A stretch of DNA of 64,000 bases from positions 1,011,380 through 1,075,379 of the forward strand of contig CAWIGJ010000003.1 of NCBI GenBank assembly GCA_963835655.1, in the 5' to 3' direction. Made by a program: the position numbers and the translations under genes. The notes beneath the pieces were generated by a model that was given only the letters and a program-made list of their open reading frames with translations, made no database searches and had not been told where the DNA came from. Source of the DNA: an uncultured Chloroflexia bacterium (GTDB lineage Bacteria; Chloroflexota; Dehalococcoidia; DSTF01; JALHUB01). Positions 1 to 64,000 of this stretch are shown here, in pieces (the first letter of the stretch is position 1; the number at the start of each line of letters is the position of its first letter).

Positions 1-1063
1 GACGCACCATGCCCTTCAGTTCCAGCATCGCCAGAGTGCTGCTGACGGTCGCTATCGGCAAGCCCGACTCCCGGCGCACCTCGTCGATATGCACCGGCTG
101 CGACGACAGATGACGCAGCAGCAGCGCCTCCGTCTCGTCAGCCGGAACCAGCTCTTTCATCTCCATCTGCGTCGACACCATGGTCAGATTCAGTTCTTCC
201 AGGATGTCCTCTACTTTCGAAACTAGCTTCGCTTCGCCGTCCTGGATCAGCTTGTTGGGCCCGCGGAACGTCGGCGCATAGATGCTCCCCGGCACGGCGA
301 ATACGTCGCGGTTTTGCTCCAGCGCTAGGTGAGCCGTGATCATAGCGCCGCTCTTCAGGTCGCCCTCGATCATCAGCACGCCCAGGCTGACGCCGCTCAT
401 GATGCGATTGCGCCGCGGGAAGAACTCGCTTCGCGGCTGCGTGCCCAGGGGGTAATCGGAGATGAGCGCCCCGTGCTCCGTTATCTCCTGCGCCAGCTTC
501 ACGTGCTCCGGCGGATAGACCATGTCCAGCCCGCAGGCCAGCACGGCAATCGTCCTGCCGCCGGCGGCCAGGGCCGAGCGGTGCGCGACGGCGTCGATTC
601 CTCGCGCCAGACCGCTAACCACCGTCACGTTATTGCGAGCGAGATCGGTCGAGAACTGCTCGACGACCTGGCGTCCATAAGGCGTCGCTCGCCGCGTCCC
701 GATGACCGCGACCGCCCATTCGTCGGCGCTCTCCAGCTGCCCGCGGATGTAGAGGACCGGCGGCAGGTCGTATATCTCCTTCAGCTTTGGCGGATAGGAT
801 GGATGATTCCAGGTGATCGCGTCGACGTGCGCCCGTTGCAGGCTCTCCAGCTCCGCATCCGGCGACACTTCCGGCCGCGCCGCGACGATGGCGTTGATGG
901 ACGCGGGGTCAAGTCCTGCGGCACGAAGCTCAGCCGCGGAGGCTGTCCAGGCGTTCTCCAGCCGCCCGAAGTGCTTCTCAAGTAGTGAGAAGCGCGCTCG
1001 CCCGATGCGTGGAATGTGTGTGAAAGCTATCCAGTACTTGAGGTCGTCGGTCTCGCTGTTCAT
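1..1063 (-). CDS. dprA: DNA processing protein DprA/Smf; the 3' end runs off the window
   Basis: Minus-strand translation gives a Rossmann-like DprA core (GLARGIDAVAHRSALAAGGRTIAVLACGLDMVYPPEH) and a C-terminal winged helix. The ATG is the reverse complement of 1061-1063. The ORF track misses it because it is truncated at the window edge. Confidence 0.8.
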   Translation of the reverse strand, partial: MNSETDDLKYWIAFTHIPRIGRARFSLLEKHFGRLENAWTASAAELRAAGLDPASINAIVAARPEVSPDAELESLQRAHVDAITWNHPSYPPKLKEIYDLPPVLYIRGQLESADEWAVAVIGTRRATPYGRQVVEQFSTDLARNNVTVVSGLARGIDAVAHRSALAAGGRTIAVLACGLDMVYPPEHVKLAQEITEHGALISDYPLGTQPRSEFFPRRNRIMSGVSLGVLMIEGDLKSGAMITAHLALEQNRDVFAVPGSIYAPTFRGPNKLIQDGEAKLVSKVEDILEELNLTMVSTQMEMKELVPADETEALLLRHLSSQPVHIDEVRRESGLPIATVSSTLAMLELKGMVR

Positions 1064-1102
1064 CGCCGCGCATTCTAGCACAGCGATTTCGGGGCTGACA
1101 AA

Positions 1103-2416
1103 CTAGGGAAGCTGTTTATTGTTCGCCCCGTTGCCGTTCGAAACTGGAGGCGGCAACTCCTTCTTCACCCGGATCTTCTTGATCCGGCGGCCCAGCACCG
1201 AGAGGACTTTCATGCGCAGCCCATCCGACTGCACCTCGTCGCCGGCCAGTGGGATTCGCCCCAACTCGTGATAGACGAAGCCGCCGACAGTGTCGAAGTC
1301 CTCCCCCTCGATGTTCAGCCCCAGAAGCTCGTTGAGGTCGTCGATGCTGACGCGCGCGTCGACAATCACCTCCGTCTCGTCGACCTTCTCAATTGTCGGC
1401 TCCTCGCGGTCGTACTCGTCTTCGATCTCGCCGACGATCTCCTCCAGCATGTCTTCGATGGTGACGATACCCGCTGTCCCACCGTACTCGTCGACCACGA
1501 TGGCCAGGTGGACCCGGTTCGCCCGCATGTCCGCCAGCAGCTCGTCCACGTGCTTCGATTCCGGAACGAAGAAGGGCGGGCGCGCTAGATCACGTAGGTT
1601 GGTAGCCGAGCGGTCGACGCCGTCTGCCGCCAGGTGTTTCATGATGTCTTTGGCGTACAGCACGCCGACGACGTTGTCTATCGTCTCCTCGAAGAGCGGC
1701 ACGCGGCTGTACCCTCGCTCCATGATGACCTGGATAACGTCATCCAGCGTGTCCTCTGTGCTCACGGCCACGACGTCGATGCGCGGCACCATGATCTCGT
1801 GCACGCTGGTCTCCTCCAGGTTGATGACGCCGCGGATCATCTGTCGCTCGGTCGGCTCCATCGTGCTCTCTTCCTCTTCCATTTCCATCAGCCTCACCAA
1901 TTCGTCGCTCTCCAGCGCCTCTTCGAAGGCTTCGCCGGAGAGGCCGCGAGCCCGCAGGACAATCCGGTCCGGCAATGAGGCAATCCAGGCTGGCACGGCG
2001 AAAACGAGCTTGAGGGCATTAGCAATAGGTGAAAGGCGCAACCCCCAGAACTCGGGCGCGCCGATCATCAGCATCTGAGGAATGGCCTGTAGCACGGCGA
2101 CCACCAAGAACGCGACGACGATGACGCCCGCCAGTCCCGCCCACTTGTGCCCGGTCTCACCGGTGATTAGGAACAGCGCGAAGGCGACGCCCGCGATCAC
2201 CGCCACGTCGCGCGCGAAGTCAAGCGCCCCGAGCAGACGGTGACGGTCGCGGAGGTAGCTCTGAAGGGCTTCGACCCGTGGTTCCCCTTTAGTGATGAGG
2301 GCATGCACGCGAGCCCGGTTGGCCCAGACAACACTCGCTTCGGCCGCCGTCACCAGCGCCATCAGCAGGATAGTGCCTACAAGCAACCCGAGGGCGACCC
2401 AGCTACTGTTGCTCAC
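1103..2416 (-). CDS. HlyC/CorC-family (CNNM) transporter with a DUF21 transmembrane domain, a CBS pair and a CorC_HlyC C-terminal domain
   Basis: 437 aa with four N-terminal TM helices, tandem CBS motifs and a C-terminal transporter-associated domain. Confidence 0.8.
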   Translation of the reverse strand: MSNSSWVALGLLVGTILLMALVTAAEASVVWANRARVHALITKGEPRVEALQSYLRDRHRLLGALDFARDVAVIAGVAFALFLITGETGHKWAGLAGVIVVAFLVVAVLQAIPQMLMIGAPEFWGLRLSPIANALKLVFAVPAWIASLPDRIVLRARGLSGEAFEEALESDELVRLMEMEEEESTMEPTERQMIRGVINLEETSVHEIMVPRIDVVAVSTEDTLDDVIQVIMERGYSRVPLFEETIDNVVGVLYAKDIMKHLAADGVDRSATNLRDLARPPFFVPESKHVDELLADMRANRVHLAIVVDEYGGTAGIVTIEDMLEEIVGEIEDEYDREEPTIEKVDETEVIVDARVSIDDLNELLGLNIEGEDFDTVGGFVYHELGRIPLAGDEVQSDGLRMKVLSVLGRRIKKIRVKKELPPPVSNGNGANNKQLP

Positions 2417-2618
2417 CGCCGCCTTCCTCTTCCGCTTCCTTCAGTCGCTCAATGCGGCGTCGGCGTTGCATCTCTGACGAAGTCACGATTGCGAGCGCGA
2501 GCAGTGTTCCCACCAGGAAGCCTAGCCATATCTGGCCTCGCTTAGTCAATGCCACGCTCCTTTCTGCGCCGAAGCCTGGCCGGCGCTCCGACCGCCAGCG
2601 TATTCGGAGGAACGTCAT
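2403..2618 (-). CDS. Small single-TM hypothetical protein (possible start TTG near 2549); its TM resembles CorC TM1
   Basis: The ORF overlaps the glmU stop. It contains a hydrophobic helix IWLGFLVGTLLALAIVTS similar to the WVALGLLVGTILLMALVTA helix of the downstream CorC. Confidence 0.25.
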   Translation of the reverse strand: MTFLRIRWRSERRPGFGAERSVALTKRGQIWLGFLVGTLLALAIVTSSEMQRRRRIERLKEAEEEGGGEQQ

Positions 2619-3935
2619 GGTTGACGATCGAGCCGGCCGCCGTTTGCGCCCCAGCGCCGACTTCGACCGGCGCGACGAGCATCGTGTCGCTGCCGATAAA
2701 GGCGCTGTCGCCGATGATGGTCCGGTGCTTGCTCACGCCGTCGAAGTTGCAGGTTATCGTGCCGGCGCCGATGTTCACCTCGTCGCCGACCTGCGCGTCG
2801 CCCACGTAGCTGAAGTGTCCCATCTTCGTGTTGCGCCCGATGCGCGAGTTCTTCACCTCAGCGAAGTTGCCGATGTGCACGCCGCTGCAGACGTACGCGC
2901 CGGCGCGTAGATGACTGAACGGCCCGACATCGATGTTGTCCTCCAGCGTCGACTCCTCGATGACCGACGAATCGACGCGGCAGCGAGAGCCGAGCGTAGA
3001 CTCGATAACCTGGCTGCTTGGCCCGATGACGCACTCCTCGCCGATGACCGACTTGCCGCCGAGATAGGTGTTCGGATAGACCGTTGTGTCCATGCCTATC
3101 GTCACATCGGCGTCGATATAAGTTGTTGCTGGGTCGACGATCGTAATGCCCGCCAGCATGTGACGCCGCCGGATGCGGTCTCGAAGCACCGCCTCGGCCT
3201 GTGCCAGTTGAATGCGGTCGTTGATGCCCAGCGCTTCCGCCGGGTCGCCAGCAGGCACGGCAAGGATGGTTGCGCCTTCGTCGACGCCAATGCTGACCAG
3301 GTCGGTCAGGTAGTACTCTCCGGCGGCGCTCCGCTGAATGCCCGGCAGGCGTGGCCAAAGCCATTCAGCGCGGAAGCAGTAGACGCCCGCGTTCACCTCG
3401 TTCCCCGCTAGTGTCGCCTCGTCAGCATCTGCCTCTTCGATGATTCCGCTCACTCGTCCCGAATCGTCGTGCTGTACGCGCCCCTGTCCGCGCGGATCGT
3501 CGACGAGAGCGGTCAGGAAGGTGAGGTCGGCCTTCGCCTCAAGGTGGCGTGTCATCAGAATCTTCGATTGTGCTTGCCGAGATGAGCGGGACATCCGCGT
3601 TGATGACGAGGATGTGTGCGCTGTCCTTCGCCGCGTCCATCGCCTGCGCGACGGCGTGCCCGGTGCCTAACTGCTCCGTTTGCTCCACCGGTCCGCACCG
3701 AGCCGTCGAGCGCGGCTGAGACGTGCGCCGCCTCATGCCCGACGACAACCACGTAGCGGGCCGGACGCTCGGCAGAGTCGAACGCGCTGCGGACGGCCGT
3801 TAGCACGTGCACCAGCATCGGCCGCCCGGCGAGCGAATGCAGTGCCTTCGGTTTCTTCGACCGCATGCGCTTGCCGAGGCCGGCTGCCAGAACAATCGCC
3901 GTCCAATCCTCTGCCATCAGCTCACCCTGCAACAA
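2542..3935 (-). pseudogene. glmU: glmU (bifunctional UDP-GlcNAc pyrophosphorylase / GlcN-1-P acetyltransferase) interrupted by two +1 frameshifts
   Basis: Three consecutive minus-strand ORFs in three different frames (3555-3935, 3539-3748, 2542-3594) together tile one colinear GlmU. They cover the N-terminal LAAGxGxRM motif, the EQLGTGHA motif and the C-terminal left-handed beta-helix hexapeptide repeats. Single-base indels at about 3686-3693 and 3551-3565 restore one frame. Confidence 0.75.
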
Positions 3936-3995
3936 AAAAGGCCGTCGTCACGCCCGAGACGTGCGCCAACCGGCCAACGTCGCCCGCCACAAAGC
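3936..3995 (-). terminator. Imperfect GC-rich hairpin followed by TTTTTTG immediately upstream of glmU and downstream of the small-membrane-protein operon
   Basis: The minus strand reads ggccgttggcgcacgtctcgggcgtgacgacggcc followed by ttttttgttg. Confidence 0.3.
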
Positions 3996-4196
3996 GGACA
4001 CCAGGTTTGTCGCTATTGTCGTTATCGTCCAGAGGGCCGTCTAACACCGGCTGGTGTAACCCCCGTTCATACGAATAGTATCGACGCTGTTCCGGCCCTG
4101 TCAAGATAGGGACTATTGAGGATGCGGCAGCGTCAGGAGTTGAGGCGCGACTACCGTTCCTCGCGGTTGACTACTCGCACGATGGGGACTTTCCTC

Positions 4197-4568
4197 CTAG
4201 CGCTTCCTCTGCGATTGACCGAAACGCCAGGCTGTCCGAAGGATCAGATTCTTCTCGAACGCCTCCTTCATCTGAGGGTTCTCAGCCATCTTCTTCTCGA
4301 CGAAATCCAGTCGCTTGTCGGTCAGCCAAGCTCCAAAGCACATCTGCAAAAACACAATGCACCCTAGCCCAATGGTCAGCAAGGCTGTGAACGGAACATC
4401 CTTCGAGTAGAACAGGGACACGAACCCTATGAAGAAAATGACCAGCGTGCCTATCCAGATAGAACGTACGCCTAATGAACGAAAGTGGATCCCATGCCAG
4501 AGCAGGAAAACCACAGACATAATCAGTGTAACGTCTGCCACCGCGAGAACTACAATTGCAGCCCACAT
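4197..4568 (-). CDS. Small multi-TM hypothetical protein (123 aa) in the low-GC islet
   Basis: Hydrophobic ORF with a GGGGAGG RBS upstream of the ATG. Local GC is about 50% against about 65% in the flanks. Confidence 0.55.
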   Translation of the reverse strand: MWAAIVVLAVADVTLIMSVVFLLWHGIHFRSLGVRSIWIGTLVIFFIGFVSLFYSKDVPFTALLTIGLGCIVFLQMCFGAWLTDKRLDFVEKKMAENPQMKEAFEKNLILRTAWRFGQSQRKR

Positions 4569-4584
4569 CGGCTAACCTCCCCTA

Positions 4585-4944
4585 TTATCGACCACATTTC
4601 CCCAGATCATGGCACAGTTGGTAAATGGCGGCCGCGCTTCCTATATTCGGCTCCGCTATTCTGTAGCCCATCTCGGCCCCCGCCTGCATGAGTGGCGTAA
4701 GGAAGCGGAACACGGCCATGCCAATCGCAATAGTGATGAGTCCCACCACCACGGTTGCAACAGAAAACTCAGGAAGGGTGTACGCGAGCCATGCGACGAG
4801 ACCTAGTAGGAAGCCAATTAATGTCGCCTTGTTCCGGGTGAGGCTCCGTCGGACTGCCCAGAGCACGAAGACCCACATCAAAACGTATGCGACCGCTGAC
4901 ACTGCTGCGATGCGAATTAGTACTTCAGACGTTGTTACACCCAA
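4585..4944 (-). CDS. Small multi-TM hypothetical protein (119 aa, TTG start)
   Basis: Hydrophobic ORF with a GGGAGG RBS before the TTG. It lies 17 nt upstream of the previous gene on the same strand. Confidence 0.5.
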   Translation of the reverse strand: MGVTTSEVLIRIAAVSAVAYVLMWVFVLWAVRRSLTRNKATLIGFLLGLVAWLAYTLPEFSVATVVVGLITIAIGMAVFRFLTPLMQAGAEMGYRIAEPNIGSAAAIYQLCHDLGKCGR

Positions 4945-5186
4945 CCTCCCTGGAGGAGATAATCTTCTCCGCTCGGCTCTTCTATTGGCCCCCGAATCCG
5001 ATGCACGCGTCTAGCCAACGCCGCAGTCTGGAAACTGTCTACGTGAGCACGGTTTCAGGTCAGGGCGCGTTCATGCTGCCGCCTTTTGGCTCGAGAGATC
5101 GCAGAACAAGAGAGTGACACTGGAGGCATCCACGCTAGGCTACCGAGCATTGCCGAAACGCAGACCCCGAACAGAGACCCGTCCCC

Positions 5187-5228
5187 TAGCAGGGCGGCGG
5201 GATTTGAACCCACGACCTGGCTGCAACC
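5187..5228 (-). other. tRNA 3'-half remnant (T-arm plus acceptor 3' strand, no D-arm or anticodon arm); candidate att-site relic
   Basis: The minus strand reads GGTTGCAGCCAGGTCGTGGGTTCAAATCCCGCCGCCCTGC. It folds as a T-stem GTGGG/CCCGC with a TTCAAAT loop and a 7-nt acceptor strand. No 5' half is found nearby. Confidence 0.45.
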
Positions 5229-5247
5229 TTTTCCGATTGCCCTGATG

Positions 5248-5421
5248 TCAGCAACGCCTCAACAGCCAAGCCGAACCAATCGCGAGTATGGCGACGAACC
5301 CTAGACTTATGGCAAGCGATAGCGGAGTCGCAACGCCAACAACTACCTGGAGGCCAATCATCCAGAAGCTGGCCCACGCCACGAGGAGGATCAGAAGCAC
5401 GCTTTTTCGAATCGAGAGCAT
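5248..5421 (-). CDS. Unannotated 57-aa two-TM protein (MLSIRKSVLLILLVAWASFWMIGLQVVVGVATPLSLAISLGFVAILAIGSAWLLRRC)
   Basis: Not in the ORF track because it is under 60 aa. It has a strong RBS GGAGGAGG 6 nt before the ATG, which overlaps the stop of the upstream gene. It sits in the same low-GC operon. Confidence 0.45.
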   Translation of the reverse strand: MLSIRKSVLLILLVAWASFWMIGLQVVVGVATPLSLAISLGFVAILAIGSAWLLRRC

Positions 5422-5431
5422 CTCCCTCCTC

Positions 5432-5770
5432 CTACCGAACCAGCGACGAAACGGCCTCGATCAGGATCGCTCCAACGACCATCAGAAGCACCGATCCAAC
5501 CGAAAAGAGGACAAAGAAGCGTGCGGCAAGACGCGTGGATTGCTGAATGCGCACATCCTTCTGCTCGTCCCCTGTCGTCCCAAAGCAAAAGTAGCCAACA
5601 GATGGAATCATCTTTGCCACTGCCCTGCGATATCGCTCGGGCGTAAGTGCGAGGCAAAGACGTAGTCCAGTGCGAGGAAACCATTCTGGTTCCCGGAACA
5701 TCATGATGAAGAACGCCGCCAGAGAACTGATGGCAACGAGAACCACTAGGGCTTGCGCGACTTCTTTCAA
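5432..5770 (-). CDS. Small multi-TM hypothetical protein (112 aa, TTG start)
   Basis: Hydrophobic ORF and first gene of the four-gene small-membrane-protein operon. Confidence 0.5.
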   Translation of the reverse strand: MKEVAQALVVLVAISSLAAFFIMMFREPEWFPRTGLRLCLALTPERYRRAVAKMIPSVGYFCFGTTGDEQKDVRIQQSTRLAARFFVLFSVGSVLLMVVGAILIEAVSSLVR

Positions 5771-5845
5771 GGCTCCCGCTCCCTATTCTCGGTGCGGATG
5801 AACAGGCGCAGTACTATCCACTAATCTTACCAATCTTGCTTAACT

Positions 5846-5875
5846 CGCATGAGGATAGCGCCACAATAAGATTAT
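5846..5875 (-). promoter_or_regulatory. Candidate sigma70-type promoter for the small-membrane-protein operon (TTGACA, 17 nt, TATTGT)
   Basis: The minus strand reads ttgacaaaggtctcccataatcttattgt about 80 nt upstream of the 5770 start. Confidence 0.25.
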
Positions 5876-6166
5876 GGGAGACCTTTGTCAAGGAATAAGA
5901 CTCGGAAGCAGAGCCGAGTCCTGAATGCTCGTAGTGCCACTACTATCTTAGACGTCGCCTCGAACTGTGCTTAAATGGGACATGCCTCGGACCGTTCCGC
6001 CGCCGCTCCAGCCTCCAAGACGCGTAGTGCGGGCATCCCTGGTCGCCGCAGGCGGCCTGCCCGCACCTGCTCTCTTCCTGCGCCCGGTCAGCGACAACGC
6101 ACGCTCCCGCTCACCCGCAACTCCGCCTTAGAGAGGGCTCTTTTTTTCTTGAATTCAAACAGACAA

Positions 6167-7717
6167 TCAGAGGGGAATGCTGCCGTGCTTTCGACGTGGC
6201 GTCGAGTCCGTCTTGCTGCGGAGCATCTCCAGCGCCCGCAGCACCTGCCAGCGCGTCTCTCGCGGGTCGATGACGTCATCGAGGTAACCGCGTTCCGCTG
6301 CCGCATACGGGCTCGCGAATCGCTCCTTGTACTCCTGCACCAGCTCCGTTCGCAACGCCTCTTTGTCTTCCGCCGACTGCAACTGGTTGCGGAAGATGAT
6401 GTTCACCGCCGCGTCCGGGCCCATGACGGCGATCTCGGCGCTTGGCCAGGCGAGGTTCACGTCGGCCCGCAGGTGCTTCGACCCCATAGCCAGGTAGGCG
6501 CCGCCGTACGCCTTACGTACTATGACCGTCACCTTCGGCACGCTCGCCTCGGCGTACGCGTAGACCAGCTTTGCGCCGTGAGTGATGATGCCGCCGAACT
6601 CCTGTGCCGTCCCCGGCAGGAAGCCCGGCACGTCGACCAGCGTCACGATGGGAATGTTGAACGCATCGCAGAAGCGCACGAAGCGGGCCGCCTTCCGCGA
6701 CGAGTCGATGTCGAGCACGCCTGCCAGGTATAGCGGCTGATTCGCGACGACGCCAACCGTCCTCCCTCCCATCCGGGCGAAGCCGACCACCACGTTCTGC
6801 GCGAAGTGCCGGTGCACCTCCATGAAGTCGCCGCCGTCGACGATACGGTAGACCACCTCCCGGATGTCGTACGGCTTCACCGGATCATCGGGGACGATGT
6901 TGAGCATGTCCTCGGCGCGACGGTGCGGATCGTCGCCGATCTCCAGGAAGGGCGCGTCGTCAACGTTATTCGACGGCAGGTACGACAGAAGGCGCCGGAC
7001 CTCGTGCAGACATTCCTCCTCGCCTTCAATAGCGAAGTGCGCGACACCGCTGCGGGTGGCCTGCGTCATCGCTCCGCCCAACTCTTCGTGTGTCACTTCC
7101 TCCTGCGTCACAGCCCTGATGACATCAGGGCCGGTGATGTACATCTGCGAGGTCTTCTGCACCATGAAGATGAAGTCGGTCATCGCGGGCGAATACACAG
7201 CGCCGCCAGCGCAGGGCCCCATAATGACCGATATCTGCGGCACAACGCCTGAAGCTAGCGAGTTGCGAAGAAAGATGTCGGCGTAACCAGCCAGGCTGGC
7301 AACGCCTTCCTGAATGCGGGCGCCGCCGGAGTCGTTCAGGCCGATGATGGGGCAGCCCGTCTTCACCGCCATGTCCATTACGCGGCAGATCCTCTCGCCG
7401 ACGACCTCCGACAGGGAGCCACCGAACACAGTGAAGTCCTGCGAGTAGACGAACACCTGCCGGTTGTCAATTCGTCCGTAGCCCGTCACGACGGCGTCGC
7501 CGTGGATTCGCTGACCGTCGGCGCCGAACTCGCTCGATCGGTGGACGACCAGACCCTCAAGTTCGGTGAAGCTGCCTTCGTCCAGGAGAATGTCCAACCG
7601 CTCGCGGGCCGTGAGTTTGCCTCGGCTGTGCTGCGCCTCGATGCGTCGCTGTCCGCCACCCTGACGGGCGTCTTCCTTCAGCCTGCGCAGTCGCTCCAGC
7701 TTGTCTCCAACCGACAT
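6167..7717 (-). CDS. Acyl-CoA carboxylase carboxyltransferase beta subunit (propionyl-CoA carboxylase beta / methylmalonyl-CoA carboxyltransferase family)
   Basis: 516 aa with both carboxyltransferase N and C halves. The hallmark motifs are recognisable by eye. No alpha (biotin carboxylase) subunit gene is adjacent. Confidence 0.85.
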
Positions 7718-7754
7718 GTCATCCGTCTCCTAACAGATGGAAGTGAAGCCGCCG

Positions 7755-8402
7755 CTATTCAGGAGTAGGGGTTTCCTCCGGCGTTGACGTCGCCTCGGGC
7801 TGTTCGCTTCCCGACGCCGGTATTACAAGCACCTGTCCGACCGATAGGCTCCGGAGGTCGTCGACGGTCATGTTGTTTGCCGCCGCCAGCTCGTCGAGGG
7901 TGATGCCGAAGCGGACGGCAATGTCGTCGGCCGTGTCACCGGATTGCACCGTGTACTCCGTCTGGCCGCTCCTCGGCGTCGCCTGCGATGATGGCGTCGA
8001 TTCCCCCGTTGCTTCCCGTGTGGGTGTCGTCTGTGGCCTCGGCGTCGCCGTTGCTGCCGTGACGGTCTTGCCGGGCACGCGCAGCACCTGCCCAACGAAG
8101 AGGTCGCTGCTGGTCAAGTTGTTCAACGCATTTAGCTCGTCTACCGTCGTCCCCAGCTTCTCGGCGATGCTCGATAGGGTGTCGCCGGACTCGACGGTGT
8201 AGGTGTCGCCTTGAGGTGTGACGGGACGCGCCGTGGGCAGTCCTTCGATCATTGTCGGGTCCGGTAAATTGGCGGGAAGAGTGGCTGTCGGCACCTTGCC
8301 TGGGTTGCCGCGAGAGTATGACGCGGGCTTTCCCCCACAGGCCTCCAGCATCAACACTGAGACAAGGAGGGACAGCGCAACGAGGGTCGCAAGCGGCTTC
8401 AT
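7755..8402 (-). CDS. Lipoprotein with two LysM peptidoglycan-binding domains
   Basis: Signal peptide with a lipobox (LMLEAC). Two repeats of YTVxSGDTLxxIAxxxG...L...N fit LysM. Confidence 0.8.
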
Positions 8403-8500
8403 ATTGCCTCCGGTTCGGCTAAACAGCGTACTACAGGCGCGTAAGCAGCGACAAGGGCCCGGGTCGAACGGATGCGTTCAGCGAGGTTCGCGAGTGATAG

Positions 8501-8905
8501 TTAGCGGGTGTGGCTGTGCTTCTTGAACCAACCCTGGAGCTTGTCCACGAAACTCGGCCCTGAGAGGTCGACGACCTGGCCGCGCCACCGCTTGTCCGGC
8601 CGCCGCCGGTGGATGACGAAGGACAAGCCGATCGTCAGTCCGAGAAGGGCGAGGCCGGCAATCATGGCGTACTGCCCAATTGGGCTCGAGCGGAAGACGA
8701 ACGCCATGAACACAAGGATCAGCGAGATTACGAGCAGATACCCCAGCGAGGCATGCGTGAGCAGCGCACCGAGGCGGGCCATGAAGGCATGGACGGCCGA
8801 GCCGACCCTCGTGCGTAAGCCGCTGCGCGACTTCTCCTCAGGAATGAAGTCGTCCAGCCGGTCAAGGATTTCTTCGATCTCGCGCTGGAGTTGGTCCGCC
8901 ATCAT
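8501..8905 (-). CDS. Hypothetical membrane protein (134 aa)
   Basis: ORF with two predicted TM helices. No recognisable domain. Confidence 0.45.
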   Translation of the reverse strand: MMADQLQREIEEILDRLDDFIPEEKSRSGLRTRVGSAVHAFMARLGALLTHASLGYLLVISLILVFMAFVFRSSPIGQYAMIAGLALLGLTIGLSFVIHRRRPDKRWRGQVVDLSGPSFVDKLQGWFKKHSHTR

Positions 8906-9058
8906 CCCTTCCCGGAGAGCTCATGCGCGCTCTTCCCACAACCATTTTACACGCTCTGAATAGGGGAGTGGCAAAGCCAAGAGGAGATTTCACGAATCCT
9001 GCACGTTTTGGGGCGTTCGGAATCACAAGGAAGACGCTAAACAAAGCGTAGAAGGGCT

Positions 9059-10372
9059 TTAGTTGAGGCAGTTCATGACTAGCCCAGCCGGCAGTTTCGG
9101 ATAGAAGTAGGTCGACTTCTGTGGCATGCGTTCGCTGGCGTCGGCCATCGACAGCACTTGCTCCAGCGGCGCCGGCGAAAGGAGGAAGGCGACACCGCAT
9201 TCGCCTGAATCGATCAGCCGCAACGCTTCCTCGCCGTCGTGGGTGAACGTCAGGGAACCGTCAGCGGAGGCTTCCGGCTGGTCGATTCCGAGCATCCCGC
9301 GAAGCACAACGGCTTCGAGGATTGCGGCGTCGAGCGACCGCCAGGAAGGAGGGCTGTCAGGCGGCATGCCTTTAGCAATGGTCTCGTCGTCGCGAACACG
9401 CACGATAAGACGTTGACGGCGCATTGCTATTCCGAAAGCTACTCCACCCCTCGCGGCCTTCGTTAGCCTCTCGCTCGTTTCTTGCCATCCAGCGTCGCCG
9501 GCCATGTCCTCAACCGCGAATTCGCGCCCCAGCCGGTCAGTGAAGTCAGCGGGGAGGACAACGTTGCGGAGCAGTCGGTGTGTTGGCAGGACAACCACGC
9601 CCGGGTCCTCGCGGGCGATCACCGCCATGAGGACGAAGTTCTCCGGCTCTTGGCCCGTCCACGTTTCTGCCTGCGAACGGCGCTCGTCTCGATACGCCAG
9701 CGCTGTCTCGTACCGATGATGCCCATCGATGACATAGAATGCCCTGTCGCTCACAAGTCGAGCAATTGCCTCCAGCGATTGCCGGTCGTCCATCCGCCGC
9801 AACTCATGTCTCTCGCCCTCCGCTTCAGCGCTCGCCAATGACGAGGCGTCGCGGCATCCCGATTCCACGGCTTCTCGCAGCCGGCCATCGTCGTCGCGAT
9901 ACAGCGACAGGATAGGGCTGATATTCAGCCGTGTCGCGCGCAGGAGCTGAAGGCGGTCCTCTTTCGGTCGGTTCAGGGTTCGCTCATGTGGCCGCACTGG
10001 TCCTTCGTCCCAGTCGTGCAGACGAACGCGGGCGAACAGCGAGCGTCGAGTCAGTCGGCGCCCCTCGTGCGTGAACTCCTGGTCGTCGACGTATAGGGCC
10101 GGGGCATCGTCTTGCACGAGAATGTGCCGCCGGAGCCAGTCCCACAGTGTCGCCGCGGCGCGCGTGTAGCGATTGTTCGACCCGTTGTCGGCAGCCGATG
10201 TCTCTCCGCATTCCAGCCGGACGATGTTGAACGGACTCCGTTCATACAGGAGTCGCTGCTCCTCCGGTGATATGACATCGAAGGGAGGGCAGACCAACAA
10301 AGAGAGGTCGGCTTCGGTGTAGTGGAGGCCGCGAAAGGGGCGAATCTCAGCCATGAGAGAGTCCCTCGACAA
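9059..10372 (-). CDS. DUF1015-family protein
   Basis: N-terminal MAEIRPFRGLHY and overall architecture are typical of DUF1015. Confidence 0.6.
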   Translation of the reverse strand: MSRDSLMAEIRPFRGLHYTEADLSLLVCPPFDVISPEEQRLLYERSPFNIVRLECGETSAADNGSNNRYTRAAATLWDWLRRHILVQDDAPALYVDDQEFTHEGRRLTRRSLFARVRLHDWDEGPVRPHERTLNRPKEDRLQLLRATRLNISPILSLYRDDDGRLREAVESGCRDASSLASAEAEGERHELRRMDDRQSLEAIARLVSDRAFYVIDGHHRYETALAYRDERRSQAETWTGQEPENFVLMAVIAREDPGVVVLPTHRLLRNVVLPADFTDRLGREFAVEDMAGDAGWQETSERLTKAARGGVAFGIAMRRQRLIVRVRDDETIAKGMPPDSPPSWRSLDAAILEAVVLRGMLGIDQPEASADGSLTFTHDGEEALRLIDSGECGVAFLLSPAPLEQVLSMADASERMPQKSTYFYPKLPAGLVMNCLN

Positions 10373-10457
10373 GGCAAAAGCGAATGGAGGCGAATTGACC
10401 GCGAATGCGGCCCCTACCTAGAATTAACGCGACCTAAGCATAACTGCGGAATCATCG

Positions 10458-10778
10458 ATGGTCTACTGCACGTTCTGCGAAATCGTCGCCGGCAAATCAC
10501 CCGCGGAGATCGTCTACGAGGACGAGGAAGTGGTGGTCTTCCGTAACCGGCTACGCTGGGTGCCGGTCATGCTGCTCGTCGTTCCCAGACAACACATGAG
10601 CCAGGAGGACTTGTGGCGAAACCTGGGGCACGTCGGCGACGTGGCTGTGCAGATGGGCGAGAGGTTCTGCCCCAACGGCTTCCGGCTGCTCTCCAACTTC
10701 GGCGCCGATGCCCTTCAGACCCAGCATCACGGCCACATCCACGTCCTGGGGGGCGCCTGGCTCGGGCAGTATGCCTGA
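10458..10778 (+). CDS. HIT-family (histidine triad) nucleotide hydrolase
   Basis: Contains the HhHhHhh motif (HHGHIHVLGG). Confidence 0.8.
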   Translation: MVYCTFCEIVAGKSPAEIVYEDEEVVVFRNRLRWVPVMLLVVPRQHMSQEDLWRNLGHVGDVAVQMGERFCPNGFRLLSNFGADALQTQHHGHIHVLGGAWLGQYA

Positions 10779-10780
10779 GT

Positions 10781-11554
10781 CTACTCGTCGGGCGAAACCC
10801 GCTCTGTAGGCGCCAGGGCTCGACTCTGCGCCTCCAACAGCTCGCGAATGCCCTGACTGGCCAGCCGCAGCACCTCTTCAAGCGTCGACCGCGGGAAAGG
10901 CGCGTTTTCGGCCGACCCCTGCACTTCGACGAAGTCGCCCGACGCGGTCTGCACGATGTTGAAGTCGGCCTCCGCGCGGGAGTCCTCTTCGTAGGTCAAG
11001 TCCAGCAGCGGCGCGCCCCCAACGACGCCGACGCTCACGGCAGCTATGGCATCCCGAAGGGGCATCGTCGACAGCGTGTGGCGTTCCAGTAACGTTTCGA
11101 AGGCCTGCCGGAGCGCAACGTAGGCGCCGGTGATGGCGGCGCAGCGAGTACCGGCGTCCGCCTGAATGACGTCGCAGTCGACCGTAAAAGTGCGCTCGCC
11201 CAGCAGATCGAGCCGCGTCACCGCGCGCAGCGACCGCCCGATGAGGCGTTGTATTTCCTGTGTCCGCCCGCCGACGCGTCCTTGCGCGGCTTCACGAGGC
11301 GTTCGAGTGTGCGTCGAACGCGGCAACATGCCGTATTCTGCGGTCACCCAGCCGCTGCCCTTATCCCGCAAGAACAGCGGCAGTCGATCCTCAACGCTCA
11401 CAGCGCACAGGACCACCGTCCCGCCCTGTGCGATGCGCGCCGACCCTTCCGCGTGCGGTAGATAGCCGGGCTCGATGCGCACGGGCCGCAACTCGTCAGC
11501 GCGACGTCCGTCAAGTCGTTCCACGGCTGCGCCTTTCACTCGGATCCGGAGCAA
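10781..11554 (-). CDS. rph: Ribonuclease PH
   Basis: N-terminal RLDGRRADELRPVRIE and RNase PH core motifs. The annotated N-terminal residues may be an over-extension. Confidence 0.85.
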   Translation of the reverse strand: MLRIRVKGAAVERLDGRRADELRPVRIEPGYLPHAEGSARIAQGGTVVLCAVSVEDRLPLFLRDKGSGWVTAEYGMLPRSTHTRTPREAAQGRVGGRTQEIQRLIGRSLRAVTRLDLLGERTFTVDCDVIQADAGTRCAAITGAYVALRQAFETLLERHTLSTMPLRDAIAAVSVGVVGGAPLLDLTYEEDSRAEADFNIVQTASGDFVEVQGSAENAPFPRSTLEEVLRLASQGIRELLEAQSRALAPTERVSPDE

Positions 11555-11597
11555 CGGGAGTATAGCATGCCCTTCATCGTCGGAGAAGCGGCTGATC

Positions 11598-12964
11598 CTA
11601 CCTGATGGCCTGAAGATCGCCCTGGTAGGCCTGGCCCGTCACCGAGATCAGCTTGTTGTCGAGGGCCTGTCTGGCGCCCCGGTTCTGAAGCGCCTGAATC
11701 GCGGCGTCGCAGGCTGCGTTCTGGTTTGCGTTGCTAGCCGGATAGACCGGCGGACAGGGCGCCGTCAGCGAAGCGTAGTCGACCAGATTGAACCAGTAGA
11801 AGAAGCCGAACGCGCTGATGTAGTCGAACTGCTCGTAGTTCGCCAGCTTCATCATCATCGAAAGGAACTGCTGGTCCAGGGGCGACCAGAAGCTGAACGT
11901 ATCGCGGGCGCGGACGTCGAGCAGGGGGTCCGGACCCAGAAACCGCGCAACGACGTCGACTTGTGCAACCAGTATTCAGAGATACTGGCGCCCTTCCCGG
12001 CCGCATGCGCCATGTCTGCCACCTGCTCGGCGACGCCGATTTCATCTAACCCCGGCTGAAGGTTGTAGACATGCGTGTCGATCTCGTCTAGGCCGGGAAT
12101 CGTCGCCAGGTCCGTCACATACGCCTTCCAGTCAGCCTGCCAGCTTCCTACGCCTGAGCCAAGCGGCATTGTCGTGTGGAGACCAGGAATCTGTGCCTGC
12201 TGCAGCGCTGCCACGAATTGCCTTATCATCTCGGTGTCGGCCTTCGGATCGCTCATGACACTCGACAAGGCTGGATTCTGCGAGTTAACTGCGTCGGTCG
12301 TCGGCTCCGTCTGCAGGAGCAGGTAATCGGGCTTGATCGTCTGTGCCACGAGGAGGTTGTGTGCGCTTCGCCGCTGCTCGTAAGTGGCGAGGTCGAGCGA
12401 CTTGTAATAGCCGCTGGCATCGATTGAATTCGCACTGCCGGTCGCAATCGTCAACAGTGGGTTGGCTTCGACGATCATCTTCATGCCCAGACTGTGGATC
12501 GCGTCTGCGACAGACGTGTAGTAGGCGATCCACGTCTGGACGGTCTGCTGTGCCTGAACAGGTGTCTGCCCGAGCGCTATGTAGAGATTCTCGTCGAATA
12601 TCGGAAAGCCGATCTGAACGGTGATGGCCGTCCCTCCCATATCGTGCTCGGCCTGGAGCTCTTCCTGCATTGCTGCCTTCACGCTGGGTTGGAGGATAGC
12701 GAAGCCGCCGTTGCCGTCCGCCGACAGCAACTCAGTGGCGTAGTTGACCGCGTAGGTGCTCCCGTCCCACGCTGAGCTGATCTCGCTGTCGTTCGCGCCG
12801 ATGATGCCTTGGAGGTCGTTGTACAGCGTCTCGTACTGGGTCGGAACCTCAGGCGGGACGACCGTGGGCGATAGTGTAGGAGCCGGAGCCTTCGATCCGC
12901 TGCAGCCAACAAGCAAACCAGCCGATGTTAGGACGAGCGTGGCAGTCAGGAAGAGAAATCGCAC
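11598..12964 (-). pseudogene. Lipoprotein (possible glycoside-hydrolase-like) interrupted by one frameshift
   Basis: The 369-aa ORF ends in frame noise. The next ORF (11598-11858) continues the same protein in another frame once extended upstream (…SISEYW then LVAQVDVVARFLGPDPLLDVRARDTFSFWSPLDQQFLSMMMKLANYEQ…). The junction is near 11960-11980. Lipobox LVGCSG. Confidence 0.55.
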
Positions 12965-13012
12965 CGTAATCGGCCCCTTTCTCTTCGAATCGCGGTCAAT
13001 CCCAGTGTAGCA

Positions 13013-15514
13013 CTACTCGCCGCCTGAGAAGCGCGACGGCACTTGCGGCTCGCCTCGCTCGGCGCTTACCCAAAGCCGCTCGCCGTCTGTTGAAAACGTC
13101 ACGTCGCCCTCCTGATCGGTCCGGTAGAGGATAGTGTCGTCGAGGCGCAGGAGTGTCGACGGCGCTGGCTGTCCGAAGTCGTTCTCGCCCACGGATATAA
13201 CCGACACGGCCGGCTGCACGGCATCGAGCAGCGCCTGGCTTGTGCCGTAGGCGGAGCCGTGGTGGGGGACCTTCAGCACTGTCGATCTCAAATCGACGCG
13301 CTCGTCGAGCAGCGCGTCTTCGCCCTCAGATTGGATGTCGCCGGTCAAAAGGAAGCTGACGTTGCCCCATTTGAGCTTGAGCACGAGTGAGTTGTTGTTC
13401 CGGTTCTCGCCGGCGCCGCCGCCGATGATCGGCTGCTTGGGTGGCCCGAGGATCTGAATCGACGCACCTTCTCCCAGGTCTATCCAGCCGCCCGCTGTTG
13501 CCTCTTCGCAGGGCACGCCTTTCTCGTCGATCACGTCGCGCCAGGAGTTGACGAGTTGCGTGTCTGCTTCTATTGGCCCCTCGACAATTCGTTCCACATC
13601 GTAGCGCTTCACGACGTCGACAAGGCCCGCGAGATGATCGCTGTCTGTGTGCGTGAGCAGCACCATGTTCAGCTTCCGGTCCCAGTACGGCAGGGCCCCA
13701 CCCAGATCCTGCTCGATCACCTCGGGGTCCGGCCCACCGTCGACCAGCAGTCTCTGCCCTTCCGGCGTGGTGATGAGAATGGAATCGCCCTGCCCGACGT
13801 CGAACACCTCTACGGTCAGACGACCATCCGGTGCCGCGAATATCCCCGCGAGTCGGTTGTCGCGTGACGATAGGACGGGTGACCACACGACTATCGCCGC
13901 GAGCGCCAATCCGCCCGTCAACCAAGTGGCCGGTATCGCCGCAAGCGGTCGGACCGGCACGGCCAGGACGCGCCGGAGTGGCTGCCAAAGGCGCAGGAGC
14001 GCCTCTTCGCCGGGCCGCTTTCGAGCCAGCATCCAGCAGAGCGCCGCCAGCAAACCATAGGAGGCGACGCACACCTCAGTGTTGAACCGCCGCACCTCGA
14101 GCGAGGCGAACGGGACGGCGGCCATTAGGCGCACCATCTCAATCATGTAGCTGAGCCCTAACCAGGCGAAGTAACCTGCCACCTGCGCCAGCGCTCCGGA
14201 AGCGAGCCCAAGCACAGCGACAAAGGTCGAACTCAACATAATGTAAGGAAAGGCGGGAAGGACGAGCAGGTTCGCCGGTAACGCAATGAGAGAGATGCGC
14301 TGGAAGTAGAGCGCGATGAGCGGCAACGTCGAGATGACGGCACACACCGTCACAAGCCCGATTTCGAAGAGGCCGGCCCCGAAGCCTTGCCTCGGAAGTT
14401 CTGGCAGCCAGCCGGCCCGCTGCCAGACCTGCTCGACGCGTGGGCGCAGAAGCGGCTCCAACACAATGAGCCCGGCTGTCGCTGCGAAGCTGAGTTGGAA
14501 CGAGACGTCGGTTACAACGTTTGGCTGCAATCCGGCCATGAGGGCCGCCGCCGTAAGCAGCGAGACAACGCCGCTCGTCGGGCGTCCGAGCAAGATAGCA
14601 GTCAGGTAGAGCGAGCCCATGATCGCGGCCCTGACGAGGCTTGGCGAAGCGCCCGTGAAGAGCGTGTATCCGACGATCGCCGCAAGCGCCAGCAGCGCCG
14701 CCCGGCGGCGTCCGACCAGCCAGGCCAGAGCGCCGATGATGAAGCCAGCCAGCAGCGTTACGTTGTAGCCTGAAAGGGCAATGATGTGAGACGTGCTGGT
14801 TGTGTTCAGGTCATCCTTCAAGTCTTGCGGCAATACTGAGCGTTCGCCCAGCAATATCCCCTGTGCCAGCGCCGCCTGCGGTTCCGGCAACGCCTTCCCC
14901 AGCGCCAACGAAAGGTCGCGCCGCAAGTCATGAATCACCCCTAGCGCGCCGTTCCCCCGTCCCGCCCCCTCTAGAGCCACTTCTGGATAGTAGGCTACGG
15001 AGTCTATTCCCCGGTTCGCGAGGTACTGTCGGTAGTCGAAGTTCGGCAGAGCGGGCGGCGTTTCCAGCTTCGCCGTAATGGTGAGAAAGTCGCCGTAGTG
15101 ATGGCCCTCGCCGGCAACCTCCCGCAAGAGCACGCCGCCATCCGCAGACTGCCAGGAGCCGTCGCGCTGCTGGACCTCTTTCACGGCGATGCGCGTCGAA
15201 ATGTAGCGATCGCCGATGTCGGGTTCGTCGACGACGAGGCCACGGAAAGTAACGGCCGGGCCGTCATTCAGGGCGACGATGCCAGAAGGCGCAGCGGCAG
15301 AATCATGTGGATTCGCGCGAAGGAACCCGCCGGCGAAGAGCCCCACGCACGCCAGGCTGAGGAGCGCCAGGCTCGGTTGTCTTCGGGCCAGCCCGAAGCC
15401 GGCCGCGAGCGCAAGGGTCGCGGCGCCAGCGATCATCGCCGCCCGCTCGTCCCAACCGAGGGCAGCGGCGACGGTGCCGGCAAACCAGGCGGCAGCAAAA
15501 TAGGCGAGCGTCAA
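13013..15514 (-). CDS. comEC: DNA internalization competence protein ComEC/Rec2 with a C-terminal metallo-beta-lactamase domain
   Basis: 833 aa with a polytopic membrane domain, a DUF4131/competence domain and an MBL HxHxDH-like motif (LLTHTDSDHLAGL). The 4-nt overlap with comEA suggests translational coupling. Confidence 0.85.
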   Translation of the reverse strand: MTLAYFAAAWFAGTVAAALGWDERAAMIAGAATLALAAGFGLARRQPSLALLSLACVGLFAGGFLRANPHDSAAAPSGIVALNDGPAVTFRGLVVDEPDIGDRYISTRIAVKEVQQRDGSWQSADGGVLLREVAGEGHHYGDFLTITAKLETPPALPNFDYRQYLANRGIDSVAYYPEVALEGAGRGNGALGVIHDLRRDLSLALGKALPEPQAALAQGILLGERSVLPQDLKDDLNTTSTSHIIALSGYNVTLLAGFIIGALAWLVGRRRAALLALAAIVGYTLFTGASPSLVRAAIMGSLYLTAILLGRPTSGVVSLLTAAALMAGLQPNVVTDVSFQLSFAATAGLIVLEPLLRPRVEQVWQRAGWLPELPRQGFGAGLFEIGLVTVCAVISTLPLIALYFQRISLIALPANLLVLPAFPYIMLSSTFVAVLGLASGALAQVAGYFAWLGLSYMIEMVRLMAAVPFASLEVRRFNTEVCVASYGLLAALCWMLARKRPGEEALLRLWQPLRRVLAVPVRPLAAIPATWLTGGLALAAIVVWSPVLSSRDNRLAGIFAAPDGRLTVEVFDVGQGDSILITTPEGQRLLVDGGPDPEVIEQDLGGALPYWDRKLNMVLLTHTDSDHLAGLVDVVKRYDVERIVEGPIEADTQLVNSWRDVIDEKGVPCEEATAGGWIDLGEGASIQILGPPKQPIIGGGAGENRNNNSLVLKLKWGNVSFLLTGDIQSEGEDALLDERVDLRSTVLKVPHHGSAYGTSQALLDAVQPAVSVISVGENDFGQPAPSTLLRLDDTILYRTDQEGDVTFSTDGERLWVSAERGEPQVPSRFSGGE

Positions 15515-16119
15515 GGCCCAACCGTTATCAGGTCTTTGATCTTGTCGAAGGTTGCCTGCGGCAGCACCTTTCGTTCCACAAGCTCCTCGGGCCGGTGGAA
15601 TGCGCCCTCGGTCTCGCGTGAATCGACGATCCGTTGCGAATACACCTCGCCGATGCCCGGCAGCATATCTAGCTCTGCCGCTGTCGCCGAGTTGATGTCA
15701 ATCTTCTGTCCGGCAATGGGCGTGGAGCCGGAAGACACTCCATCCGTCTCGCCGAGTTGCGGCACCTTGATCTGGTCTTGGTCGCGAACGCGCAGGGCAA
15801 GATTGAGGGAATCGGTGTCGGCGTCTTCAGTCACTCCGCCGGCGGCGGCGAGCGCGTCTTCTACGCGATCGCCTTCGTGCAGGGAATAGACGCCTGGCTT
15901 CTCGACTGCGCCCGCCACCTCGACCTTTATGGCCGTGCCGCCGGCTTGAGGATCATCAAAGCTGATTTCCAGAGATTGCTGTCCGCCACGGTGCTGCAGG
16001 ACGAGGATAACGAGTCCGACCACGATGACGGAGACAAGAAAACCGAGGACAATGCTGCGGTTCCGTTCCAGCCAGGAGCTCACGGAATATCCCTTCCGTT
16101 GTAAAGACGAGGTGCGCAA
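15511..16119 (-). CDS. comEA: Competence protein ComEA (SLBB plus helix-hairpin-helix DNA-binding)
   Basis: N-terminal TM helix, SLBB domain and a C-terminal tandem HhH (INSATAAELDMLPGIGEVYSQRIV). Confidence 0.8.
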   Translation of the reverse strand: MRTSSLQRKGYSVSSWLERNRSIVLGFLVSVIVVGLVILVLQHRGGQQSLEISFDDPQAGGTAIKVEVAGAVEKPGVYSLHEGDRVEDALAAAGGVTEDADTDSLNLALRVRDQDQIKVPQLGETDGVSSGSTPIAGQKIDINSATAAELDMLPGIGEVYSQRIVDSRETEGAFHRPEELVERKVLPQATFDKIKDLITVGP

Positions 16120-16251
16120 GCGAGCTTACTATTCTCGCATGCGTTCGTCAACTAGCCGGAAGCGAATCGCGAAGAGTATCTGCGCAGGAGGCGTCAACTG
16201 TGCTGGCGAATAGCGCTATGTTATACTTTTTTACTGTCGAAAGGGGGCCTC

Positions 16252-17169
16252 ATGCAGGGTCGAAACCTGCTGTCAATCGCCGATCTAACGCCGGAAGAGC
16301 TTCGCCGCATCGTCGATCTCGCTGCCGAGATGAAGCAAGACGGCTATCCGCGCCTCCTTGCTGGCAAGACGCTCGCGCTCCTCTTCGAGAAGGCCTCACT
16401 GCGGACTAACGTCAGCTTCAACGTCGCCATGCAGCAGCTCGGCGGCCAGGCGATTTACCTTGGACAGAGCGAAGTCGGCCTCGGCCAGCGCGAGTCCGTC
16501 GCCGATGTCGCCCGCGTGCTTAGTCGCTACGTCGACGGCATCGCTGCTCGCACCTATTCGCAACAGACGCTTGTCGACCTTGCGCGGTACGCCAGTGTCC
16601 CTATCGTCAACGCCCTCTCCGACGAGGAGCACCCCTGCCAGGCTGTCGCCGACTTGCTGACCGTATATGAGAAGAAGGGGCACTTCCACGGTTTGACCTT
16701 GGCGTTCATCGGAGATGGCAACAACGTAGCCACATCGCTAGCCCAGGCGGCCGCAATGGTCGGGATGAACTTCATCATCGCCTCACCCGAGGGCTACGAG
16801 CTCTGCGAACGGACGCTGGAGCAGGCACGAGAATCGGCAACTACAAACGGTGCTACTGTAACCTGCATTCGCTCGCCGCAAGCGGCGGTGGATCAGGCCG
16901 ACATCGTCTACACCGACGTCTGGATCAGCATGGGGCAGGAGGACAGCTACGACGACCGGCTGACAGCCTTCGAAGGCTATCAGGTGAATGATGAATTGCT
17001 CTCGCACGCGCGTAAGGACGTCATCCTCATGCATGACCTGCCGGCACACCGCGGCGAAGAGATAGCGAACGAGGTGATCGAGGGTCCGAAATCGGTAGTT
17101 TTCGACCAGGCCGAAAACCGCCTGCACGCGCAGCGTGCCATCCTGGCGTTGCTCTTGGCAGATAGCTAA
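16252..17169 (+). CDS. argF: Ornithine carbamoyltransferase
   Basis: Carbamoyl-phosphate-binding SxRT, HPCQ and OTCase-specific DxWxSMG motifs. Confidence 0.85.
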   Translation: MQGRNLLSIADLTPEELRRIVDLAAEMKQDGYPRLLAGKTLALLFEKASLRTNVSFNVAMQQLGGQAIYLGQSEVGLGQRESVADVARVLSRYVDGIAARTYSQQTLVDLARYASVPIVNALSDEEHPCQAVADLLTVYEKKGHFHGLTLAFIGDGNNVATSLAQAAAMVGMNFIIASPEGYELCERTLEQARESATTNGATVTCIRSPQAAVDQADIVYTDVWISMGQEDSYDDRLTAFEGYQVNDELLSHARKDVILMHDLPAHRGEEIANEVIEGPKSVVFDQAENRLHAQRAILALLLADS

Positions 17170-17198
17170 ACACCGAAGCCTACGGACAGCCTTCAACC

Positions 17199-18014
17199 AT
17201 GCAAGGATTCCTCGACAACATCAGCCAGAACCTGTCGCGTTTCGACGCCCGCGCTGCCGTCGATATTCTGCTGATTGCTGCCATCATCTACTGGTTTCTG
17301 CTTGTCCTCCGCGGTACGACCGCCATGTCGGTGCTGCGCGGGATCGCTTTCGTCTTCATCGGTGCCTTCGTGCTGGCGCGCGTCCTCGACCTCACAGTGC
17401 TCAATTGGGTCCTCACTCATTCCTTCATCGCCGTGCTCATAGCCATCCCGATCATCTTCCAGCCCGAGCTTCGCCGGGCCCTCGAGCGGCTTGGCCGGAC
17501 AAGGCGTGCTTGGCTCGGCCGTCCTAGTTATGACGCAGTTATCGACGCTGTCACGGGCGCTGCTTGCAACCTCTCGCGAGAGCGACACGGCGCCCTCATG
17601 GTGCTGGAGCGTGAGACTGGCCTGGAAGACTACATTGACACCGGCGTGAGGGTCGATGCCTCGCCATCGGTCGAATTGCTCCAGGGCATCTTCTTCCCTA
17701 ATTCGCCCCTGCACGATGGCGCGGTCATCCTGCGCGAGAATCGGGTCGTCGCTGCTGCTTGCACGTTGCCGCTGGCCGATGAGAAGCCTCGCGGCATGAT
17801 GGGAACGCGCCACCGAGCGGCGATAGGCATCACGGAACGAACGGACGCTGTGTCGGTCGTCGTCTCAGAGGAGACGGGGCAGATGTCGGTTGCGACCAAC
17901 GGCCGCATTTGGCGCCGGCTCGATGAAGGACGCCTCCGTGCAATCCTTCAGAACAGCTTGGGAAGTGTCTGGACAAAACGAGGCGACGGGAGGGAACGTG
18001 CTGTCTCCGGGTGA
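17199..18014 (+). CDS. cdaA: Diadenylate cyclase CdaA (DisA_N/DAC domain, membrane-anchored)
   Basis: Three N-terminal TM helices plus DAC motifs (DGAVI, RHRAA, GxSEETG). Confidence 0.85.
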   Translation: MQGFLDNISQNLSRFDARAAVDILLIAAIIYWFLLVLRGTTAMSVLRGIAFVFIGAFVLARVLDLTVLNWVLTHSFIAVLIAIPIIFQPELRRALERLGRTRRAWLGRPSYDAVIDAVTGAACNLSRERHGALMVLERETGLEDYIDTGVRVDASPSVELLQGIFFPNSPLHDGAVILRENRVVAAACTLPLADEKPRGMMGTRHRAAIGITERTDAVSVVVSEETGQMSVATNGRIWRRLDEGRLRAILQNSLGSVWTKRGDGRERAVSG

Positions 18015-19242
18015 CCTTGTGAAGACCGCCCTCGGTGCCCTACGCGACGCCTTCGACGTGTTCCGGCACACGTTCACGCTGGGCCTGCTCTCGCTGGGGC
18101 TCGCCATCGTCATCTGGTTCGTCGTCAGCGACGCCCAGAACCCGCCCAAGCGAGGCTTCTTCTCCGGCACCATCCCGGTGGAAGCAGTGAACGTGCCCCA
18201 AGGCAAGGCGCCAATCGAGGCCGCGCAGGTCCAGATCGAGATATCCGCAGATTCTGACGTCTGGAATGACCTCACCATCGGCGACTTCAAGGCAACAGTC
18301 GACCTCTCGAGCATGACCCAGGCCGAGGCCAATCTGCCGGTGCATGTTGCCGCCTTGCGAAACGATGTTGACATAATCCGCGCCGTCCCTTCGTCGGTCG
18401 ATGTCACGCTCGAGCTCACTACGACTGAGTCGAAGCCGGTGAAGATAAACACTGTCGCCGTGGCGCCTGTGGGCTACAGCGTGACGGATGAAAAGGTAAG
18501 CCCAGACACCGTGGAAGTCAGTGGGGCACAGAGTCTTGTCGCACAGACCGATGCCGTCTGGGTCGACCTCAACCTGACCGGCGTCCAGACAAGCATGGAG
18601 CGCGACTACACTCTGGTCGCCCGCGACAAGGATGGCCGCCAGGTGAACGTCAAAATCGAGCCGAATACGGCAAAGGTCGCTGTGACGGTCGTTAGGACGG
18701 AGTGGATGGAGACCTTCCCCGTCAACCCCTCGATTAGCGGCAATGTCGCTACTGGGTACTCCGTCACCGGTGTCGAGGTCGACCCTCCGTTCGTGAACGT
18801 TCGCGGCCCTGTCGACGTGCTCCAATCGATCTCGGTTCTGACGACCGATGCGATTCCCGTCGATGGGGCGGAATCGGATGTCCAGCGCAGCGTACAGCTT
18901 CGCCTTCCGCCGGGTGCCACGGTTGATGGCGGTAGCGAGGTTGTCGTCCACGTTCGCGTCGCGCCCGCGGAGGGGCAGCGCAATCTTCAGGTCGCCGTAC
19001 AGGTGATGGGCCTGAAGCAAGGCTTGGTCGCCACCCTCTCGAACGAGGATCTGGTCGCAACGCTTGCTGGCTCATTGCCGGCGCTCAATGCTCTCACCGG
19101 CGATGACGTGACTGCGACGATCGATGCTTCCAACCTGACCGTCGGCACATACTCGCTCACTCCCAAGATCAACCTGCCAGCAACCATGCAACTCATCGGC
19201 GTTTCCCCGCCTGAGATCCAGGTGACGGTCACTTCCCAATGA
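17998..19242 (+). CDS. cdaR: CdaR (YbbR-domain regulator of CdaA)
   Basis: The GTG at 17998 follows RBS GGAGGG in the ORF-track frame. N-terminal TM helix followed by repeated YbbR-like beta domains. Overlaps cdaA by 17 nt. Confidence 0.7.
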   Translation: MLSPGDLVKTALGALRDAFDVFRHTFTLGLLSLGLAIVIWFVVSDAQNPPKRGFFSGTIPVEAVNVPQGKAPIEAAQVQIEISADSDVWNDLTIGDFKATVDLSSMTQAEANLPVHVAALRNDVDIIRAVPSSVDVTLELTTTESKPVKINTVAVAPVGYSVTDEKVSPDTVEVSGAQSLVAQTDAVWVDLNLTGVQTSMERDYTLVARDKDGRQVNVKIEPNTAKVAVTVVRTEWMETFPVNPSISGNVATGYSVTGVEVDPPFVNVRGPVDVLQSISVLTTDAIPVDGAESDVQRSVQLRLPPGATVDGGSEVVVHVRVAPAEGQRNLQVAVQVMGLKQGLVATLSNEDLVATLAGSLPALNALTGDDVTATIDASNLTVGTYSLTPKINLPATMQLIGVSPPEIQVTVTSQ

Positions 19243-20614
19243 GCTCCCGCGCGCGTTCAGGGACGAAGCCAGCCGGTCAGCAAGCATCATCCGAAGCCGG
19301 ATACCCTATCGTAGCCCTCGTTGGCCGGCCGAACGTTGGGAAGTCTGCTCTGTTCAACCGCATAATCGGGGGACGCAAGGCCCTCGTCGAAGAAGCGGCT
19401 GGGACGACTCGTGATCGCGTTTACGGCGACATCGAATGGCGAGGAAAGCGCATTCGGCTCGTCGACACCGGCGGCCTGCTCATGGACGGCTCGTTGCCGT
19501 ACAGTGAACTCGTCCGAGCCCAGGTGGAGGTTGCGGCCGACGAAGCCGAAGTAATCCTCTTCGTGGTCGATGGTAAGGAGGGCCTGACCGCCGGGGACCG
19601 CGATGTGGCCGATCACTTGCGACGCGTCGACAAGCCTGTCATCCTCGTCGCCAACAAGACCGAGAGCGAGAGCCGTCGCGAGTCGGCCGTCGAGTTCTAC
19701 GAGCTTGGCCTCGGCGAGCCGTTTGCCGTCAGCGCCTTGCACGGCATGGGCGTCGCTGACCTGATGGACATGCTGGCTGACTTGCTTCCAGAGTCGCTAG
19801 CGCCGGAAGCGCTCGACAACCCTTTCAATCGCCATCGTCGGACGGCCGAACGTCGGCAAGTCGATGCTGACGAATGCTATCCTCGGCGAGGAGCGTGTCA
19901 TCGTCAGCGAGACGCCCGGCACGACGCGCGACAGCGTTGACACTCTCTTCGAGTTTGATGGGCATAAGCTCACCCTTATCGATACGGCAGGCATCCGTCG
20001 AAGAGGCCGTATTGAGGTTGGCGTGGAGAAGCACTCGGTGCTGCGAGCGCAGGATGCGGCGCAGCGGGCCGACGTGGCGCTCGTGCTTATGGACGCCGGC
20101 GAAGGGCTCGCGGCGCAGGACGCGCACATTGCCGGGCTTATCGTGGACAGCTTCGTCGGAATGGTGCTGGTAGCCAATAAGTGGGACTTGGCGCCGCCTG
20201 AGCCTTCCTATCGAAAGGAATTCGAACGTCTCCTTCGCTACCGCCTGCGCTTTGCGCCCTGGGCGCCGCTTTGCTTCGTCTCCGCGAAGGAGCGCACCGG
20301 CGTCGACGAACTGCTGAAGGAGGCCCTGCGCGTCGGTGAGGAGCGACAGAAGCGATTGCCGACAGCTGAGGTGAACGCCGTCGTACAGCGGGCGATCGGC
20401 GAGCGAAGCCCGCCCTTCGACGCAGGGCCGCAAGCTGAAAGTGCTCTACGTGACGCAGGCTCAAACAGCGCCGCCGACTTTCGTCTTCTTCGTCAACGAT
20501 GCCTCCTTGCTCCACTTCTCCTATCGTCGCTATCTTGAGAACCGGTTGCGGAAGGCTTACGGCTTCGAAGGCACGCCGCTGAAGCTCATCTTCAAGAGCA
20601 GAGGGGAAAAGTAG
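19239..20614 (+). pseudogene. der: GTPase Der/EngA (tandem GTPase domains plus KH-like C-terminus) carrying two frameshifts
   Basis: Domain 1 is in the 19239 frame with G1 GRPNVGKS. Domain 2 with its G1 (IAIVGRPNVGKSMLTNAILGEE) continues in the 19864 frame. The C-terminal RKLKVLYVTQAQTAPPTFVFFVNDASLLHFSYRRYLENRLRKAYGFEGTPLKLIFKSRGEK lies in a third frame and ends at 20614. The shifts are near 19821-19835 and 20415-20435. Confidence 0.75.
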
Positions 20615-21247
20615 ATGGCCTGGCAGCTTATCGTCGCCGCCATCATCGGCTATCTGCTCGGCTCCATTCCCGGCGGCTACGTCATGGGGCGCCTGACCCG
20701 CGGCATCGACGTACGTGACTACGGCAGCGGCAAAACGGGCGCCACCAACGCGATGCGGACACTCAGTCTTTGGGCTGTTCTCGGCGTGCTGGTGATCGAC
20801 ATCGGCAAGGCAGCGGCGGCGGTTTCCATCGCCCGCGTTCTCTCAGATAGCGCATGGGCGCAGGCGTTGGCGGGCATAGGTGCGTTTGCCGGACACGTCT
20901 GGCCGCTGTACCTTGGCTTCCGCGGTGGACGGGGTGTCTCCGCTGCTTACGGCTCCCTCCTTGCGATGAACCCACTAGCCAGCCTGGCGCTGCTTCCCAT
21001 CGCCTTGCTGATTATCGCTGTTACCCGCTACATGTCACTGATGTCGATTTCGATGGCGCCGATTGCCGCCGCGCTCTTCCTGGCGCTGGCAATAGCAGGC
21101 GTGTTGCCTTATGCCTACTCTGTCTACGGCATGGTCGTTGCGGCGATGATCGTCATCCTTCACTACGACAACATCCGCCGCCTGCTTTCAGGCACCGAGC
21201 GGAAGATCGGTCAGAAGGAGCTGCAACGGACCGGAGGCCGTTGGTGA
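20615..21247 (+). CDS. plsY: Glycerol-3-phosphate acyltransferase PlsY
   Basis: 210-aa polytopic protein with PlsY motifs (GSGNPGATN-like GSGKTGATN). Confidence 0.85.
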   Translation: MAWQLIVAAIIGYLLGSIPGGYVMGRLTRGIDVRDYGSGKTGATNAMRTLSLWAVLGVLVIDIGKAAAAVSIARVLSDSAWAQALAGIGAFAGHVWPLYLGFRGGRGVSAAYGSLLAMNPLASLALLPIALLIIAVTRYMSLMSISMAPIAAALFLALAIAGVLPYAYSVYGMVVAAMIVILHYDNIRRLLSGTERKIGQKELQRTGGRW

Positions 21248-21768
21248 AAAGCGTAGCTGTCGTCGGCTCCTCAAGCTGGGGCACCGTCCTCGCGGTCCTC
21301 TTCGCCCGCAACGGCTTGCCGGTCCGCCTCTGTGCCTATGACGAGGCCGATGCGGAAGCGCTTCGTCGTGGCGGCGAAAACGCGCGACTTGAGCCTGGCC
21401 TGCGTTTCCCTCCTGTACCGCGCCTTGGAATCGCGGCTGGCGCCCAACCGCTGACCCTCCTCGGCCTCGCGGGCGTCGGCGATCTCATGGCCACCTGCTA
21501 CAGCCCCCTCAGTCGCAACCATCGCGTCGGCATCGAGCTGGCGAAAGGACGCTCGCTCGACGAAGCTCTTGCCTCACTCGGCCAGGTCGCTGAGGGCGTG
21601 GCGACGACCGTTGCAGCCCGTGGACTGGCTCTTCGCTACCGGGTCGAGATGCCTATCATACAGATGACCTATCAGGTGCTCTTCGAAGGGCTGGACCCGC
21701 GCCGCGCCGTCGCCGAATTGATGCTTCGGGCGCCCCGTCACGAACTCCACGGAGTCGGCCGGAAGTGA
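21244..21768 (+). pseudogene. gpsA: gpsA (NAD(P)H-dependent glycerol-3-phosphate dehydrogenase) with an in-frame internal deletion
   Basis: The N-terminal Rossmann fragment (VAVVGSSSWGTVLAVLFARNG…LEPGLRFPPVP) is fused directly to the C-terminal fragment (RLGIAAGAQPLTLLGLAGVGDLMATC…VEMPI…). About 150 central residues, including the KGIE catalytic region, are absent. The ORF is 175 aa against about 330 expected. Confidence 0.7.
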
Positions 21769-22229
21769 TCACGGTCCGTCCCCTGTGGCCCAACGATATA
21801 CCTCAGTGTGAAGCCATCCTGCGCGGCCTGCCAGAGTGGTTCGGCTTCGAAGCCGCTCTCCTCCAGTTCGTCGATGACCTTGCGCGTCTGCCCGGTCTCG
21901 TGGCTGTCGAAGGCGACGACGTTCTCGGTTTCCTCGCCTTGCACGACCACAGCGCCGAATCGTCCGAGATCCACGTTCTCGCTGTCCACCGCGGTCGTCA
22001 CCGCCAGGGAATCGGCCGCGCCCTGCTGGAAGGCGCGGAAGCCGGCCTGCTCGCCAGGGGCGTCAAGCTGCTTCAAGTGAAGACGCTTGGCCCGTCGAGC
22101 GATGATGCCAACTACGCCAAGACACGCGCCTTCTACCTGGCGATGGGCTTTTCCCCGCTGGAGGAGACTTCAGCTTTCTGGGGCCAACAGCAGCCCACTT
22201 TGCTCATGGTGAAACGCCTTTGCCCTTGA
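21765..22229 (+). CDS. GNAT-family N-acetyltransferase
   Basis: Acetyl-CoA binding motif RGRHRQGIGRALL. GTG start overlapping the gpsA stop. Confidence 0.75.
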   Translation: MITVRPLWPNDIPQCEAILRGLPEWFGFEAALLQFVDDLARLPGLVAVEGDDVLGFLALHDHSAESSEIHVLAVHRGRHRQGIGRALLEGAEAGLLARGVKLLQVKTLGPSSDDANYAKTRAFYLAMGFSPLEETSAFWGQQQPTLLMVKRLCP

Positions 22230-22321
22230 ATCACCTCCATTCTCTGCTGCCCCTTGAGCGCTTGCGCCCGTCATTGACAAGCCGTTTTGGCGGTGCCTAG
22301 ACTGAATTCAAGGGGAACCCA

Positions 22322-23242
22322 ATGGCATTGCAGGACTATCTGGATGAGTTGAAGAACCCCTCGCGGCCGCTCTTGGCTTCGAGGCTCAGCGAAATCTCTT
22401 CGCTGTCGGCTGTTGATGCGTCTGCGTTGGCCGATATCTGGCCGCAAATAGAAGTCGCGCGGCGCCGCCAGGTCCTGCGCCGCCTGCTCGAGCTTGCTGA
22501 AGACAACGTCGAGCTCGACTTCGACCGCGTCTCAATCCTCGCTCTTGACGACAACGATGCCGAGGTGCGCGCTCTCGCCATCCAGGGTCTGTGGGAGCAT
22601 GAGGACCGTGACCTGATCACGCCTTTGATCAACATCCTGAAGGATGACCCGTCGGCGACCGTTCGCGCTGAAGCCGCCGGCGCTCTTGGCCATTTTGTCC
22701 TGCGGGCAGAGTTCCAGCAGCTGAATCCAATGGACAGCCGTCGCATTACAGACGCATTGCGAGCGACGATCGACAATTCCGATGAGTCAGCCGAGGTCCG
22801 TGGCCGGGCACTTGAGTCCATCGGTGCTCTCAGTACGCCCTGGGTTCGCAGCAGCATCGAGAACGCCTATCGCAGTGGCGACTGGCGTCTTCGCATCAGT
22901 GCCGTTCACGCGATGGGCCGAAATTGTGACCGCAATTGGATCTCGCTCCTTTCCAAGGAGCTGGAGAGCGACGTTCCAGAGATGCGCTTCGAGGCCGCCA
23001 CCGCCTGCGGTGCTTGCTGCGACGAGAATGTGGTACCTCTCCTGAAACCCCTGCTCGAGGACGAAGACGCGGAGGTACAAGAAGCCGCGATAGCCGCCCT
23101 CGGTGAAATCGGTGGCGATGCGGCGAAACGTGCGCTCCGAGAGATCGACCGCCACCCGGAGGTGCGCGTCCGCGAAGCCGTGGCTGCCGCCCTCGAAACA
23201 ATCGAGTTCAACGAGGACCCGCTGGGGTTCCATCTGCCGTAG
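22322..23242 (+). CDS. HEAT-repeat (PBS-lyase type) protein
   Basis: Repeated E/D-x-V-R-x-x-A-x-x-A-L-G units throughout. Confidence 0.7.
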   Translation: MALQDYLDELKNPSRPLLASRLSEISSLSAVDASALADIWPQIEVARRRQVLRRLLELAEDNVELDFDRVSILALDDNDAEVRALAIQGLWEHEDRDLITPLINILKDDPSATVRAEAAGALGHFVLRAEFQQLNPMDSRRITDALRATIDNSDESAEVRGRALESIGALSTPWVRSSIENAYRSGDWRLRISAVHAMGRNCDRNWISLLSKELESDVPEMRFEAATACGACCDENVVPLLKPLLEDEDAEVQEAAIAALGEIGGDAAKRALREIDRHPEVRVREAVAAALETIEFNEDPLGFHLP

Positions 23243-23245
23243 GAG

Positions 23246-23722
23246 GTGCGGTTGTCAGAGAAACAGGGGAACGGTTTGCGGACGGAGTCAGCTACATCGG
23301 CGGGCGGCGTCGTCTATCGACTTGGTGATCAGGGTCTCGAGGTCGTAATTTGTGGTCGCTCACGTGAGGGCATTTGGGGCCTGCCGAAGGGAACGCCGGA
23401 GCCCGGGGAAGACCTCATTACGGTCGCGACCCGCGAGGTCCGCGAGGAGACGGGATTGGAAGTCCGGCCGGAGGACCAAATCGGATCCATACGCTACTGG
23501 TTTGTTAGAGAGGGCGTTCGCTACCATAAGACGGTCTATCACTATCTTTTCGTGCCCATCGGCGGTAGCCTGGAGGCGCACGACGCCGAGTACGACCGCG
23601 TGGAATGGCTCAACGTCGAGGAAGCATGTCGACGGCTCAGCTACCAGAATGAAGTCGATATAATCCGGAAGGCTGCCGAGATGATAGCGCGCCGACAAGC
23701 GCCTACTGAGCAGAGGGCATGA
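23246..23722 (+). CDS. NUDIX hydrolase
   Basis: Nudix box GLPKGTPEPGEDLITVATREVREETGL. Confidence 0.85.
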   Translation: MRLSEKQGNGLRTESATSAGGVVYRLGDQGLEVVICGRSREGIWGLPKGTPEPGEDLITVATREVREETGLEVRPEDQIGSIRYWFVREGVRYHKTVYHYLFVPIGGSLEAHDAEYDRVEWLNVEEACRRLSYQNEVDIIRKAAEMIARRQAPTEQRA

Positions 23723-24264
23723 CGAAGACAGATGTCGAGGGTGAAGTCGCCCGTGGCGAGAAGATCGTCCTTCGGCAGAAGCGGCTGTCCGACGCCGAAG
23801 CCGAGTACGCCTGGCGTAAGGACCCCGAGCTTGCATCCTACGACGCTGCTAAGCCCATCACGACAGCCTGGGAGGACTTTCTTGCGCTCTACGAGGACGA
23901 CCTTAGCCATCCGACGCCGTTTCGCACCTCCTTCGCCGTCGACGACATCGAAGGGCGGCACATCGGCAACGTCATGCTTTACAGCATCGATCTCCTCAAG
24001 GGCGAAGCCGAGATAGGCATCACCATCGGCGAGAGGCTTTATTGGAGCCGCGGCTACGGCACTGACACGTTGAAGGCGCTTGTTCGCTACGTCTTCGCAA
24101 ACACCAATATGACCCGGCTCTATCTGAAGACGCTCGACTGGAACCTGCGGGCGCAGACGTCATTCAGGAAGGCGGGTTTCGTCCAATACAATACGTCGCG
24201 ACGAAGCAATGGGTCATTCATCCTCATGGAGTTGCGGCGCGGCGACTGGGGCGCGGACCAATAA
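23719..24264 (+). CDS. GNAT-family acetyltransferase (RimJ/RimL-like)
   Basis: GNAT fold motifs. Overlaps the preceding gene by 4 nt. Confidence 0.7.
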   Translation: MTKTDVEGEVARGEKIVLRQKRLSDAEAEYAWRKDPELASYDAAKPITTAWEDFLALYEDDLSHPTPFRTSFAVDDIEGRHIGNVMLYSIDLLKGEAEIGITIGERLYWSRGYGTDTLKALVRYVFANTNMTRLYLKTLDWNLRAQTSFRKAGFVQYNTSRRSNGSFILMELRRGDWGADQ

Positions 24265-24326
24265 CCAGAAAAACGTGGCCGAGGCTCGAAAAGCCTCGGC
24301 CGTTCGGGTTCAACCACCCCGCATTA

Positions 24327-25235
24327 TCACGCTGATGCGTTTCGTCCCGGTATCGGTAGATCCGGTGGTGGCGGCGACGGATTTGCTACTCCCGACATCA
24401 GTCCTCGGGGCATGACCGCGGCCAGTTCCTCTACCGTCCACATCCCTTCTTTGTTGATCGCCCGGCCCATCTCCTCCTCGAACGCCAGCGAAATCGCGCC
24501 GCCGGAGACGTAGAAGACCTTACCGTTGACGTTCCATGCCTCCTCGGTCGCCAGATAGGTCACCATGGACGCCACCTGTTCCGGCGTCCCCAGCCGAGGC
24601 GCCTTTCCGCTCGCCCGAACGACTCCTTCTGTAAGCCGCGTCTCCGCCATCGGCGCTACCGCATTGACCGTGATGGCGTTGCGGCCCAGCTCTCGCGAAA
24701 GGACCCGTGTCAGGCCGACGACCCCAGCCTTCGACGCAGCGAAATTCGCCTGGCTGTGTGCTCCCAGCAACGCCGATGGTGAAGTGAAGTTGATGATGCG
24801 CCCATAGCGCTGGCGTCGCATTTGGATGGCGGCTGGATGGCACGTGCAGTAGTGGCCCTTGAGGTTGACGGCTATTACGGTATCCCAATCCTCTTCGGTC
24901 ATGCCAAGGAAGTCGCGGTCCCGCAGGATTCCAGCAGCGTTGACGAGGATGTCCAGCCGCCCAAAGTTGTCAATGGCGGTCTTGACGATGCTCTCACCGC
25001 CCTCAACCGTCGCGACGCTCTCAAAACTGGCGACTGCGCGGCCGCCGTCTGCCGCAATCTTATTGACGACGTCCTGCGCTGGGCCGCTGCTTGGTGCGCT
25101 TCCGTCGGCGGCAACGCCCAGGTCGTTGACGATGATCGCGGCGCCTTCTGCTGCCAGCGCCAGCGCACACGCCCTGCCGATTCCCCGGCCGGCGCCGGTT
25201 ACTGCCGCTACCCGGTCCTTCAGTCTATCCGTCAC
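24327..25235 (-). CDS. Short-chain dehydrogenase/reductase (hydroxyacyl-CoA dehydrogenase-like, MFE-2 N-terminal type)
   Basis: TGAGRGIG cofactor motif and a YxxxK-type active site region (SKAG). Confidence 0.8.
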   Translation of the reverse strand: MTDRLKDRVAAVTGAGRGIGRACALALAAEGAAIIVNDLGVAADGSAPSSGPAQDVVNKIAADGGRAVASFESVATVEGGESIVKTAIDNFGRLDILVNAAGILRDRDFLGMTEEDWDTVIAVNLKGHYCTCHPAAIQMRRQRYGRIINFTSPSALLGAHSQANFAASKAGVVGLTRVLSRELGRNAITVNAVAPMAETRLTEGVVRASGKAPRLGTPEQVASMVTYLATEEAWNVNGKVFYVSGGAISLAFEEEMGRAINKEGMWTVEELAAVMPRGLMSGVANPSPPPPDLPIPGRNASA

Positions 25236-25244
25236 GTTCCTCTC

Positions 25245-26309
25245 TCATTCCGCCTCATCGTCCGGTGGCATCCCCTCTTCCGCGTGAGAGCGTGCGAAGG
25301 AGGGCTTAAGGTGCTCGGCCGGCGGCCCAGGGTTCTCGAGCAACTGGGTTAGCTGCGTTGGGACCACCAGGATGAGTTCGTCGACTGAGTAGCCTTCCGG
25401 CTTGAAGATCGTCCGCCGTGGCACGGGCGCCTGCGATAGCGAGACGCTGCCGCCGAAGACGTAGAAGACCTGGCCGTTTATGTTCCAGGCTGCGTCGCTG
25501 GCAAGGTAGGCGATGAACGGCGCGATGTATTCCGGCTCCGGTATGACGAGCCCATACTTCGCCGCCATGCTTGCCATGCCAACAGTCAGACGCGTCGAAG
25601 CCATCGGCGCGATGGCGTTGCAGGTGATGCCGTAACGGCCAAGCTCCCGGGCCAGCACGCGCGTAAGACCAGCGATCGCCGACTTCGCGGAGCCGTAGTT
25701 GGCTTGCGCCGCATTCCCCATCAAACCCGAGGAGGATGACGCGTTGATGATCCGTCCACAGCGCTGTTGCTGCATCTGCGCCGCAGCTGCCTTGGAGCAG
25801 GCAAACGTGCCCTTGAGATGAACCGCCATGACGGCATCCCAATCGGCTTCGGTCATTTTGATGAACATACCGTCGCGCAGAATACCTGCGTTGTTGAAGA
25901 GGATGTCGATGCGGCCCCAGGTGTCGACGGCCGTGGCGACGATTCGCCTGCCGCCGTCCATGCTCGCAACGGAATCGTGGTTTGCGACGGCTTCCCCGCC
26001 CGCGGCTTTGATCTCGGTGACAACCTGATCGGCTGGCGCCTGGTCCTGGCCCGTGCCGTCGGGAGAGACGCCTGGGTCGTTGACGACCACGCGCGCCCCT
26101 TCCTTCGCCAGGTACAGGGCTACGCAGCGACCGATGCCGCGGCCGGCGCCGGTGACTACTGCCACTTTTCGTTGCAAGGCTCCGGCCGCTGTCTCGATCC
26201 TGGGAGTTTCTTTTCCTGCTGATTCGGGCGGCTGCATCAGCCTCGCGAAGGGAGGATAACGGTCGCTTTGCCGGGTGTCGTCTTCTCGCCGTCGTCCTTC
26301 TCGGTCCAA
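25245..26309 (-). CDS. Short-chain dehydrogenase/reductase, paralog of the previous gene
   Basis: TGAGRGIG and SAKSA motifs. The N-terminal ~40 aa are probably an over-extension. Confidence 0.75.
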   Translation of the reverse strand: MDREGRRREDDTRQSDRYPPFARLMQPPESAGKETPRIETAAGALQRKVAVVTGAGRGIGRCVALYLAKEGARVVVNDPGVSPDGTGQDQAPADQVVTEIKAAGGEAVANHDSVASMDGGRRIVATAVDTWGRIDILFNNAGILRDGMFIKMTEADWDAVMAVHLKGTFACSKAAAAQMQQQRCGRIINASSSSGLMGNAAQANYGSAKSAIAGLTRVLARELGRYGITCNAIAPMASTRLTVGMASMAAKYGLVIPEPEYIAPFIAYLASDAAWNINGQVFYVFGGSVSLSQAPVPRRTIFKPEGYSVDELILVVPTQLTQLLENPGPPAEHLKPSFARSHAEEGMPPDDEAE

Positions 26310-26668
26310 ATGTCGAGTTCGACGAGGTTCTTTCCGCCCTCTTGCTTCTTCGCCGTTATCACGCCGCGGCAGATCATGTTCTGTCCTGGAACGTCCATTC
26401 CTCGGTACTGGCAGCTATACTTCTTGATCTTGCCCTTCTCGCCCAGCCAATCCCACAGCATCTGGCCCAGGAAAGCGTTCTTGAGTGCTCCGTGGACGAT
26501 AACCCCAGGCAGGCCATTGGCGGCCGCGAAGTCCTTGTCGTAGTGGATCTGGTACATGTCACCGGAGCCGGCAGCCCACATGACAAGCTGCTGCGTCGTG
26601 CAATTCTTCACCAGCTTCGGTATCTCGTCGCCAACGTTTACGTCTTCGAAATAGACTTGGTCAGCCAT
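26237..26668 (-). CDS. MaoC-like (R)-specific enoyl-CoA hydratase (hotdog fold)
   Basis: 143 aa with the MaoC dehydratase signature. Confidence 0.75.
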   Translation of the reverse strand: MADQVYFEDVNVGDEIPKLVKNCTTQQLVMWAAGSGDMYQIHYDKDFAAANGLPGVIVHGALKNAFLGQMLWDWLGEKGKIKKYSCQYRGMDVPGQNMICRGVITAKKQEGGKNLVELDIWTEKDDGEKTTPGKATVILPSRG

Positions 26669-26680
26669 CGTATGCCTCCC

Positions 26681-27175
26681 CTAATAAATGATGCCGGTGC
26701 CGCGCTCAGTGGCCACCAGCTTGCCTGCGGCATTGTAGAAGTTCGCTTCCGACGTGAGGATTATCATCTTGCCCAGCGCGCCGGTCCTCTCTCGAACATC
26801 GAGGATCTTGCTGATGCTCTTCAGCGTGTCGCCAGCGCAAATGTCCTCGTCGTAGTACTCGAACTCCGTGCCGCCGTTGAGGAGGCGTGAGACCTTCACG
26901 CCGGGAAGGCCCGGTGAACGCTTAACGGAATTGCCGATGATGTTAGTGGGAGTCTGGGGTGTGTGTATCGCGTGCCCTAGGAAGCCGGGAGGGCAGATTA
27001 TGCTACGATGCCCCTTGCCCTTGGCATATGCCTCGTCGTAGAAGACGAGGTCGGTGTGACCGACGGCACGAGCAAACCAACGGATCGCCGTCTTGTCGAC
27101 CTCGACGATCAGAGGCTCTCCTTCTTTGCCCACGGCCGCTCGCGCCTCGTCCGTGAGAAGCGATTCTTGAGTCAC
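26681..27175 (-). CDS. MaoC-associated N-terminal hotdog subunit (partner of the hydratase)
   Basis: 164 aa with a hotdog N-terminal-type sequence. Arranged tandem to the MaoC gene. Confidence 0.6.
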   Translation of the reverse strand: MTQESLLTDEARAAVGKEGEPLIVEVDKTAIRWFARAVGHTDLVFYDEAYAKGKGHRSIICPPGFLGHAIHTPQTPTNIIGNSVKRSPGLPGVKVSRLLNGGTEFEYYDEDICAGDTLKSISKILDVRERTGALGKMIILTSEANFYNAAGKLVATERGTGIIY

Positions 27176-27346
27176 AGCTCTCCTACCTCCTTACTGGAAA
27201 CATGCGTTCAGAAGATGGTCCTGCTAGCCCATCAGATATGTGCTGACCATAGCGCAAGCTCTGATTCGTGTCAAACGGACGGGATGTGCATCTCGACCTC
27301 GTCCGCCGGACGCAGGTCCAGCGGCTCGAATCGGCCCGCCTGCAGC

Positions 27347-27943
27347 TCAACGATGAGGTCCTTCAAGAGAGGTTATGCGCTTCTCGAACCGCGTCACGCA
27401 CCGTCCGACCTGATGCGGCTGATGTGCGTCGCTCCCGCCCGTGCCTCGCATACCCAGCCTCTGGCGCAGCCGCTCGGAGAAGTCGTTCTGTTGTGGAGCG
27501 CCCCGTCCGTGCAGCGTTTCCAGCGCGACACATTGCTTGTAGGCGGGATTGTCCATGGCCTTGTCCAGGCTGCGTTCCAAATCTTCGCCGGAAAGCTCGT
27601 ACCATGGCATGTAGCGACGGTACGGATGGGCCGCAACCATCACTCCGCCGGCCGCTTTCACCATCGCTGCCAGCTGCTCGACGCGGTGCATCCCGAACTG
27701 GTACTTCTGGAGTCCGTAGACGAGCATGTGCCCGCACTCGGTGTTCGCCTCTAGCCCCGGCAGGACGAGGAAGTCGTGCTTCTTCGCCAGCGCCTCGCAC
27801 TCGGCGACATCCCAGAAGTAGTCGTGCTCAGTGAAGCAAATGCCTTCGACGCCGGCCTCCTTCGCGAGTTCGATCATCTGGTCCGGAGTCAAGGCGGAAT
27901 CCCAGGAGATGGGGTAAGTGTGCGAATGCAAATCGATGAGCAT
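27347..27943 (-). CDS. PHP-domain metal-dependent phosphoesterase
   Basis: N-terminal HSHT motif and distributed His/Asp ligands (GGSDAH). Confidence 0.75.
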   Translation of the reverse strand: MLIDLHSHTYPISWDSALTPDQMIELAKEAGVEGICFTEHDYFWDVAECEALAKKHDFLVLPGLEANTECGHMLVYGLQKYQFGMHRVEQLAAMVKAAGGVMVAAHPYRRYMPWYELSGEDLERSLDKAMDNPAYKQCVALETLHGRGAPQQNDFSERLRQRLGMRGTGGSDAHQPHQVGRCVTRFEKRITSLEGPHR

Positions 27944-28034
27944 GAGAGGTAATTTCAGTATCCGCGTTTGTCAGAGATGGTGTCAATGAAAGGCGAAGGC
28001 GCTATGCTAGTATGGCCTTACCTGGAGGGATAGC

Positions 28035-28499
28035 TTGGCGCGACGACATGAGATCGACGTAAAGGTCGACGGACGTTTTCGCAATGCAGTCGACGAGACT
28101 TGGCTGCGCCATGTCGTTGCGGACGTCCTCGCCGCCGAGGGCACTGGTGACGCCCGAGTTGGCGTCGTCATCGCCAGCGATGCCATGGTGCGCGATCTGA
28201 ACCGGCGGTTTCGCGGCGAGGACGCCCGGACCGATGTCCTCTCCTTCTCCCAACGCGAGGATGCTGGCGAGTTCGTCCTTCCACCTGGCGAATCGGCCCA
28301 CTTGGGCGACGTAATCATCTCACTGCCCGCGTCGCGCCGGCAGGCGAAGCAGGCGGGGCATTCGCTCGAGCGCGAACTCGCCCTTCTCCTCGTTCACGGC
28401 CTGCTCCACCTCCTTGGTTATGATCACGCAACCGGCGAGCAGGCACGTGCCATGGAGTCGCACCAGACCACTCTACTGGCCGGTCTGGGAATGATATAA
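28035..28499 (+). CDS. ybeY: rRNA maturation endoribonuclease YbeY
   Basis: HGxLHLxGYDH zinc motif. Confidence 0.9.
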   Translation: MARRHEIDVKVDGRFRNAVDETWLRHVVADVLAAEGTGDARVGVVIASDAMVRDLNRRFRGEDARTDVLSFSQREDAGEFVLPPGESAHLGDVIISLPASRRQAKQAGHSLERELALLLVHGLLHLLGYDHATGEQARAMESHQTTLLAGLGMI

Positions 28500-28512
28500 T
28501 CTCGGTGGGATA

Positions 28513-30174
28513 ATGGCTGTCGAAGTCCTCTACCGTAAGTACCGTCCCCAAAGGTTCAGCGAGGTTGCGGGTCAAGAGCCCATTATGCGCACCCTCCGCA
28601 ACGCTGTATCTTCGAAAAAAGTATCCCATGCGTACCTTTTTAGCGGCCCGCGCGGGACCGGCAAGACCAGCACCGGCCGTCTCCTCGCCAAGGCGGCCAA
28701 CTGCCGGAACCCGAAGGACGGCGAGCCCTGCAACAAGTGCGACTCCTGCCTCGCCTTCAGCGAAGGCCGCGCCATGGACCTCGTCGAGCTGGACGCCGCC
28801 AGTAACCGCGGCATCGACGCCATCAAGGACCTGCGCGAGAGGGTCGGCTATGCGCCCGGTAGCGCCGACTTCAAGGTCTATATCCTTGACGAAGCCCACA
28901 TGCTCACCACCGAGGCCTCGAATGCCCTCCTGAAGACGCTCGAGGAGCCGCCACCGCACGTCATCTTCGTCCTCGCGACGACGGAACCTCACAAGATACC
29001 CGCGACCATCGGCTCTCGTTGCCAGCGCTTCGACTTCCGTCGCATCCCCCTGGAAGCGGCTGTCGACCGGCTGGCTTACGTCTGCAAGCAGGAGAAGATA
29101 ACCTGCCCGCGCGAGGCGCTCGAGCTCATTGCCCGCAGCGCCACCGGCAGCATGCGCGACGCCATCAATATGCTGGAGCAGGTCGTCGACTACCACGGTC
29201 GCGAGCTGACGGTCGAGACGGTCCAGAGCGGCCTCGGCCTCACCGGCGACGCCCGCAGCAACGAGCTGGCCCGCCTTGTCCTCAGCGGCGACCTCGGCGG
29301 CGGCCTGGCGCTCATCGCCTCCGTGCGCGACGACGGTCTTGACCTGCGGCAGTTTCAGCGCGAAGTCGTCTCCTATCTGCGACAGCTACTGCTCGTCGCC
29401 GCCGGCGCCGATAGCGCTCTCAGCTTGACCAAAGAGCAGGCGAAGGATATGCAGAAGGCCCTGGAAGGCGTTGGTAAGGAGGAAATCGTGCGAGCGTTGC
29501 GTGCCTTCGGCCAGGTCGACGTCCGTGCCGACCCGTTGTCGTCGCTGCCGCTGGAAATCGCCCTTGCTGAGTGCGTCCTTGCTCGAAATGCGGTCGTGCA
29601 TCAGGCGGCAGAGGTTCAAAGACGCGAAGCCGCGCCTGTCAGGCCTCCAGCCGCCGCACCCGCACCCATCATCGACGAACCCCCTTCGATGCCTGGCCCT
29701 TCACGACGCAGAGCCGCTCCCGTCGCGACGCCCGCTCCCGCCCCGCCCCTGTCGGAGAGTGCCGTCGCGACGCCCGCCCTGCCGGTTTCGCCGGAGGTAA
29801 CATCGCTTCAGTCGAAATGGCAGGATGTCTATCAGTTAGCTCGCAAGATCAACTTCAAGGCCGGTGCCCTGCTCAACAGCGGCTGCGCTATCACCGGTCT
29901 TGACGATGGCACTGTCGTGTTCGGCTTCCGCCATCAGCCGCTCGCCGAAAAGATGAACTCCGGCGAAGGCGGCGCCTACCTGCAGGCGCTCCGCGAGGCC
30001 GTGCAGAAAGTTCTCGGTGCCTCTTACGAAGTGCGCTGCGTCTACGACCCGCAGGCGTCAAGCGGGCGGTCAGCGAGCGCAAGCACCGGCGGTGGCGGCG
30101 GACACCTCGTCCAGGCGGCCCGCGAGCTGGGAGCGCGGGTGGTGGGTGGCGTCGACGAAGGAGAGATGCCATGA
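28513..30174 (+). CDS. dnaX: DNA polymerase III subunit gamma/tau
   Basis: AAA+ Walker A GPRGTGKTS, zinc module CxxC…CxxC, SRC motif and a Pro/Ala-rich linker. Confidence 0.9.
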   Translation: MAVEVLYRKYRPQRFSEVAGQEPIMRTLRNAVSSKKVSHAYLFSGPRGTGKTSTGRLLAKAANCRNPKDGEPCNKCDSCLAFSEGRAMDLVELDAASNRGIDAIKDLRERVGYAPGSADFKVYILDEAHMLTTEASNALLKTLEEPPPHVIFVLATTEPHKIPATIGSRCQRFDFRRIPLEAAVDRLAYVCKQEKITCPREALELIARSATGSMRDAINMLEQVVDYHGRELTVETVQSGLGLTGDARSNELARLVLSGDLGGGLALIASVRDDGLDLRQFQREVVSYLRQLLLVAAGADSALSLTKEQAKDMQKALEGVGKEEIVRALRAFGQVDVRADPLSSLPLEIALAECVLARNAVVHQAAEVQRREAAPVRPPAAAPAPIIDEPPSMPGPSRRRAAPVATPAPAPPLSESAVATPALPVSPEVTSLQSKWQDVYQLARKINFKAGALLNSGCAITGLDDGTVVFGFRHQPLAEKMNSGEGGAYLQALREAVQKVLGASYEVRCVYDPQASSGRSASASTGGGGGHLVQAARELGARVVGGVDEGEMP

Positions 30175-30482
30175 AGATGAACCGCGACATGATGCGTCAG
30201 CTTCAACAGATGCAATCGAAGCTGGCGCAGGCCCAGGAGGAGCTGAACAATCTGACAGCCGAAGGCAGCGCTGGCGGCGGCGCCGTCAAAGTCGTGATAA
30301 CCGGCGCCCTGGAGATCCGTTCGCTTGATATCTCGCCCGAGGTCGTTGATGCCGACGACGTCGAGATGTTGGAAGACCTGGTTATCGCCGCCTTCAACGA
30401 AGCCCTGCAAAAGGCGCAGGCCCTGCAATCGCAGCATATGGCCGGTCTGACCTCCGGATTGAATCTGCCCGGCATGCGCTAG
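30171..30482 (+). CDS. ybaB: Nucleoid-associated protein YbaB/EbfC
   Basis: 103 aa. Conserved dnaX-ybaB-recR context. Confidence 0.85.
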   Translation: MKMNRDMMRQLQQMQSKLAQAQEELNNLTAEGSAGGGAVKVVITGALEIRSLDISPEVVDADDVEMLEDLVIAAFNEALQKAQALQSQHMAGLTSGLNLPGMR

Positions 30483-30503
30483 ACATAAGATGACGAGGAA
30501 CCC

Positions 30504-31118
30504 ATGACCCAGACCGCGCCCTCGGCGGCGCTTCCCGTAAGCCGCCTGATCGAAGCGTTCAACAAGCTGCCCGGCATCGGCCCCAAAAGCGCCCAGCGGC
30601 TGACTTACTACCTCCTTCGCGCTCCCCAGGAAGAGGCGCAGACGCTCGCTCAGGCCATTCTCGAGATGAAGGAGAAGATCATTCTCTGCTCGGTCTGTCA
30701 GAACATCACCGACGCCGACCCTTGCGCCATCTGCGATGATGACCGGCGCGACCACTCGAAGATCTGCGTGGTCGAAGAACCACTCGACATCCTCGCCCTG
30801 GAGCGCACCGGCAGCTATAAGGGCCTGTATCACGTCCTCCACGGCGTCATCTCGCCCATGGACGGCATCGGCCCCGACGAGTTGAAGACGCGCGAGCTCC
30901 TGGCGCGGCTGAAATCGCCCGGAGTGGTCCAGGAGATCATAATGGCGACGAACCCGAACCTGGAGGGCGAAGCAACCGCCATGTACCTGACTCGGCTCAT
31001 CGCGCCCCTCGGGATACGCGTGACACGCCTCGCCCGCGGCTTGCCCGTCGGCGCCGACCTCGAGTACGCCGATGACGTCACCCTTACACGTGCCCTCGAA
31101 GGCCGCCAGGAAGTCTAG
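30504..31118 (+). CDS. recR: Recombination protein RecR
   Basis: HhH, C4 zinc finger (CSVCQN…CAIC) and Toprim. Confidence 0.9.
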   Translation: MTQTAPSAALPVSRLIEAFNKLPGIGPKSAQRLTYYLLRAPQEEAQTLAQAILEMKEKIILCSVCQNITDADPCAICDDDRRDHSKICVVEEPLDILALERTGSYKGLYHVLHGVISPMDGIGPDELKTRELLARLKSPGVVQEIIMATNPNLEGEATAMYLTRLIAPLGIRVTRLARGLPVGADLEYADDVTLTRALEGRQEV

Positions 31119-31154
31119 ATGTAGCGGCGGAATTCTTTACCCGCCGCACGTGCG

Positions 31155-31934
31155 ATGACAATCCCCAAGATTTACAAGACCACCGCCATCGTCCTCCGCC
31201 AGCGCCGCCTAGGCGAGGCCGACAAGATCATCACGCTCTTCACGCCCAACCTCGGCAAGATTGATGCCGTCGCGAAAGGCGTGAGGAGGACTCGCAGCAA
31301 GGTCGCCGGCCATGTCGAGCCGCTGACCTACACGGCCTTCTTGGTGGCGCGCGGCCGCGAACTCGACATCATCACCCAGGCCCAGTCAATCGAAGCCTTC
31401 TCTGAGCTGCGGGAAGACCTCGAGCGTACGAGCCGCGGTCTCTACGCTGCCGAGCTGGTTGATCGCTTCACGCCGGAGCGGCAGGAGAACTTCCAGGTCT
31501 TCCGCCTGCTACTTGAAACCTTGCGCCGCCTGACCATGGAAGAGCGGCTCGACATAACGCTGCGCTACTTCGAGATGCGCCTCTTGGGCTACCTGGGCTA
31601 TCAGCCTCAGACAAAGGAGTGCGTTCTGTGTAGCGGGACGCTGACGCCGGTGGTGAACGGCTGGAGCGCTGAGGCGGGTGGCGTGCTGTGTCCGGAATGT
31701 GCCCGCAAAGCGCCTATGTCACGACCGCTGACGGTCAATGCCTTGAAACTGATGCGCTTGCTTCAGAGAGACGACTTCGCGGCCGTCGCGAAGGTACATA
31801 CGGCGCCGCCGTTGGAAGCGGAGCTGGAGCGTCACCTCCGCGAGTACATTCTCTATGTGCTCGAACGCGACGTCCGCTCCACGCGTTTCCTCGAAACCCT
31901 TCGTCGCACGAGGCAGTCGACTCCCGTCCCGTAG
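31155..31934 (+). CDS. recO: DNA repair protein RecO
   Basis: OB fold plus C-terminal CxxC…CxxC. Confidence 0.85.
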   Translation: MTIPKIYKTTAIVLRQRRLGEADKIITLFTPNLGKIDAVAKGVRRTRSKVAGHVEPLTYTAFLVARGRELDIITQAQSIEAFSELREDLERTSRGLYAAELVDRFTPERQENFQVFRLLLETLRRLTMEERLDITLRYFEMRLLGYLGYQPQTKECVLCSGTLTPVVNGWSAEAGGVLCPECARKAPMSRPLTVNALKLMRLLQRDDFAAVAKVHTAPPLEAELERHLREYILYVLERDVRSTRFLETLRRTRQSTPVP

Positions 31935-31993
31935 CGGTCGGGGTTCGACTCCGCTCGATTGCGTTCTATAATGGTTCTGGTTAGGTTCTGAGT

Positions 31994-32395
31994 ATGCCGC
32001 TCTACGAATACTACTGCGAGCACTGTAACGGAGTCTTCGAGGCGCTGCGCCCGATGCGCGAAGCCTCAGATGCGTGTCCCTGTCCCCTGTGCGAGCGGGA
32101 CTCGCAGCGCATCATGCCAACGTCGTTCGCTGCCTTCACCTTCCGCGACGGCTATCCTCGGCGCATTCCTGACAAGGGGACTTACTGGCATCTGGGCAAG
32201 GAAGTCAAGCGACCCATCACGGGCCCCGTTCGTCCCGGCGAGCACCCGGATCTCGCGCCACCTCGACGGCCGGCGCGCAAGAGCAAGGGTGAAGTTGAGA
32301 TCGAGCGCGAAAAGGCGAACCAGCGTCAGAAGGAAGAGAAGAAGATGCGCGACTCGGGTGTCCGGCCCATCCGCGAGCGTCCGATTGTCCGCTAA
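31994..32395 (+). CDS. FmdB-family zinc-ribbon protein
   Basis: MPLYEYYCEHCNGVFEAL…CPCPLC followed by a basic tail. Confidence 0.7.
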   Translation: MPLYEYYCEHCNGVFEALRPMREASDACPCPLCERDSQRIMPTSFAAFTFRDGYPRRIPDKGTYWHLGKEVKRPITGPVRPGEHPDLAPPRRPARKSKGEVEIEREKANQRQKEEKKMRDSGVRPIRERPIVR

Positions 32396-32401
32396 CCGCC
32401 G

Positions 32402-33370
32402 CTACGTCCTTCGCTCCAGCACGTAGACAGCTAGCTCGTCTAGCGTGTCCCGCTCCCGCCGGGCCGGTAGCTTCCCCAGCGACTCACGTGCCGCGTTGCC
32501 GAAGCTCTTCGCTATATCGTAGGCTTCCGTCAATATGTCTGACCCGCGAACCGTCTCGATAGCCTCCCGCACGTATTCGAGGCCGCCGAGGTCCTTGAAG
32601 AAGCGACGCACTGGATTGTCGCCCGGATAACGTTTAGCGAGCAGCAGCGCCGGCAGCGTCAGCGTGCCCTGCATGAGGTCGCTGCCCACCGGCTTCCCCA
32701 TCTCCCGTTCGTCGCCCGTAAAGTCGAGTATGTCGTCGACGATCTGGAAGGCCATTCCCAGGTTCTCCCCGTAGCTTCGCAATGCCCCGACGCCGTCGTC
32801 GTTGACACCGGAGAGCAGCGCGCCTCCCTGAGCGGCGATGGCAAACAGTGAGGCCGTTTTCCCGCGAATCAGCTCAAGGTAGCCATCAACTGTCTGGTTG
32901 TAATCGAACGCGGTCCGGTCTTCAGCCAGTTGCGCCGACGACATCACAACCATCGTCTCCGCGAATAGACGGACGACCTCGATATTTCCGGTGGTCGCGA
33001 CGAGCGCTGCTGCCCGTGCGAAGATGTAGTCGCCGAGAAGGACCGCGCCGTGGTTATCGTACAGGCTGCTCGGGGTCGGCCGGCCACGGCGCATGTCGGC
33101 GCCGTCAATGACGTCGTCGTGGACCAGACTGGCAGTATGCAGCAGCTCGAGCGATGTGGCCAGCGGAACCGCCAGCGTCGCGTCGAAGCGGCCGAACTTG
33201 CCGGCCAGCAACGAGACGGCAGGCCGCATTCGCTTGCCACCTGCAAAAAGCACGGCTGAAAGCATCTCCCGCAGCCAGGGGGTGTCGACGCGTGCCAGCG
33301 AGGCCAGCGCCTCTTCCACCTCACTCATCTCCGCGAGTACCGGCTCGTAGAGGCTGGTTGTCCTGGTCAT
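32402..33370 (-). CDS. Polyprenyl diphosphate synthase (trans-isoprenyl diphosphate synthase)
   Basis: DDxxD motifs (LVHDDVIDGAD and IVDDILD). Start chosen at MTRTTSLYEP. The ORF-track N-terminal extension is judged spurious. Confidence 0.8.
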   Translation of the reverse strand: MTRTTSLYEPVLAEMSEVEEALASLARVDTPWLREMLSAVLFAGGKRMRPAVSLLAGKFGRFDATLAVPLATSLELLHTASLVHDDVIDGADMRRGRPTPSSLYDNHGAVLLGDYIFARAAALVATTGNIEVVRLFAETMVVMSSAQLAEDRTAFDYNQTVDGYLELIRGKTASLFAIAAQGGALLSGVNDDGVGALRSYGENLGMAFQIVDDILDFTGDEREMGKPVGSDLMQGTLTLPALLLAKRYPGDNPVRRFFKDLGGLEYVREAIETVRGSDILTEAYDIAKSFGNAARESLGKLPARRERDTLDELAVYVLERRT

Positions 33371-33381
33371 ATCTATCCTGT

Positions 33382-34182
33382 CTAGCTCTCCAAACGGTAC
33401 AGCTTCTTCGCGCTTGCCGTCGTAGCCGCCGCCATTTCCGCCGCGTCCACACCACGCAGATGAGCGATGAACTCGATTGTCTCTCGCAGGTACGCCGGTT
33501 CGCAGCGTCGGCCCCGATGGCCTTGGGGCGCCAAAAACGGGGCGTCGGTCTCGACCAGCAGGTTCTCCAGCGGCACGGCAGCTACAGCGTTCTGCAACCG
33601 TCTGGCATTCGGATATGTCACGTTTCCGGCGAATGATAGCATGAGCCCCAACTCGACGTACTCCGTCGCGAGTTCGCTGTCGCCCATGAAACAGTGCAAA
33701 ACGCCGATGGGCTTCTTTCTCCTCTTGTCGCCGGCCCACTCCCGCAGTATCCGGAGCATGTCCTCGTTCGCCTGCCGCGAATGAATGACCACCGGCAACT
33801 CTAGCTCGTCGGCGAGCGTCAACTGGTCATGGAATGCACGCCGCTGTATGGCTGCGGGCGACAGGTTTCGATAGAAGTCGAGACCTGTTTCGCCGACCGC
33901 CACGACTTCCGGCTGACGCGCTAGCTCGCGCAGAGATTGAAGGGCGTAAGGATCGAGGCAGCTCGCATCGTGGGGGTGCACACCGACCGTCGCGTATATC
34001 TCCTCGTAGCGGCTCGCCAGGTCTATCGCCTGCTGGCTGCTGGGCGGGTCCATGCCGACGACCACCGCGCCCTCGAGTCCCCCTTGATGCGCTCGCTCCA
34101 GCACTTCCGGAAGGTCGCCGGCGAACACAGCCATCTGAAGGTGTGAGTGTGAATCGAACATCGGGATAGCGTCAGACTTCAT
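33382..34182 (-). CDS. tatD: TatD-family metal-dependent DNase/hydrolase
   Basis: HSH, GExGLD and distal His/Asp ligands. Confidence 0.85.
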   Translation of the reverse strand: MKSDAIPMFDSHSHLQMAVFAGDLPEVLERAHQGGLEGAVVVGMDPPSSQQAIDLASRYEEIYATVGVHPHDASCLDPYALQSLRELARQPEVVAVGETGLDFYRNLSPAAIQRRAFHDQLTLADELELPVVIHSRQANEDMLRILREWAGDKRRKKPIGVLHCFMGDSELATEYVELGLMLSFAGNVTYPNARRLQNAVAAVPLENLLVETDAPFLAPQGHRGRRCEPAYLRETIEFIAHLRGVDAAEMAAATTASAKKLYRLES

Positions 34183-35821
34183 CGACGGTCAGTGGTTCCA
34201 GTTTCTTGAACAGCGCCTCCGGCTCTCGCAGTTCCTGTCCCGCACGCGGCAGCACGGCCCGCCAGCCGCCGGACGCCACGGTGCTCTCGAAGCCCAAATA
34301 GCCGTGCAACCTTTCGGTCGTGAACGGCAGGTAAGGATAGAGTGCCACCTTCAGCGCATTGATTGCGCCAAGTGCCGTGTATAGAGAAGTGGCTGCCGAT
34401 TGCGGGTCGTCTCGGATCGCCTTCCACGGCGCTTTGTCGTCGAGATAGCGGTTCGTTTCCTGAGCGAACCCCATCGCCGTCGACAGGCCGGCCCTGAAAT
34501 GACACAGCGCTATGTTCTGCCCCACTTCGTCGACTGCCGTTTGCGCGCGGTCGAGCAAGGAGCGGCTTTCCGGGTCTAGCTCCGCTGGCTGTGGCACCCG
34601 CCCGTCAAAGCGGCTGTACGTGAAAGTGAGCACCCGATGCGCCAGGTTGCCCCAGGTCGCAACCAACTCGTCGTTATTGCGACGGACGAGGTCGACTTCG
34701 CTGAAGTCACTGTCCGCCGTTTCTGGCATGATTGCCGAGAGGTAGTAGCGCAGCGTGTCCGGGTCGTAGCGGGCGAGGTATTCTGGCAGGAAGGGCGCCG
34801 TGCCGCGGCTGGTCGAAGCCTTACCACCACCCAGGTTGAGATACTGGTTCGCCGGCACGTCGTAGGGAAGGTTCAGGCCGCCGTAGGCCATGAGCATCGA
34901 CGGCCAGCTCAGCGTGTGGAACCAGATGTTGTCCTTGCCGATGAAGTAGTAGCTCTTGCTCTCCGGGTTGGTCCAGAACTCGTGCCAGATATCCGGCTTT
35001 CCGCTTAGCTGTGCCCACTCCTTCGCCGCCGACAGGTAACCGATGACGTTCTCAAACCAGACATAGATCCGCTTCTGCTCGTATCCCGGCAGCGGTATCT
35101 TGATGCCCCATTCGATGTCTCGCGTTATCGCCCGGTCTCGTAGCCCCTGCTCGACGGCGCCGCGCGAGAAGTTGAGGACGTTGCGCCGCCAGTGCTCCTT
35201 GTCTTCCGACAGCCACGCCCTCAACCTGTCGTTGTAGGCGCTGAGACGAAGGAAGAAGTGCTCTGATTCGCGGGTCTCCGGCGTCAATCCGTCAAACTTG
35301 CAGCGCGCGTCGATCAGTTCCTCGGGGTCCAGCGGGTTGCCGCAATTGTCGCACTGGTCGCCGCGGGCGCCGCTGAAGCCGCAAATGGGGCAGATGCCTT
35401 CGACGTAGCGATCGAGGAGGAAGCGCTGCTCGACGGTGCAGTAGGGCAGGCGCATCTTGTCGAGGTAGATATCGCCCTTCTCGTGAAGCCGCAGGAACAT
35501 GTCCTGCACCACTGCGGCATGGTTTTCCGTGCCGGTCGTCGTGTACAGGTCGAAGCCGATTCCAAGCCGCTGCCACGAATCCAGGAACTCCCGATGGAAG
35601 CGCGAAGCAACCGCCGCCGGTGTCGTTCCTTCCTCCTGCGCGCGAACCGTTATAGGTGTGCCGTGCTGGTCGCTGCCCGAGACCATGAGGACGTTATCGC
35701 CCTTGAGCCGGTGATAGCGGGCGAAAATGTCAGGCGGCAGGTATGCCCCGGCAATCTGGCCAAGATGAAGAGAGCCGTTGGCGTAAGGCCATGCAACGCC
35801 AATGAGGATAGTCTCGGGCAT
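34172..35821 (-). CDS. metG: Methionyl-tRNA synthetase
   Basis: HLGQ (HIGH-class) motif, zinc knuckle CPICG…CDNCG and an anticodon-binding domain. Confidence 0.9.
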   Translation of the reverse strand: MPETILIGVAWPYANGSLHLGQIAGAYLPPDIFARYHRLKGDNVLMVSGSDQHGTPITVRAQEEGTTPAAVASRFHREFLDSWQRLGIGFDLYTTTGTENHAAVVQDMFLRLHEKGDIYLDKMRLPYCTVEQRFLLDRYVEGICPICGFSGARGDQCDNCGNPLDPEELIDARCKFDGLTPETRESEHFFLRLSAYNDRLRAWLSEDKEHWRRNVLNFSRGAVEQGLRDRAITRDIEWGIKIPLPGYEQKRIYVWFENVIGYLSAAKEWAQLSGKPDIWHEFWTNPESKSYYFIGKDNIWFHTLSWPSMLMAYGGLNLPYDVPANQYLNLGGGKASTSRGTAPFLPEYLARYDPDTLRYYLSAIMPETADSDFSEVDLVRRNNDELVATWGNLAHRVLTFTYSRFDGRVPQPAELDPESRSLLDRAQTAVDEVGQNIALCHFRAGLSTAMGFAQETNRYLDDKAPWKAIRDDPQSAATSLYTALGAINALKVALYPYLPFTTERLHGYLGFESTVASGGWRAVLPRAGQELREPEALFKKLEPLTVDEV

Positions 35822-35975
35822 TCGCTATTGTGACCTCGACGAGAGCTTAAGCGATTTTATTATACGATAGGCTTGAGAAGTAGGCCTTTTGCGGCTCGAT
35901 GGTCTCTCAAACGTGTGGGCGGCTATCCTGCCTGCCCTAAACTCTTCGTTTGCAATGGGAAAACGGAGAAGGGCT

Positions 35976-36827
35976 TTAGCCCGCGCCTTCCCCCTGTCCA
36001 CCGGCCATATTCTTCTGATCCAGCCACAGCCGGTAGATGCGTCTTCGCGGAACCCCATATCTGAGTGACAACCTTGCCACAGCCTCCCGCGTTCCGACGC
36101 CCTCCTTGCGCAACCGAACCATCTCGTCCACCGCATCCTCTGGCACGCCTTCGTCTGGCGCCGCCGGCGTCGCTCCTGCTATCACCAGCGTGAACTCGCC
36201 CCTTGGCTCGACGAAGTGCCGCGACGCTTGGGATAAGGTTCCCCTGAAGACCTCTTCGTAAAGCTTCGTCAGTTCCCGGCAGGCCGCGATCTGCCTGTCG
36301 CCAAATGCCGCTTCGATATCGGCCAACGTCTCCAGTAGCCGGTGTGGCGATTCGAAAGCGACGAGCGTCTCTGCGCGAGTCGAAAGCGACTCCAATAAGC
36401 GATGGCGGGCGGTTGCCTGTCGTGGCAGGAAGCCCAGGTATGTGAAAGCGCGGGTCGACAATCCGGACGCCGCCAGCGCCGTCGTTATCGCCGACGGGCC
36501 CGGCACCGGCATGACCTTGGCTCCAGCCTCGTAGGCTGCCCTAACGAGGTCCTGTCCCGGGTCGCTTATCGCCGGCATGCCCGCCTCTGACACCAACGCC
36601 ACGTTGCCATCGGCCAGACGCTCGAGCAGCGCAGTCGTCCGGAGGCGCTTGTTGCGGTCGTTGTAGCTGATGAGCGGCGTGTGGATGTTATAGCGAGAGA
36701 GCAGCTTGCGGGCGGTGCGCGTGTCCTCAGCAGCAATCAGGTTCACCCCTTTGAGGATGCGTAGAGCGCGGAGCGTCACGTCCTCCAGGTTCCCGATCGG
36801 CGTGGCGACAAGATAGAGCGTTCCCAT
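35976..36827 (-). CDS. rsmI: 16S rRNA (cytidine1402-2'-O)-methyltransferase RsmI
   Basis: Tetrapyrrole-methylase fold, LYLVATPIGNLEDVTLRA. Confidence 0.85.
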   Translation of the reverse strand: MGTLYLVATPIGNLEDVTLRALRILKGVNLIAAEDTRTARKLLSRYNIHTPLISYNDRNKRLRTTALLERLADGNVALVSEAGMPAISDPGQDLVRAAYEAGAKVMPVPGPSAITTALAASGLSTRAFTYLGFLPRQATARHRLLESLSTRAETLVAFESPHRLLETLADIEAAFGDRQIAACRELTKLYEEVFRGTLSQASRHFVEPRGEFTLVIAGATPAAPDEGVPEDAVDEMVRLRKEGVGTREAVARLSLRYGVPRRRIYRLWLDQKNMAGGQGEGAG

Positions 36828-36937
36828 TATGTCAGGCGACTATCCCTCAACCGTAGAGGTGAAGAGGTGCTTATGTTAATAAACTGTGCAGAAGCGTAAT
36901 CTTTTTCGGAGATTGTAGCAGATCGACGCCTTTCGCG

Positions 36938-36968
36938 TTGACCTTCTTCGCCAGCGGCTGCTATAGTC
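36938..36968 (+). promoter_or_regulatory. Candidate sigma70 promoter (TTGACC … TATAGT) upstream of the IMPDH-family gene
   Basis: cgTTGACCttcttcgccagcggctgcTATAGTc. The spacer is 17-19 nt depending on the -10 register. Confidence 0.3.
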
Positions 36969-37025
36969 TTAGTAATACTAACTCCACCGTTCCATTCCCC
37001 AGACTCCGAAGGGAGGGCAACGCAA

Positions 37026-38248
37026 TGAGGGACGTTAGCTGGCAAGGCGTCCCAGGACGGGGTTCTGCACCCCCCGGCGCAGTCGTCGATGCCGAGCTTC
37101 TCGAGGAGATACGCATGGCTCCGCCCGGCGCCAAGCAAATGCGCCGCGCCTATGGCTTCGACGAAGTCGCCATCGTTCCCGGTGACGTCACTATCAATCC
37201 GGAACTTACCGACATCTCTTTCAGTCTCGGCGATGTCAAACTGCGCCTGCCTTTCCTTGCCGCCGGAATGGACGCGGTTGTCAGCCCGCGTTCCGCCGCC
37301 GCCTTCTCCAAGCTCGGTGGTCTGGCCGTCCTGAATATCGATGGTCTTCAGACGCGCTACGACGACCCCGACGGCGTTCTCCTCGAGATCGCCACTGCCA
37401 GCGACCAGGCCGTAGCGGCGCTTTTGCAGAAGATCTACTCGCAGCCCGTCGAGCCCCGTCTCGTCGGCGAAAGGGTCAGCGAGATCAAGCGACTCGGGGG
37501 CCTTTGCGCTGTCTCCTGCACACCTGGCAGCGCCAAGCGAGTGGCGCCCATAGCAGTCGAAGCGGGTGCCGACGTCTTCGTCGTTCAATCGACCGTCACA
37601 ACGGCCCGGCATAGCTCTCGCAGCCTCGAAGGCCTCCGTTTCGAGAAGCTCTGCGAGCAGGTCCCGGTGCCGGTCGTCGTTGGCAACACCGTCAGCTTTC
37701 GGCCGTGCAAAGACCTGATGGAGACAGGCATAGCTGCTGTCCTTGTTGGCGTCGGTCCAAGCGTCATATGCACGACACGGGAAGTTCTGGGCATCGGCGT
37801 TCCTCAGGTGACGGCGGTGATCGATTGTGCCGCTGCTCGGGATGCCTATCTCCGCGAAAGCGGACGTTACGTCCCCATAATCGCCGACGGCGGGATTCAC
37901 ACCGGCGGCGATCTCTGCAAAGCCTTCGCTGCCGGCGCTGATGCGGCGATGCTCGGCACGCTCCTCGCCGTCGCCGAAGAGGCGCCAGGGCGTGGGTATC
38001 ATTGGGGCATGTCGGCCCCGCACGCGGAGTTGCCGCGAGGCAAGCGCGTGCACGTCGGGGTGCGGGCCAGCCTGGAGAAGATACTCTACGGGCCTACCTC
38101 TCGCAGCGACGGTACCGAAAACCTGTCCGGCGTCCTGCGTACCGCTCTCGGCGTCTGCGGTGCTGGCAACATCCGCGAGTTCCAGCAGGCCGAGATGATC
38201 ATTGCCCCCTCCATCAAGACCGAGGGCAAGACGATAACCTCAGCCTAG
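37026..38248 (+). CDS. IMP dehydrogenase-family protein lacking the CBS subdomain (GuaB-like)
   Basis: TIM-barrel motifs with catalytic Cys loop GVGPSVICTTREV. No CBS pair. Start ATG 37026 after RBS GAAGGGAGGG. Confidence 0.7.
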
Positions 38249-38252
38249 TCTT

Positions 38253-39332
38253 CTACTCCGTCAACTGGATGAAGTGGATGAGGCTGGCTGCATCGTAGAC
38301 GCCTTTGACGGCGCCCGTCGTTATCTCCGACTTGACGAACCGCCCCTTCACCTCGCAGTGATTCCCTGTGCAGCCGCCGTCACCGTAGCCCTCCAGGAAG
38401 AAGAGCGCGAATCCGTTGACGGTGACGTAGCAGCGCCCTCCGCAAAGGTCGTCGACGATGGGAACAATGACCACGCGCAGGCTGGGCAGGCTGTCTTCAA
38501 CAAATGGGTTGCACTGCTGCACGATAGAATAGCCGCCGGCCTCGTTTGCCGTGAACACCTTGTCGAACGTATCGCAAGACGTGCTGGTGTTGTTAATACG
38601 GTAGTCGACGCCTGTCCTCGTTGGACCCGTCATGTTGCCCGGCTCCGTTAGGCACTCTCCATCGTGGCATTCCGGAGCCGTATCCACGCAACCTAAAGCA
38701 ACGGCTGGCGCTGAGCAGACGGTAGTCTGAGAGCCGTGCTCGATCTCCTGTCGATAGGTACTCGATCCCGTTCCGTCGATCGCCATGCCCCCGAAGTCGC
38801 CGTTGTCTCCTCCCGTGGAGTCATACTTGAGCGTTACCTCACCGCCGACGCCGGCGTCGTCGATTTCACTCTGGAGGACGGCCCACGGGACGACTCCGTC
38901 GCTGCCCCCTGGCGAAGTCTTTATCGCTGTCGCGGTGGCGGTCAAGTCCGCTGAATCAACGCCGATAACCGGGGCAAGCTGGTAATCATGTTGCCGTTGA
39001 AGCCTGACAGTGATTTGTGGATTGGGATGGCCGGACGATTGCTGCTCTACGCTGATGGACTCAATCTGGTCCGGCTGAACACCATTCTTCGCTGCCCATT
39101 GCGTGGCGGACGCGACGGCGGCCTCTTGGTTGGGCAGATCAATGGCGCCGGCCAGCGCCATCGCATCCGCTGCGTTCTGCAGGTCTCGCTTATCATGAGC
39201 AAGCGACCCGATATCGATAGCAAGGGCGCTGAAGCCGATCAGGCCCACAATCATCGCCCCCATAAGAACGACTATCTGTCCGTCTTCACTCCCTCTGAGA
39301 CCCACAAGAATCCGGGACAAGGTACGCATCAC
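38253..39332 (-). CDS. TadG-like pilus assembly protein (TadE/G-like N-terminus plus a large C-terminal domain)
   Basis: N-terminal TM helix followed by GSLAHDKRDLQNAADAMALAGA, typical of the TadE/G family. Confidence 0.6.
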   Translation of the reverse strand: MMRTLSRILVGLRGSEDGQIVVLMGAMIVGLIGFSALAIDIGSLAHDKRDLQNAADAMALAGAIDLPNQEAAVASATQWAAKNGVQPDQIESISVEQQSSGHPNPQITVRLQRQHDYQLAPVIGVDSADLTATATAIKTSPGGSDGVVPWAVLQSEIDDAGVGGEVTLKYDSTGGDNGDFGGMAIDGTGSSTYRQEIEHGSQTTVCSAPAVALGCVDTAPECHDGECLTEPGNMTGPTRTGVDYRINNTSTSCDTFDKVFTANEAGGYSIVQQCNPFVEDSLPSLRVVIVPIVDDLCGGRCYVTVNGFALFFLEGYGDGGCTGNHCEVKGRFVKSEITTGAVKGVYDAASLIHFIQLTE

Positions 39333-39333
39333 A

Positions 39334-39761
39334 CTACTCCAATCGCATGTTGGAGGATGACGAAAGGTCGAAGTAGCCCGGGAAACTCCCGCCCGAAACC
39401 AGCGTGAAGACGCCCGCCAGTGGCGTAATCAGGTTGTATCGATAGTTTGCGCTGACGACGACCGAATTCCCCGGTGCCTGCCCACTTGGATACGTGACAG
39501 AGACCGACGCTAGGTCCAAGCCGGTCGCCGTGTCGCACACACGGCGAACAACCGTCCCCGACTGGGCGCCGGAACAACCAGTCCATGTTCCCGCCGGGTT
39601 GCCAACCACAGCAAAGCGCGCTCCCTCACGGGTAGCGTTCGTCAACTGTATGTAGGACTTGAATCCCATCCCGAAGTCGACGATGCTGAGCGCGAGCAGC
39701 AAGAGGATTGGCAGCACCACGACAAACTCGACCAAACTCTGACTTCGTTCTGAAGACAACC
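39334..39761 (-). CDS. TadE-like protein
   Basis: Start MFQRLSSERSQSLVEFVVVLPILLLLAL. The long ORF-track N-extension is judged spurious. Confidence 0.6.
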
Positions 39762-40020
39762 TTTGAAACATCTCCTCCACTCCCCAGTCTGCTGTTCTCT
39801 CAGCGAATGCAAAAAGCCACCGGCGCGGCCGCCAGTGGCTGACGTGCTCCCCCTGAACCAGCTTTCGGCGGCCCGGCTGCCATGGTCGATTCAAGATCGA
39901 ACTTTAGGCCCGAAGCTTTGCGTCCCGTCCTTTCGAACGGTTTGCCGTTTGTCGAGCAGAACCCAACAACGGGTTCTACTCTTTCAATCGGATGATTGCG
40001 GGAAATCTGCTGCAGGTTGC

Positions 40021-40893
40021 CTATGGGTACGGAAAGCGGAGACGCACGTCCCCAAAGGTCTCAACGCGGAGAATGCGATCGAGGCCAGCAAGGTCCTTGA
40101 TGACCGAGACTTGTGCCTCCGGAAAACACTCGCCAGCAAGCTTCGTTAGGCGTTCCCCTTCGTCCCAGGCGATCTCCGCTACGAGACAGCCGCCTGGACG
40201 GAGACGCGACCTCGCAGACCGTAGCAGCCGCTCCAACACCGCCGTGCCGCCGGGACCGCCGTCCAGCGCCTGCCGTGGCTCATTTTGCCGGATCTCCAGT
40301 GGCAACTTCTCCCAGTCGTTTGTCTTTACATAAGGAAGGTTAGCAGCTATAACCTCGACTGGGTGCGGCAGGGGGTCGACGAGATCCCCATGCAAGAGCT
40401 TGACTCTGTCCGATAAGCCCAATCGCTCGACGTTCCGGGCCGCCAGCTCTAGCGCCTTCTCTGAAGAGTCGATGCCGTAGACGTTGTGATGCGGCAGACG
40501 AATTGCCAGCGCAATGGCGACCGCGCCGCAACCCGTGCCTACGTCGGCGAGTGCGCAAGGATGTTTCGGGGTACCACGGAGCGCTTCATCGACCAGCAGT
40601 TCCGTTTCCGGCCGTGGGATGAGAGTGTCCGGACTCACCCCCAAGTCGATGCCATAGAACTCCTTGTGCCCGATGATGTAGGCCGTTGGCTCGTGGTTTG
40701 CCCGTCGATCAACGAGACGCTCGAAGGAGTTCCGCTGCTTCCTGTCGATCTCTTCGTGGAGTCTTGAGAAGAGCGCCACTCGGTCGAATCCGAGGGCGTG
40801 ACGAAGGAGGACCTCGGCCTCCAGATTGGCGTCGTCAATGCCAAGTTGATGAAGATGGGATTGAGCGGCGCGAAGCGCTTCCGCAAGCGTCAT
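40021..40893 (-). CDS. prmC: Release-factor glutamine methyltransferase PrmC/HemK
   Basis: SAM motif [11 protein letters not shown] and NLPY (NPPY) motif. Confidence 0.85.
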
Positions 40894-41996
40894 GCCCGAC
40901 CGACCGCCTGCCGGTGGCCGTCGGACGCGGCTAGCTGTTCCTCTAGCATCCGCGCCTGCTCGCTTGTTGAGACGGGATCGATTATGGGGTCTAGGTCGCC
41001 GTCGAGGATGCCCTGGAGATTGTGCAGCGTGAGCGCGACGCGATGATCAGTCACCCGGTCCTGCGGGAAGTTGTAGGTCCGTATCTTCTCGGCCCGTTCG
41101 CCTGAACCGACCTGCGACCGTCGCGTTTCCGAGACCTCTTGGGCCTGGCGCTGCTGTTCGTAGTCGAGGAGGCGAGCGCGCAGAACGGCCATCGCTCGCA
41201 CGCGGTTCTTCCACTGGGAGCGCTCATCCTGGCACACAACAACGATGCCCGTAGGTATGTGCGTGAGTCGCACGGCAGTGGCGACCTTCTGCACGTTTTG
41301 TCCACCGTGCCCGCTGCTGTGGAAGATGTCGATCCGCAGATCTTCTTCGTTGACATTGACGTCGACCTCTTCCGCCTCCGGCAGCACTGCGACTGTTGCC
41401 GTGGACGTGTGGATGCGGCCCTGCGCTTCCGTCAGCGGTACTCGCTGGACGCGATGAACCCCGCTCTCGTACTTCAGCCGCGAGTAGGCGCCCTTGCCGT
41501 TCACCTCGAAGATGATCTCCTTCAGACCGCCGATGCCACTCTCACTGTGGGATAAGACCTCCGTCTTCCATCCCTTGCGCTCCGCGTAGCGCGTGTACAT
41601 GCGGAAGAGGTCGGCCGCGAAGAGCGCCGCTTCGTCGCCGCCGGTCCCGGCCCGTATCTCGACGATGACGCTCTTCTCATCGCGCGGGTCTGGCGGCAGG
41701 AGCGCGCGGCGGATTTCGTTCTCCAGCCGCTCCTTGTCTCCGGTCAAGCGCTCCAACTCCTCGCGGGCCAGCGCCTCCATCTCGGGGTCGTTCGCCTCTT
41801 CCAGGAGTGCGCGGGCATCTTCGATGCCCCGGTCCGTTTCCCGATAATGCCGATACAGCGAAACGATGTCCTCGAGCGACGCCCGTTCCTTCGCGAGCGT
41901 CTGCAGCCGCTCGTAATCCGACGAGAGGTCAGGGCGGGACATCTCGGCGGTGAGTTCGTCGTATCTGTCGATCAGAGCTTGAAGTCGGTCCAGCAT
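40890..41996 (-). CDS. prfA: Peptide chain release factor 1
   Basis: GGQ motif ([11 protein letters not shown]). The PxT-type decoding region is taken to be present. Confidence 0.9.
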
Positions 41997-42074
41997 CTCA
42001 TGCCATCCACAGAGAAACCCCGATCTTGTCGGGGCTCCCAGACGGCTCGATCATACCACAGCAGACGTGCCCCG

Positions 42075-43366
42075 TCAGCGGACCAGGCCTCTCAGGAAGG
42101 CGATGGCCTCCCGCTGGAGCAACTCTCGTTGGCTGGCATCGTCCATGTTCCGGAGCTGTACGCTGCCGGTTGCCAGTTCCTGCTTGCCCATGATCGCGAC
42201 CCACTTCGCTCCCAGCGCGTTCGCCTGTCGCATCTGCGACTTCAGGCTGCGTTCGCCGGTCCCGATAGTCGTCGGCGTCCCCTCACGACGCAAGAGGCTC
42301 GCGAATTTGAACGCCTCTGCGCGTGCGTCCGTCCCATGATACGCGACGTAAACCAGCGGCATGACGGGCTGAGGAACCGGCGACCTCCGTCGCTTCATAT
42401 TCAAGACCATTCGTTCGACGCCTGTGGCAAAGCCGATTCCGGCGGTCGCCTTGCCACCCAGCTCTTCGATCAGGTAGTCGTAGCGGCCGCCCGCGCCGAT
42501 CGTGCTCTGAGTGCCGCCGCCACGCGGCTGAATCTCGAAGACAGTGCGCGTGTAGTAGTCGAGGCCGCGCACGAGGTGGGGCGTAAGCTCGTACGGTACT
42601 CCGAGGGCATCAAGGTAAGTGCGTACGTCATTGAAGTGGCGACGGCAGTCCTCGCAAAGGTAATCAATGATCGACGGCGCGCCCGCGATAATCGGCTGGC
42701 AACTCGCCTGCTTGCAGTCGAGGAGACGCAACGGATTGCGTTCGTAGCGGTCCCGGCAGTCGCGACAGACTTCACCCAGGTGCGGCTCATAGTATGCGCG
42801 CAGAGCCTCAAGGTAGCGCGGCCGGCAGACGCGGTCGCCGATGCTGTTGAGCAAGAGAACGAGGTCGCCGAGCCCAAGGTCAGCGTAGAGACGCCAGAGT
42901 AGCTCGACGATCTCCGCATCGATCGCCGCATCCCCGTCGCCGATGGCCTCGCAGCCGAACTGCGTGTGCTGGCGTCTCCGGCCTGCCTGTGGGCGCTCAT
43001 AGCGAAAAGTGGGTGCGATGTAGTAGAGACGCACGGGCTGCGGCAGGTTCGACATGCCGTGCTGGAGGTAGGCACGACAGATCGGCGCGGTGCCCTCGGG
43101 CTTTAGGGCCAGCCTCTCGCCGCTGCGGTCCTCGAAAACGTACATCTCCTTGCGGACGACGTCCGAGCCTTCGCCGGCGCCGCGTTCGAACAAGTCTGCC
43201 TGCTCGAAAGCCGGCGTGTCGACGCGTCCGTATCCGAAGAGCCGACACAGCCGTTCCGCGGCGTCGATCGCCGATTGCCAGTACGGCTGTTCGTCGGGGA
43301 GGACGTCGCCGGTGCCGCGAGGCGCGGAGAACAAAGCATGCTCCTGGGTCGGATTCGGCTCCAGCA
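42075..43366 (-). CDS. hisS: Histidyl-tRNA synthetase
   Basis: Class II motifs plus a C-terminal anticodon-binding domain. Start set at MLEPNPTQEH. The ORF-track extension is judged spurious. Confidence 0.85.
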
Positions 43367-43486
43367 TAGCGAAGGGGCTGCCACCTGTAAAGGCGTGGTT
43401 CCGGCTGCCGCTTCCGCCTGCAAACCATCTTTTTCCCACGTCCCGCCCTAGCTGCGTTTTCTTTGCAAGAGGATGTCCTACTCCCG

Positions 43487-43511
43487 GGCCGTTCGGGAAA
43501 GCCGAACGGCC
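43487..43511. repeat. Perfect 10-bp-stem hairpin (GGCCGTTCGG gaaag CCGAACGGCC) in the hisS/rel divergent intergenic region
   Basis: Read directly from the sequence. Confidence 0.6.
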
Positions 43512-43581
43512 TCTCCCCCACTCGATCACACCCCCTTTGACCGATATGCTACAGTGGATACGGAAGGTCGGACGCTCTCCC

Positions 43582-45768
43582 ATGCCTGCCACCGTAGAAG
43601 AACTCATTCAGAAAGCCCAGTCATATCTGCCGGGCGATAGGATCCAACTCATCGAGGAAGCCTACCGCTTCGCCGAGGAGTGTCACCGCGACCAGCTCCG
43701 CAAGACCGGCGATCCCTACATCACGCACCCACTCGATGCTGCCAATACCGTCGCCGACCTCCAGCTCGACGCCTCCGCCGTCGCCGCCGCGCTCATTCAC
43801 GACGTCGAAGAAGACTGCGGCGTCACCAATGCCGAGCTGACCAAGCGCTTCGGACGCGAAGTCGCCCACCTCGTCGACGGAGCGACGAAGCTGGAGAAGA
43901 TCTCCTGGAAGGCGCCGGAAGAGCCTGTCCGTGACCGGGAAACCCAGGCCGAGAACCTTCGCAAGATGTTCTTGGCCATGGCCCGCGATGTTCGCGTCGT
44001 CATCATCAAGCTCGCCGACCGGTTACACAACATGCGGACCCTCTATGCCCTATCGCCTGAGAAGCAGCAACTCGTCGCCCAGGAGACAATGGAGATCTAC
44101 GCGCCGCTGGCCAGCCGCCTCGGCATCTGGCAGATCGGCCGCGAACTAGAGGACCTTTCCTTCCGCTACCTGAATGAGGAACGCTACCGGCAGATCGCGA
44201 ACCTGCTCGCTTCCAGCCGCGCGGCCCGTGAGAAATACATCGCCCAAGTCGAGAGCATCCTGCGGAAGGAACTCGACAAGAACGGCGTCCATGCCGAGGT
44301 GCAGGGCCGCGCCAAGCACCTCTACAGCATCAACAAGAAGATGGAGAAGTACGCTGCCCAGGGCAAGACGTTCAACGAGATCTACGACCTCTTGGCCCTG
44401 CGCGTTCTGGTCGAGGCCGAGGCCGATTGCTATCGCGCCCTTGGCGTTGTCCATAACCTGTGGCGGCCCATTCCAGGTCAGTTCGACGACTACATCGCCA
44501 ACCCGCGGGAAGGCGTCTATCGCTCACTACACACGACAGTCCTCTGCCTCGGCGCGCGCGCCCTTGAAGTCCAGATTCGGACCCACGAGATGCACCGGCT
44601 GGCTGAGTACGGCGTTGCCGCTCACTGGCGATACAAGGAAGGTGGCAAGCGCGATCATCAGTTCGAGGAGCGCGTCTCCTGGCTGCGACAGTTGCTGGAG
44701 TGGCAGCGCGACATGGCCGGGGCGGACGACTTCGTTGAGCTGGTGAAGACCGACCTTTTCCAGGACCAGGTCTTCGTTTACACGCCGAAGGGCGAGGTGA
44801 AAGACCTGCCCGTCCATTCCACGCCGATCGACTTCGCCTATCGCATCCACACCGACATCGGACACCGCTGCATTGGCGCCAGAGTCAACGGGCGCCTGGT
44901 GCCGCTGAACTATCAGCTCCAGAACGGCGACATGGTCGAAGTCCTGACCAGCAAGGCGCCGCGCGGGCCGTCGCGCGACTGGTTGAACATGGATCTCGGC
45001 TACGTCATGACCACCCACGCCCGCGAAAAGATCCGCGCCTGGTTCAAGCTACAGGAGCGCGCCGCCAACGTTGAGCGGGGGCGCGACCTACTGCACAAAG
45101 AGCTGCGGCGCCTCGGCTTGAGCCTTTCCGACTCCCAGGACCTGCTGCTTCGCTCCTTCAAGATCGATGACATGGACGAGTTCCTGGCGGCCATCGGCTA
45201 CGGCGGCGTCAGCCTGCATCAAGTCGTGACGAAACTCACGCCGCTGGTGCAGCCGGAGCAACCACCCGAGGAGCTGACTATCACGCCGCAGAAGATGGTC
45301 TATACGGCGAGCGTCGAAGTCCTCGGCTCCGGCGACCTGCTGACGCAACTGGCCCGCTGCTGCAATCCCGTTCCCGGCGATCTCATCGTAGGGTATGTGA
45401 CCCGAAGCCGCGGTGTGACCGTTCACCGGCGCGACTGCGGCAACGTCTTGCGCGAGGACGAGAAGGAGCGCCTCGTCGAAGTCGAATGGGGGAAGACCGG
45501 TCAGCTATATCCCGTGGCCGTTCGCATCGAAGCCTGGGATCGAGTCGGCCTCATTCGCGATATCGGCAGTATCGTCGCCGAGGAGAAGGTCAATATGGCG
45601 GCCGTTCGAACGCAGGAGCACAGCGACCATACCGTAAGTGTCTTCCTGACGCTCCTTACCGCCGGCGTCGACCAGCTTACGCGGCTCCTGAGCAAACTCG
45701 AGGCTGTTCGCGGCGTCTTCTCCGTCGACCGTCACATCGAAGGCGCGGAGCGTCAGGTTAGGACGTAG
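43582..45768 (+). CDS. rel: Bifunctional (p)ppGpp synthetase/hydrolase Rel (HD, synthetase, TGS and ACT domains)
   Basis: HD motif HDVVEDT-like (IHDVEED), synthetase RAKHLYS, TGS and a C-terminal ACT domain. Start at MPATVEEL. Confidence 0.9.
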   Translation: MPATVEELIQKAQSYLPGDRIQLIEEAYRFAEECHRDQLRKTGDPYITHPLDAANTVADLQLDASAVAAALIHDVEEDCGVTNAELTKRFGREVAHLVDGATKLEKISWKAPEEPVRDRETQAENLRKMFLAMARDVRVVIIKLADRLHNMRTLYALSPEKQQLVAQETMEIYAPLASRLGIWQIGRELEDLSFRYLNEERYRQIANLLASSRAAREKYIAQVESILRKELDKNGVHAEVQGRAKHLYSINKKMEKYAAQGKTFNEIYDLLALRVLVEAEADCYRALGVVHNLWRPIPGQFDDYIANPREGVYRSLHTTVLCLGARALEVQIRTHEMHRLAEYGVAAHWRYKEGGKRDHQFEERVSWLRQLLEWQRDMAGADDFVELVKTDLFQDQVFVYTPKGEVKDLPVHSTPIDFAYRIHTDIGHRCIGARVNGRLVPLNYQLQNGDMVEVLTSKAPRGPSRDWLNMDLGYVMTTHAREKIRAWFKLQERAANVERGRDLLHKELRRLGLSLSDSQDLLLRSFKIDDMDEFLAAIGYGGVSLHQVVTKLTPLVQPEQPPEELTITPQKMVYTASVEVLGSGDLLTQLARCCNPVPGDLIVGYVTRSRGVTVHRRDCGNVLREDEKERLVEVEWGKTGQLYPVAVRIEAWDRVGLIRDIGSIVAEEKVNMAAVRTQEHSDHTVSVFLTLLTAGVDQLTRLLSKLEAVRGVFSVDRHIEGAERQVRT

Positions 45769-45798
45769 CCCTACACACGCATGCACAGGGAGGTGCAC

Positions 45799-45963
45799 AT
45801 GCAGAATATATTCCTCGTCGCGCTAACCGTGTTTGTGGGACTTCTCTGGGCTGGCACGATCGGTCCCGAGATGAAGTGGACGGCGACGATGTTCGGCCTA
45901 TCGCTGATGGCCATCATCGCCGAAGGCGGTGTTCAGGCAGGCAGGCGCCGTCATCACCACTAG
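45799..45963 (+). CDS. Small membrane protein (54 aa)
   Basis: RBS GGGAGG before the ATG. Two hydrophobic segments. Confidence 0.35.
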   Translation: MQNIFLVALTVFVGLLWAGTIGPEMKWTATMFGLSLMAIIAEGGVQAGRRRHHH

Positions 45964-46008
45964 AGCACGACAGCAGCGGAAGCCTTCCGGTTTCGGCTGC
46001 CGGATTCC

Positions 46009-48408
46009 CTATGACCGCAGGGTGGCGCCTATCTCATGCCTCAGGCGCTCCACAATCCCTCGCTGCGCCCGCGCCACTTCTTCGTCCGTGAGCGTGTGGT
46101 CGAGCGATTGATAGGTCACTTCGAACGCCAGCGATTTTTTGCCTGCGCCCACCTGCTCGCCTGTGTAGTGGTCGAACAGCCGGGCCTCTCGCACCAGCGG
46201 TGCCTTCTCGATGGTCGACTTGATCCGTCCTGCCGCCACGACCTCATCAACGATTAGCGCTATGTCCTGCACAACCGGTGGGAATCGCGAGATAGGCTCG
46301 TAGCGGCGCTGTCCGCTCACATGTGGCAGCAGGCGGTCCAGCACAACCTCGAACAGACAGGCATCGCCCTGGACGTCGAAAGCTGCGGCGACCCGTGGAT
46401 GCACCTGACCGATCACCGCGACGATCTCGCCCTTTTTCACCACCTCCGCAGACCTGCCGGGCACCATTCCGAAAACGTCGGCGGCAACGAACTCAGCCTC
46501 GAGACCTAGACCGTCAAGAAGAGCCTCAAGATAGCCCTTCGCGTCGTAGAAATCGATGGGCTTTTCGGTTGGATGTCCCCAGCGGTCCTCGCGCCGTCCT
46601 CCAATGAGCCCCGTCACGTGCTCCTCTTCGAGCGGCAGATCGGAGCCGCGCGGAAGATAGGCGCGCGCCGCTTCGAAAATGGCTATCTCGCCGGCAGCGT
46701 AGCGCTGGTTCGCCGCTAGCGTCTGCAGTAGGCTCGCCCGCAGCGTCGTTCGAAGGTACTCGTGCTGACTGCTCAGGCTGTTGATGACCCGCAGCGGCGG
46801 CTGCTCCTCCAGAAGTTCCGGCGGAACGACGTGCTGCAGCGCTTCGAGCGTGGTCAGCGAATAGTTGATGACCTCCTGCATGCCCGCCGCGGTCAGAAGG
46901 TCCCGCGCGCGCTCGCGAAGGCCTCGCAGGGGTTGCGGTATCACCGGCGGCACTTCGCCGCGCAGGTTGGTTACCGGCAGTTCGTCGTAGCCGACCATCC
47001 GCGCTACCTCTTCGGCGACGTCGTCAGCTATGCGAACGTCCATACGCCAGAAAGGGACATCGGCCAGATAGCCGTCGTCCTGTGACCGGCAACCGAACTC
47101 CAGCCCTTCCAGAACCTCGCATACCCGCTTCTCCGGCAGGTCTAGCCCCAGGATGGTTCGAAGCCGCGGCTTTGGAACTTGGACCGCGACCGGCTGCGCC
47201 TTCCGTGGATAGACATCGACACATCCCTTCGCGGCTCGGCCGCCTGCCACCTCTACCATCAGCTTCGTCGCCCGCTTGGAAGCAAACATCGACAGCTCTG
47301 GGCTGAGCCCTTTCTCGAAGCGGCTCGACGCCTCGCTCCGTGCCTTCAGCCGCACGCTTGTCCGGCGGATGCTCGCCGCACCGAAGTTTGCCGATTCTAG
47401 CAGCACCGTCCGCGTGTCCTCGCGCACCTCGCTGTTCGCCCCGCCCATGACGCCGGCCAGCGCCACACCTTCCGACGCGTCGGCGATGACGAGCATGTCC
47501 GGCAGAAGCTCGTGGTCGACGCCGTCGAGCGTCGTCATCTTTTCCTCCGGCAGCGCCCGCCGAACGACTATCTTGCCGCCGCTTAGCAGCTTGTAGTCGA
47601 ACGCGTGCAACGGCTGACCGAGTTCCAGCATGACGTAGTTCGTGATATCGACGATGTTGTTGATGGGCCGCATGCCGGCGGCAATTAGCCGCTCCTGCAT
47701 CCACGGCGGCGAGTCCCCCAGCTTCACGTCTTCGATCAGGGTTGCCACGTAGCGCGAGCACAGGTCATCGTCGGCTATTTCGACGGCCACGCGGCCCTCC
47801 ACCGGGCCGCCTGCCTCTTCATAGGAGCAGTCTGGGTAGCGGACCTTCTTTCCGGTCAGCGCCGCCACTTCGCGCGCGATTCCGACCATCGAGAGACAGT
47901 CGCCGCGGTTCGGGGTAACGGCGATCTCGAGGACGGTGTCGCCCATATATTCCTGAAGCGGCGTTCCGATCGGCGCGTCGCCGTCCAGGACCAGGATACC
48001 TACGTGTTCATCGGAGATGCCGAGTTCTCGCTCTGAAAGCACCATTCCCGCCGATTCGACGCCGCGGATCGTCGCCGGCGTCAGCGTCACCTGTTCTCGG
48101 GTTGATGGGTTGATGATGTGAGCACCCACCTTTCCGAACGCGATCTTCTGGCCTTCAGTCACGTTGGGCGCGCCACATACAACGGTCATTTGCTCGCCGC
48201 CAAGGTCGACGGTCGCCAGCTTCAATCGATCGGCGTTCGGGTGCTGTTCGACCTTCGTGACGAGCGCAACGTAGATGCCCTCCCAGTCGCCGCCCAGCCG
48301 TTCGATGTGGTCGACTTCCGACCCGGACATAGTGAGTCGGTGAGCAAGCTCCTTCGGTGGCAGGTCGATGTCGACGTAGTCCGCCAGCCAGCGCAGTGAT
48401 GCTCTCAT
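46009..48408 (-). CDS. pheT: Phenylalanyl-tRNA synthetase beta subunit
   Basis: 799 aa with tRNA-binding, B3/B4, B5 and FDX-ACB domains. Confidence 0.9.
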   Translation of the reverse strand: MRASLRWLADYVDIDLPPKELAHRLTMSGSEVDHIERLGGDWEGIYVALVTKVEQHPNADRLKLATVDLGGEQMTVVCGAPNVTEGQKIAFGKVGAHIINPSTREQVTLTPATIRGVESAGMVLSERELGISDEHVGILVLDGDAPIGTPLQEYMGDTVLEIAVTPNRGDCLSMVGIAREVAALTGKKVRYPDCSYEEAGGPVEGRVAVEIADDDLCSRYVATLIEDVKLGDSPPWMQERLIAAGMRPINNIVDITNYVMLELGQPLHAFDYKLLSGGKIVVRRALPEEKMTTLDGVDHELLPDMLVIADASEGVALAGVMGGANSEVREDTRTVLLESANFGAASIRRTSVRLKARSEASSRFEKGLSPELSMFASKRATKLMVEVAGGRAAKGCVDVYPRKAQPVAVQVPKPRLRTILGLDLPEKRVCEVLEGLEFGCRSQDDGYLADVPFWRMDVRIADDVAEEVARMVGYDELPVTNLRGEVPPVIPQPLRGLRERARDLLTAAGMQEVINYSLTTLEALQHVVPPELLEEQPPLRVINSLSSQHEYLRTTLRASLLQTLAANQRYAAGEIAIFEAARAYLPRGSDLPLEEEHVTGLIGGRREDRWGHPTEKPIDFYDAKGYLEALLDGLGLEAEFVAADVFGMVPGRSAEVVKKGEIVAVIGQVHPRVAAAFDVQGDACLFEVVLDRLLPHVSGQRRYEPISRFPPVVQDIALIVDEVVAAGRIKSTIEKAPLVREARLFDHYTGEQVGAGKKSLAFEVTYQSLDHTLTDEEVARAQRGIVERLRHEIGATLRS

Positions 48409-48415
48409 GGCTCTC

Positions 48416-49459
48416 TCAGAACTGCCTCAGAAAACGCAGGTCGTCGGCATAGAACAGGCGAATGTCCTCGATGCCGTATCGCAGCATCGCGATCCGCTCC
48501 ATCCCCAGTCCGGCCGCGAAACCGGTGTAGCGGCTGGCGTCATAACCCATGTTGGCCAGTATCTCGGGATGCACCATTCCTGCGCCCAGGATCTCTATCC
48601 ATCCTTCGCCGTTACACGTCCGGCAGCCGGTGCCGCCGCAAATCATGCAGTCGATCGCCATCTCCGCGCCGGGCTCGACGAATGGGAAGTAGTCGCAGCG
48701 GAAGCGGACTCGGCGCTCCTGCCCGAAAATCCGTTTGGCGAATTCAAACAGCGTGCCTTTGAGATCAGTGAGGCTGATGCCTTCGTCAACCGCCAGCAAC
48801 TCGATTTGCGTCTGCATCCACTCGTGCGTCACGTCCGTCGCCTCGTTACGATAGCATCGTCCAGGCACGACGACCCGAATGGGCGGCTTCGTCTTCTCCA
48901 TCACCCGCACTTGGTTCGGCGAGGTGTGCGTTCTCATCACGACGTCGTATTCGCCGCCGTGCTGGATGTCGACGTATAGGGTGTCCATCGTGTCGCGGGC
49001 GGGGTGGTCTTTGCCTATCCGCAGCGCCTCGAAGTTGTAGTAGTCCGACTCAACCTCCGGCCCTTCGACTACGGAAAAGCCCATCGATACGAAGGCGGCC
49101 AGCACGTCGCGGAGGGTCTGCGTCACGGGATGCAGCCTTCCGACGCCCTTCTCGCGCCCAGGGAGCGTCACGTCCAGTCTGCCGCTTTCAATGGCGGTCA
49201 ATCGCTCTCGTTGGAGTTGCTCCTGCCGCTCCGCCAGGGCGCTCTCCAACGCCTGCTTCAGGCCGTTTGCCGCCGCTCCCATGGTCCGCCGCTGCTCAAC
49301 AGGAAGGTCACTCAGGCTGCGGAGGACGCTGGTCAGGCGGCCCTTGCGGCCCAGCCACTCGACGCGCCACGTCTCCAGCGACGCGTCATCGCTCGTGGCG
49401 GCAAGCTCGGCTCGAGCCTGCTCTTCGATTCTGTTCAGTTCGTCTATCATGGATTGCAA
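48416..49459 (-). CDS. pheS: Phenylalanyl-tRNA synthetase alpha subunit
   Basis: Class II catalytic core motifs. Confidence 0.9.
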   Translation of the reverse strand: MQSMIDELNRIEEQARAELAATSDDASLETWRVEWLGRKGRLTSVLRSLSDLPVEQRRTMGAAANGLKQALESALAERQEQLQRERLTAIESGRLDVTLPGREKGVGRLHPVTQTLRDVLAAFVSMGFSVVEGPEVESDYYNFEALRIGKDHPARDTMDTLYVDIQHGGEYDVVMRTHTSPNQVRVMEKTKPPIRVVVPGRCYRNEATDVTHEWMQTQIELLAVDEGISLTDLKGTLFEFAKRIFGQERRVRFRCDYFPFVEPGAEMAIDCMICGGTGCRTCNGEGWIEILGAGMVHPEILANMGYDASRYTGFAAGLGMERIAMLRYGIEDIRLFYADDLRFLRQF

Positions 49460-49624
49460 GTACGCTGCTATCAGGTGGGATTAGGGGTAGAGGCAGCAGG
49501 TTATCGAAGCTATTATGATGTCACGTATTCAATCGGTCAACCGATTACGCTGCCGTTGTCCGCCTCCTGTCCGCCCAATCGTGGCACTTAGCGACAAACG
49601 ATAGTAAGATCGTTACAGGCATCC

Positions 49625-49701
49625 GGGCCGCTAGCTCAATTTGGCAGAGCAGCTGACTCTTAATCAGCCGGTTCCAGGTTCGAGTCCTGGGCGGCCTACC
49701 A
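49625..49701 (+). tRNA. tRNA-Lys (anticodon CTT)
   Basis: Cloverleaf folds as GGGCCGC/GCGGCCT acceptor, GCTC/GAGC D-stem, GCTGA/TCAGC anticodon stem with loop CTCTTAA, and a CCAGG/CCTGG T-stem with a TTCGAGT loop. CCA is encoded. Confidence 0.9.
49655..49701 (+). repeat. attL core: the 3' 47 nt of tRNA-Lys, identical to 62920-62966
   Basis: Exact 47/47 match: gactcttaatcagccggttccaggttcgagtcctgggcggcctacca. Confidence 0.85.
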
Positions 49702-49714
49702 GAAAACGAATCTA

Positions 49715-49740
49715 GAAAGGCCCCCTTCGAGGGGCCTTTC
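49715..49740. terminator. Perfect hairpin GAAAGGCCCC cttcga GGGGCCTTTC, likely a bidirectional terminator between tRNA-Lys and the first element gene
   Basis: 10-bp perfect stem. T-rich flank on the minus strand (TTTCTAGATTCGTTTTCTGG). Confidence 0.45.
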
Positions 49741-49758
49741 TGCTTACCTTCCTTAGCA

Positions 49759-49778
49759 TTTGCTAACATTTTGCTAAC
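49759..49778 (+). repeat. Two direct copies of TTTGCTAAC (plus an overlapping TTAGCA/TGCTAA inverted repeat) just inside attL; candidate integrase arm sites
   Basis: ccTTAGCAtTTGCTAACatTTTGCTAACgc. The same 9-mer pair occurs at 62768-62789. Confidence 0.5.
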
Positions 49779-50169
49779 GCTCGTGTGGGCGGTAGTGTCC
49801 CACTAGAAACGCCAAGTGCGCGGTACTCATCAGGAAGGCGGTCGCCTTCGGTCCGACCGACGTTGAACCTGTGGCCTCCCTACGGTGCATAAAGAAGAGA
49901 AGATTGGTCGTTAGGAGAGCGAGGGCGGCTCTCTCTATATCCGTTTTGTGCGAAGCGTCCGCCGCGACGACACAAGCCGCTATATAGTCAAAGGCCTTGT
50001 CCGAATGAAGTTCAGGCTTAGAGACGTTCAGTTGTTTTGCTAACTGACGGAGGGTCTCAAGCACAATCTCATTTCCAGTATTTGGGTCTGTGTCAGCATC
50101 TTCCACTTGCTTGAGCCAAGCGACAGCCTCGGCTTCCCCCAATAGATCCATTTCGCTGTTCTCATCCAT
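49774..50169 (-). CDS. Hypothetical protein (131 aa), element cargo
   Basis: ORF only. No recognisable motif. Confidence 0.4.
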   Translation of the reverse strand: MDENSEMDLLGEAEAVAWLKQVEDADTDPNTGNEIVLETLRQLAKQLNVSKPELHSDKAFDYIAACVVAADASHKTDIERAALALLTTNLLFFMHRREATGSTSVGPKATAFLMSTAHLAFLVGHYRPHER

Positions 50170-50173
50170 CTTG

Positions 50174-51316
50174 TCACCTACTGAACACTAGCGCCGCCAC
50201 CCGCTCTGCGGCGTCCTCTTGCAAGCCGGGGATAACGGCGCTGTAGACGTCGAGGGTAAAGGCGACGCTGCTATGTCCGAGCCGTTCACTGACCACTTTC
50301 GGGTGAACGCCAGCGGCCAACGCAAGGCTGGCGTGACCGTGGCGCAAATCATGCAGCCTTATCGTGGGCAGGCCAGCCGACTTCACGAGGAGCTGGAAAT
50401 GGCCCGAGAAGGACTCGGGGTTTACGGGGCCGCCGTCCGGCGCCGTGAATACCAGCGCCTCGGCGTCGGGCGCCCCTAGTCCAAGAGTCATGCGATCTTC
50501 CAGCACCCGCTTGCGGTGAGCCCTGAGAACGGCGATCGTGGTCGTGTCTAGGCTGATCTTGCGGTTGCCCCGGCCTGTCTTCGGCTCGCTCGAAAGGATT
50601 TGCCCCTTCACGCTGATAAGCGTCTGATTGACGCTGAGGTGGCCAGCCTTGAGGTCTAGGTCACACCACCTTGCCCCCAGTGCTTCGCCGCGTCTCATGC
50701 CCGTGGTGGCGAGTAGGAACAGGGGCTGGTAGTAGTAGTCACCTTCTATATGTCGGAGGAATTGGCCCAGTTGGTCAGCGTTCCATGTCCGAAGGGTATG
50801 GTTACGCTGCTGCTTTGGTGGGCTTGCAGCAGCGGCCACGTTCCTAGTCACGTCACCCCATTTGAGGGCTTCGCCCAATGCGCGGTGCAACGTCGCGTGG
50901 CAATAGCGCACCGTTCGGGGCGATAAACCGCCCTTGCCCTGGCGCCGGCCGCTTTCCAGGAGTTCAGCGTAAAGGCTATTCAACTGGCCGGGGGTGAGTT
51001 TCTGCAACGGCGTGCTACCTATTCGCGGCTTGATATAGCTTTCGACTATCAGCCGGTAGCCCTCGAGCGTTGACGCGCGGACGCTGGCCCGCGCCTGATC
51101 CAGCCATCGCGTCAGGAACATGGCCAGCGTTTCCCGTGAGGGCTCTACAAGGTTGCCCGTGGCGTAGCGCTGAAGCGTCTCCGTTAGCCCGGCCTCGCAC
51201 TCTTTCCGCGTACGAAATCCGCCCTTAGTCCGCTGCCGACGCCGGCCCTTTTCGTCGCGGCCAACGTCGAGCGTATAGCTCCAGGTCCTGCCCCTCTTGC
51301 CGACGTGTCCTTTCAT
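50174..51316 (-). CDS. Tyrosine-type phage integrase
   Basis: Catalytic box R…HDLRH…LGHSSVAFTLDVY. Adjacent to attL and tRNA. Start probably the internal Met (MKGHVGKRG) next to the upstream gene stop. Confidence 0.85.
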   Translation of the reverse strand: MKGHVGKRGRTWSYTLDVGRDEKGRRRQRTKGGFRTRKECEAGLTETLQRYATGNLVEPSRETLAMFLTRWLDQARASVRASTLEGYRLIVESYIKPRIGSTPLQKLTPGQLNSLYAELLESGRRQGKGGLSPRTVRYCHATLHRALGEALKWGDVTRNVAAAASPPKQQRNHTLRTWNADQLGQFLRHIEGDYYYQPLFLLATTGMRRGEALGARWCDLDLKAGHLSVNQTLISVKGQILSSEPKTGRGNRKISLDTTTIAVLRAHRKRVLEDRMTLGLGAPDAEALVFTAPDGGPVNPESFSGHFQLLVKSAGLPTIRLHDLRHGHASLALAAGVHPKVVSERLGHSSVAFTLDVYSAVIPGLQEDAAERVAALVFSR

Positions 51317-52221
51317 GATTGCCCTCCTCTGTGTTCTCGCGCCCATGCGCGATCCCGACAGCGCTTGTCATGGTACTCTTGCAGCCCGTGGGCGACGCCG
51401 AAGAGACGCCCGCAACCTTTGCAGAGCTGCCATCGTTTACCGGCCGCTAGGTCTTCATAGAGTTGCAGCCACATGGCAGTTTCTAAGTCGCCACAGCTCG
51501 ATCCACCTTTGATTCTGCCACCATCAATGGAGAGCCCTAGCCGAACGCTCTCCAACCGTTCCCAGAACACCGACGCCAAGCGAACCTGCTTCTCCTCTAG
51601 GTCCGGATCGTCGTCGAACTCCTCTGCGTCTCGTACCTGCTTCACGAGCCGAACGGCCTCAGAGAACTCGATGGCTTGTATAAGCAAGCGCCAGAGAATG
51701 ATCCTGACTTTGCCGTCCGCGTCCTCCAGATCGGCGAAGATGGGGCGCGGCGGTGATTGCCGAGTGTAGATAATGCCGCCCGGTAGAGGTCGCGGAAGGA
51801 CTGGCCCCCAATTGACGACGAACGCTCGCGCCTCGCGCTGGATCGCCCCGTTGAACGAGGCGTATATGGCAAGGGTTTCCGCAGAATCTTCGCCGCTCGG
51901 TGCCGACCTTTGCCCTGCGTCCTGCGCATGCTTTCCTAGCGCGGCGAAGTCGCTGTAGGGCTGCGGCGTCAGTCTGAGCGGCTCATACCCCTCGCGGCTG
52001 AAGTCCACGAGCGCGCCGTCAAACTGTAACGCGACGGGGTCGCCGCCGACGCGCCAGTGCTGCCTGTTTCCCTTCGGCCACCAAAAGACCGTGAAAGTGT
52101 CGTCGCGTTTCTGCATTTCGGCCCCTATCTCGGCGGAAATCGGCTTGGCCTCGTCTATTATTGCACGGTACCATACCAGTGTCAAGCGATTAGAAGGGGA
52201 TAGGAGCAGAAAAAATGACAC
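51313..52221 (-). CDS. Hypothetical protein with a C-terminal CGNR-like zinc-finger (CxxC…F…C-R-x-R…HR)
   Basis: C-terminus RWQLCKGCGRLFGVAHGLQEYHDKRCRDRAWAREHR resembles the zf-CGNR signature. The N-terminal ~35 aa may be an over-extension. Confidence 0.4.
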   Translation of the reverse strand: MSFFLLLSPSNRLTLVWYRAIIDEAKPISAEIGAEMQKRDDTFTVFWWPKGNRQHWRVGGDPVALQFDGALVDFSREGYEPLRLTPQPYSDFAALGKHAQDAGQRSAPSGEDSAETLAIYASFNGAIQREARAFVVNWGPVLPRPLPGGIIYTRQSPPRPIFADLEDADGKVRIILWRLLIQAIEFSEAVRLVKQVRDAEEFDDDPDLEEKQVRLASVFWERLESVRLGLSIDGGRIKGGSSCGDLETAMWLQLYEDLAAGKRWQLCKGCGRLFGVAHGLQEYHDKRCRDRAWAREHRGGQS

Positions 52222-52439
52222 AGAAGAATGCGATGGCGGTAGACGTTCGCCGGCTGCCGCCGACGGTCACCGTTCCCGAAGCGGGTAGCTTGCTGGGAAT
52301 CAGTCGCGGGTCCGCTTACGAGGCCGCCCGTACGGGGCAAATCCCGGCCCTGAGAATCGGGGCGCGCCTCGTGGTGCCTACGGCGCAGTTGCTCCGGCTT
52401 CTAGAGGGTGTGCCCACCGAGCCGAAGCCGGGCGCCTGA
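52215..52439 (+). CDS. Excisionase/AlpA-family HTH DNA-binding protein
   Basis: VTVPEAGSLLGISRGSAYEAARTGQIPALRIGARLVVPTAQLLRLLEG matches the excisionase-family HTH pattern. Divergent from the integrase. Confidence 0.65.
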   Translation: MTQKNAMAVDVRRLPPTVTVPEAGSLLGISRGSAYEAARTGQIPALRIGARLVVPTAQLLRLLEGVPTEPKPGA

Positions 52440-52549
52440 GCCGACAAGGGCCGTGAGCACGTTGACTGAACTCCGTCCTGCGCGCGCTTTGTGCCCGCGC
52501 TGCCAATTTCGGTTCGAGCTTCTTTCGGAAGTCCGGGTAGAGGATAGCG

Positions 52550-53527
52550 TTGCCTGCCCCAAGTGCCATGTCGTGGTTTGCCCCGAACGGGAGCCGCTCG
52601 ACCAAAGTTGGTGGGCTTGGGCGAATAGCAGAGGGGCAGACCGTGAATCTTGACGACATTCTCCCGCTTCTCGATTCGCCCGCCGGCGATCCTTTCGGCG
52701 GGAAGCCGGTTGCGCCGGACCGTCACACGTGGTTTTTCTGCCCCGTTCATGCGGATGGCAGCAAGCACGGGCGCCGCTCGGCAACCTTTCACCCCCGCTA
52801 TGGCCTGACCTGTTTCGCCGGCTGCGAAAGGCGCGACATCATTGCCGCGCTCCAAAAGCGCGGCGGCGTTCATCCCGCCCATACACCGAGCGACAGCAGC
52901 CCCGCGCATCGCTCGAGGTCAAAAGCGATCCCTGGCCGGATCGTCGCCCGCTACCCGTACCCCGACGAAAGGGGCCAGTTGCTGTATGAGGCCCTACGCA
53001 AGGAGACGGCTGACGGCAAGACATTCCTTTTGCGGCGGCCTAACGGCATGGGCGGCTGGATTTGGAACATTGACGGCATGCGCCGTGTCCTCTATCGGCT
53101 TCCCGAACTCCTGGCGGCTGACCCTAGCGCCTTTGTTTTCATCTGTGAGGGCGAGAAGCGCGTTGATGCGCTTGCTCGGCTCGGCCTCACGGCGACAACA
53201 AACGTAGGCGGCGCCGGGAAGTGGAAACCCGCCTGTAACGACTATCTTCGCCGCCGGCGCGTCGTGATCCTTCCCGACAACGATCCGCCAGGAGCCGAAC
53301 ACGCTGAGCAAGTGGCGCGCTCACTTATGGGCGTCGCCGCTGAAGTCCGCGTGATCGTGCTGCCCGGCCTGCCTTTCAAGGGCGACATCATTAACTGGCT
53401 TGCTGCTGGCGGCAACCGCGAAATACTCCTAGCCCTGGCAGAGCGCCCGCCGACGGAGCGGCCATCTTCCGCCGACTTCCCGAAAGCCGTCCGGGTGAGC
53501 GTCCTTAACGCCGCAGGAGTTGCCTGA
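52550..53527 (+). CDS. Phage/plasmid primase (CHC2 zinc finger plus Toprim)
   Basis: CPVHADGSKHGRRSATFHPRYGLTCFAGC (CHC2). Toprim glutamate in ICEGEKRVDAL and DxD in ILPDNDPPG. Confidence 0.75.
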   Translation: MPAPSAMSWFAPNGSRSTKVGGLGRIAEGQTVNLDDILPLLDSPAGDPFGGKPVAPDRHTWFFCPVHADGSKHGRRSATFHPRYGLTCFAGCERRDIIAALQKRGGVHPAHTPSDSSPAHRSRSKAIPGRIVARYPYPDERGQLLYEALRKETADGKTFLLRRPNGMGGWIWNIDGMRRVLYRLPELLAADPSAFVFICEGEKRVDALARLGLTATTNVGGAGKWKPACNDYLRRRRVVILPDNDPPGAEHAEQVARSLMGVAAEVRVIVLPGLPFKGDIINWLAAGGNREILLALAERPPTERPSSADFPKAVRVSVLNAAGVA

Positions 53528-54750
53528 TGCCTCAGCCTAGCACGCGGGAGGAAGTTGCCATCGTCGCATTCGGTGACGGCTCGCACACCGACCGGGAGCA
53601 AGTTCTGGAAGTGGTAAGCCGCTGGCTGAGAATCGGCGACCTCGAGGCGGTCGACGTCATCATGGCAACCGCTATCGCAATCTACCTGCCGGGCGATCCC
53701 CTTTGGCTTCACGTTGTAGCTCCACCTGGAGGCACCAAGAGCGAGTTACTGCGGTCGCTACAGGGGCCAAGGGTCGTCAGCATTTCCACCATGACGCCGC
53801 AGACGCTCATCTCGGGCCTCAAGGGGCACGGTGAGGACATCGACCTGCTGCCTAAGCTCGATGGCAAACTGCTTATCATCAAGGACTTCACGTCCATTCT
53901 TTCAAAGAAGTCAGAGGACCAGGCGGCAATCTTCGCCGACTTGCGCGAAGCATATGACGGCTATCTTGAAAAGTCCTTCGGCTCCGGCGTCGGGATAAAG
54001 GGCTACAATGCCAGTTTCGGACTCATTGCGGGCGTCACGCCCGCGATAGACATGTTCCGGACTGTCCATTCCTTGCTCGGCGAGCGCTTCCTTCGGGTCA
54101 ATGTTGTTGGCGATGAACAGGGCGCCGTCACGCGCTCCAGTGAGCTTGAGGGCCAAGAGAAGACAATGCGCCAAGAGCTCGGCGCCGCTGTCGGCGGCTA
54201 TCTCACGCATGCCGGCGAATGGGTTGACCCCGACGTGCTGGTAGAAGAGCGTTTCCTTCAGCAGCTCCGGGCACTGGCACAGCTCACGGCTGCCCTGCGT
54301 TCCCCCGTCGCTCGCGACCGTCAGCACCACGTCCTCTATTCGCCTCAGCGTGAGATAGGTACGCGGCTCGTTAAGCAGCTTCAGAAACTTGGCAAGGCGC
54401 TCGCCAACTGGCGGGAACGCCTGATAGTCAGCGCTGAAGATTACGCTACCGTTCGTCGCGTCGCGCTTGACTGCATACCGAGCGGACGAATTGCCGCCCT
54501 GCGGCCGCTCCTAGAGGCGGATACGTGGCTATCGACAAAACAGGTAGGGCAAGCCGCTAACCAGCATACCGACACCGCAAACGAGCATCTTCATGACATG
54601 TGGATGCTCCATCTCCTACAACGCGAAGGTGACGCCGCCTATTCATGGGCAGTAGCGGATGAAACCCGCCAACTGCTAGGAAGGGCGGCTATCGACCTAC
54701 GGACGCAAAACACCCTGAGTAGGCTAGATGAGGCAATGGAATGCCCTTAA
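53527..54750 (+). CDS. Primase-associated P-loop NTPase / replicative helicase-like protein
   Basis: Walker-A-like VVAPPGGTKSE and Walker-B-like KLLIIKDF. Start overlaps the primase stop (ATGA), suggesting translational coupling. Confidence 0.45.
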   Translation: MPQPSTREEVAIVAFGDGSHTDREQVLEVVSRWLRIGDLEAVDVIMATAIAIYLPGDPLWLHVVAPPGGTKSELLRSLQGPRVVSISTMTPQTLISGLKGHGEDIDLLPKLDGKLLIIKDFTSILSKKSEDQAAIFADLREAYDGYLEKSFGSGVGIKGYNASFGLIAGVTPAIDMFRTVHSLLGERFLRVNVVGDEQGAVTRSSELEGQEKTMRQELGAAVGGYLTHAGEWVDPDVLVEERFLQQLRALAQLTAALRSPVARDRQHHVLYSPQREIGTRLVKQLQKLGKALANWRERLIVSAEDYATVRRVALDCIPSGRIAALRPLLEADTWLSTKQVGQAANQHTDTANEHLHDMWMLHLLQREGDAAYSWAVADETRQLLGRAAIDLRTQNTLSRLDEAMECP

Positions 54751-54811
54751 TTGTTAAGACTCAAGGACGCAAAACACCCTGTGCAAGCACGAGGACAAAT
54801 ATAATTTGTCC
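54701..54811 (+). promoter_or_regulatory. Origin-like region: two 17-bp direct repeats GGACGCAAAACACCCTG (54701-54717 and 54765-54781) followed by the AT-rich palindrome GGACAAATATAATTTGTCC (54793-54811)
   Basis: Read directly. Located at the 3' end of, and just after, the helicase-like gene. Confidence 0.5.
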
Positions 54812-55091
54812 TTTTAGAACGTCGGCGGCTACTGGGGGTACTTTGCGCCCCTGGCCTACTGCCTGCCAACAAGCGCGTGTGCTACCCGCTCCGGCCACAA
54901 AATCACGCGGCGACAGCCGCCCAAGCGGTAGGCTCAGTGGATGCGGCAGAACGAAGGCCCTGCCATGACTGCCACCAAAGAGGACTCGGCCCGTGAGCAA
55001 AGCGTTAGCAGGCAAGCGGGATCGAATCTGGAAAAGGCCCAGCAGCGGATTGGTAGTCAGCGGGATTACACACTAACGGAGTCTGACTAGG

Positions 55092-55631
55092 ATGGCCGTC
55101 AAAGCCGAAATAGAGCCCGCCACAGGCGCGCTAGAGCCGCGATCTATCTCGCCGGCGCAACGTCAGCAGCGCCAGCTCGCAGCCGTGAAGACGGGTCTGT
55201 ATGTAAAAGCCCCTGCTGGCCTCAGGCTCAGGTCGCGAAGAGTGCGCCGCTTGGTAAGCAAAATGCGCGCGGTCATGCCGTGGCTTGACGATAGCGACTT
55301 GCCAGCTTGTAGGGCGTGGGCAGAGTTCGAGATTCTAGGCGCTACTGCCTTCGCCGATCTCATTGAGCGCGGCATGACAAACGACAATGGCGATCCGCGC
55401 CGGTTGCTGGGCGAATTCAGGCAACTTCGGCAGGCGCAACTCGGCTATGAGCGCGGTCTAGGAATGACGCCAGCCGCCCGCATGTCCTTGCGGGTAGGCG
55501 ACAGCCGGGCGCGTTCGTTCGATAGGGGCGGCGTTGCCGCATCTGCTGAGGACGTGGCAGCGCTTGAAACGCGCGTCCTGGCGCGTCTAGGGCCGCAAGG
55601 AACGGCGGCAGAGGTGAACAGTGGAGACTAA
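55092..55631 (+). CDS. Terminase small subunit (P27-family-like)
   Basis: 179 aa. Overlaps the terL start by 11 nt. Sequence character fits the P27 small terminase family. Confidence 0.55.
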   Translation: MAVKAEIEPATGALEPRSISPAQRQQRQLAAVKTGLYVKAPAGLRLRSRRVRRLVSKMRAVMPWLDDSDLPACRAWAEFEILGATAFADLIERGMTNDNGDPRRLLGEFRQLRQAQLGYERGLGMTPAARMSLRVGDSRARSFDRGGVAASAEDVAALETRVLARLGPQGTAAEVNSGD

Positions 55632-57000
55632 CGACGCCCTGGCGCAATCGCCCTTGTTGTGGGCGCTGGAGCGGCTTCACCGCCTCAACGGACGGCCTTT
55701 CACGCTCTATGACTACCAGCTTCACGTCCTGGCAAACCGCTCGCCGCGTGTGCTGGTCCTGAAGTCGCGACAAGTCGGGCTATCGACAGCGGCGGCGATC
55801 AGGGCGGCTCACGAATTGCTGTTCAACGAACGGGCGATGGTGCTGGTAGTGAGCCGCGATCAGGACGCCGCCGGCCACTTCCTTGCGACCGTCCTTGACA
55901 TTCTCGACTCACTTGCTGAGCCGCCTGACTTCACGCGGCGCGGCGTCTTTGAGGCGCAACTAAAGAACGGATCACGCATCCTGTCGCAAGCGGCGACAGG
56001 CAAGGCAGGGCGCGGCGTTAGGGCGACACTCGTGGTCTGTGATGAATTCGCCTTTATGGATTATGACGCGGCGATCTTCCGCGCCGTCAGCCCGACGATA
56101 GCGCGCGGCGGGCGGCTAATCGTGATCAGCACGCCCAACGGTCAAAACAATCTCTTCTTCAGACTGTGGCACGGCAACGAAGGCGGCGATTGGTCAAGGC
56201 ATCGCGTCCACTGGAGCGACTGCCCGGCGTTTGATCCGGCATGGTTTGAGCGGGAACGTCCGAACTATACCGCCCGCGACTGGGCGCAAGAGTTCGATTT
56301 GGACTTCGTTGCGAGTGGCGGCGCTGCCTTCCGTCCTGAGGACGTTGACGCCATGGCCGATGGATGGCAGGGCTATCAGCCGCGCAAGGATGATGAGCGG
56401 TTTGCGATCTATGTCACGGGCGTTGACGTCGGCCGCAAGCATGACGCGACCGTGCTAATCACCCTGAGGACTGACAGGCGACCGTTCCAGATCGTCGCGT
56501 TCGAGCGGCTAGTGGGCTGTCCCTACGCTCAGCAGCAGGCCTTGATCGAGGCGCGGGCCGAAGCCTACGGCGGCAAGGTGATAGTCGAGAGCAACGGGAT
56601 CGGCGACCCGGTTCTCGAGGCGCTGCATTGCTACGCCGATCCCTTCGTAACGACTCAACAGAGCAAGGCGCACGGCCTGACGCGGCTCATTCAACTGGTA
56701 GAGCAGCGCCAGATCAAGGGCGACATTCCCGAGTTGCTGTCAGAACTTCGCTCCTACGAATGGGAGGATTCGCGGCTCAAAACAGACTGTGTAATGGCCC
56801 TGATGCTCGCTTGCACGGGCATCGTCGAGTATTACGTATCGTTCCAAGAGCTTCAGGACATGATGGACGAAGGCTCGCGCGGGCGGGGAACTATCGTCAC
56901 AAACTCTGACGGCACGCGCTGGTTGAATTCGAGTTGCGTTGAGGACGACGCCCGAGCGGATGAAGCGGGCGCGTTCCATAGCATCCCGACAGTCTTTTGA
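55621..57000 (+). CDS. Terminase large subunit (ATPase plus RNaseH-like nuclease)
   Basis: Walker A region VLKSRQVGLST, Walker B LVVCDEFAF, and the nuclease Asp cluster YVTGVDVGRKHDATVL. Confidence 0.75.
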   Translation: METNDALAQSPLLWALERLHRLNGRPFTLYDYQLHVLANRSPRVLVLKSRQVGLSTAAAIRAAHELLFNERAMVLVVSRDQDAAGHFLATVLDILDSLAEPPDFTRRGVFEAQLKNGSRILSQAATGKAGRGVRATLVVCDEFAFMDYDAAIFRAVSPTIARGGRLIVISTPNGQNNLFFRLWHGNEGGDWSRHRVHWSDCPAFDPAWFERERPNYTARDWAQEFDLDFVASGGAAFRPEDVDAMADGWQGYQPRKDDERFAIYVTGVDVGRKHDATVLITLRTDRRPFQIVAFERLVGCPYAQQQALIEARAEAYGGKVIVESNGIGDPVLEALHCYADPFVTTQQSKAHGLTRLIQLVEQRQIKGDIPELLSELRSYEWEDSRLKTDCVMALMLACTGIVEYYVSFQELQDMMDEGSRGRGTIVTNSDGTRWLNSSCVEDDARADEAGAFHSIPTVF

Positions 57001-57028
57001 CACTGCCGGGGTAGGAAAGGAAACGGAA

Positions 57029-57391
57029 ATGGCGACAGGAACCTCAAACGAGAAAGTCAGGGAGCACCTGAAGACGCTGAGTGAACAGATGCGCCTTCGC
57101 TACAACGTGCTGGAGGACCGGCGCGCGGCTGAAGAGGCGGGCAACTCAGTGATTCCGCCAGGGCTGCCAGGAGAAACATTCGGCTTCAAGACGACAACGC
57201 GAATCGACGCGCCGGCCATCATGAAAGTTGACCCGAAGGCTAACGCTGCCATGAAGCAGCGGCTCCAGAACGTGTTGGGCGTTGCGAAGCTGCTTGGTGT
57301 TCCCGAAGACAAGGCGCGAGAACAGTTCGAGCGGGAACAGGCAGGCCAGCGGCCGCTCGATAACACCGTGCCGGGATTCAAGGGAGTGTAA
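57029..57391 (+). CDS. Hypothetical phage protein (120 aa)
   Basis: RBS GGAAAGGAAACGG. ATG at 57029 follows terL. Confidence 0.45.
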   Translation: MATGTSNEKVREHLKTLSEQMRLRYNVLEDRRAAEEAGNSVIPPGLPGETFGFKTTTRIDAPAIMKVDPKANAAMKQRLQNVLGVAKLLGVPEDKAREQFEREQAGQRPLDNTVPGFKGV

Positions 57392-57394
57392 ACC

Positions 57395-57715
57395 ATGCAA
57401 ACGGGAGACGTACACCGCGTCGATTTTGCCAACGTTCGGCGCTACGCCGACAGCGAACTCGACCGCTGCTGGAGTTGCCGCAACTTGGCGCGCTGTTCTG
57501 GCGATTGTCACTCGCACGCCGAGCCGCCCGTCGCTGTAAAGGTTAACGGCTCAGCGGATGCGCGGGCGAGACAGCAACTCGATGAAGTCCTGACGGTCGG
57601 CAAGGGCGCCGGTCTTAGTGAAGCACAAGTCCTCGAGCAAAGGCTGAGGCAGCTTCAGGGCAAGCCGCCGGTTCCCGATGGAACTTTCGGCTTCAACGGG
57701 GGTCACGCCCAATGA
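57395..57715 (+). CDS. Hypothetical Cys-rich protein (CWSC…C…C…H)
   Basis: ORF in the structural/packaging module. Possible zinc-binding. Confidence 0.4.
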   Translation: MQTGDVHRVDFANVRRYADSELDRCWSCRNLARCSGDCHSHAEPPVAVKVNGSADARARQQLDEVLTVGKGAGLSEAQVLEQRLRQLQGKPPVPDGTFGFNGGHAQ

Positions 57716-57930
57716 CCCCGCTCATCGAGGAATTGGCGGCGCGCGTCGAAAACGGCCAAATCCGCCTATCGCGACTGCCGCCGGGCGAAACGCGCGATCA
57801 AGTGGCGGCGCGACTGGAGAAGGATCGCGGCGACTTGCAGCGCTGGCTCGACGTAGAAGAGCTTGAAAGAAACAGCCGGGCGAACAGCGCTGAGCCCCTG
57901 CCGTGGGACTTGCGACGGAAGGAACTGTGA
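57712..57930 (+). CDS. Hypothetical protein (72 aa)
   Basis: Overlaps the preceding gene by 4 nt. Confidence 0.35.
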   Translation: MTPLIEELAARVENGQIRLSRLPPGETRDQVAARLEKDRGDLQRWLDVEELERNSRANSAEPLPWDLRRKEL

Positions 57931-58140
57931 ATCGCGTTAGGTGCGTGAAGTGAACGAAGTGAATTTCGGCTCGGACAGGTGTGGCTTCACCTCCTTGTTG
58001 TCTGCCTGTCCGGTCGGCGTGTCGGGCCGGGGTGTGTGACGCGCGACTTCCATCGCGTTGCCATAACGAGCTTGACCTCCTTGAGCTCCCCGGTCCGGAG
58101 CGCTTCAAGTCAGGGTGACGCAATTTGAAAGGATAGCCCA

Positions 58141-59748
58141 ATGGCAGACGATTCAACCCTGAGTATCCTAATTCAGGCTGAGGACCAAGCCTCGAGCGCC
58201 CTTCAAAGCGTCGGCGGCTCCCTTGACGACCTTCAATCAAAGGCGCAAGGCGTCACTGACGCCGCAGGCGACACGGCGGGTGCCATGTCTGACGTTGGGG
58301 ACACGGCGGCAGATGCCGGTTCAAGCCTTGAGGATGCGGGCGGGGCTGCGGCTGACACCGGGACAAACCTTGAGGATGCGGGTAGTTCTGCCGACAGTGC
58401 GGGGATGAGCATCGGCGACCTGACCTCACAGGTTGGTGATCTGGCGGGCGGTCTAAGCGGCCTCACGCCCGAAATGGGAACGTTAACCGCTGGATTAGGC
58501 GGGCTATCTGGGGCAGTGGCCGGACCAGCGGGTATAGCAGCGGCTATTGGCGCTGGAGCGGCGGCCTTCATCGGGCTAGGCGAAGCGGGCGGTCAGTGGG
58601 CAACTGAGGTGATGACCGTTAAAGACATCACCAATATGAGCACGACTGACGTAACGAAGTGGGGCCTTGCGCTGGAAGACGTGGGCGGCGACATGAATCA
58701 GCTCGCTACGATCTCCTACATGCTGGAGCGCCGATTGCAAACGCAAGTAGATGCCGAGAACGCAGGGCAGACGGGTAGTTTGGCGTTGGCGAAAGCGATG
58801 GAGGACACCGGAACGGCCTACAAGGATGCCGAAGGGAACATGCTCGACATGGGTACTATCCTGCCCAATCTGCTAACGAATCTGACAGCCATGACGGATA
58901 AAACGCTGGCCGCTAATGATGCCACGGTAATTCTCGGACGCGGCGGGCGTGAAATGCTAGTGGTACTTCAAGAATGGCCTGATCTGGCGGCCGCCGTCAA
59001 CCGGCAGACTGCCGAGTTGGATACCACGACTGAAGAAGGGGCGAAACACGCCATCGAGTACAACATCGCCATGACGGACATGAAAGACGAGCTGATCATG
59101 CTCGATCAGGACGTTTTACCCGCGTTTACCACATTCCTAGAGGCCCTACCCGTCGGCTTCCATATGGCTGGCGACGCCATGCACCTTCTGTTTAGAGAGA
59201 TCGTGGACGGAGCGCCGTTTTTGCGCTCGATGGTCGATACAGTCTCGGCCGGAGCTGACATACTACACGGCGACTTCAAGGGCGCCGTAGACGACGGAAA
59301 GAACGCCCTGCGAGATATGATTCCCGGCTATAACATGGCGCAGGACGCTATTGCCGGCGTCAACGATGAAACCAAGGATTTGTCTAGTTCGCTCGACGCC
59401 CAATCTGAAAGCCTGAAATCCTCGACTCAGCAATGGGCCGACTACAACTCAGAGATTGAAGCGGCTCTCAGCATGGGCATGACGCTGGAAGAGGCCGTGA
59501 CCAGCGTAAGTCATCCCGGTGTAGACATCACCGGCCAAGAGGTGAACGTTCCTACCTATGACTACGGCGGCTTTGTGCCCGGGGCGCCGGGTGCGCCGCA
59601 ACTTGCAGTTGTGCATGGCGGCGAGACGGTGACGCCAGCGGGCCAACAGCAGTTCGGCACCTTCCAGAACTTCGGTAATATCAACGTCTACCCCCAGAGC
59701 GGCGGCATGGCCGACATGATGGCAGAAATAGCGAAGCAGGTGAGCTAA
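58141..59748 (+). CDS. Tape-measure-like / tail structural protein (Gly/Ala/Asp-rich repeats)
   Basis: N-terminal degenerate repeats DxGxxxxDxG followed by Gly-rich hydrophobic segments, then a helical region. Position is after the terminase genes. Confidence 0.35.
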   Translation: MADDSTLSILIQAEDQASSALQSVGGSLDDLQSKAQGVTDAAGDTAGAMSDVGDTAADAGSSLEDAGGAAADTGTNLEDAGSSADSAGMSIGDLTSQVGDLAGGLSGLTPEMGTLTAGLGGLSGAVAGPAGIAAAIGAGAAAFIGLGEAGGQWATEVMTVKDITNMSTTDVTKWGLALEDVGGDMNQLATISYMLERRLQTQVDAENAGQTGSLALAKAMEDTGTAYKDAEGNMLDMGTILPNLLTNLTAMTDKTLAANDATVILGRGGREMLVVLQEWPDLAAAVNRQTAELDTTTEEGAKHAIEYNIAMTDMKDELIMLDQDVLPAFTTFLEALPVGFHMAGDAMHLLFREIVDGAPFLRSMVDTVSAGADILHGDFKGAVDDGKNALRDMIPGYNMAQDAIAGVNDETKDLSSSLDAQSESLKSSTQQWADYNSEIEAALSMGMTLEEAVTSVSHPGVDITGQEVNVPTYDYGGFVPGAPGAPQLAVVHGGETVTPAGQQQFGTFQNFGNINVYPQSGGMADMMAEIAKQVS

Positions 59749-59757
59749 CACGGGGCA

Positions 59758-59985
59758 ATGTCTATGGCCTTAGTGCGCTGTGGCCGCCCGTACTGTGGCG
59801 GCGCAATCTTGCCCGGCGAGTCCGCCTGTCTCCTTTGCGGCCGCTGCCCCCGCAAACTTGAGCCTATCCGCCTTCCCGTTCGGCGCCGCGAAAAGACGTT
59901 CTCAGTGCTGGCGGCGATAATGGTAGAGGTCCCAGGTGCCTTCCGTTCGCTGAGGGCGGCTGTACCCGAGGGGGTAGACTTCTAG
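59758..59985 (+). CDS. Small zinc-ribbon protein (CxxC…CxxC)
   Basis: CGRPYCGG…CLLCGRC. Confidence 0.35.
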   Translation: MSMALVRCGRPYCGGAILPGESACLLCGRCPRKLEPIRLPVRRREKTFSVLAAIMVEVPGAFRSLRAAVPEGVDF

Positions 59986-60098
59986 TAGCACGTCGCGCCC
60001 GGGCGCTCTAGGTACTGACCGACCGCCTTCTTTCCGACCCCCAAAGCTAGGAACCGCTCGTTTTGCCGCCAGGATCGAAATCTGGGCGTTTCCCGCGC

Positions 60099-60128
60099 TT
60101 GACAGGCGCTAGACACCGGCGTACTATC
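60099..60128 (+). promoter_or_regulatory. Near-consensus sigma70 promoter (TTGACA, 18 nt, TACTAT) upstream of the second recombinase
   Basis: cgcTTGACAggcgctagacaccggcgTACTATcc. Confidence 0.4.
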
Positions 60129-60252
60129 CGCCGTGAAAGACGACGGCGCCCGCTTGGGCGGACGCCGCCTGAGCCAAAGCCTGCTGTTACCAGGCCCGGC
60201 CCGCGCAAAGGATACCATGTCGGACCCCTGATCGCAGCAGCGAAGGGGGTTT

Positions 60253-61143
60253 TTGATGATCACGGTAAAGGATGCAGTGAGCCGCTACATTCAAAGCCTC
60301 TGCGCCAGCGGCTACTCCGAGTTCACTACGATCAGCGCGACCTCTATTCTAGGGCAGTTCGCAACCTACGCCGATGGTGCAGCCTTAGCCGATGTCGGTG
60401 ATCGGGCCATCGCTTGGCTGGCTCTTCGCCGCCGACAGGTTCGGCGTAACACGCTGTGTGCCAACTCCTCACACGTTAAGCAATTCCTCAAGTTCTGCAA
60501 GGACAACGGCTGGATCGAGTCCAATCCCGTTGCCGACATGAAGCGACCATGTGCAGAACAGGTAGTCACACAACCGCTGAGTGATAGGGAAATCCTCGCG
60601 CTATGCGAGGCGGCAACGGGTTGGCAGCGGACGGCTATCGTTTTACTGCTAGGAACCGGGATGCGGATCGGCGAGCTCGCCGCCCTGCGCTGGCAGGACA
60701 TTTACGATCAATACGTGGTAGTGCATGGGAAGGGTTCAAAGCAGCGCACGCTCGCTCCGGGCAGGCGAGCTATGGAGATGCTGCGCGAGTTGCCACAGGC
60801 CGGCGATAAGGTATTCCCCTGTACCTATGGCGGCATAAAGACGGTTCTGCGGCGCCTCTCCGTTCGCAGCGGTATCTACTTCCATCCGCATCAGTTCCGG
60901 CATACGTTTTCCCATCGCTTCCTCGAGGCTGGCGGCTCATTTGAAGAGCTGTCAGAGATTCTGGGCCATGCCAACCTGAACACAACGGCTGTCTATGTCC
61001 GGGCATTCCGGCGGGATCGAGCGTTAGCGGCGCAACGCCGCTGGAATCCGGCTGATGCGCTCTTTGGAATTCCCGACGATGGTGACGACGGCGCCAGCAA
61101 CGTTGTCGCGTTTCATCCGAGAGTCGCAGTCGGGGCGCGATAG
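60253..61143 (+). CDS. Second tyrosine recombinase (XerC/D-like)
   Basis: R…HQFRHTFSHRF…LGHANLNTTAVYV catalytic box. Confidence 0.8.
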   Translation: MMITVKDAVSRYIQSLCASGYSEFTTISATSILGQFATYADGAALADVGDRAIAWLALRRRQVRRNTLCANSSHVKQFLKFCKDNGWIESNPVADMKRPCAEQVVTQPLSDREILALCEAATGWQRTAIVLLLGTGMRIGELAALRWQDIYDQYVVVHGKGSKQRTLAPGRRAMEMLRELPQAGDKVFPCTYGGIKTVLRRLSVRSGIYFHPHQFRHTFSHRFLEAGGSFEELSEILGHANLNTTAVYVRAFRRDRALAAQRRWNPADALFGIPDDGDDGASNVVAFHPRVAVGAR

Positions 61144-61480
61144 AGGGCGTTGACCCGCTCGACGTACCGTTGTCACTGAGTAGATAATCGCGACGTTAGG
61201 CCGGGGGTTTGTGTTGTGCGGCAACCCGCGACAGTCGTAAACGGGTCTATGAGAATGGCACCGGGTCCCACCTTAAGTCCCGTGGCTGGGGCAACGCAAG
61301 GATGCGATCACATTTCCAGGAGGCAGTCTGTCAAGAGATTGGGAGCGATTCTATGCGCACGGCCTACCCCCGGCCGACGCATTCCAATGATCGAAAGGAG
61401 ACAGTTGTGGAATCTGAAGATGTTTACGAGACTTTAGCAGCCCTCAAGAAAACAGCAGGCTGATAGGGGCGAGCAGGGGT

Positions 61481-61837
61481 CTACTGCAGCTTCCCGTCCT
61501 TGTCGCTTACCGTGTAGGTGTCTGACTCGACGATGTTCTGGCCCGCTTGGTCTGGGGCGAAATCGCAGGTGACTACCCACATGTCGGCGTCGGGCCTATA
61601 AGAGGCGCTGACGCATCTTACAAAGTTAGCTCCCGCCGGAGCGGGCATATTGCTCACCTGCTGTTGAGCCAGCCGCTCAATGTCTTGTGCAGTGAACCTG
61701 GCCTTGGGCGCGGCGGTGGGCGCGGGCGTGGGAATTGTTTGCGTCGATTGCCACGGACCGGTCACATACAGGATCGCACCGGCCGCGATACCAGCGCCGA
61801 CCAGCAGTGCGACTACGGGGATTATCCACTGCTTCAT
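61481..61837 (-). CDS. Membrane-anchored or secreted hypothetical protein (118 aa), element cargo
   Basis: N-terminal signal anchor, Pro/Thr linker, and a Cys-containing C-terminal domain. Confidence 0.4.
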   Translation of the reverse strand: MKQWIIPVVALLVGAGIAAGAILYVTGPWQSTQTIPTPAPTAAPKARFTAQDIERLAQQQVSNMPAPAGANFVRCVSASYRPDADMWVVTCDFAPDQAGQNIVESDTYTVSDKDGKLQ

Positions 61838-62008
61838 GGTACGTCTCCTAACAGGAGTCTGACGAGGATAGGCGCATTCTACACCCGTGAGTCAACGTAT
61901 CGCGTGCGCGTCGTTCTGCAACCCGATTTGCAACAAGAATCTTGACGCTCGTGGTATCCTTTCACTATCTCAGGACCTCCGCCAATCCCATCAACAGGGA
62001 CACAACAT

Positions 62009-62662
62009 ATGCCCTGGCCATTCCGACGAAGGCTACCAGATAGCGATTTCGCAAACGTCATTAACTTGATCCGTCATCTCCAGACCCAGGGAGCACTCCA
62101 GGATTTTACCGGCGAGCTTTCAATCACGGCCATGGCCATCGCGGACGGCGCTGGTCTACAGGAAGATGGAGTCTTCGCCCGTGGGAGGGCATACGTAACT
62201 GATCCTCACCGCGCCGCCACTCATCTTCTTCCCGCATTCGAAAAGACGGTTACGATGGCCGAGTCCATGGCCAGCGAACACAACTCATATCCGGCCCCAC
62301 AAACACCCAAGAAAGCGCTTGAGGCCTACAATTCCTGGACGGATTTCCTAACCTTATTTGTCACCAGAGCAAGACTAGAACTTGCCTGTTATACGGAATG
62401 GGTCGAGAATCCCTCTCTTGATGTCAGTCAGCGTTCCGCCGCGCTCAACCAGGCCACAGACGGCTCATTAGCCCTCGCCGTGACCCGTCTCAAGGACCTC
62501 GTCCGCTATGCGGGAATCAGCACAGACGCTTGGTGGTCTCTCAACTGTGCCGCGTTCAACGACGCCCGAAGCCGGGTCGATCTACCTCCCTTGACCGAGA
62601 CCGACTTCCGCGCCAGGTACCTCTCCATGGTCGCTGGAAGCCGACCTCGATTCTTCGAATGA
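62009..62662 (+). CDS. Hypothetical protein (217 aa), element cargo near attR
   Basis: ORF only. Confidence 0.4.
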   Translation: MPWPFRRRLPDSDFANVINLIRHLQTQGALQDFTGELSITAMAIADGAGLQEDGVFARGRAYVTDPHRAATHLLPAFEKTVTMAESMASEHNSYPAPQTPKKALEAYNSWTDFLTLFVTRARLELACYTEWVENPSLDVSQRSAALNQATDGSLALAVTRLKDLVRYAGISTDAWWSLNCAAFNDARSRVDLPPLTETDFRARYLSMVAGSRPRFFE

Positions 62663-62767
62663 CATTGCCAAGACAACGAGACATACCATGACCGCCTTGA
62701 CCGGCGACAGTACGCATGCGCCGGGCATGACCTTGCAGACAGCGAATAACTGGGGCGTTTTGCTAAC

Positions 62768-62789
62768 GGATTTGCTAACAAACCGTTTG
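62768..62789 (+). repeat. Two direct copies of TTTGCTAAC inside attR, in the same orientation as those at attL
   Basis: cgTTTTGCTAACggaTTTGCTAACaaacc. Confidence 0.5.
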
Positions 62790-62919
62790 TAATTGGCCGT
62801 CAGCGGTCATCATGGCGGGGTAGTCATGGGTCTAGCATCGGGCCGGGCGCAGATACGAATTGGCGCTAGAATTGGCACTAACCCGCAACGTTTAGTATGC
62901 TTTATCATGGCTGGCCTAG

Positions 62920-62966
62920 GACTCTTAATCAGCCGGTTCCAGGTTCGAGTCCTGGGCGGCCTACCA
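62920..62966 (+). repeat. attR: 47-bp duplicate of the tRNA-Lys 3' end (no tRNA 5' half present)
   Basis: Exact match to 49655-49701. The upstream sequence lacks an acceptor or D-arm. Confidence 0.85.
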
Positions 62967-62983
62967 GTGAAGGATCGCTGGCC

Positions 62984-63068
62984 GGGGAAGTGTCGGAACT
63001 GGCAGACGAGCATGACTTAGGATCATGTGCCGCAAGGCGTAGGGGTTCGAGTCCCCTCTTCCCCACCA
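62984..63068 (+). tRNA. tRNA-Leu (anticodon TAG)
   Basis: Acceptor GGGGAAG/CTTCCCC, anticodon stem CATGA/TCATG with loop CTTAGGA, long variable arm TGCCGCAAGGCGT, T-arm AGGGG-TTCGAGT-CCCCT, CCA encoded. Confidence 0.85.
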
Positions 63069-63148
63069 GTCGGGTCGCGTGATGGTTTGCGCGAAACTCC
63101 CGAGACAGAGATAATCAGGAAACTCCAGAGAGGGATAGGGAGAACAAG

Positions 63149-64000
63149 TTGGGCACTCTTCTTGAGGTGAAGAACCTAAAGACATACTTCTTCACCGATG
63201 ACGGTGTGGTCAAAGCGGTAGACGGCATCAACTACGACCTGCAGGAAGGCGAGACCATCGGCCTCGTCGGCGAAAGCGGCTGCGGGAAGAGCGTTTCCGC
63301 GCTCTCGCTCCTGCGCCTCATCCAGTCACCACCCGGCCGCATCGTCGACGGCGAAGTCTGGTTCGAAGGCGAAAACCTCCTGAAGGTCGACGAGGACGAG
63401 ATCCGGCACGTGCGTGGCAACCGGATCGCCATGATCTTCCAGGAGCCGATGACATCCCTGAACCCCGTTCTCACCATCGGCCGCCAACTCACCGAGGCGC
63501 TTGAACTGCACATGCACATGGACCGGCGGGCCGCGACGAACCGCGCTATCGAGTTGCTGGATATGGTGGGAATCCCTTCGGCAACGTCGCGAATCAAGGA
63601 TTACCCCCACCAGTTCTCCGGCGGCATGCGTCAGCGTGTGATGATTGCCATGGGTCTTTCGTGCAACCCGCGTCTGCTTCTCGCTGACGAGCCGACTACC
63701 GCGCTCGATGTAACCATCCAGGCGCAGATCCTGGAGCTTATGGCCAAGCTGAGCAGCGAGTTCGGGACAGCCGTTATCATCATCACCCATAACCTGGGCG
63801 TGATAGCTCGCTACGCCCAGCGCGTGAACGTAATGTACGCCGGCAAGATCGTCGAATCGTCGACCTCCCGCGAAGTCTACGGCAACCCCAAGCACCCTTA
63901 TACCCTGGGTTTGCTGAAATCGGTGCCGCGGCTCGACCAGGTCCGCAAGAGCAGGCTGAACCCTATTGAGGGCTTCCCGCCGGACCTCGTGCACATGCCG
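63149..64000 (+). CDS. ABC transporter ATP-binding protein (oligopeptide/dipeptide OppD/DppD type); 3' end off the window
   Basis: TTG start after RBS AGGGAGAA. Walker A GESGCGKS, signature FSGGMRQR and Walker [13 protein letters not shown]. Confidence 0.85.

Follow-up and report, generated by a model that had tools for sequence, protein, structure and literature searches.

Single-base insertions that split glmU in a Dehalococcoidia metagenome contig are probably patchy assembly errors

In a 64,000-nucleotide stretch of DNA from an uncultured member of the Chloroflexota (class Dehalococcoidia), hereafter the window, the coding sequence for the bifunctional enzyme GlmU changes reading frame twice. 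The question raised by this locus is whether the two frame changes were introduced during sequencing and assembly or whether they are mutations carried by a cell that lives without the gene. The original prediction had offered both alternatives; the comparisons described below favor indel errors of the assembly and provide no positive support for a tolerated loss of glmU.

The gene occupies positions 2542-3917 on the minus strand and comprises 1376 nt, corresponding to 458 codons plus two surplus bases, from an ATG at 3917 to a TAA stop at 2544-2542. The start lies at the ATG at 3917, which matches relatives that begin with MxxxWTAI, rather than at the TTG at 3935, the upper limit given in the original prediction. 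Six-frame translation and tblastn searches of the window placed the repaired GlmU protein on three collinear segments of 100% identity in three minus-strand frames, in agreement with the earlier claim that a full-length GlmU can be recovered by changing frame twice. The first segment (3690-3917, minus strand; tblastn frame -3; residues 1-76) contains the nucleotide-binding motif LAAGLGKRM and covers positions 1-52 of the Pfam NTP_transf_3 profile, and the second (3560-3688, minus strand; frame -1; residues 77-119, [12 protein letters not shown] ... [10 protein letters not shown]) covers profile positions 66-105. The third segment (2542-3558, minus strand; frame -2, aligned at 2545-3558; residues 120-457 and the TAA stop) matches Pfam Hexapep and NTP_transferase and encodes the remaining uridyltransferase domain together with the left-handed beta-helix acetyltransferase domain. 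By Pfam, the N-terminus of the NTP-transferase domain is distributed over pieces 1 and 2, whereas piece 3 combines its remainder with the hexapeptide repeats.

When the window was aligned at the DNA level with the corresponding locus of its nearest relative (L001, on contig_71652 of ENA ERZ25039477), exactly two gaps were found within glmU, each representing one additional base in the window. Both events were insertions, with no mixture of insertion and deletion. At the first site (3688-3691), one of the four bases ccgg is surplus (minus-strand GAC[C]GGTG versus GA-CGGTG in L001), and at the second site (3559-3560), one of the two bases aa is surplus (minus-strand GAT[T]CTG versus GA-CCTG in L001). 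These sites fall inside the two intervals to which the shifts had originally been assigned, 3686-3693 and 3551-3565. The codon phase is constant in the relative, whereas in the window it rotates by one at each insertion. As deposited, glmU is therefore spread over three frames with stops in every wrong frame and lacks a single uninterrupted open reading frame (ORF). We also searched metagenome contigs with a pattern spanning the second site that allowed either one or two bases; the search returned four unrelated loci and no glmU, so neither allele of this site was independently sighted.

Removal of both surplus bases yielded a protein of 457 aa, which is the length found in most close relatives. 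With NF010934 this repaired protein reached 526.1 bits (cut-off 450) and with TIGR01173 it reached 519 bits (cut-off 366.85), residues 7-445 being aligned to positions 3-438 of the 452 positions of the NCBIfam profile. A homology search with the repaired protein identified P0001, encoded on the same contig_71652, as the best full-length GlmU match at 88% identity, and the alignment with 15 relatives was free of gaps at both junctions. Both GlmU domains were present across the three pieces (Pfam NTP_transf_3, NTP_transferase, and Hexapep), including the nucleotidyltransferase signature L-x2-G-x-G-x-R-M and the hexapeptide beta-helix that define membership in the family, and invariant GlmU columns were kept at G13 L14 G15 K16 R17, at Q82 L83 G84 T85 G86 H87, and at N381-N390. 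Compared with the bifunctional GlmU described by TIGR01173 and NF010934, the repaired window protein is full-length and collinear, carries LAAGLGKRM and [10 protein letters not shown] as well as the C-terminal hexapeptide beta-helix, has 457 aa, and shows 88% identity to the nearest relative, whose gene neighborhood it shares; it differs in that its reading frame is broken twice as deposited. Judged by its sequence, the window gene encodes a GlmU of the ordinary type (UDP-N-acetylglucosamine diphosphorylase / glucosamine-1-phosphate N-acetyltransferase).

The pattern of substitutions in glmU was that of a gene under normal constraint. In comparison with the nearest relative, dN/dS was 0.18, 0.22, and 0.14 in segments 1, 2, and 3, respectively, and third codon positions accounted for 66%, 61%, and 68% of the substitutions in the same segments. 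Among the 176 columns that are invariant in the 15 relatives, the repaired GlmU deviates at two; on the same measure, intact relatives deviate at 0-8 columns and the most distant one at 21. Signs of relaxed constraint, namely an excess of non-synonymous substitutions, lost codon periodicity, or further lesions, were not detected in glmU relative to these proteins. Given that no sign of decay was found, the two lesions are either extremely recent or not biological.

We next considered whether the broken copy might be dispensable because another exists. The window and L001 share the gene order LysM protein, carboxyltransferase, small ORFs, glmU, CNNM, and DprA, and glmU is intact in L001. This shared order indicates that the window glmU is the syntenic orthologue rather than a spare copy. 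No second glmU was found within the 64-kb window by tblastn with the repaired protein, nor did the public protein collection contain a second GlmU more than 88% identical to that of the window. These results do not support the suggestion that the locus is a pseudogene of a duplicated gene. Other relatives recovered by the genome-contig search showed identities of at most 77% and belonged to the Dehalococcoidia lineage.

The longest ORF of the deposited glmU consists of residues 120-457 preceded by 13 out-of-frame N-terminal residues. A truncated GlmU product of 337 aa (P0023, MTRHLEAK...), which starts at M121 and is 100% identical, is recorded in the public protein collection from a contig of 1,435,755 bp; the frameshifts thus belong to the deposited assembly and did not arise from cutting out the window. 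One alternative is that the pieces are separate proteins, for example that the C-terminal ORF of 337 or 350 aa serves as a stand-alone GlcN-1-P acetyltransferase. Isolated C-terminal fragments of Escherichia coli GlmU keep acetyltransferase activity, and both a start codon and a complete beta-helix domain are present on the third piece. However, the uridyltransferase domain is left in three parts that could not fold, and such a split architecture was seen in no relative. The likelihood of this explanation is accordingly very slight.

Recoding would offer another route to a full-length protein, by programmed +1 frameshifting, quadruplet decoding, or transcriptional slippage. All four insertions found in glmU and in a second gene, der (described below), are of the +1 type, so that one mechanism could in principle rescue every one of them. 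The candidate four-base codons nevertheless differ (ACCG, GATT, CTCG, and CCCT), and none of the sites presents a slippery codon with a stop or rare codon or a homopolymer of slippage length. Programmed sites are conserved, whereas here the surplus base is absent from relatives at every site. Both tRNAs in the window are ordinary. Quadruplet decoding and +1 programmed frameshifting were rejected, as the sites have no codon in common and are not conserved, and recoding in any of its forms has a negligible probability.

If the glmU insertions were artefacts, equally fresh defects would be expected in other genes, and such defects were found: two insertions in der, a deletion in gpsA, and a probable one-base deletion in a hypothetical gene. 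The der (engA) gene (19239-20614, plus strand), which encodes a ribosome-biogenesis GTPase, is divided like glmU into three frames by single-base insertions at ~19812-19815 (GCGCT[C]GAC) and 20416-20417 (CCC[T]TCG), and its surplus bases (~19814 and 20416-20417) were judged against five other contigs. The pieces lie in frames +3, +1, and +2 and separate GTPase domain 1, GTPase domain 2, and the KH-like domain. Since the first start codon available to the second piece (19864) comes after GRPNVGKS, separate translation would leave the second GTPase domain without its P-loop, a further point against reading the fragments as independent proteins. Once repaired, Der has 457 aa, is 94% identical to the Der of the nearest relative, and reaches 530 bits with TIGR03594 (cut-off 306.7); its gene shows dN/dS of 0.11-0.15, and the protein deviates at 4 of 271 invariant columns. 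Elsewhere in the clade, an ENA contig of 103,807 bp encodes a 310-aa product (P0248) that fuses the Der KH-like domain with PlsY; the fusion points to either a frameshift in der or a missing stop codon between der and plsY in another public assembly.

The gpsA remnant (21244-21768, plus strand) is of a different kind. An in-frame stretch of 492 nt (164 codons) is missing, with the junction at 21414-21416. It corresponds approximately to residues 58-221 of the relatives' protein and takes in half of the Rossmann domain as well as the catalytic region; in five related contigs, GpsA has 338-342 aa. A search for a direct repeat flanking the deletion junction found none. What is left of gpsA has 91-93% identity to the nearest relative and shows dN/dS of 0.11-0.23, indicating purifying selection. 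This deletion could be a mis-assembly or mis-join, or else a real, very recent variant. Downstream (21765-22229, plus strand), the window and its nearest relative both encode a GNAT acetyltransferase, and more distant relatives have instead an altronate-dehydratase-like pair (GD_AH and SAF) on the opposite strand (L082 13031-14457). The difference is a lineage-specific gene replacement.

The third additional case concerns a lineage-specific hypothetical gene (11598-12964, minus strand) with a probable one-base deletion at ~11937-11938, where the window, unlike the relative, shows a shift in the third-position phase of substitutions. Codon-periodic substitutions in this ORF indicate that it is a real gene. 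It lies in ~1.4 kb of extra DNA between the genes for RNase PH and comEC (11598-13012, minus strand), which is shared with the nearest relative only and is absent from L082-L085; the hypothetical protein encoded there, ~455 aa long, matches no family in Pfam or NCBIfam. In the nearest relative, glmU, der, and gpsA are all intact, and der and gpsA are also intact in four more distant contigs.

We surveyed about 45-50 ORFs of the window with Pfam, 15 of which were also compared with relatives. For the region at 8.5-26 kb, the comparison included the proteins of L082 (NCBI GCA_936414985.1) and of L083, whose contig name is of the k141 short-read style. Fifteen genes in this region matched at full length in a single frame, and dispensable genes such as comEC and those for GNATs, NUDIX, and HEAT proteins were intact. 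At 26-64 kb, dnaX, recR, recO, metG, prfA, hisS, relA, pheST, and others looked complete. Overall, the surveyed ORFs with a family match look full-length, and a few without a match are uninformative. A sliding-window codon-score plot of the frames was too noisy for calling frameshifts and was replaced by Pfam coverage, tblastn, and the phase of third-position substitutions. The alignments with L082 and L083 (75-80% identical) contained many compensating +1/-1 gap pairs no more than 12 nt apart, which represent alignment noise; the only uncompensated gaps were the two in der.

The nearest relative provided a mirror image of these defects. A second locus on contig_71652 (L086) carries intact der (457 aa), plsY, and gpsA (338 aa), yet the same contig has ~27 single-base indels within a 4.6-kb patch (L086 955-5541) that covers the hypothetical gene, comEC, and comEA. 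Further indels were found in dnaX (two, compensating) and in ybaB (one), at L086 19081-19552 and 20249, a part of the contig that corresponds to L001 1-3050. At all ~30 of these sites, the window has a constant codon phase and intact full-domain ORFs. Substitution density and periodicity inside the patch are normal, which indicates that its indels are not the lesions of an old pseudogene; they are a clear case of patchy consensus error in public sequence. The window and its nearest relative therefore each contain broken genes that are intact in the other, and the comparison demonstrates patchy indel errors in one or both of the assemblies. Because contig_71652 carries these indels where the window is intact, the assemblies of this lineage do carry patchy indel errors, which strike different genes in each. 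The name of contig_71652, which is in the style of the long-read assembler Flye, and contig sizes of 0.47 and 1.44 Mb suggest that both are long-read metagenome assemblies.

These comparisons bear directly on the possibility that the mutations are real and very recent, making glmU, der, and gpsA nascent pseudogenes whose loss is tolerated. Such a loss would be tolerated if the genome contained a second copy elsewhere or a divergent analogue, if polyploid cells retained intact copies, or if the organism depended on partners. Two lesions per gene are what would be expected once a gene is dead, a model of uniform random error is rejected (see below), and the gpsA defect is a clean structural deletion of 492 nt. 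Cultivated Dehalococcoides, which belong to the class Dehalococcoidia, lack peptidoglycan. On the other hand, a LysM-repeat protein gene lies 4 kb from the window glmU, and der is required for 50S ribosome assembly irrespective of the cell wall. The repaired genes show neither an excess of substitutions nor a loss of codon periodicity, all relatives, even the one whose GlmU is 88% identical, have these genes intact and conserved at the corresponding locus, and the protein collection offers no second, closer GlmU. Dispensable neighbors are undamaged, and real mutation would demand the near-simultaneous loss of three indispensable functions without any other trace. We consider this explanation unlikely. 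The idea that the organism tolerates the loss of glmU thus lost ground on several counts at once: normal purifying selection, a syntenic locus, equally fresh damage in der and gpsA, and intact dispensable neighbors.

Genuine pseudogenes of reductive evolution, as in Mycobacterium leprae and recent endosymbionts, affect mainly dispensable genes, and relaxed constraint adds substitutions to them. The window resembles such cases, as known in general, in having more than one inactivating lesion per gene and in keeping the syntenic position, but it differs in that the damage is confined to normally indispensable genes plus one hypothetical gene and in that relaxed constraint was undetected. That indispensable genes are damaged and dispensable neighbors are intact argues against natural decay, which would not be expected to hit indispensable genes only. 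It is highly unlikely that the lesions are real and that a Dehalococcoidia lineage has been caught in the act of inactivating glmU, der, and gpsA. If it were so, the cell would have to possess a hidden backup, in the form of divergent analogues or unequal genome copies, or depend obligately on others for UDP-GlcNAc and glycerol-3-phosphate. A free-living bacterium devoid of GlmU, Der, and GpsA would then challenge assumptions about minimal gene sets and would bear on the nature of the Chloroflexota cell envelope.

Patchy consensus indel errors of the deposited metagenome assembly are a very probable source of the surplus bases in glmU, and we infer that the defects in glmU, der, and gpsA arose in sequencing or assembly rather than in the cell. 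Assemblies from long reads or at low coverage commonly contain artefactual, frameshifted "pseudogenes," above all where coverage is low (Cooley & Wright 2024, PMC11017572; Cusco et al. 2021, PMC8103633), and an assembly pipeline with caveats bearing on spurious frameshifts has been described (PMC12313526). As in the spurious pseudogenes of those two reports, single-base indels in the window split conserved and even essential genes, the defects are patchy, and different genes are hit among the assemblies of close relatives (PMC11017572, PMC8103633); unlike in them, the insertions lie outside long homopolymers, and insertions make up four of the five small indels. Assembly error best accounts for the damage to conserved genes including der, the sparing of dispensable neighbors, the lack of relaxed constraint, and the mirror-image relative.

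Several observations do not fit a simple form of this explanation. The four insertions in glmU and der lie in runs of one to three bases, not in the long homopolymers typical of Nanopore errors. If four events were placed uniformly, they would form two pairs no more than 602 nt apart with P ~0.001, so that a uniform error model is rejected and patchiness must be invoked. Clustering of insertions within a gene also fits the decay of a real pseudogene, and a 492-nt in-frame deletion such as that in gpsA is atypical of base-calling error. A possible motif common to the four insertion sites (CCGG, GANTC, TCGA, and TCGA), for example a methylation site, is suggestive, with n = 4.

Assembly error would leave the biology of the locus unremarkable. 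The source assembly was probably built from long reads, and in the organism itself this position most likely encodes an intact, bifunctional GlmU of 457 aa. Such an enzyme would acetylate GlcN-1-P through its C-terminal beta-helix domain and would then uridylylate the product through its N-terminal domain, yielding UDP-GlcNAc by the usual route. With good confidence, then, the split of glmU is not a real biological feature. On this reading, the window assembly and its nearest public relative both contain single-base indels in patches, in addition to at least one deletion that is suspicious, and frameshift-aware checking is needed before gene content is inferred from them; a conclusion such as "no glmU, hence no peptidoglycan" would be unsafe with assemblies of this kind.

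Toward its far end, the window contains an integrated element of ~13.3 kb (49655-62967), inserted in a tRNA-Lys (CTT) gene (49625-49701). A 48-nt direct repeat corresponding to the 3' part of this tRNA gene (49655-49702 and 62920-62967) delimits the element, which is followed by a tRNA-Leu (TAG) gene (62984-63068). It encodes two tyrosine integrases (50174-51367, minus strand, and 60232-61143, plus strand), a large terminase (55618-57000), and several ORFs without a family match, and is probably a small prophage or phage-like island. Two tandem units of 42 nt, 76% identical to each other (58306-58389), were found inside the 540-aa ORF of the element (58129-59748).

Follow-up and report, generated by a model that had tools for sequence, protein, structure and literature searches.

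Four small membrane-protein genes of a low-GC islet, probably left by an Rhs polymorphic-toxin locus in an uncultured high-GC bacterium

A low-GC islet in a 64-kb stretch of DNA (hereafter the 'window') from an uncultured high-GC bacterium is probably what remains of an Rhs polymorphic-toxin locus acquired by horizontal transfer, from which the toxin gene would have been deleted while orphan immunity genes were kept. The islet holds a tandem set of minus-strand genes, named o112, o57, o119 and o123 after the lengths of their products, each of which encodes a small membrane protein (Table 1). The immunity reading is drawn from genomic context, namely the coupling of P0006, a homologue of o119, to a toxin gene, a 33-nt remnant of such a gene preserved in the islet, and fragments of Rhs genes next to homologues of the o112–o57 pair. 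Immunity was one of several options raised in a preliminary description of this DNA, and it is the one that these associations favour.

Table 1. Genes and other sequence features of the islet, with positions in the window
Feature	Position	Strand	Length	Description
o123	4197-4568	-	123 aa	ATG start; 3 membrane segments
o119	4585-4944	-	119 aa	TTG start; 3 membrane segments
Toxin/immunity junction homology	4662-4971	-	310 nt	84% DNA identity to L082-L084; homology starts at 4971
3'-end remnant of Rhs C-terminal toxin gene	4935-4971	-		Last 11 codons (GEDYLLQGGWV) plus stop; just upstream of o119
tRNA-like 3' fragment	5189-5245	-		Directly after o57 stop; T-arm GTGGG-TTCAAAT-CCCGC, 3' acceptor CGCCCTG
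o57	5248-5421	-	57 aa	ATG start; predicted two-helix membrane hairpin
o112	5432-5770	-	112 aa	TTG start; 2 membrane segments
Promoter-like site	5863-5891	-		Sigma-70-like TTGACA-17-TATTGT, ~90 nt upstream of o112; consensus match only

The islet lies between the genes for GlmU and an acyl-CoA carboxyltransferase (pccB). Its GC content (positions 4105–5900) is 0.547, the minimum of the whole window, for which 1.8-kb windows give a mean of 0.617 and a standard deviation of 0.018. The 'about 50%' of the preliminary description applies to local minima only, the values in 300-nt windows across the islet ranging from 0.507 to 0.59; its low-GC character, its flanking genes and the positions and lengths of the four ORFs were all found as described. 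The hydrophobic nature of the products was likewise borne out, with GRAVY values of 0.66–1.65 and two (o112, o57) or three (o119, o123) Kyte–Doolittle membrane segments. The coding strand is rich in T, and T-richness alone gives hydrophobic ORFs. At third codon positions, the GC content (GC3) of the islet genes is 0.59–0.66 versus 0.70–0.82 for the neighbouring genes, and that of the family genes as a whole is 0.59–0.70 versus 0.75–0.93 for the genes of their hosts, an atypical value in each host genome examined. Membrane composition does not explain these low values, since multi-pass housekeeping membrane genes stay near 0.8. The atypical GC3 of the islet genes and of their homologues supports horizontal acquisition, as had been suggested from the sequence. 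Neither direct nor inverted repeats mark the ends of the islet convincingly, a recombinase or mobility gene is not found next to it, and the 64-kb window contains no Rhs sequence except the 33-nt remnant. A genome scan with pccB yielded a best relative 66% identical and no locus sharing the synteny.

All four ORFs are conserved, code for proteins and evolve under purifying selection. Of 2000 shuffles of the region, only 4 produced three same-strand ORFs of 110 aa or more that do not overlap, and for all four ORFs the annotated reading frame scores best in codon usage among the six possible ones; the codon-usage scores of the islet genes are far under those of host genes. Homologues from other metagenomes have similar lengths (110 and 114 aa for o112, 58 and 58 aa for o57, 103–109 aa for o119, and 124 and 145 aa for o123). 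The dN/dS ratio is 0.20 for o119 and P0006 and 0.16–0.44 for the other pairs (0.25–0.39 for o123 and 0.44 for o57), with purifying selection throughout; the pN/pS ratio of o112 is 0.59. Given homologues of the same size and dN/dS ratios of 0.16–0.44, the ORFs are neither chance frames nor fragments of a broken transporter gene. Uniform GC and fragmentation of a larger gene were the two outcomes that the preliminary description had set against its own proposal; the GC content is non-uniform and the homologues are same-sized. The independent contig L001, from the same species, reproduces positions 2669–5274 of the window without indels and with a single amino-acid change. As regards the assembly itself, frameshifts are present in several of its essential genes. 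The exact o57 protein, too short for the ORF list on which the preliminary description was based, is already a called protein in NCBI/ENA-derived collections.

The connection with Rhs toxins is most direct for o119. Its closest homologue, P0006 (80% identical), starts within the end of an orphan Rhs (RHS_repeat/YD-shell) C-terminal toxin gene in loci L082–L084, overlapping the toxin stop codon by 4 nt. In L082, this gene (8544–10004) ends in GEDYLGVGGWA followed by the stop codon, to which the 33-nt remnant of the islet aligns. The o119 family is thus placed as immunity genes are, directly downstream of a variable toxin C-terminal domain; for o123 and the o112–o57 pair, the tie is linkage to Rhs remnants, from which an immunity role may be suggested. 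The C-terminal domain of the candidate toxin has no match in Pfam or NCBIfam. Its tail has an uncharged, glycine-rich and membrane-like hydrophobic stretch of ~65 residues, a hydrophobic segment of the domain being 21% glycine with a single charged residue, and a membrane activity of the toxin may be proposed from this composition. A hydrophobic stretch in the toxin would agree in compartment with candidate immunity proteins having two to three membrane helices, both being predictions. An intact toxin beside a family member was seen in one locus type only (L082–L084), and Rhs sequence lies at most 1 kb away in four of the eight independent loci. The family further resembles immunity genes in diverging rapidly, in being patchily distributed and in having a foreign composition, and fast divergence is what would be expected of such genes. 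An exhaustive profile search found only six cluster representatives of the family among 1.84 billion. Homologues of o123 and o112 were recovered only by this exhaustive profile search and the metagenome scan, a word-based protein search giving none.

The dN/dS ratio of o119 and P0006 was calculated over 95 codons, which include 22 N-terminal codons omitted from 97-aa database calls. The gene may be decaying, because its ancestral GTG start is now GTA, because the only upstream start is a TTG with a spacer-less ribosome-binding site, and because its last 25 residues have been replaced. AlphaFold2 places helices at residues 5–32, 39–56 and 61–96 of o119, but with low confidence (pLDDT 61.6, pTM 0.32), which would not sustain a fold search. 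The neighbouring o123, of which P0008 and P0011 are homologues, has a conserved and charged C-terminal helix (EKKMAExP.MKEAFEKNLILR). A kinship between o119 and o123 was not confirmed by independent profiles, and the indications are uneven, with a pairwise Smith–Waterman z of 4.9, an hhalign probability of 0.75% (E 0.075) for the independent profiles, and HMM-versus-shuffle tests giving p values from 0.0003 to 0.66, mostly non-significant.

The product of o112 has a basic loop of ~55 aa with a conserved Y-x-x-[FL]-GTTGD motif. Its homologues are encoded at 577–921 of L090 (z 16.7) and 2361–2693 of L092 (z 26), and in both loci the o57 homologue keeps its position after the o112-like gene (z 3.5 in L090 and 7.9 in L092). 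The pair thus occurs in two other loci (L090/L091 and L092), where a fragment of a decayed Rhs core follows it directly each time, and in L090 it is accompanied by an o123 homologue as well. These Rhs pieces are remnants that have lost their function and are not toxins that could be exported. L092 also contains a glycine-rich ORF of 105 aa, which shows no similarity to the toxin tail of L082 (z −0.9) and no match in NCBIfam, and which may not be a gene, judging from its codon-position GC pattern. Several other homologues stand alone among housekeeping genes. Around P0006 in the intact Rhs locus L082, neither o112 nor o57 has a homologue in the stretch covered, which extends ~10 kb upstream and 1.5 kb downstream.

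As to expression, one promoter-like site was found upstream of the islet genes (Table 1) and no terminator-like site between them; the description of the islet as a four-gene operon is unproven. The ribosome-binding site of o57 (GGAGGAGGGAG) overlaps the stop codon of o112, and that of o123 (GGGAGG, 7 nt before the ATG) adjoins the stop codon of o119. Strong GGAGG-type sites had been ascribed to all four genes, which holds for these two and for o112 (GGGAG, ~8 nt upstream) but not for o119, where GGGAGG abuts the TTG essentially without spacer. The second and third genes (o57 and o119) are separated by 303 nt (4945–5247), which fold no better than shuffled sequences and show no similarity to the Rhs core beyond the last 11 toxin codons. 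The tRNA-like 3' fragment in this spacer is possibly the remnant of an attachment site; its folding z-score is only −2.0, and neither ARAGORN nor Rfam (at an E-value of 10 or better) reports an RNA in the islet, this fragment included.

Family searches were negative for all four proteins. In Pfam, NCBIfam, PHROGs and PADLOC nothing significant was found, the best hits having E-values no better than 0.0035 and falling well short of the cut-offs, and PDB sequence searches with the o119/o123 and o112 profiles gave only E-values of ~0.5–1. Viral contigs contain no relatives of the o119/o123, o112 and o57 queries, and plasmids none of o123 and o112. A 153-aa protein of locus L085 also has no match in Pfam or NCBIfam. 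A holin/antiholin cassette, mentioned as an option in the preliminary description, found no support, given the lack of PHROG matches, of relatives in viral contigs and of endolysin, phage or lysis genes near the islet, and nothing argues for the membrane toxin–antitoxin system mentioned with it.

Several characterized systems offer points of comparison. In Pseudomonas aeruginosa, the C-terminal domain of the pore-forming Rhs protein Tse5 (RhsP1) inserts in the cytoplasmic membrane and depolarises cells, and is neutralised by Tsi5 (PA2683), an integral-membrane immunity protein with two transmembrane segments encoded beside it (PMC9637101; PMC10684867). The likeness lies in an Rhs toxin with a small membrane immunity protein encoded adjacently. 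However, the islet proteins showed no sequence relationship to this pair and match no known family model; Tsi5 has two predicted membrane helices whereas o119 and o123 have three each; Tse5 is delivered by the type VI secretion system of a proteobacterium, whereas the islet belongs to an uncultured high-GC bacterium; and the Tse5/Tsi5 locus has its toxin, which is absent from the islet window. The CdiI proteins that act against CDI ionophore toxins (the CdiA-CT EC93 group) come from short and often unannotated ORFs, with very hydrophobic and highly polymorphic products, located directly after a membrane-inserting toxin domain with a putative glycine-zipper motif (PMC11630599). Here, the scaffold is CdiA and not Rhs, no homology to the islet proteins was detected, and the specificity of the CdiI proteins has been tested experimentally.

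Arrays of immunity genes kept without toxins are represented by acquired interbacterial defence (orphan immunity) islets such as SAIDI-1 in Salmonella Typhi (PMC7400221) and by orphan rhs-CT/rhsI modules (PMC3150448, PMC3967940 and PMC10539506). Like the present islet, they often lie beside truncated toxin fragments, are atypical in composition and are flanked by housekeeping genes; the islet differs in being only ~1.8 kb long, in encoding membrane proteins throughout, all of undescribed families, and in lacking an adjoining recombinase or mobility gene. In Staphylococcus aureus, the TsaI immunity genes directed against TspA form tandem arrays. The glycine-zipper toxin EsxX depolarises the membrane and is met by several membrane-embedded immunity families (PMC12744356). 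Both cases resemble the islet in that a membrane-depolarising toxin is opposed by membrane-embedded immunity, a locus having tandem copies or more than a single family of immunity genes, but the toxins concerned are type VII secretion (LXG) toxins of Firmicutes.

From these elements a mechanism can be proposed. The toxin would insert into the cytoplasmic membrane and dissipate the membrane potential, in the manner of Tse5-CT, the CDI ionophore toxins and EsxX. Within the bilayer, o119 would bind the membrane helices of the toxin and block channel assembly, thereby shielding the cell from neighbours in which the toxin is still present. By their linkage, o123 and o112–o57 could be further membrane immunity proteins, directed against related or different membrane-acting toxins. 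Transcription would start from the promoter-like site, with translational coupling from o112 to o57 and from o119 to o123. A bolder version is conceivable, though doubtful. It holds that three or four undescribed immunity families constitute a toxin-independent poly-immunity cassette circulating among uncultured high-GC bacteria and countering glycine-rich Rhs toxins of a new class that insert into membranes. In that version o112–o57, invariably paired and with its conserved GTTGD loop, would form a new kind of two-subunit device for immunity or toxin handling and not a conventional single immunity protein.

Alternatively, the islet genes might encode small membrane proteins specific to the lineage, whose function lies in housekeeping or is in some other way unrelated to toxins (such as membrane organisation or stress response), and next to which Rhs sequences inserted by chance. 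This is in line with the purifying selection seen in all pairs, with the position of P0008 as a single gene between a MoCF-biosynthesis gene and trmD(-rplS), and with the conserved syntenic slot that P0009 and P0010 occupy in related genomes; it is unlikely in view of the atypical GC3 in every host, the extreme sparseness of the family and its much faster divergence relative to syntenic neighbours (P0009 and P0010 are 31% identical, their neighbours 64% and 85%). A chance insertion also fits poorly with the 4-nt overlap between P0006 and the toxin stop codon, the toxin remnant in the window and the Rhs remnants that follow an o57-like gene in two further independent loci. Former immunity or accessory genes that are now unexpressed or non-functional in this genome would account for the lost start and replaced tail of o119, the reduction of the toxin gene to 33 nt, the unstructured spacer between the second and third genes and the codon-usage scores far under those of the host. 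A relic of this kind is decidedly unlikely, however, given four intact frames where chance makes them improbable, the retention of good ribosome-binding sites at three genes and of two coupling junctions, a dN/dS ratio between o119 and P0006 that stays low with the 22 N-terminal codons included, and an independent same-species assembly identical but for one amino acid.

It is highly improbable that o112–o57, or all four genes, form a holin-like, export or lysis module serving Rhs-type toxins, or a membrane toxin–antitoxin pair. Small proteins with two to three membrane helices and charged tails would suit such a module, as would the constant location of o112–o57 directly upstream of an Rhs fragment. 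Yet the adjacent Rhs pieces are non-functional, the intact L082 locus does without o112 and o57 homologues in the stretch covered around P0006, and the negative PHROG, PADLOC, viral-contig and plasmid searches and the absence of endolysin or phage genes nearby speak against it. The notion that the ORFs are chance frames in T-rich non-coding DNA, or pieces of one disrupted transporter gene, is already refuted and can be set aside almost entirely. A T-rich strand does yield hydrophobic ORFs by itself and assembly frameshifts do occur, but the full-length homologues of the same size have dN/dS ratios below 0.5, the ORF pattern is rare among shuffles and L001 is free of indels over the shared region. 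The single disrupted transporter was rejected on the same grounds, its supposed pieces being separate genes of the same small sizes in all homologous loci.

If the islet is indeed a remnant of an Rhs locus with its immunity genes kept, it would offer a way into the function of four hypothetical small membrane proteins outside all database families, and would provide a candidate membrane-acting Rhs toxin, with its immunity partner, from a poorly studied uncultured lineage. It would also illustrate how toxin loci decay to defence-only islets, in this case down to a toxin remnant of 33 nt. The gain is incremental, since the principle of orphan immunity to polymorphic toxins has long been firmly grounded. 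For annotation, very short hydrophobic ORFs, such as that of 57 aa found here, deserve to be kept. Overall, the islet looks like a known kind of bacterial self-defence, carried here by previously undescribed protein families.

All four ORFs of the islet, arranged in tandem between the GlmU gene and the acyl-CoA carboxyltransferase gene (pccB), are genes. Each has same-size homologues elsewhere: proteins of 103–109 aa for o119 (P0006, 80% identical, P0007, P0009 and P0010), P0008 (124 aa) and P0011 (145 aa) for o123, ORFs of 114 aa in metagenome loci L090/L091 (z 16.7) and 110 aa in L092 (z 26) for o112 and, just after these o112-like genes, 58-aa ORFs for o57 (z 3.5 and 7.9, respectively). Between o119 and P0006 the dN/dS is 0.20, and the remaining measurable pairs give 0.16–0.44; the annotated frame is the best of six for each ORF under a host codon model, with scores far below those of host genes; and when the region was shuffled 2000 times, three non-overlapping ORFs of 110 aa or more on one strand appeared only 4 times. 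L001, a short-read contig assembled independently from a different sample (99.8% identical, spanning window 2669–5274), differs inside the islet by one substitution and no indels. Homologues, dN/dS, shuffles and L001 exclude chance ORFs, and the separate same-size homologues and indel-free match exclude fragments of one transporter gene, a possibility raised in the preliminary description. Since o119 and P0006 differ mainly synonymously over the first 22 codons, database calls starting at Met23 (97 aa) are too short.

The initial picture of co-directional minus-strand ORFs with hydrophobic products in a low-GC islet was borne out: composition is not uniform, and positions 4105–5900, with GC 0.547 where the window averages 0.617 (sd 0.018 among stretches of equal size), are the lowest-GC part of the window. 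The GC of about 50% described earlier applies to local minima (0.507–0.517 in 300-nt windows), not to the whole islet. GC3 is 0.59–0.66 in the ORFs against 0.70–0.82 in adjoining genes; the deviation therefore exceeds a side-effect of hydrophobic amino acid content. Kyte–Doolittle analysis gives two membrane segments each for o112 and o57 and three each for o119 and o123. A strong ribosome-binding site had been ascribed to every gene, which holds for o112 (GGGAG ~8 nt upstream), o57 and o123 but not for o119, whose GGGAGG lies directly against a TTG start with zero spacer. The sites of o57 and o123 do touch the preceding stop codons, as first noticed; o57 and o119 are 303 nt apart. Because a sole promoter-like site precedes o112 and no terminator-like site was found between the four genes, a single operon is plausible from these signals. 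Between this promoter and pccB lies a GC-rich spacer (5950–6130), and just past the pccB stop a terminator-like hairpin with a T-run (6125–6147, plus strand), where no plus-strand gene ends.

Features of the islet and of the prophage-like element, in window coordinates
Feature	Position	Strand	Remark
o112	5432–5770	-	ORF, 112 aa
o57	5248–5421	-	ORF, 57 aa
o119	4585–4944	-	ORF, 119 aa
o123	4197–4568	-	ORF, 123 aa
Promoter-like site	5891–5863	-	upstream of o112
tRNA-Lys(CTT)	49625–49701		left of element
Tyrosine integrase	50174–51346		PHROG 1, E 7e-70
Terminase large subunit	55621–57000		in element
Second integrase	60253–61143		in element
tRNA-Leu(TAG)	62984–63068		right of element

Elsewhere in the window, three essential genes are frameshifted: glmU (2542–3935) has two 1-nt insertions, near 3688 and 3557, when compared with an independent contig (99.8% identical) in which the gene is intact; der/engA (19239–20538) is split into two overlapping ORFs; and the first part of gpsA (20854–21768) lies out of frame, overlapping plsY. 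The pattern indicates indel errors in the assembly and not genuine pseudogenes. Positions 49625–63068 hold a prophage-like or integrative element, set between tRNA-Lys(CTT) and tRNA-Leu(TAG) and slightly lower in GC at its right end. A c-di-GMP-I-GGC riboswitch aptamer (39863–39956, minus strand; 63.7 bits, above the Rfam gathering threshold) lies upstream of ORFs 39334–39894 and 38253–39332.

The four products have no match among curated families, defence models, phage families or solved structures, and the families are tiny (6 proteins among 1.84 billion cluster representatives searched exhaustively with profiles), so function was read from genomic context. An AlphaFold2 model of o119 shows just the expected helices at low confidence (pLDDT 61.6). 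Paralogy of o119 and o123, a first impression (pairwise z 4.9), was not confirmed by independently built profiles.

The most informative context is that of P0006 in loci L082–L084, where, after a full-length Rhs gene (~1560 aa), come a 308-aa gene and then a 486-aa orphan Rhs fragment with RHS_repeat/YD-shell domains. The GTG start of P0006, with GGGAGG 6 nt upstream, lies 4 nt ahead of the stop codon of this fragment. Past the DPTGL cleavage motif, the fragment carries a 195-aa tail with a hydrophobic stretch of ~65 residues (21% glycine, one charged residue), which looks like a candidate membrane-inserting toxin. In L082 this toxin/immunity module is bordered by the two copies of a 123-nt direct repeat (8494–8616 and 10375–10497) whose end resembles the 3′ half of tRNA-Gly, CCA included.

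In the window, 310 nt (4971–4662) are 84% identical to the same toxin/immunity junction and open with what is left of the toxin ORF, its final 11 codons and stop codon (GEDYLLQGGWV* versus GEDYLGVGGWA* in L082). Because this remnant precedes o119, the gene would formerly have sat behind such an Rhs toxin, since deleted. The ancestral GTG start is GTA here, leaving zero-spacer TTG or internal starts; residues 95–119 are unrelated to the K/R-rich tail common to all homologues, DNA homology ending at 4662; o119 may thus be impaired. A tRNA-like 3′ fragment (T-arm and acceptor 3′ strand; 5189–5245, minus strand) directly follows the o57 stop. ARAGORN calls neither it nor its L082 counterpart, Rfam (window only) makes no call, and L090 and L092 contain no such piece; together with the L082 repeat, it may represent attachment-site remnants of cassette insertion.

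In L090/L091, o123-, o112- and o57-like genes precede a 75-residue Rhs core remnant, then the T-box-like leader of a housekeeping gene, which in L090 directly adjoins the cassette; there (1470–1760), a promoter-like TTGACA…TATACT downstream of the Rhs remnant precedes a long, structured leader that contains a T-box-like GGGTGGTACA motif as well as a terminator. In L092, o112- and o57-like genes precede an Rhs core-end fragment (…GARFYS…GRFLSPDP…RYAYVRNN). A 105-aa glycine-rich ORF (2005–2322), between a 633-aa surface protein gene and the o112-like gene, does not resemble the toxin tail of L082 and, from its codon-position GC (lowest GC3), is perhaps not a genuine gene. Of the 8 independent loci bearing any of the families, 4 thus have Rhs sequence within 1 kb, far above chance since Rhs genes are rare in genomes.

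The proposal of horizontally acquired cargo is upheld by GC3, which is 0.59–0.70 in family genes against 0.75–0.93 in host genes in every host examined, and ~0.8 in the multi-pass housekeeping membrane proteins FtsW, MraY and SecDF of the same loci. The L082 Rhs genes are likewise low, which fits a mobile toxin/immunity gene pool. A syntenic slot is conserved in L087/L088/L089: o119-like genes lie there between the gene for a membrane-anchored SH3-like protein and a convergent aminotransferase gene, and are 31% identical between genomes against 64% and 85% for the neighbours, a divergence expected of immunity genes.

Among the functions suggested at the outset, immunity gains support from the P0006 overlap, the window toxin remnant and the Rhs-linked loci; holin/antiholin is not supported, with no phage-family match and no relatives found in viral contigs or plasmids, and neither is a membrane toxin–antitoxin system. 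Small membrane proteins unrelated to toxins, a reading favoured by certain homologues being solitary among housekeeping genes, seem unlikely beside these Rhs associations. The islet is probably an orphan immunity islet left from an Rhs toxin/immunity locus, its immunity role being predicted from genomic context; o123 and o112–o57 are assigned to it through linkage only. The Rhs tail would insert into the cytoplasmic membrane and collapse the membrane potential, and o119-type proteins would bind it inside the bilayer, as proposed by analogy with Tse5, whose depolarisation is reversed by the 2-TM membrane protein Tsi5 (PMC9637101). Comparable are CDI ionophore toxins, with CdiI partners encoded by short hydrophobic ORFs that frequently escape annotation (PMC11630599), and the glycine-zipper toxin EsxX, which has several immunity families (PMC12744356). 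As a toxin-free candidate immunity islet, the window locus resembles SAIDI-1, the orphan immunity islet of Salmonella Typhi (PMC7400221), and enterobacterial orphan rhs modules.

With the toxin lost, the window genes would protect solely against toxins of neighbouring cells. They represent small-membrane-protein families not described before, in what is probably the decayed remainder of an Rhs toxin/immunity locus; the principle itself is not surprising, and the use lies in annotation and in pointing to a candidate Rhs toxin that would act on membranes.

Follow-up and report, generated by a model that had tools for sequence, protein, structure and literature searches.

An orphan 3' piece of a tRNA-Pro gene in foreign-looking DNA at the pccB-glmU junction, most likely a relic of mobile-element integration

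Introduction

Between the genes pccB and glmU of an uncultured Dehalococcoidia bacterium lies a short block of DNA that resembles the 3' part of a tRNA, and the question raised by this locus is whether the block is a working RNA, what remains of a former tRNA gene, or a scar left behind by a mobile element. Where a tyrosine integrase targets a tRNA gene, it carries or duplicates the gene's 3' part, and sublocations of integration within tRNA genes were reportedly described by Williams in 2002. Partial tRNA genes arising from integration are pervasive in prokaryotes (PMC9897764), and in elements of actinomycetes the attB site overlaps the 3' end of a tRNA (PMC2440964). The low-GC islands by which synteny is broken in Dehalococcoides have repeats of the 3' end of ssrA at their borders, and the signatures of such islands can be erased by deletion and amelioration (PMC3146451).

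An initial annotation had described an orphan tRNA 3' half at 5187-5228, within what it took to be an operon of small membrane proteins, and had proposed an integrase crossover as its origin, with a tRNA-like processing signal between genes as the alternative. These proposals were followed up here by analysis of a 64-kb stretch of DNA, referred to as the window, and by comparison with loci from other genomes, metagenomes and viral contigs. The coordinates of the features discussed are collected in Table 1.

Table 1. Features of the window and of the orphan copies found elsewhere; positions refer to the window unless a locus is named.
Feature	Position	Strand	Basis or remark
Lower-GC, strain-specific islet, ~2 kb	4100-6162		GC, GC3, homology break
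123-aa membrane ORF, last islet gene	4197-4568	minus	Otherwise only in same-strain contig L031
Small membrane protein, 97-119 aa	4585-4944	minus	80% identical to P0122
RHS-type toxin gene 3' remnant (…SGEDYLLQGGWV*)	4938-4988	minus	Upstream of and overlapping the immunity-like gene
C (5189) then TAG, in place of A73 and CCA	5186-5189	minus	Read from sequence
Acceptor 3' strand CGCCCTG, 7 nt	5196-5190	minus	Read from sequence
T-stem 3' side CCCGC, one T.G wobble with GTGGG	5201-5197	minus	Read from sequence
T-loop TTCAAAT, 7 nt, canonical	5208-5202	minus	Read from sequence
T-stem 5' side GTGGG	5213-5209	minus	Read from sequence
Variable loop AGGTC	5218-5214	minus	Read from sequence
CAGGGC, complement of acceptor-strand GCCCTG	5239-5244	minus	Decayed tRNA-Pro 5' strand or coincidence
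57-aa hydrophobic ORF, upstream of the fragment, putative	5248-5421	minus	Assigned to no Pfam or PHROG family; exact look-up without a record
112-aa ORF with two hydrophobic ends	5432-5770	minus	GC3 0.59; no homologue in the collections searched
tRNA-Lys(CTT)	49625-49701		ARAGORN
48-nt exact direct repeat, anticodon stem through CCA+G	49655-49702 and 62920-62967		
Tyrosine integrase	50174-51346	minus	
Small and large terminase subunits	55092-57000		
Tape-measure-like protein	58141-59748		
Second integrase	60253-61143		
Orphan 29-mer	L003, 1952-1981		Streptomyces camponoticapitis
Orphan 29-mer	L006, 2129-2158		Streptomyces coacervatus
Orphan 29-mer	L024, 1019-1048		One neighbouring ORF Pfam-scanned: DUF1559 and N-terminal methylation domains

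Identity of the fragment

The minus strand from 5218 to 5190 reads AGGTCGTGGGTTCAAATCCCGCCGCCCTG and comprises the variable loop, the T-arm and the 3' acceptor strand of a tRNA, corresponding to tRNA positions 44-72. Its T-arm has a 5-bp stem, a 7-nt loop and the GTTCRANYC core, and a folding calculation gave a stable hairpin (pair probabilities, 0.81-0.99). The 22-mer that starts at the T-loop is present as a single copy in the window and was recovered from none of 100 shuffles, with up to three mismatches allowed. Thus, the orphan tRNA 3' piece on the minus strand is real, with the T-arm and acceptor sequence that had been quoted for it. The motif GGTTCRANTCC was observed five times in the window versus 0.29 expected, and three of the five sites belong to the tRNA-Lys gene, the tRNA-Leu gene and the orphan tRNA-Lys repeat. 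Another GGTTCGACTCC motif is found at 31942-31952, in the intergenic gap past a gene ending at 31934; judged by its flanks, which make no proper 5-bp T-stem, it is probably a chance resemblance.

The layout differs in some respects from that first described. Within the span 5187-5228, the tRNA-derived part is 5190-5218, and the outer positions (5228-5219 and 5189-5187) are not demonstrably tRNA. The fragment had also been placed immediately after the stop of the 57-aa ORF, but the block starts 29 nt, and its T-arm 34 nt, past the TGA at 5250-5248. The D-arm, anticodon arm and CCA are all absent, as had been stated, and a CAGGGC at 5244-5239, complementary to the 3' strand, had been overlooked.

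The fragment is not a gene, which upholds the initial annotation on this point. Searches for a complete cloverleaf, with D-arm and anticodon arm and above the gathering threshold of RF00005 as a functional tRNA would show, found none with either ARAGORN or the Rfam covariance models. At default settings, ARAGORN reported no tRNA at the fragment, its calls in the 64-kb window being tRNA-Lys (49625) and tRNA-Leu (62984) and no others, and Rfam gave no match at the fragment at the gathering score, nor any at E<=10 across 4600-5800. Only when the stretch was cut at 5218 did Rfam align the T-arm, as a 5'-truncated match, with the tRNA/tmRNA clan (11.3 bits, E value of 0.0024). CCA is encoded by both real tRNAs of the window and is absent from the fragment, in which position 73 is C, not A, and TAG stands where CCA would be expected. 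Pairing of an acceptor stem fails as well, with six of seven bases complementary, a spacing of 26 nt versus the 42 expected, and a pairing probability of ~0.01.

Calls made by ARAGORN under relaxed settings, including the armless mitochondrial models, were rejected as spurious; in one of them the T-loop had been misread as the loop of a CAA anticodon. A tmRNA (ssrA) 3' end was likewise considered as a source and rejected because the acceptor strand fits no tmRNA: the alanine-type strand …GCUCCACCA would be expected where the fragment reads CGCCCTGC, and the truncated Rfam alignment fits the T-arm only, with the acceptor positions gapped or mismatched. The fragment is the sort of sequence that is open to mis-annotation as a tRNA pseudogene.

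Parentage and copies in other organisms

A 21-mer of the fragment was scanned as GGTTCAAATCCCGCCGCCCTG and also with G as the fourth T-loop base. The 21-mer GGTTCRAATCCCGCCGCCCTG proved rare, with seven matching stretches among 185,579 species represented by one genome each; viral contigs likewise yielded seven matching stretches, and the metagenome collection held twelve of the A-form. The called tRNAs that hold the 21-mer are tRNA-Pro in ten loci (L001, L004, L005, L007, L009, L010, L013, L021, L025 and L027), with two odd calls besides. In all intact tRNA-Pro genes that contain the 21-mer, CCCTG is followed by an A. A C1-G72 first pair is a hallmark of bacterial tRNA-Pro. On this sequence evidence, the fragment derives from a tRNA-Pro-type gene, which confirms the earlier view of a tRNA-derived 3' piece and now names the parent type that had been left unnamed.

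The full 29-mer AGGTCGTGGGTTCAAATCCCGCCGCCCTG, T.G wobble included, also exists as identical, non-tRNA orphan copies at three loci, two of them in Streptomyces (Table 1). DUF1559 together with N-terminal methylation domains, as found beside the third copy, is common in planctomycete proteins. In S. coacervatus, an intact tRNA-Pro gene precedes the orphan by 1.7 kb, the two have the same downstream flank, and a tyrosine integrase lies 107 nt from the orphan, an arrangement from which it follows that the 29-mer sequence acts as an attachment-site repeat elsewhere. The T-stem of the intact tRNA-Pro genes with the 21-mer is GCGGG, that of the orphans GTGGG, and the GTGGG orphan copies may represent a shared, element-borne att sequence.

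Representative genomes of Chloroflexi lack the 21-mer, and the genome and metagenome matches include neither a Chloroflexi locus nor one in synteny with the window; the block is perhaps not native to this host. Used alone as a query, the fragment matched the T-arms of assorted tRNAs only. The fragment recurs unchanged in L031, a separate Logan contig from this strain (2.6 kb, 99.8% identical), and no locus besides this one was found to carry the fragment with its surroundings. The strain is also present in ERR10755942. Exact look-ups of three proteins encoded in the window gave no record.

Genomic setting

The islet that surrounds the fragment lies at a synteny break, between the glmU start codon at 3935 and the pccB stop at 6167. 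Its GC content is 0.556, versus 0.62-0.67 in the flanks, and the GC3 of its ORFs is 0.59-0.66, versus 0.71-0.82 in core genes. Homology to the closest relative (L015) and to three others (L016-L018) ends at about 6163-6171, the pccB stop, and the islet is absent from all four. The low-GC setting described in the initial annotation is borne out. The contigs of three of the relatives end 520-650 nt past pccB, the fourth (L016) has unrelated genes there, and the relatives' gene downstream of pccB was not found in the window. No tRNA was found downstream of pccB in any relative. Since homology stops at pccB and is followed in the relatives by differing or broken sequence, the junction is both a synteny break and a variable hotspot, and the site downstream of pccB looks like a lineage-wide hotspot. 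The best matches of PccB itself are metagenome proteins, 82-93% identical, and on the evidence of this protein the host belongs with uncultured Chloroflexi of Dehalococcoidia type.

The post-pccB DNA is unlike in each relative (L015 11552-12198, L017 11552-12071, L018 5381-5900 and L016 11552-14600). A basic ORF of 103 aa is found there in L015 and an antitoxin-like sequence in L017, while L016 encodes proteins of 197 and 401 aa.

None of the four small islet ORFs belongs to a Pfam or PHROG family, and no mobility gene was recognised amongst them. The islet DNA showed no similarity to the phage and plasmid collections, and its proteins had no match in viral contigs. What had been called an operon is in fact a mosaic, the 303-nt gap that contains the fragment also holding the tail of a lost toxin gene. 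The islet is foreign as well as mosaic.

The lost toxin gene was recognised through the small membrane protein encoded downstream of the fragment, the family of which is tiny (four representatives in 1.84 billion proteins). In three soil contigs (L032-L034), the gene of its relative P0122 overlaps by 4 nt the end of a gene for an RHS/YD-shell protein of 486 aa. DNA homology to these contigs, at 84%, spans 4662 to 4971 and then ends, and 4988-4938 can be aligned with the 17 C-terminal residues of the RHS protein from L032, …GEDYL..GGW.* being still readable. Thus, 4585-4988 has the makings of an orphan RHS cassette, namely a gene that elsewhere follows an RHS toxin gene and a retained 3' remnant of that toxin gene. 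Judged by sequence, the 4585-4944 protein is likely encoded by an immunity gene orphaned from its RHS toxin cassette, with a presumptive immunity function. As in RHS and other polymorphic toxin loci, the gene encodes a protein 80% identical to one whose gene overlaps the end of an RHS gene, with the last residues of the toxin upstream; unlike in those loci, an RHS core gene is missing, as judged by tblastn against the window, and the likeness concerns the surroundings of the fragment, not the fragment. In L032 (8544-10312), the C-terminus of the RHS protein is a glycine-rich hydrophobic stretch, and it is possibly a membrane-inserting toxin.

A tRNA-Lys island in the same window

The window also contains a complete integrase-made island, a 13.2-kb prophage remnant that extends from 49625 to 62967 (Table 1). 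Its second repeat copy ends 17 nt ahead of the tRNA-Leu(TAG) gene at 62984. The island shows that this genome hosts tRNA-targeting integrases. Like the fragment, it includes an orphan tRNA 3' part that was called by neither ARAGORN nor Rfam. It differs in having an exact repeat of 48 nt, an integrase next to the tRNA, and genes for terminase and tape-measure proteins, none of which accompanies the tRNA-Pro fragment. The pair can serve as an internal standard for fresh versus old integration products.

Origin of the fragment

The initial annotation attributed the fragment to an integrase crossover. As would be expected of an attachment-site repeat, the block is identical to the 3' part of a tRNA, as seen against tRNA-Pro genes and orphans of other organisms, and its flanking DNA is atypical and absent from close relatives. 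The expected second copy in an intact tRNA, bounding the element, was not found within the 64-kb window: no further copy of the fragment, bounding the islet or elsewhere, was detected with up to three mismatches allowed, and neither ARAGORN nor Rfam found a tRNA-Pro gene. Nor does an integrase adjoin the site, the two integrases amongst the scanned ORFs of the window, at 50.2 kb and 60.3 kb, lying in the tRNA-Lys island, 45-55 kb off. The search for direct or inverted repeats bounding the islet gave only short, chance-like matches. The geometry of integration puts the intact tRNA at higher coordinates, where ~950 nt of islet is followed by syntenic core genes from 6163, and these ~950 nt contain no tRNA. 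Additionally, the fragment has an interior position in the islet; the closest breakpoint of homology that can be demonstrated, at 4971, is 217 nt away.

Because no second copy, tRNA-Pro gene or nearby integrase was found in the 64 kb, the crossover origin that had been proposed is plausible but unproven. With neither partner nor integrase in place, it requires a later deletion or rearrangement, or else that foreign DNA brought the fragment in as a passenger. The abrupt edges round a perfect 29-nt match and the missing host-style CCA both favour a foreign or element-borne origin.

Amongst the readings considered, we favour with moderate confidence that of a stranded attachment-site relic that is no longer functional, and we infer an integrase origin and an order of events as follows. 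The block would have started as an attachment-site copy consisting of 29 bases of the tRNA-Pro 3' part, from the variable loop to position 72, and would have arrived with, or been made by, an integrative element at the hypervariable site that follows pccB. Subsequent deletions and recombination events, amongst them the insertion of the orphan RHS toxin-immunity cassette, may then have stripped away the partner copy and the integrase, and the present-day fragment would have no specific activity save that of a stable T-arm hairpin if transcribed.

A complete tRNA-Pro gene could instead have decayed in place, losing ~17 nt of the D and anticodon arms and keeping CAGGGCa (5244-5238) together with the 3' part. 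CAGGGC indeed lies 45 nt upstream of its complement GCCCTG and provides six of the seven bases of CAGGGCG, the 5' strand in intact tRNA-Pro genes with the same 3' strand, and tRNA genes often sit at synteny breaks. However, CAGGGC occurs in 3.5% of the 70-nt windows of the sequence, and any complement of at least 6 nt in 7% of them; nothing in the 19 intervening nt resembles a D-arm or anticodon arm, and neither Rfam at E<=10 nor ARAGORN at default settings detected anything, the relaxed call being spurious. Graded decay would be expected of an old pseudogene, whereas the block is a perfect 29 nt with abrupt edges, its CCA is missing though host tRNAs encode CCA, and no relative has a tRNA downstream of pccB. 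Decay in place is, in our judgement, unlikely. A still lower probability attaches to the processing signal that had been offered as the alternative, in which a functional tRNA-like mRNA element, an acceptor/T-arm minihelix, would be cut by RNase P or RNase Z, or would stabilise the transcript, and so separate cistrons. Acceptor/T-arm minihelices suffice as RNase P substrates, the fragment shares its orientation with every flanking ORF, the candidate 5' strand begins 3 nt past the stop of the 57-aa ORF, and the T-arm hairpin is stable. The folding calculations speak against such an element, as the acceptor pairing has an ensemble probability of only ~1%, and the forced tRNA-like fold (-19.3 kcal/mol) costs 3.1 kcal/mol relative to the minimum free energy fold (-22.4 kcal/mol), which prefers a GCAAUC/GGUUGC hairpin. 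Folding was also no better than that of shuffles (z of -0.05 for the 91-nt stretch and +1.11 for the 331-nt gap). Furthermore, conserved, diverged copies were not found, the sole other copy being from the same strain; the homologous cassette in L032-L034 has the toxin gene at the position of the fragment and no fragment; and the upstream ORFs are possibly not genes. A processing element is for these reasons highly improbable.

A more specific version of the last proposal is modelled on the 56 nt at 5244-5189, which would form a minimal, armless element of tRNA-like shape in which six acceptor base pairs stack on the T-arm and 26 nt are inserted, kept because RNase P or RNase Z cuts the polycistronic transcript at this point. 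If this were true, a domesticated att-site relic would uncouple the expression of the neighbouring small membrane-protein genes, but we consider the proposal a slimmer prospect again, and a free-standing 3' half of a split tRNA would be far less likely than the 56-nt armless element. That the T-arm is a chance resemblance could be argued from the other GGTTCGACTCC in the window (31942), which has no proper T-arm and looks like chance. Against this stand 29 consecutive bases identical to tRNA-Pro-derived sequences of other phyla, the correct geometry of stem, loop and acceptor strand alike, and the result of the shuffles, and coincidence is scarcely credible.

Comparison with known systems and significance

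pSAM2 targets a tRNA-Pro gene. The stranded attachment-site relic favoured here resembles the integrative and conjugative elements of actinomycetes (PMC2440964) in its block running from mid-tRNA to the 3' part, in the lack of a 5' half, and in its location in strain-specific, foreign-looking DNA. Amongst attR-type orphan repeats, it shares its 29-mer with the integrase-adjacent S. coacervatus orphan, but differs from such repeats in having no partner copy, intact tRNA-Pro gene or integrase within reach, in being internal to the islet, and in an identity that ends at position 72, short of the discriminator and 3' end. The ssrA islands of Dehalococcoides (PMC3146451) belong to the same phylum and are similarly low in GC and synteny-breaking, with short, tRNA-like 3'-end repeats. 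Those repeats derive from ssrA, stand in tandem within 100 kb past the intact gene and are the work of a serine recombinase (PMC3146451), whereas the source of the fragment is tRNA-Pro and its acceptor strand is unfit for tmRNA.

Altogether, the fragment is most likely an ordinary, dead relic of mobile-element integration that produces no working RNA. On its own it matters little, stranded tRNA gene fragments being a pervasive and well-understood by-product of integration, and it represents a new instance of a known phenomenon. It does mark the pccB-glmU junction as a recombination hotspot at which foreign DNA gathers, including the orphan RHS-type immunity gene.

Other observations in the window

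The glmU gene beside the islet (2542-3935) is spread over three reading frames in the window. The same-strain contig L031 is one base shorter at 3689 and at 3557 and reads as an intact GlmU; the window and L031 also differ by three substitutions. These frameshifts relative to L031 indicate that glmU in the window contains two assembly indel errors or is a real pseudogene. Elsewhere in the window, a c-di-GMP-I-GGC riboswitch aptamer (RF03167) was identified on the minus strand at 39863-39956, with 63.7 bits versus a gathering score of 59, upstream of a 186-aa ORF at 39334-39894.

Follow-up and report, generated by a model that had tools for sequence, protein, structure and literature searches.

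A 492-nt in-frame gap in the gpsA gene of an uncultured Dehalococcoidia assembly, probably a read or consensus artefact beside frameshifted essential genes

The 64-kb stretch of DNA analysed here, which we call the window, contains the genes der, plsY and gpsA followed by a gene for a GNAT acetyltransferase (Table 1). The plsY product matched the Pfam family G3P_acyltransf over the entire profile (positions 1-164 of 164, E 2.7e-43) and aligned to the products of relatives at 84-88% identity with no gaps. The plsY/gpsA and gpsA/GNAT boundaries each consist of a 4-nt GTGA stop/start overlap, and the GNAT gene is translationally coupled to gpsA, its own GTG start overlapping the gpsA stop. The transcription unit der-plsY-gpsA-GNAT probably ends at the promoter-like site detected downstream of the GNAT gene.

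Table 1. Features of the der-plsY-gpsA locus and of the glmU-like gene, in positions of the window
Feature	Position	Strand	Remarks
glmU-like gene	2545..3947	-	split over three frames; frame changes near 3695 and 3560
der (engA), double-GTPase gene	19239..20614	+	split over three frames; Pfam MMR_HSR1 domains in two separate ORFs
plsY, acyl-phosphate:glycerol-3-phosphate acyltransferase gene	20615..21247	+	intact, 210 aa
gpsA remnant, whole short ORF	21244-21768	+	GTG start, 174 aa + stop
gpsA remnant, N-terminal piece, residues 1-57	21244..21414	+	Pfam NAD_Gly3P_dh_N positions 2-54/158
gpsA deletion junction GTACCG (V58 P59)	21415..21420	+	492 nt missing vs relatives
gpsA remnant, C-terminal piece, residues 60-174 + stop	21421..21768	+	Pfam NAD_Gly3P_dh_C positions 45-141/142; also GPD_NAD_C_bact
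GNAT acetyltransferase gene	21765..22229	+	154 aa, intact; Pfam Acetyltransf_7, _1, _10
promoter-like site 5' of HEAT-repeat gene (22322-23242)	22274..22303	+	consensus scan, 10/12 matches; pattern match only

The gene order OTCase-cdaA-ybbR-der-plsY-gpsA ... HEAT-NUDIX-GNAT-SDR matched that of the relative L001, which makes this the syntenic orthologous locus. The order der-plsY-gpsA was found in L001, L004, L005, L086, L089 and others, and the earlier note on this DNA was right to call the arrangement conserved. The order gpsA-then-GNAT was common to the window, L087 and L100, the GNAT gene being 80-82% identical to those of the latter two (tblastn), while other relatives, such as L001 and L002, have SAF/GD_AH genes on the opposite strand at the place of the GNAT gene. 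By position and by sequence, the window gene is orthologous to GpsA (EC 1.1.1.94), an enzyme whose structure has been solved from Coxiella burnetii (3K96), Thermotoga maritima (1Z82), Leishmania (1EVY) and human (1X0V/6E8Y). It is the ordinary gpsA orthologue of a member of the Dehalococcoidia (Chloroflexota), on a metagenome-assembled contig of 1.44 Mb. A GC3-based gene-calling heuristic favoured antisense ORFs over gpsA; these ORFs (21271-21522, 21574-21750 and 21738-22076) only mirror the conserved sense frame, had no other support and were rejected.

The relatives used for comparison were MAGs and metagenome contigs of uncultured Dehalococcoidia (Chloroflexota), taken from the GTDB species representatives (which do not include the genome of the window), a metagenome contig collection (JGI) and the NCBI assemblies. 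In all of the close Dehalococcoidia relatives (about 25), GpsA has about 338 aa and a two-domain layout (about 330-350 aa). In the short GpsA of the window, the Pfam domains NAD_Gly3P_dh_N and NAD_Gly3P_dh_C covered residues 4-56 and 60-156, respectively, with nothing between them. The spacing between the PGLRFP and RLG codons was reduced from 519 nt in ten close relatives to 27 nt in the window (the 521 nt of L001 stem from a frameshift of its own). Compared with its relatives, the gpsA gene of the window is thus missing 492 nt (164 codons), in frame, and affine-gap pairwise alignment to L001 displayed the loss as a single clean gap. The earlier note had described a clean in-frame internal deletion of about 150 codons, leaving a product of 175 aa instead of about 330, and had held that it could not be a homopolymer error. 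The Pfam layout and the codon spacing bear out a clean, internal, in-frame loss, and we agree that no homopolymer error would produce it; the size is to be corrected to 164 codons, and the shortened product to 174 aa plus stop, against about 338 aa in relatives.

In the GpsA of L087 (336 aa), the missing part corresponds to residues 58-223, minus the two junction residues. The junction reads R54 F55 P56 P57 / V58 P59 / R60 L61 G62 (...RFPP-VP-RLGIAAG...); its hexanucleotide GTACCG resembles neither flank convincingly, and it is ambiguous where the V-P dipeptide comes from. Both breakpoints lie off the domain boundaries, at position 54 of 158 of the Pfam N-domain and position 45 of 142 of the C-domain. 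When the sequences of eight relatives were compared at an offset of 492 nt around both breakpoints, no microhomology or direct repeat longer than 2-3 nt was found, no relevant repeat that could explain the gap was found in the window, and the deleted segment was not found relocated elsewhere in the 64 kb. The collapsed assembly offered as one explanation in the earlier note is not supported as it was put, since repeat or microhomology is absent at the breakpoints in relatives and repeat or k-mer collapse is therefore unlikely to be the mechanism; another kind of assembly or read artefact is still the likeliest, because two frameshifts are seen in der and two more in glmU.

To the left of the junction, the sequence is similar to that which comes before RLG in full-length GpsA. 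This G(E/D)NA(R/K)...RLG resemblance was considered as a recombination site and rejected: LEPGLRFPP in the window clearly derives from the N-terminal copy, and the two copies are spaced by 162 codons rather than 164. The same resemblance gave rise to spurious "95% coverage" matches (P0020, P0027 and similar ones, and L096), which proved to be ordinary fragments or full-length genes.

We then mapped the retained and the lost residues through the GpsA of L087 (the closest relative with the gene order of the window), which was aligned to 3K96 (E 5e-70), 1Z82, 1EVY and human GPD1 (6E8Y/1X0V). The N-terminal piece extends from beta1 over the G-x-G-x-x-G motif (GSSSWG), helix A and beta2 to the loop that ends in RFPP. 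The dinucleotide-binding motif (VVGSSSWGT, residues 6-14) is present and aligns, via L087, with GAGSWGT of 3K96 and 1Z82. Of the 158 positions of PF01210, the Rossmann domain for NAD(P) binding at the N-terminus, only 2-54 are represented, the strands after beta2 being absent by comparison with L087, 3K96 and 1Z82. Deleted residues 58-223 map to strands beta3-beta6 of the Rossmann fold and also to the KGLE lysine, the SGPN loop and the LKN motif. Both the KG(L/I)E lysine (Lys120 of human GPD1, Lys106 of L087) and the catalytic Lys-Asn pair of the (A/S)LKN motif (Lys204/Asn205 of human GPD1, Lys191/Asn192 of L087) fall within this segment, which upholds the earlier claim that the catalytic and substrate-binding core is lost. 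Of the helical substrate-binding domain, the C-terminal piece keeps the later part, with the GDLMATC...SRN motif; the segment GVGDLMATCYSPLSRNH (residues ~77-93) is kept and aligns via L087 to D260, T264 and R269 of 6E8Y. Set against complete GpsA (PF01210 + PF07479), the window protein is without 164 residues, among them two thirds of the Rossmann domain and the first third of the C-domain.

In human GPD1, DHAP is bound by Lys120 and Arg269, and Lys204 polarises the DHAP carbonyl for hydride transfer (PMC11148179). The 174-aa product is predicted from its sequence to be unable to act as a dehydrogenase, i.e. it could not reduce DHAP, because the Rossmann core and the equivalents of Lys120 and Lys204/Asn205 are missing. 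AlphaFold, run on the single sequence of the remnant, gave a model of low confidence (mean pLDDT of 42), which was uninformative.

The short form was sought in large sequence collections. A word-indexed search of 5.8 billion clusters placed the exact short protein alone in its own 90% cluster, from a single contig of 1,435,755 bp, and no other short protein joining the N- and C-terminal pieces was among the matches listed; this search gave no match longer than 305 aa and appears to be length-limited. When 1.84 billion representatives were scanned exhaustively, the best 150 matches were nearly all proteins of 320-357 aa that aligned in two separate stretches, query residues ~56-170 aligning at ~220-335 of the match, and none of these 150 aligned in a single stretch spanning the gpsA junction. 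No DNA encoding PGLRFPPVPRLGIAA, searched as a degenerate pattern for the junction peptide, was found in the metagenome collection, and scans of GTDB and JGI contigs did not find the junction either. L087, which has the same gpsA-GNAT context as the window, carries a full-length gpsA.

Sporadic internally deleted gpsA ORFs do occur in public metagenomes, encoding 240 aa (P0154), 254 aa (P0179), 257 aa (P0205), 229 aa (P0221) and 304 aa (P0032). Like the window gene, they have lost the centre of the gene in frame, including the LKN motif, but they differ from it in breakpoints and lineages and form no family with the window protein. The two that were traced, P0179 and P0154, lie on short-read contigs of 2-4 kb, in one sample each.

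The identity of the remnant to relatives was 77-89% for the N-terminal piece and 80-88% for the C-terminal piece, in the same range as that of plsY (84-88%) and der (79-88%). The dN/dS ratio (NG86) of the remnant against ten relatives was 0.05-0.11, compared with a mean of 0.125 among the relatives, but the nearest relative is already at a dS of about 1, which leaves this comparison low power for a recent deletion. Because relaxed selection was not seen in the remnant, the gpsA lesion would be either non-biological or of very recent date.

The other genes of the window served to evaluate how reliable the consensus is around gpsA. Der is intact in six relatives, and their proteins of 456-465 aa mapped to window frames 3, then 1, then 2. 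DNA alignments revealed two uncompensated +1 frameshifts in der, at ~19797-19812 (CCC/TTT context) and at ~20413 (CCC/TT context), with one extra base each; given these frameshifts, the second GTPase domain of Der would be without its P-loop. The glmU-like gene is broken in a comparable way, with Hexapep/LbH in ORF 2545-3666, the NTP_transf_3 N-terminus in ORF 3558-3947 and the middle piece in a third frame. Der and GlmU are essential in the bacteria that have been studied, and for this reason the four frameshifts in der and glmU are almost certainly errors. All of the other housekeeping genes that were checked in the window were intact.

The frameshifts occur in local pairs. Those of der lie 0.8-1.6 kb upstream of gpsA, the gpsA gap following the second by about 1 kb, and glmU lies 16 kb from the der-plsY-gpsA operon. 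Both error clusters border probable variable segments (a low-GC island adjoins glmU, and the GNAT or SAF/GD_AH alternatives adjoin gpsA), and variable segments and errors may be linked.

We consider it somewhat more likely than not that the gap is an artefact of a long-read MAG, made at the level of the reads or of the consensus. A read- or consensus-level error would have been fixed into a single-assembler long-read consensus, and the gene of the living population would probably be full and encode a GpsA of about 338 aa. We infer that the assembly is a long-read one and that the deletion and the frameshifts share a technical origin. An artefact is favoured over a real allele because the gap is unique to this assembly, shows no sign of age, would create an auxotrophy and lies beside errors that cannot be real. 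According to passages of the Trycycler paper (Wick et al., PMC8442456), long-read assemblies of bacteria made with a single assembler contain local spikes or clusters of errors as well as medium-to-large-scale errors. Like the assemblies described there, the contig of the window is megabase-sized and has paired indel frameshifts in essential genes with a larger lesion nearby, but a clean deletion of 492 nt exceeds the errors explicitly quantified in those passages, and the long-read platform is in our case deduced.

Several observations run counter to an artefact. A clean gap of 492 nt is atypical, long-read consensus errors usually being of 1-2 nt. The breakpoints show no repeat or microhomology in relatives, which makes repeat or k-mer collapse unlikely. 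The exact reading frame and both GTGA overlaps are kept, which would happen by chance in 1 case in 3 yet is what a real allele that is tolerated would show. The gap and the frameshift closest to it are about 1 kb apart, with clean plsY in between, and the dN/dS ratio is weak evidence against a recent real deletion, dS being about 1 even for the nearest relative.

The explanation that survives best after an artefact is a true and very recent loss-of-function allele, in which an illegitimate, non-homologous deletion of 492 nt would have arisen in the sampled clone or population. This is the true deletion allele that the earlier note had listed, and we regard it as a live rival that is possible, if less to be expected than an error. 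The substrate of PlsY is G3P. The allele would leave the cell with no G3P from DHAP, and PlsY would be fed via glycerol (GlpK), glycerophosphodiesters (GlpQ/UgpQ) or G3P uptake, while the in-frame deletion would leave translation of the coupled downstream GNAT gene undisturbed. The clean in-frame gap with its overlapping start/stop signals kept, the absence of a repeat that could make an assembler collapse the region, and the two-residue junction of ambiguous origin, which fits illegitimate recombination, are all consistent with such an allele, and a fresh deletion would likewise be without relaxed selection.

Loss of gpsA is also known to be viable: gpsA knockouts of Staphylococcus aureus, Escherichia coli and Bacillus subtilis are glycerol/G3P auxotrophs that live if glycerol or G3P is supplied (PMC3840577), in line with the dependence of PlsY on G3P that the earlier note had pointed out. 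The phenotype predicted for the window, if the deletion is real, is that of these null mutants (S. aureus PDJ28, E. coli and B. subtilis), with PlsY starved in the absence of glycerol or G3P; the mutants, however, are laboratory strains with verified genotypes, whereas the window deletion is known from assembled sequence. Against a real allele, the short form occurs on one contig only among some 15 billion proteins and is absent from every relative, and a high-frequency null of a core gene of lipid synthesis is rare a priori. The gene also adjoins an essential der with two frameshifts that cannot be real, which makes the local sequence untrustworthy. Finally, the earlier note had proposed a search for another gpsA or for glpK, glpT or glpQ; no second gpsA was found in the 64-kb window, and a Pfam scan found no glpK, glpD, glpT, glpQ or ugpQ, i.e. 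none of these salvage genes, among its ~60 ORFs.

It is very improbable that der, plsY and gpsA are turning into pseudogenes in a redundant operon with a second functional copy elsewhere. The two frameshifts and the deletion, three lesions of one operon that all fall within 1.6 kb, would fit such decay, but the locus is the syntenic orthologous one, as in L001, plsY is intact, no second gpsA was found in the window, and glmU, 16 kb off, has the same paired frameshifts, which points to a technical cause. We know of no duplicate der genes.

The deliberately minimised gene suggested in the earlier note, i.e. a functional GpsA-derived protein made of the first beta-alpha-beta unit and the C-terminal helices and selected for a non-catalytic role such as PlsY binding or regulation, is hardly credible: the preserved frame, the intact conserved residues of both remnants, the low dN/dS ratio and the translational coupling kept on both sides would suit it, but the low ratio is fully explained by recency of the lesion, the breakpoints ignore domain boundaries, no second example of the N(1-57)+C(224-338) architecture was found in either protein library, the other deleted ORFs (P0154, P0179, P0205, P0221 and P0032) have other breakpoints, and an orthologous short form is absent from the sister genomes. 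At the very most, a non-catalytic role of the 174-aa remnant is a faint prospect.

With an artefact as the preferred reading, the practical use of the finding is that of a quality flag for gene-breaking errors in the essential genes der and glmU on this contig. Because the contig carries such errors, metabolic reconstructions should not score G3P synthesis, Der or GlmU as absent. The biological weight of the finding is small, as gpsA, its operon context and the consequences of its loss are already well known, and either reading, artefact or allele, belongs to a known category. G3P dependence is usually expected in host-associated bacteria. A real high-frequency deletion, which we hold to be unlikely, would describe a free-living Dehalococcoidia of sediment or soil type without GpsA activity, with G3P drawn from environmental glycerol, G3P or glycerophosphodiesters or from an unrecognised G3P-forming enzyme; if true, this would be a natural G3P auxotroph outside host-associated bacteria. 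Should reads show that the deletion is real, it would amount to a modest case of natural glycerol/G3P auxotrophy in an uncultured lineage of the Chloroflexota.

The two +1 frameshifts of der, which lies ahead of plsY and gpsA in the window, are uncompensated, and the P-loop of the second GTPase domain of Der is left without an in-frame start codon; they are almost certainly consensus errors. The second frameshift pair of the window lies in another essential gene, the glmU-like gene, whose frame switches near 3695 and 3560.

Broken genes were also found in the closest syntenic NCBI relative (L001; GCA_936418645.1, CAKYXP010000004.1), where frameshifts split cdaA (955-1778) into 98 + 122 aa and gpsA (5001-6040) into 127 + 227 aa. 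Other public MAGs of the clade therefore also hold broken gpsA calls. In five gpsA ORFs from public metagenome data (P0154, P0179, P0205, P0221, and P0032), an internal stretch of 26 to ~110 residues that includes the catalytic LKN motif is deleted in frame, with different breakpoints in each. The two internally deleted gpsA ORFs that were traced (L163 970-1734 and L164 1160-1882) are located on 2-4-kb contigs, from one sample each. Chimeric assembly or rare alleles may account for these ORFs. The GpsA-like representative P0172 (214 aa) begins with MTGVQTCALPI, a translated Illumina adapter sequence, and contains a C-domain segment in duplicate; its contig is therefore probably chimeric.

Comparison of the gpsA junction with the full-length protein showed that GENARLEPGLRFPPVPRLG (window 21373-21423) is similar at both ends to GDNAKAGFITRGLAEIARLG (residues ~207-226 of full-length GpsA), and BLAST therefore carries C-domain alignments over the junction. 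Ordinary GpsA fragments (P0020, P0027, and L096) are given a misleading "95% query coverage".

The segment directly 3' of gpsA differs between close relatives. A co-directional GNAT gene overlaps the gpsA stop in the window (21765-22229), L087 (1147-1281) and L100 (209-664), whereas a convergent pair of SAF and GD_AH (altronate/galactarate-dehydratase-like) genes is present in L001 (6048-7474) and L002. The gpsA gene of L087 is full-length, and its downstream arrangement is the same as that of the window.

Positions of other features in the window
Feature	Position	Strand	Remarks
glmU-like gene	2545-3947	-	NTP-transferase + hexapeptide-repeat domains; over three frames
Low-GC island	3950-6170		GC 0.55 vs ~0.62; AT skew +0.13
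tRNA 3'-end-like fragment	5187-5216	-	Inside low-GC island; single occurrence in window
der (engA)	19239-20614	+	Three reading frames; +1 frameshifts at ~19,797-19,812 and ~20,413
c-di-GMP-I-GGC riboswitch	39863-39956	-	Rfam RF03167, 63.7 bits; gathering score 59
Prophage-like region	49625-63068		Flanked by the two tRNA genes below
tRNA-Lys(CTT)	49625-49701		One border of prophage-like region
Tyrosine integrase	50177-51367	-	In prophage-like region
Large terminase	55618-56997		In prophage-like region
Tyrosine integrase, second	60232-61140	+	In prophage-like region
tRNA-Leu(TAG)	62984-63068		Other border of prophage-like region

Numerous ORFs of the prophage-like region had no Pfam match. The large terminase ORF and the next ORF (56927-57388) overlap by 71 nt in different frames, which may reflect another frameshift.

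The low-GC island beside the glmU-like gene contains only small ORFs, all on the minus strand, and their sequences resemble those of small hydrophobic, possibly membrane, proteins. Searches of the island gave no Pfam match, no Rfam match and no tandem repeats. An integrated element may have left this island behind. Immediately downstream of the c-di-GMP-I-GGC riboswitch are minus-strand genes for TadE/Tad-like pilins (39337-39903 and 38256-39428).
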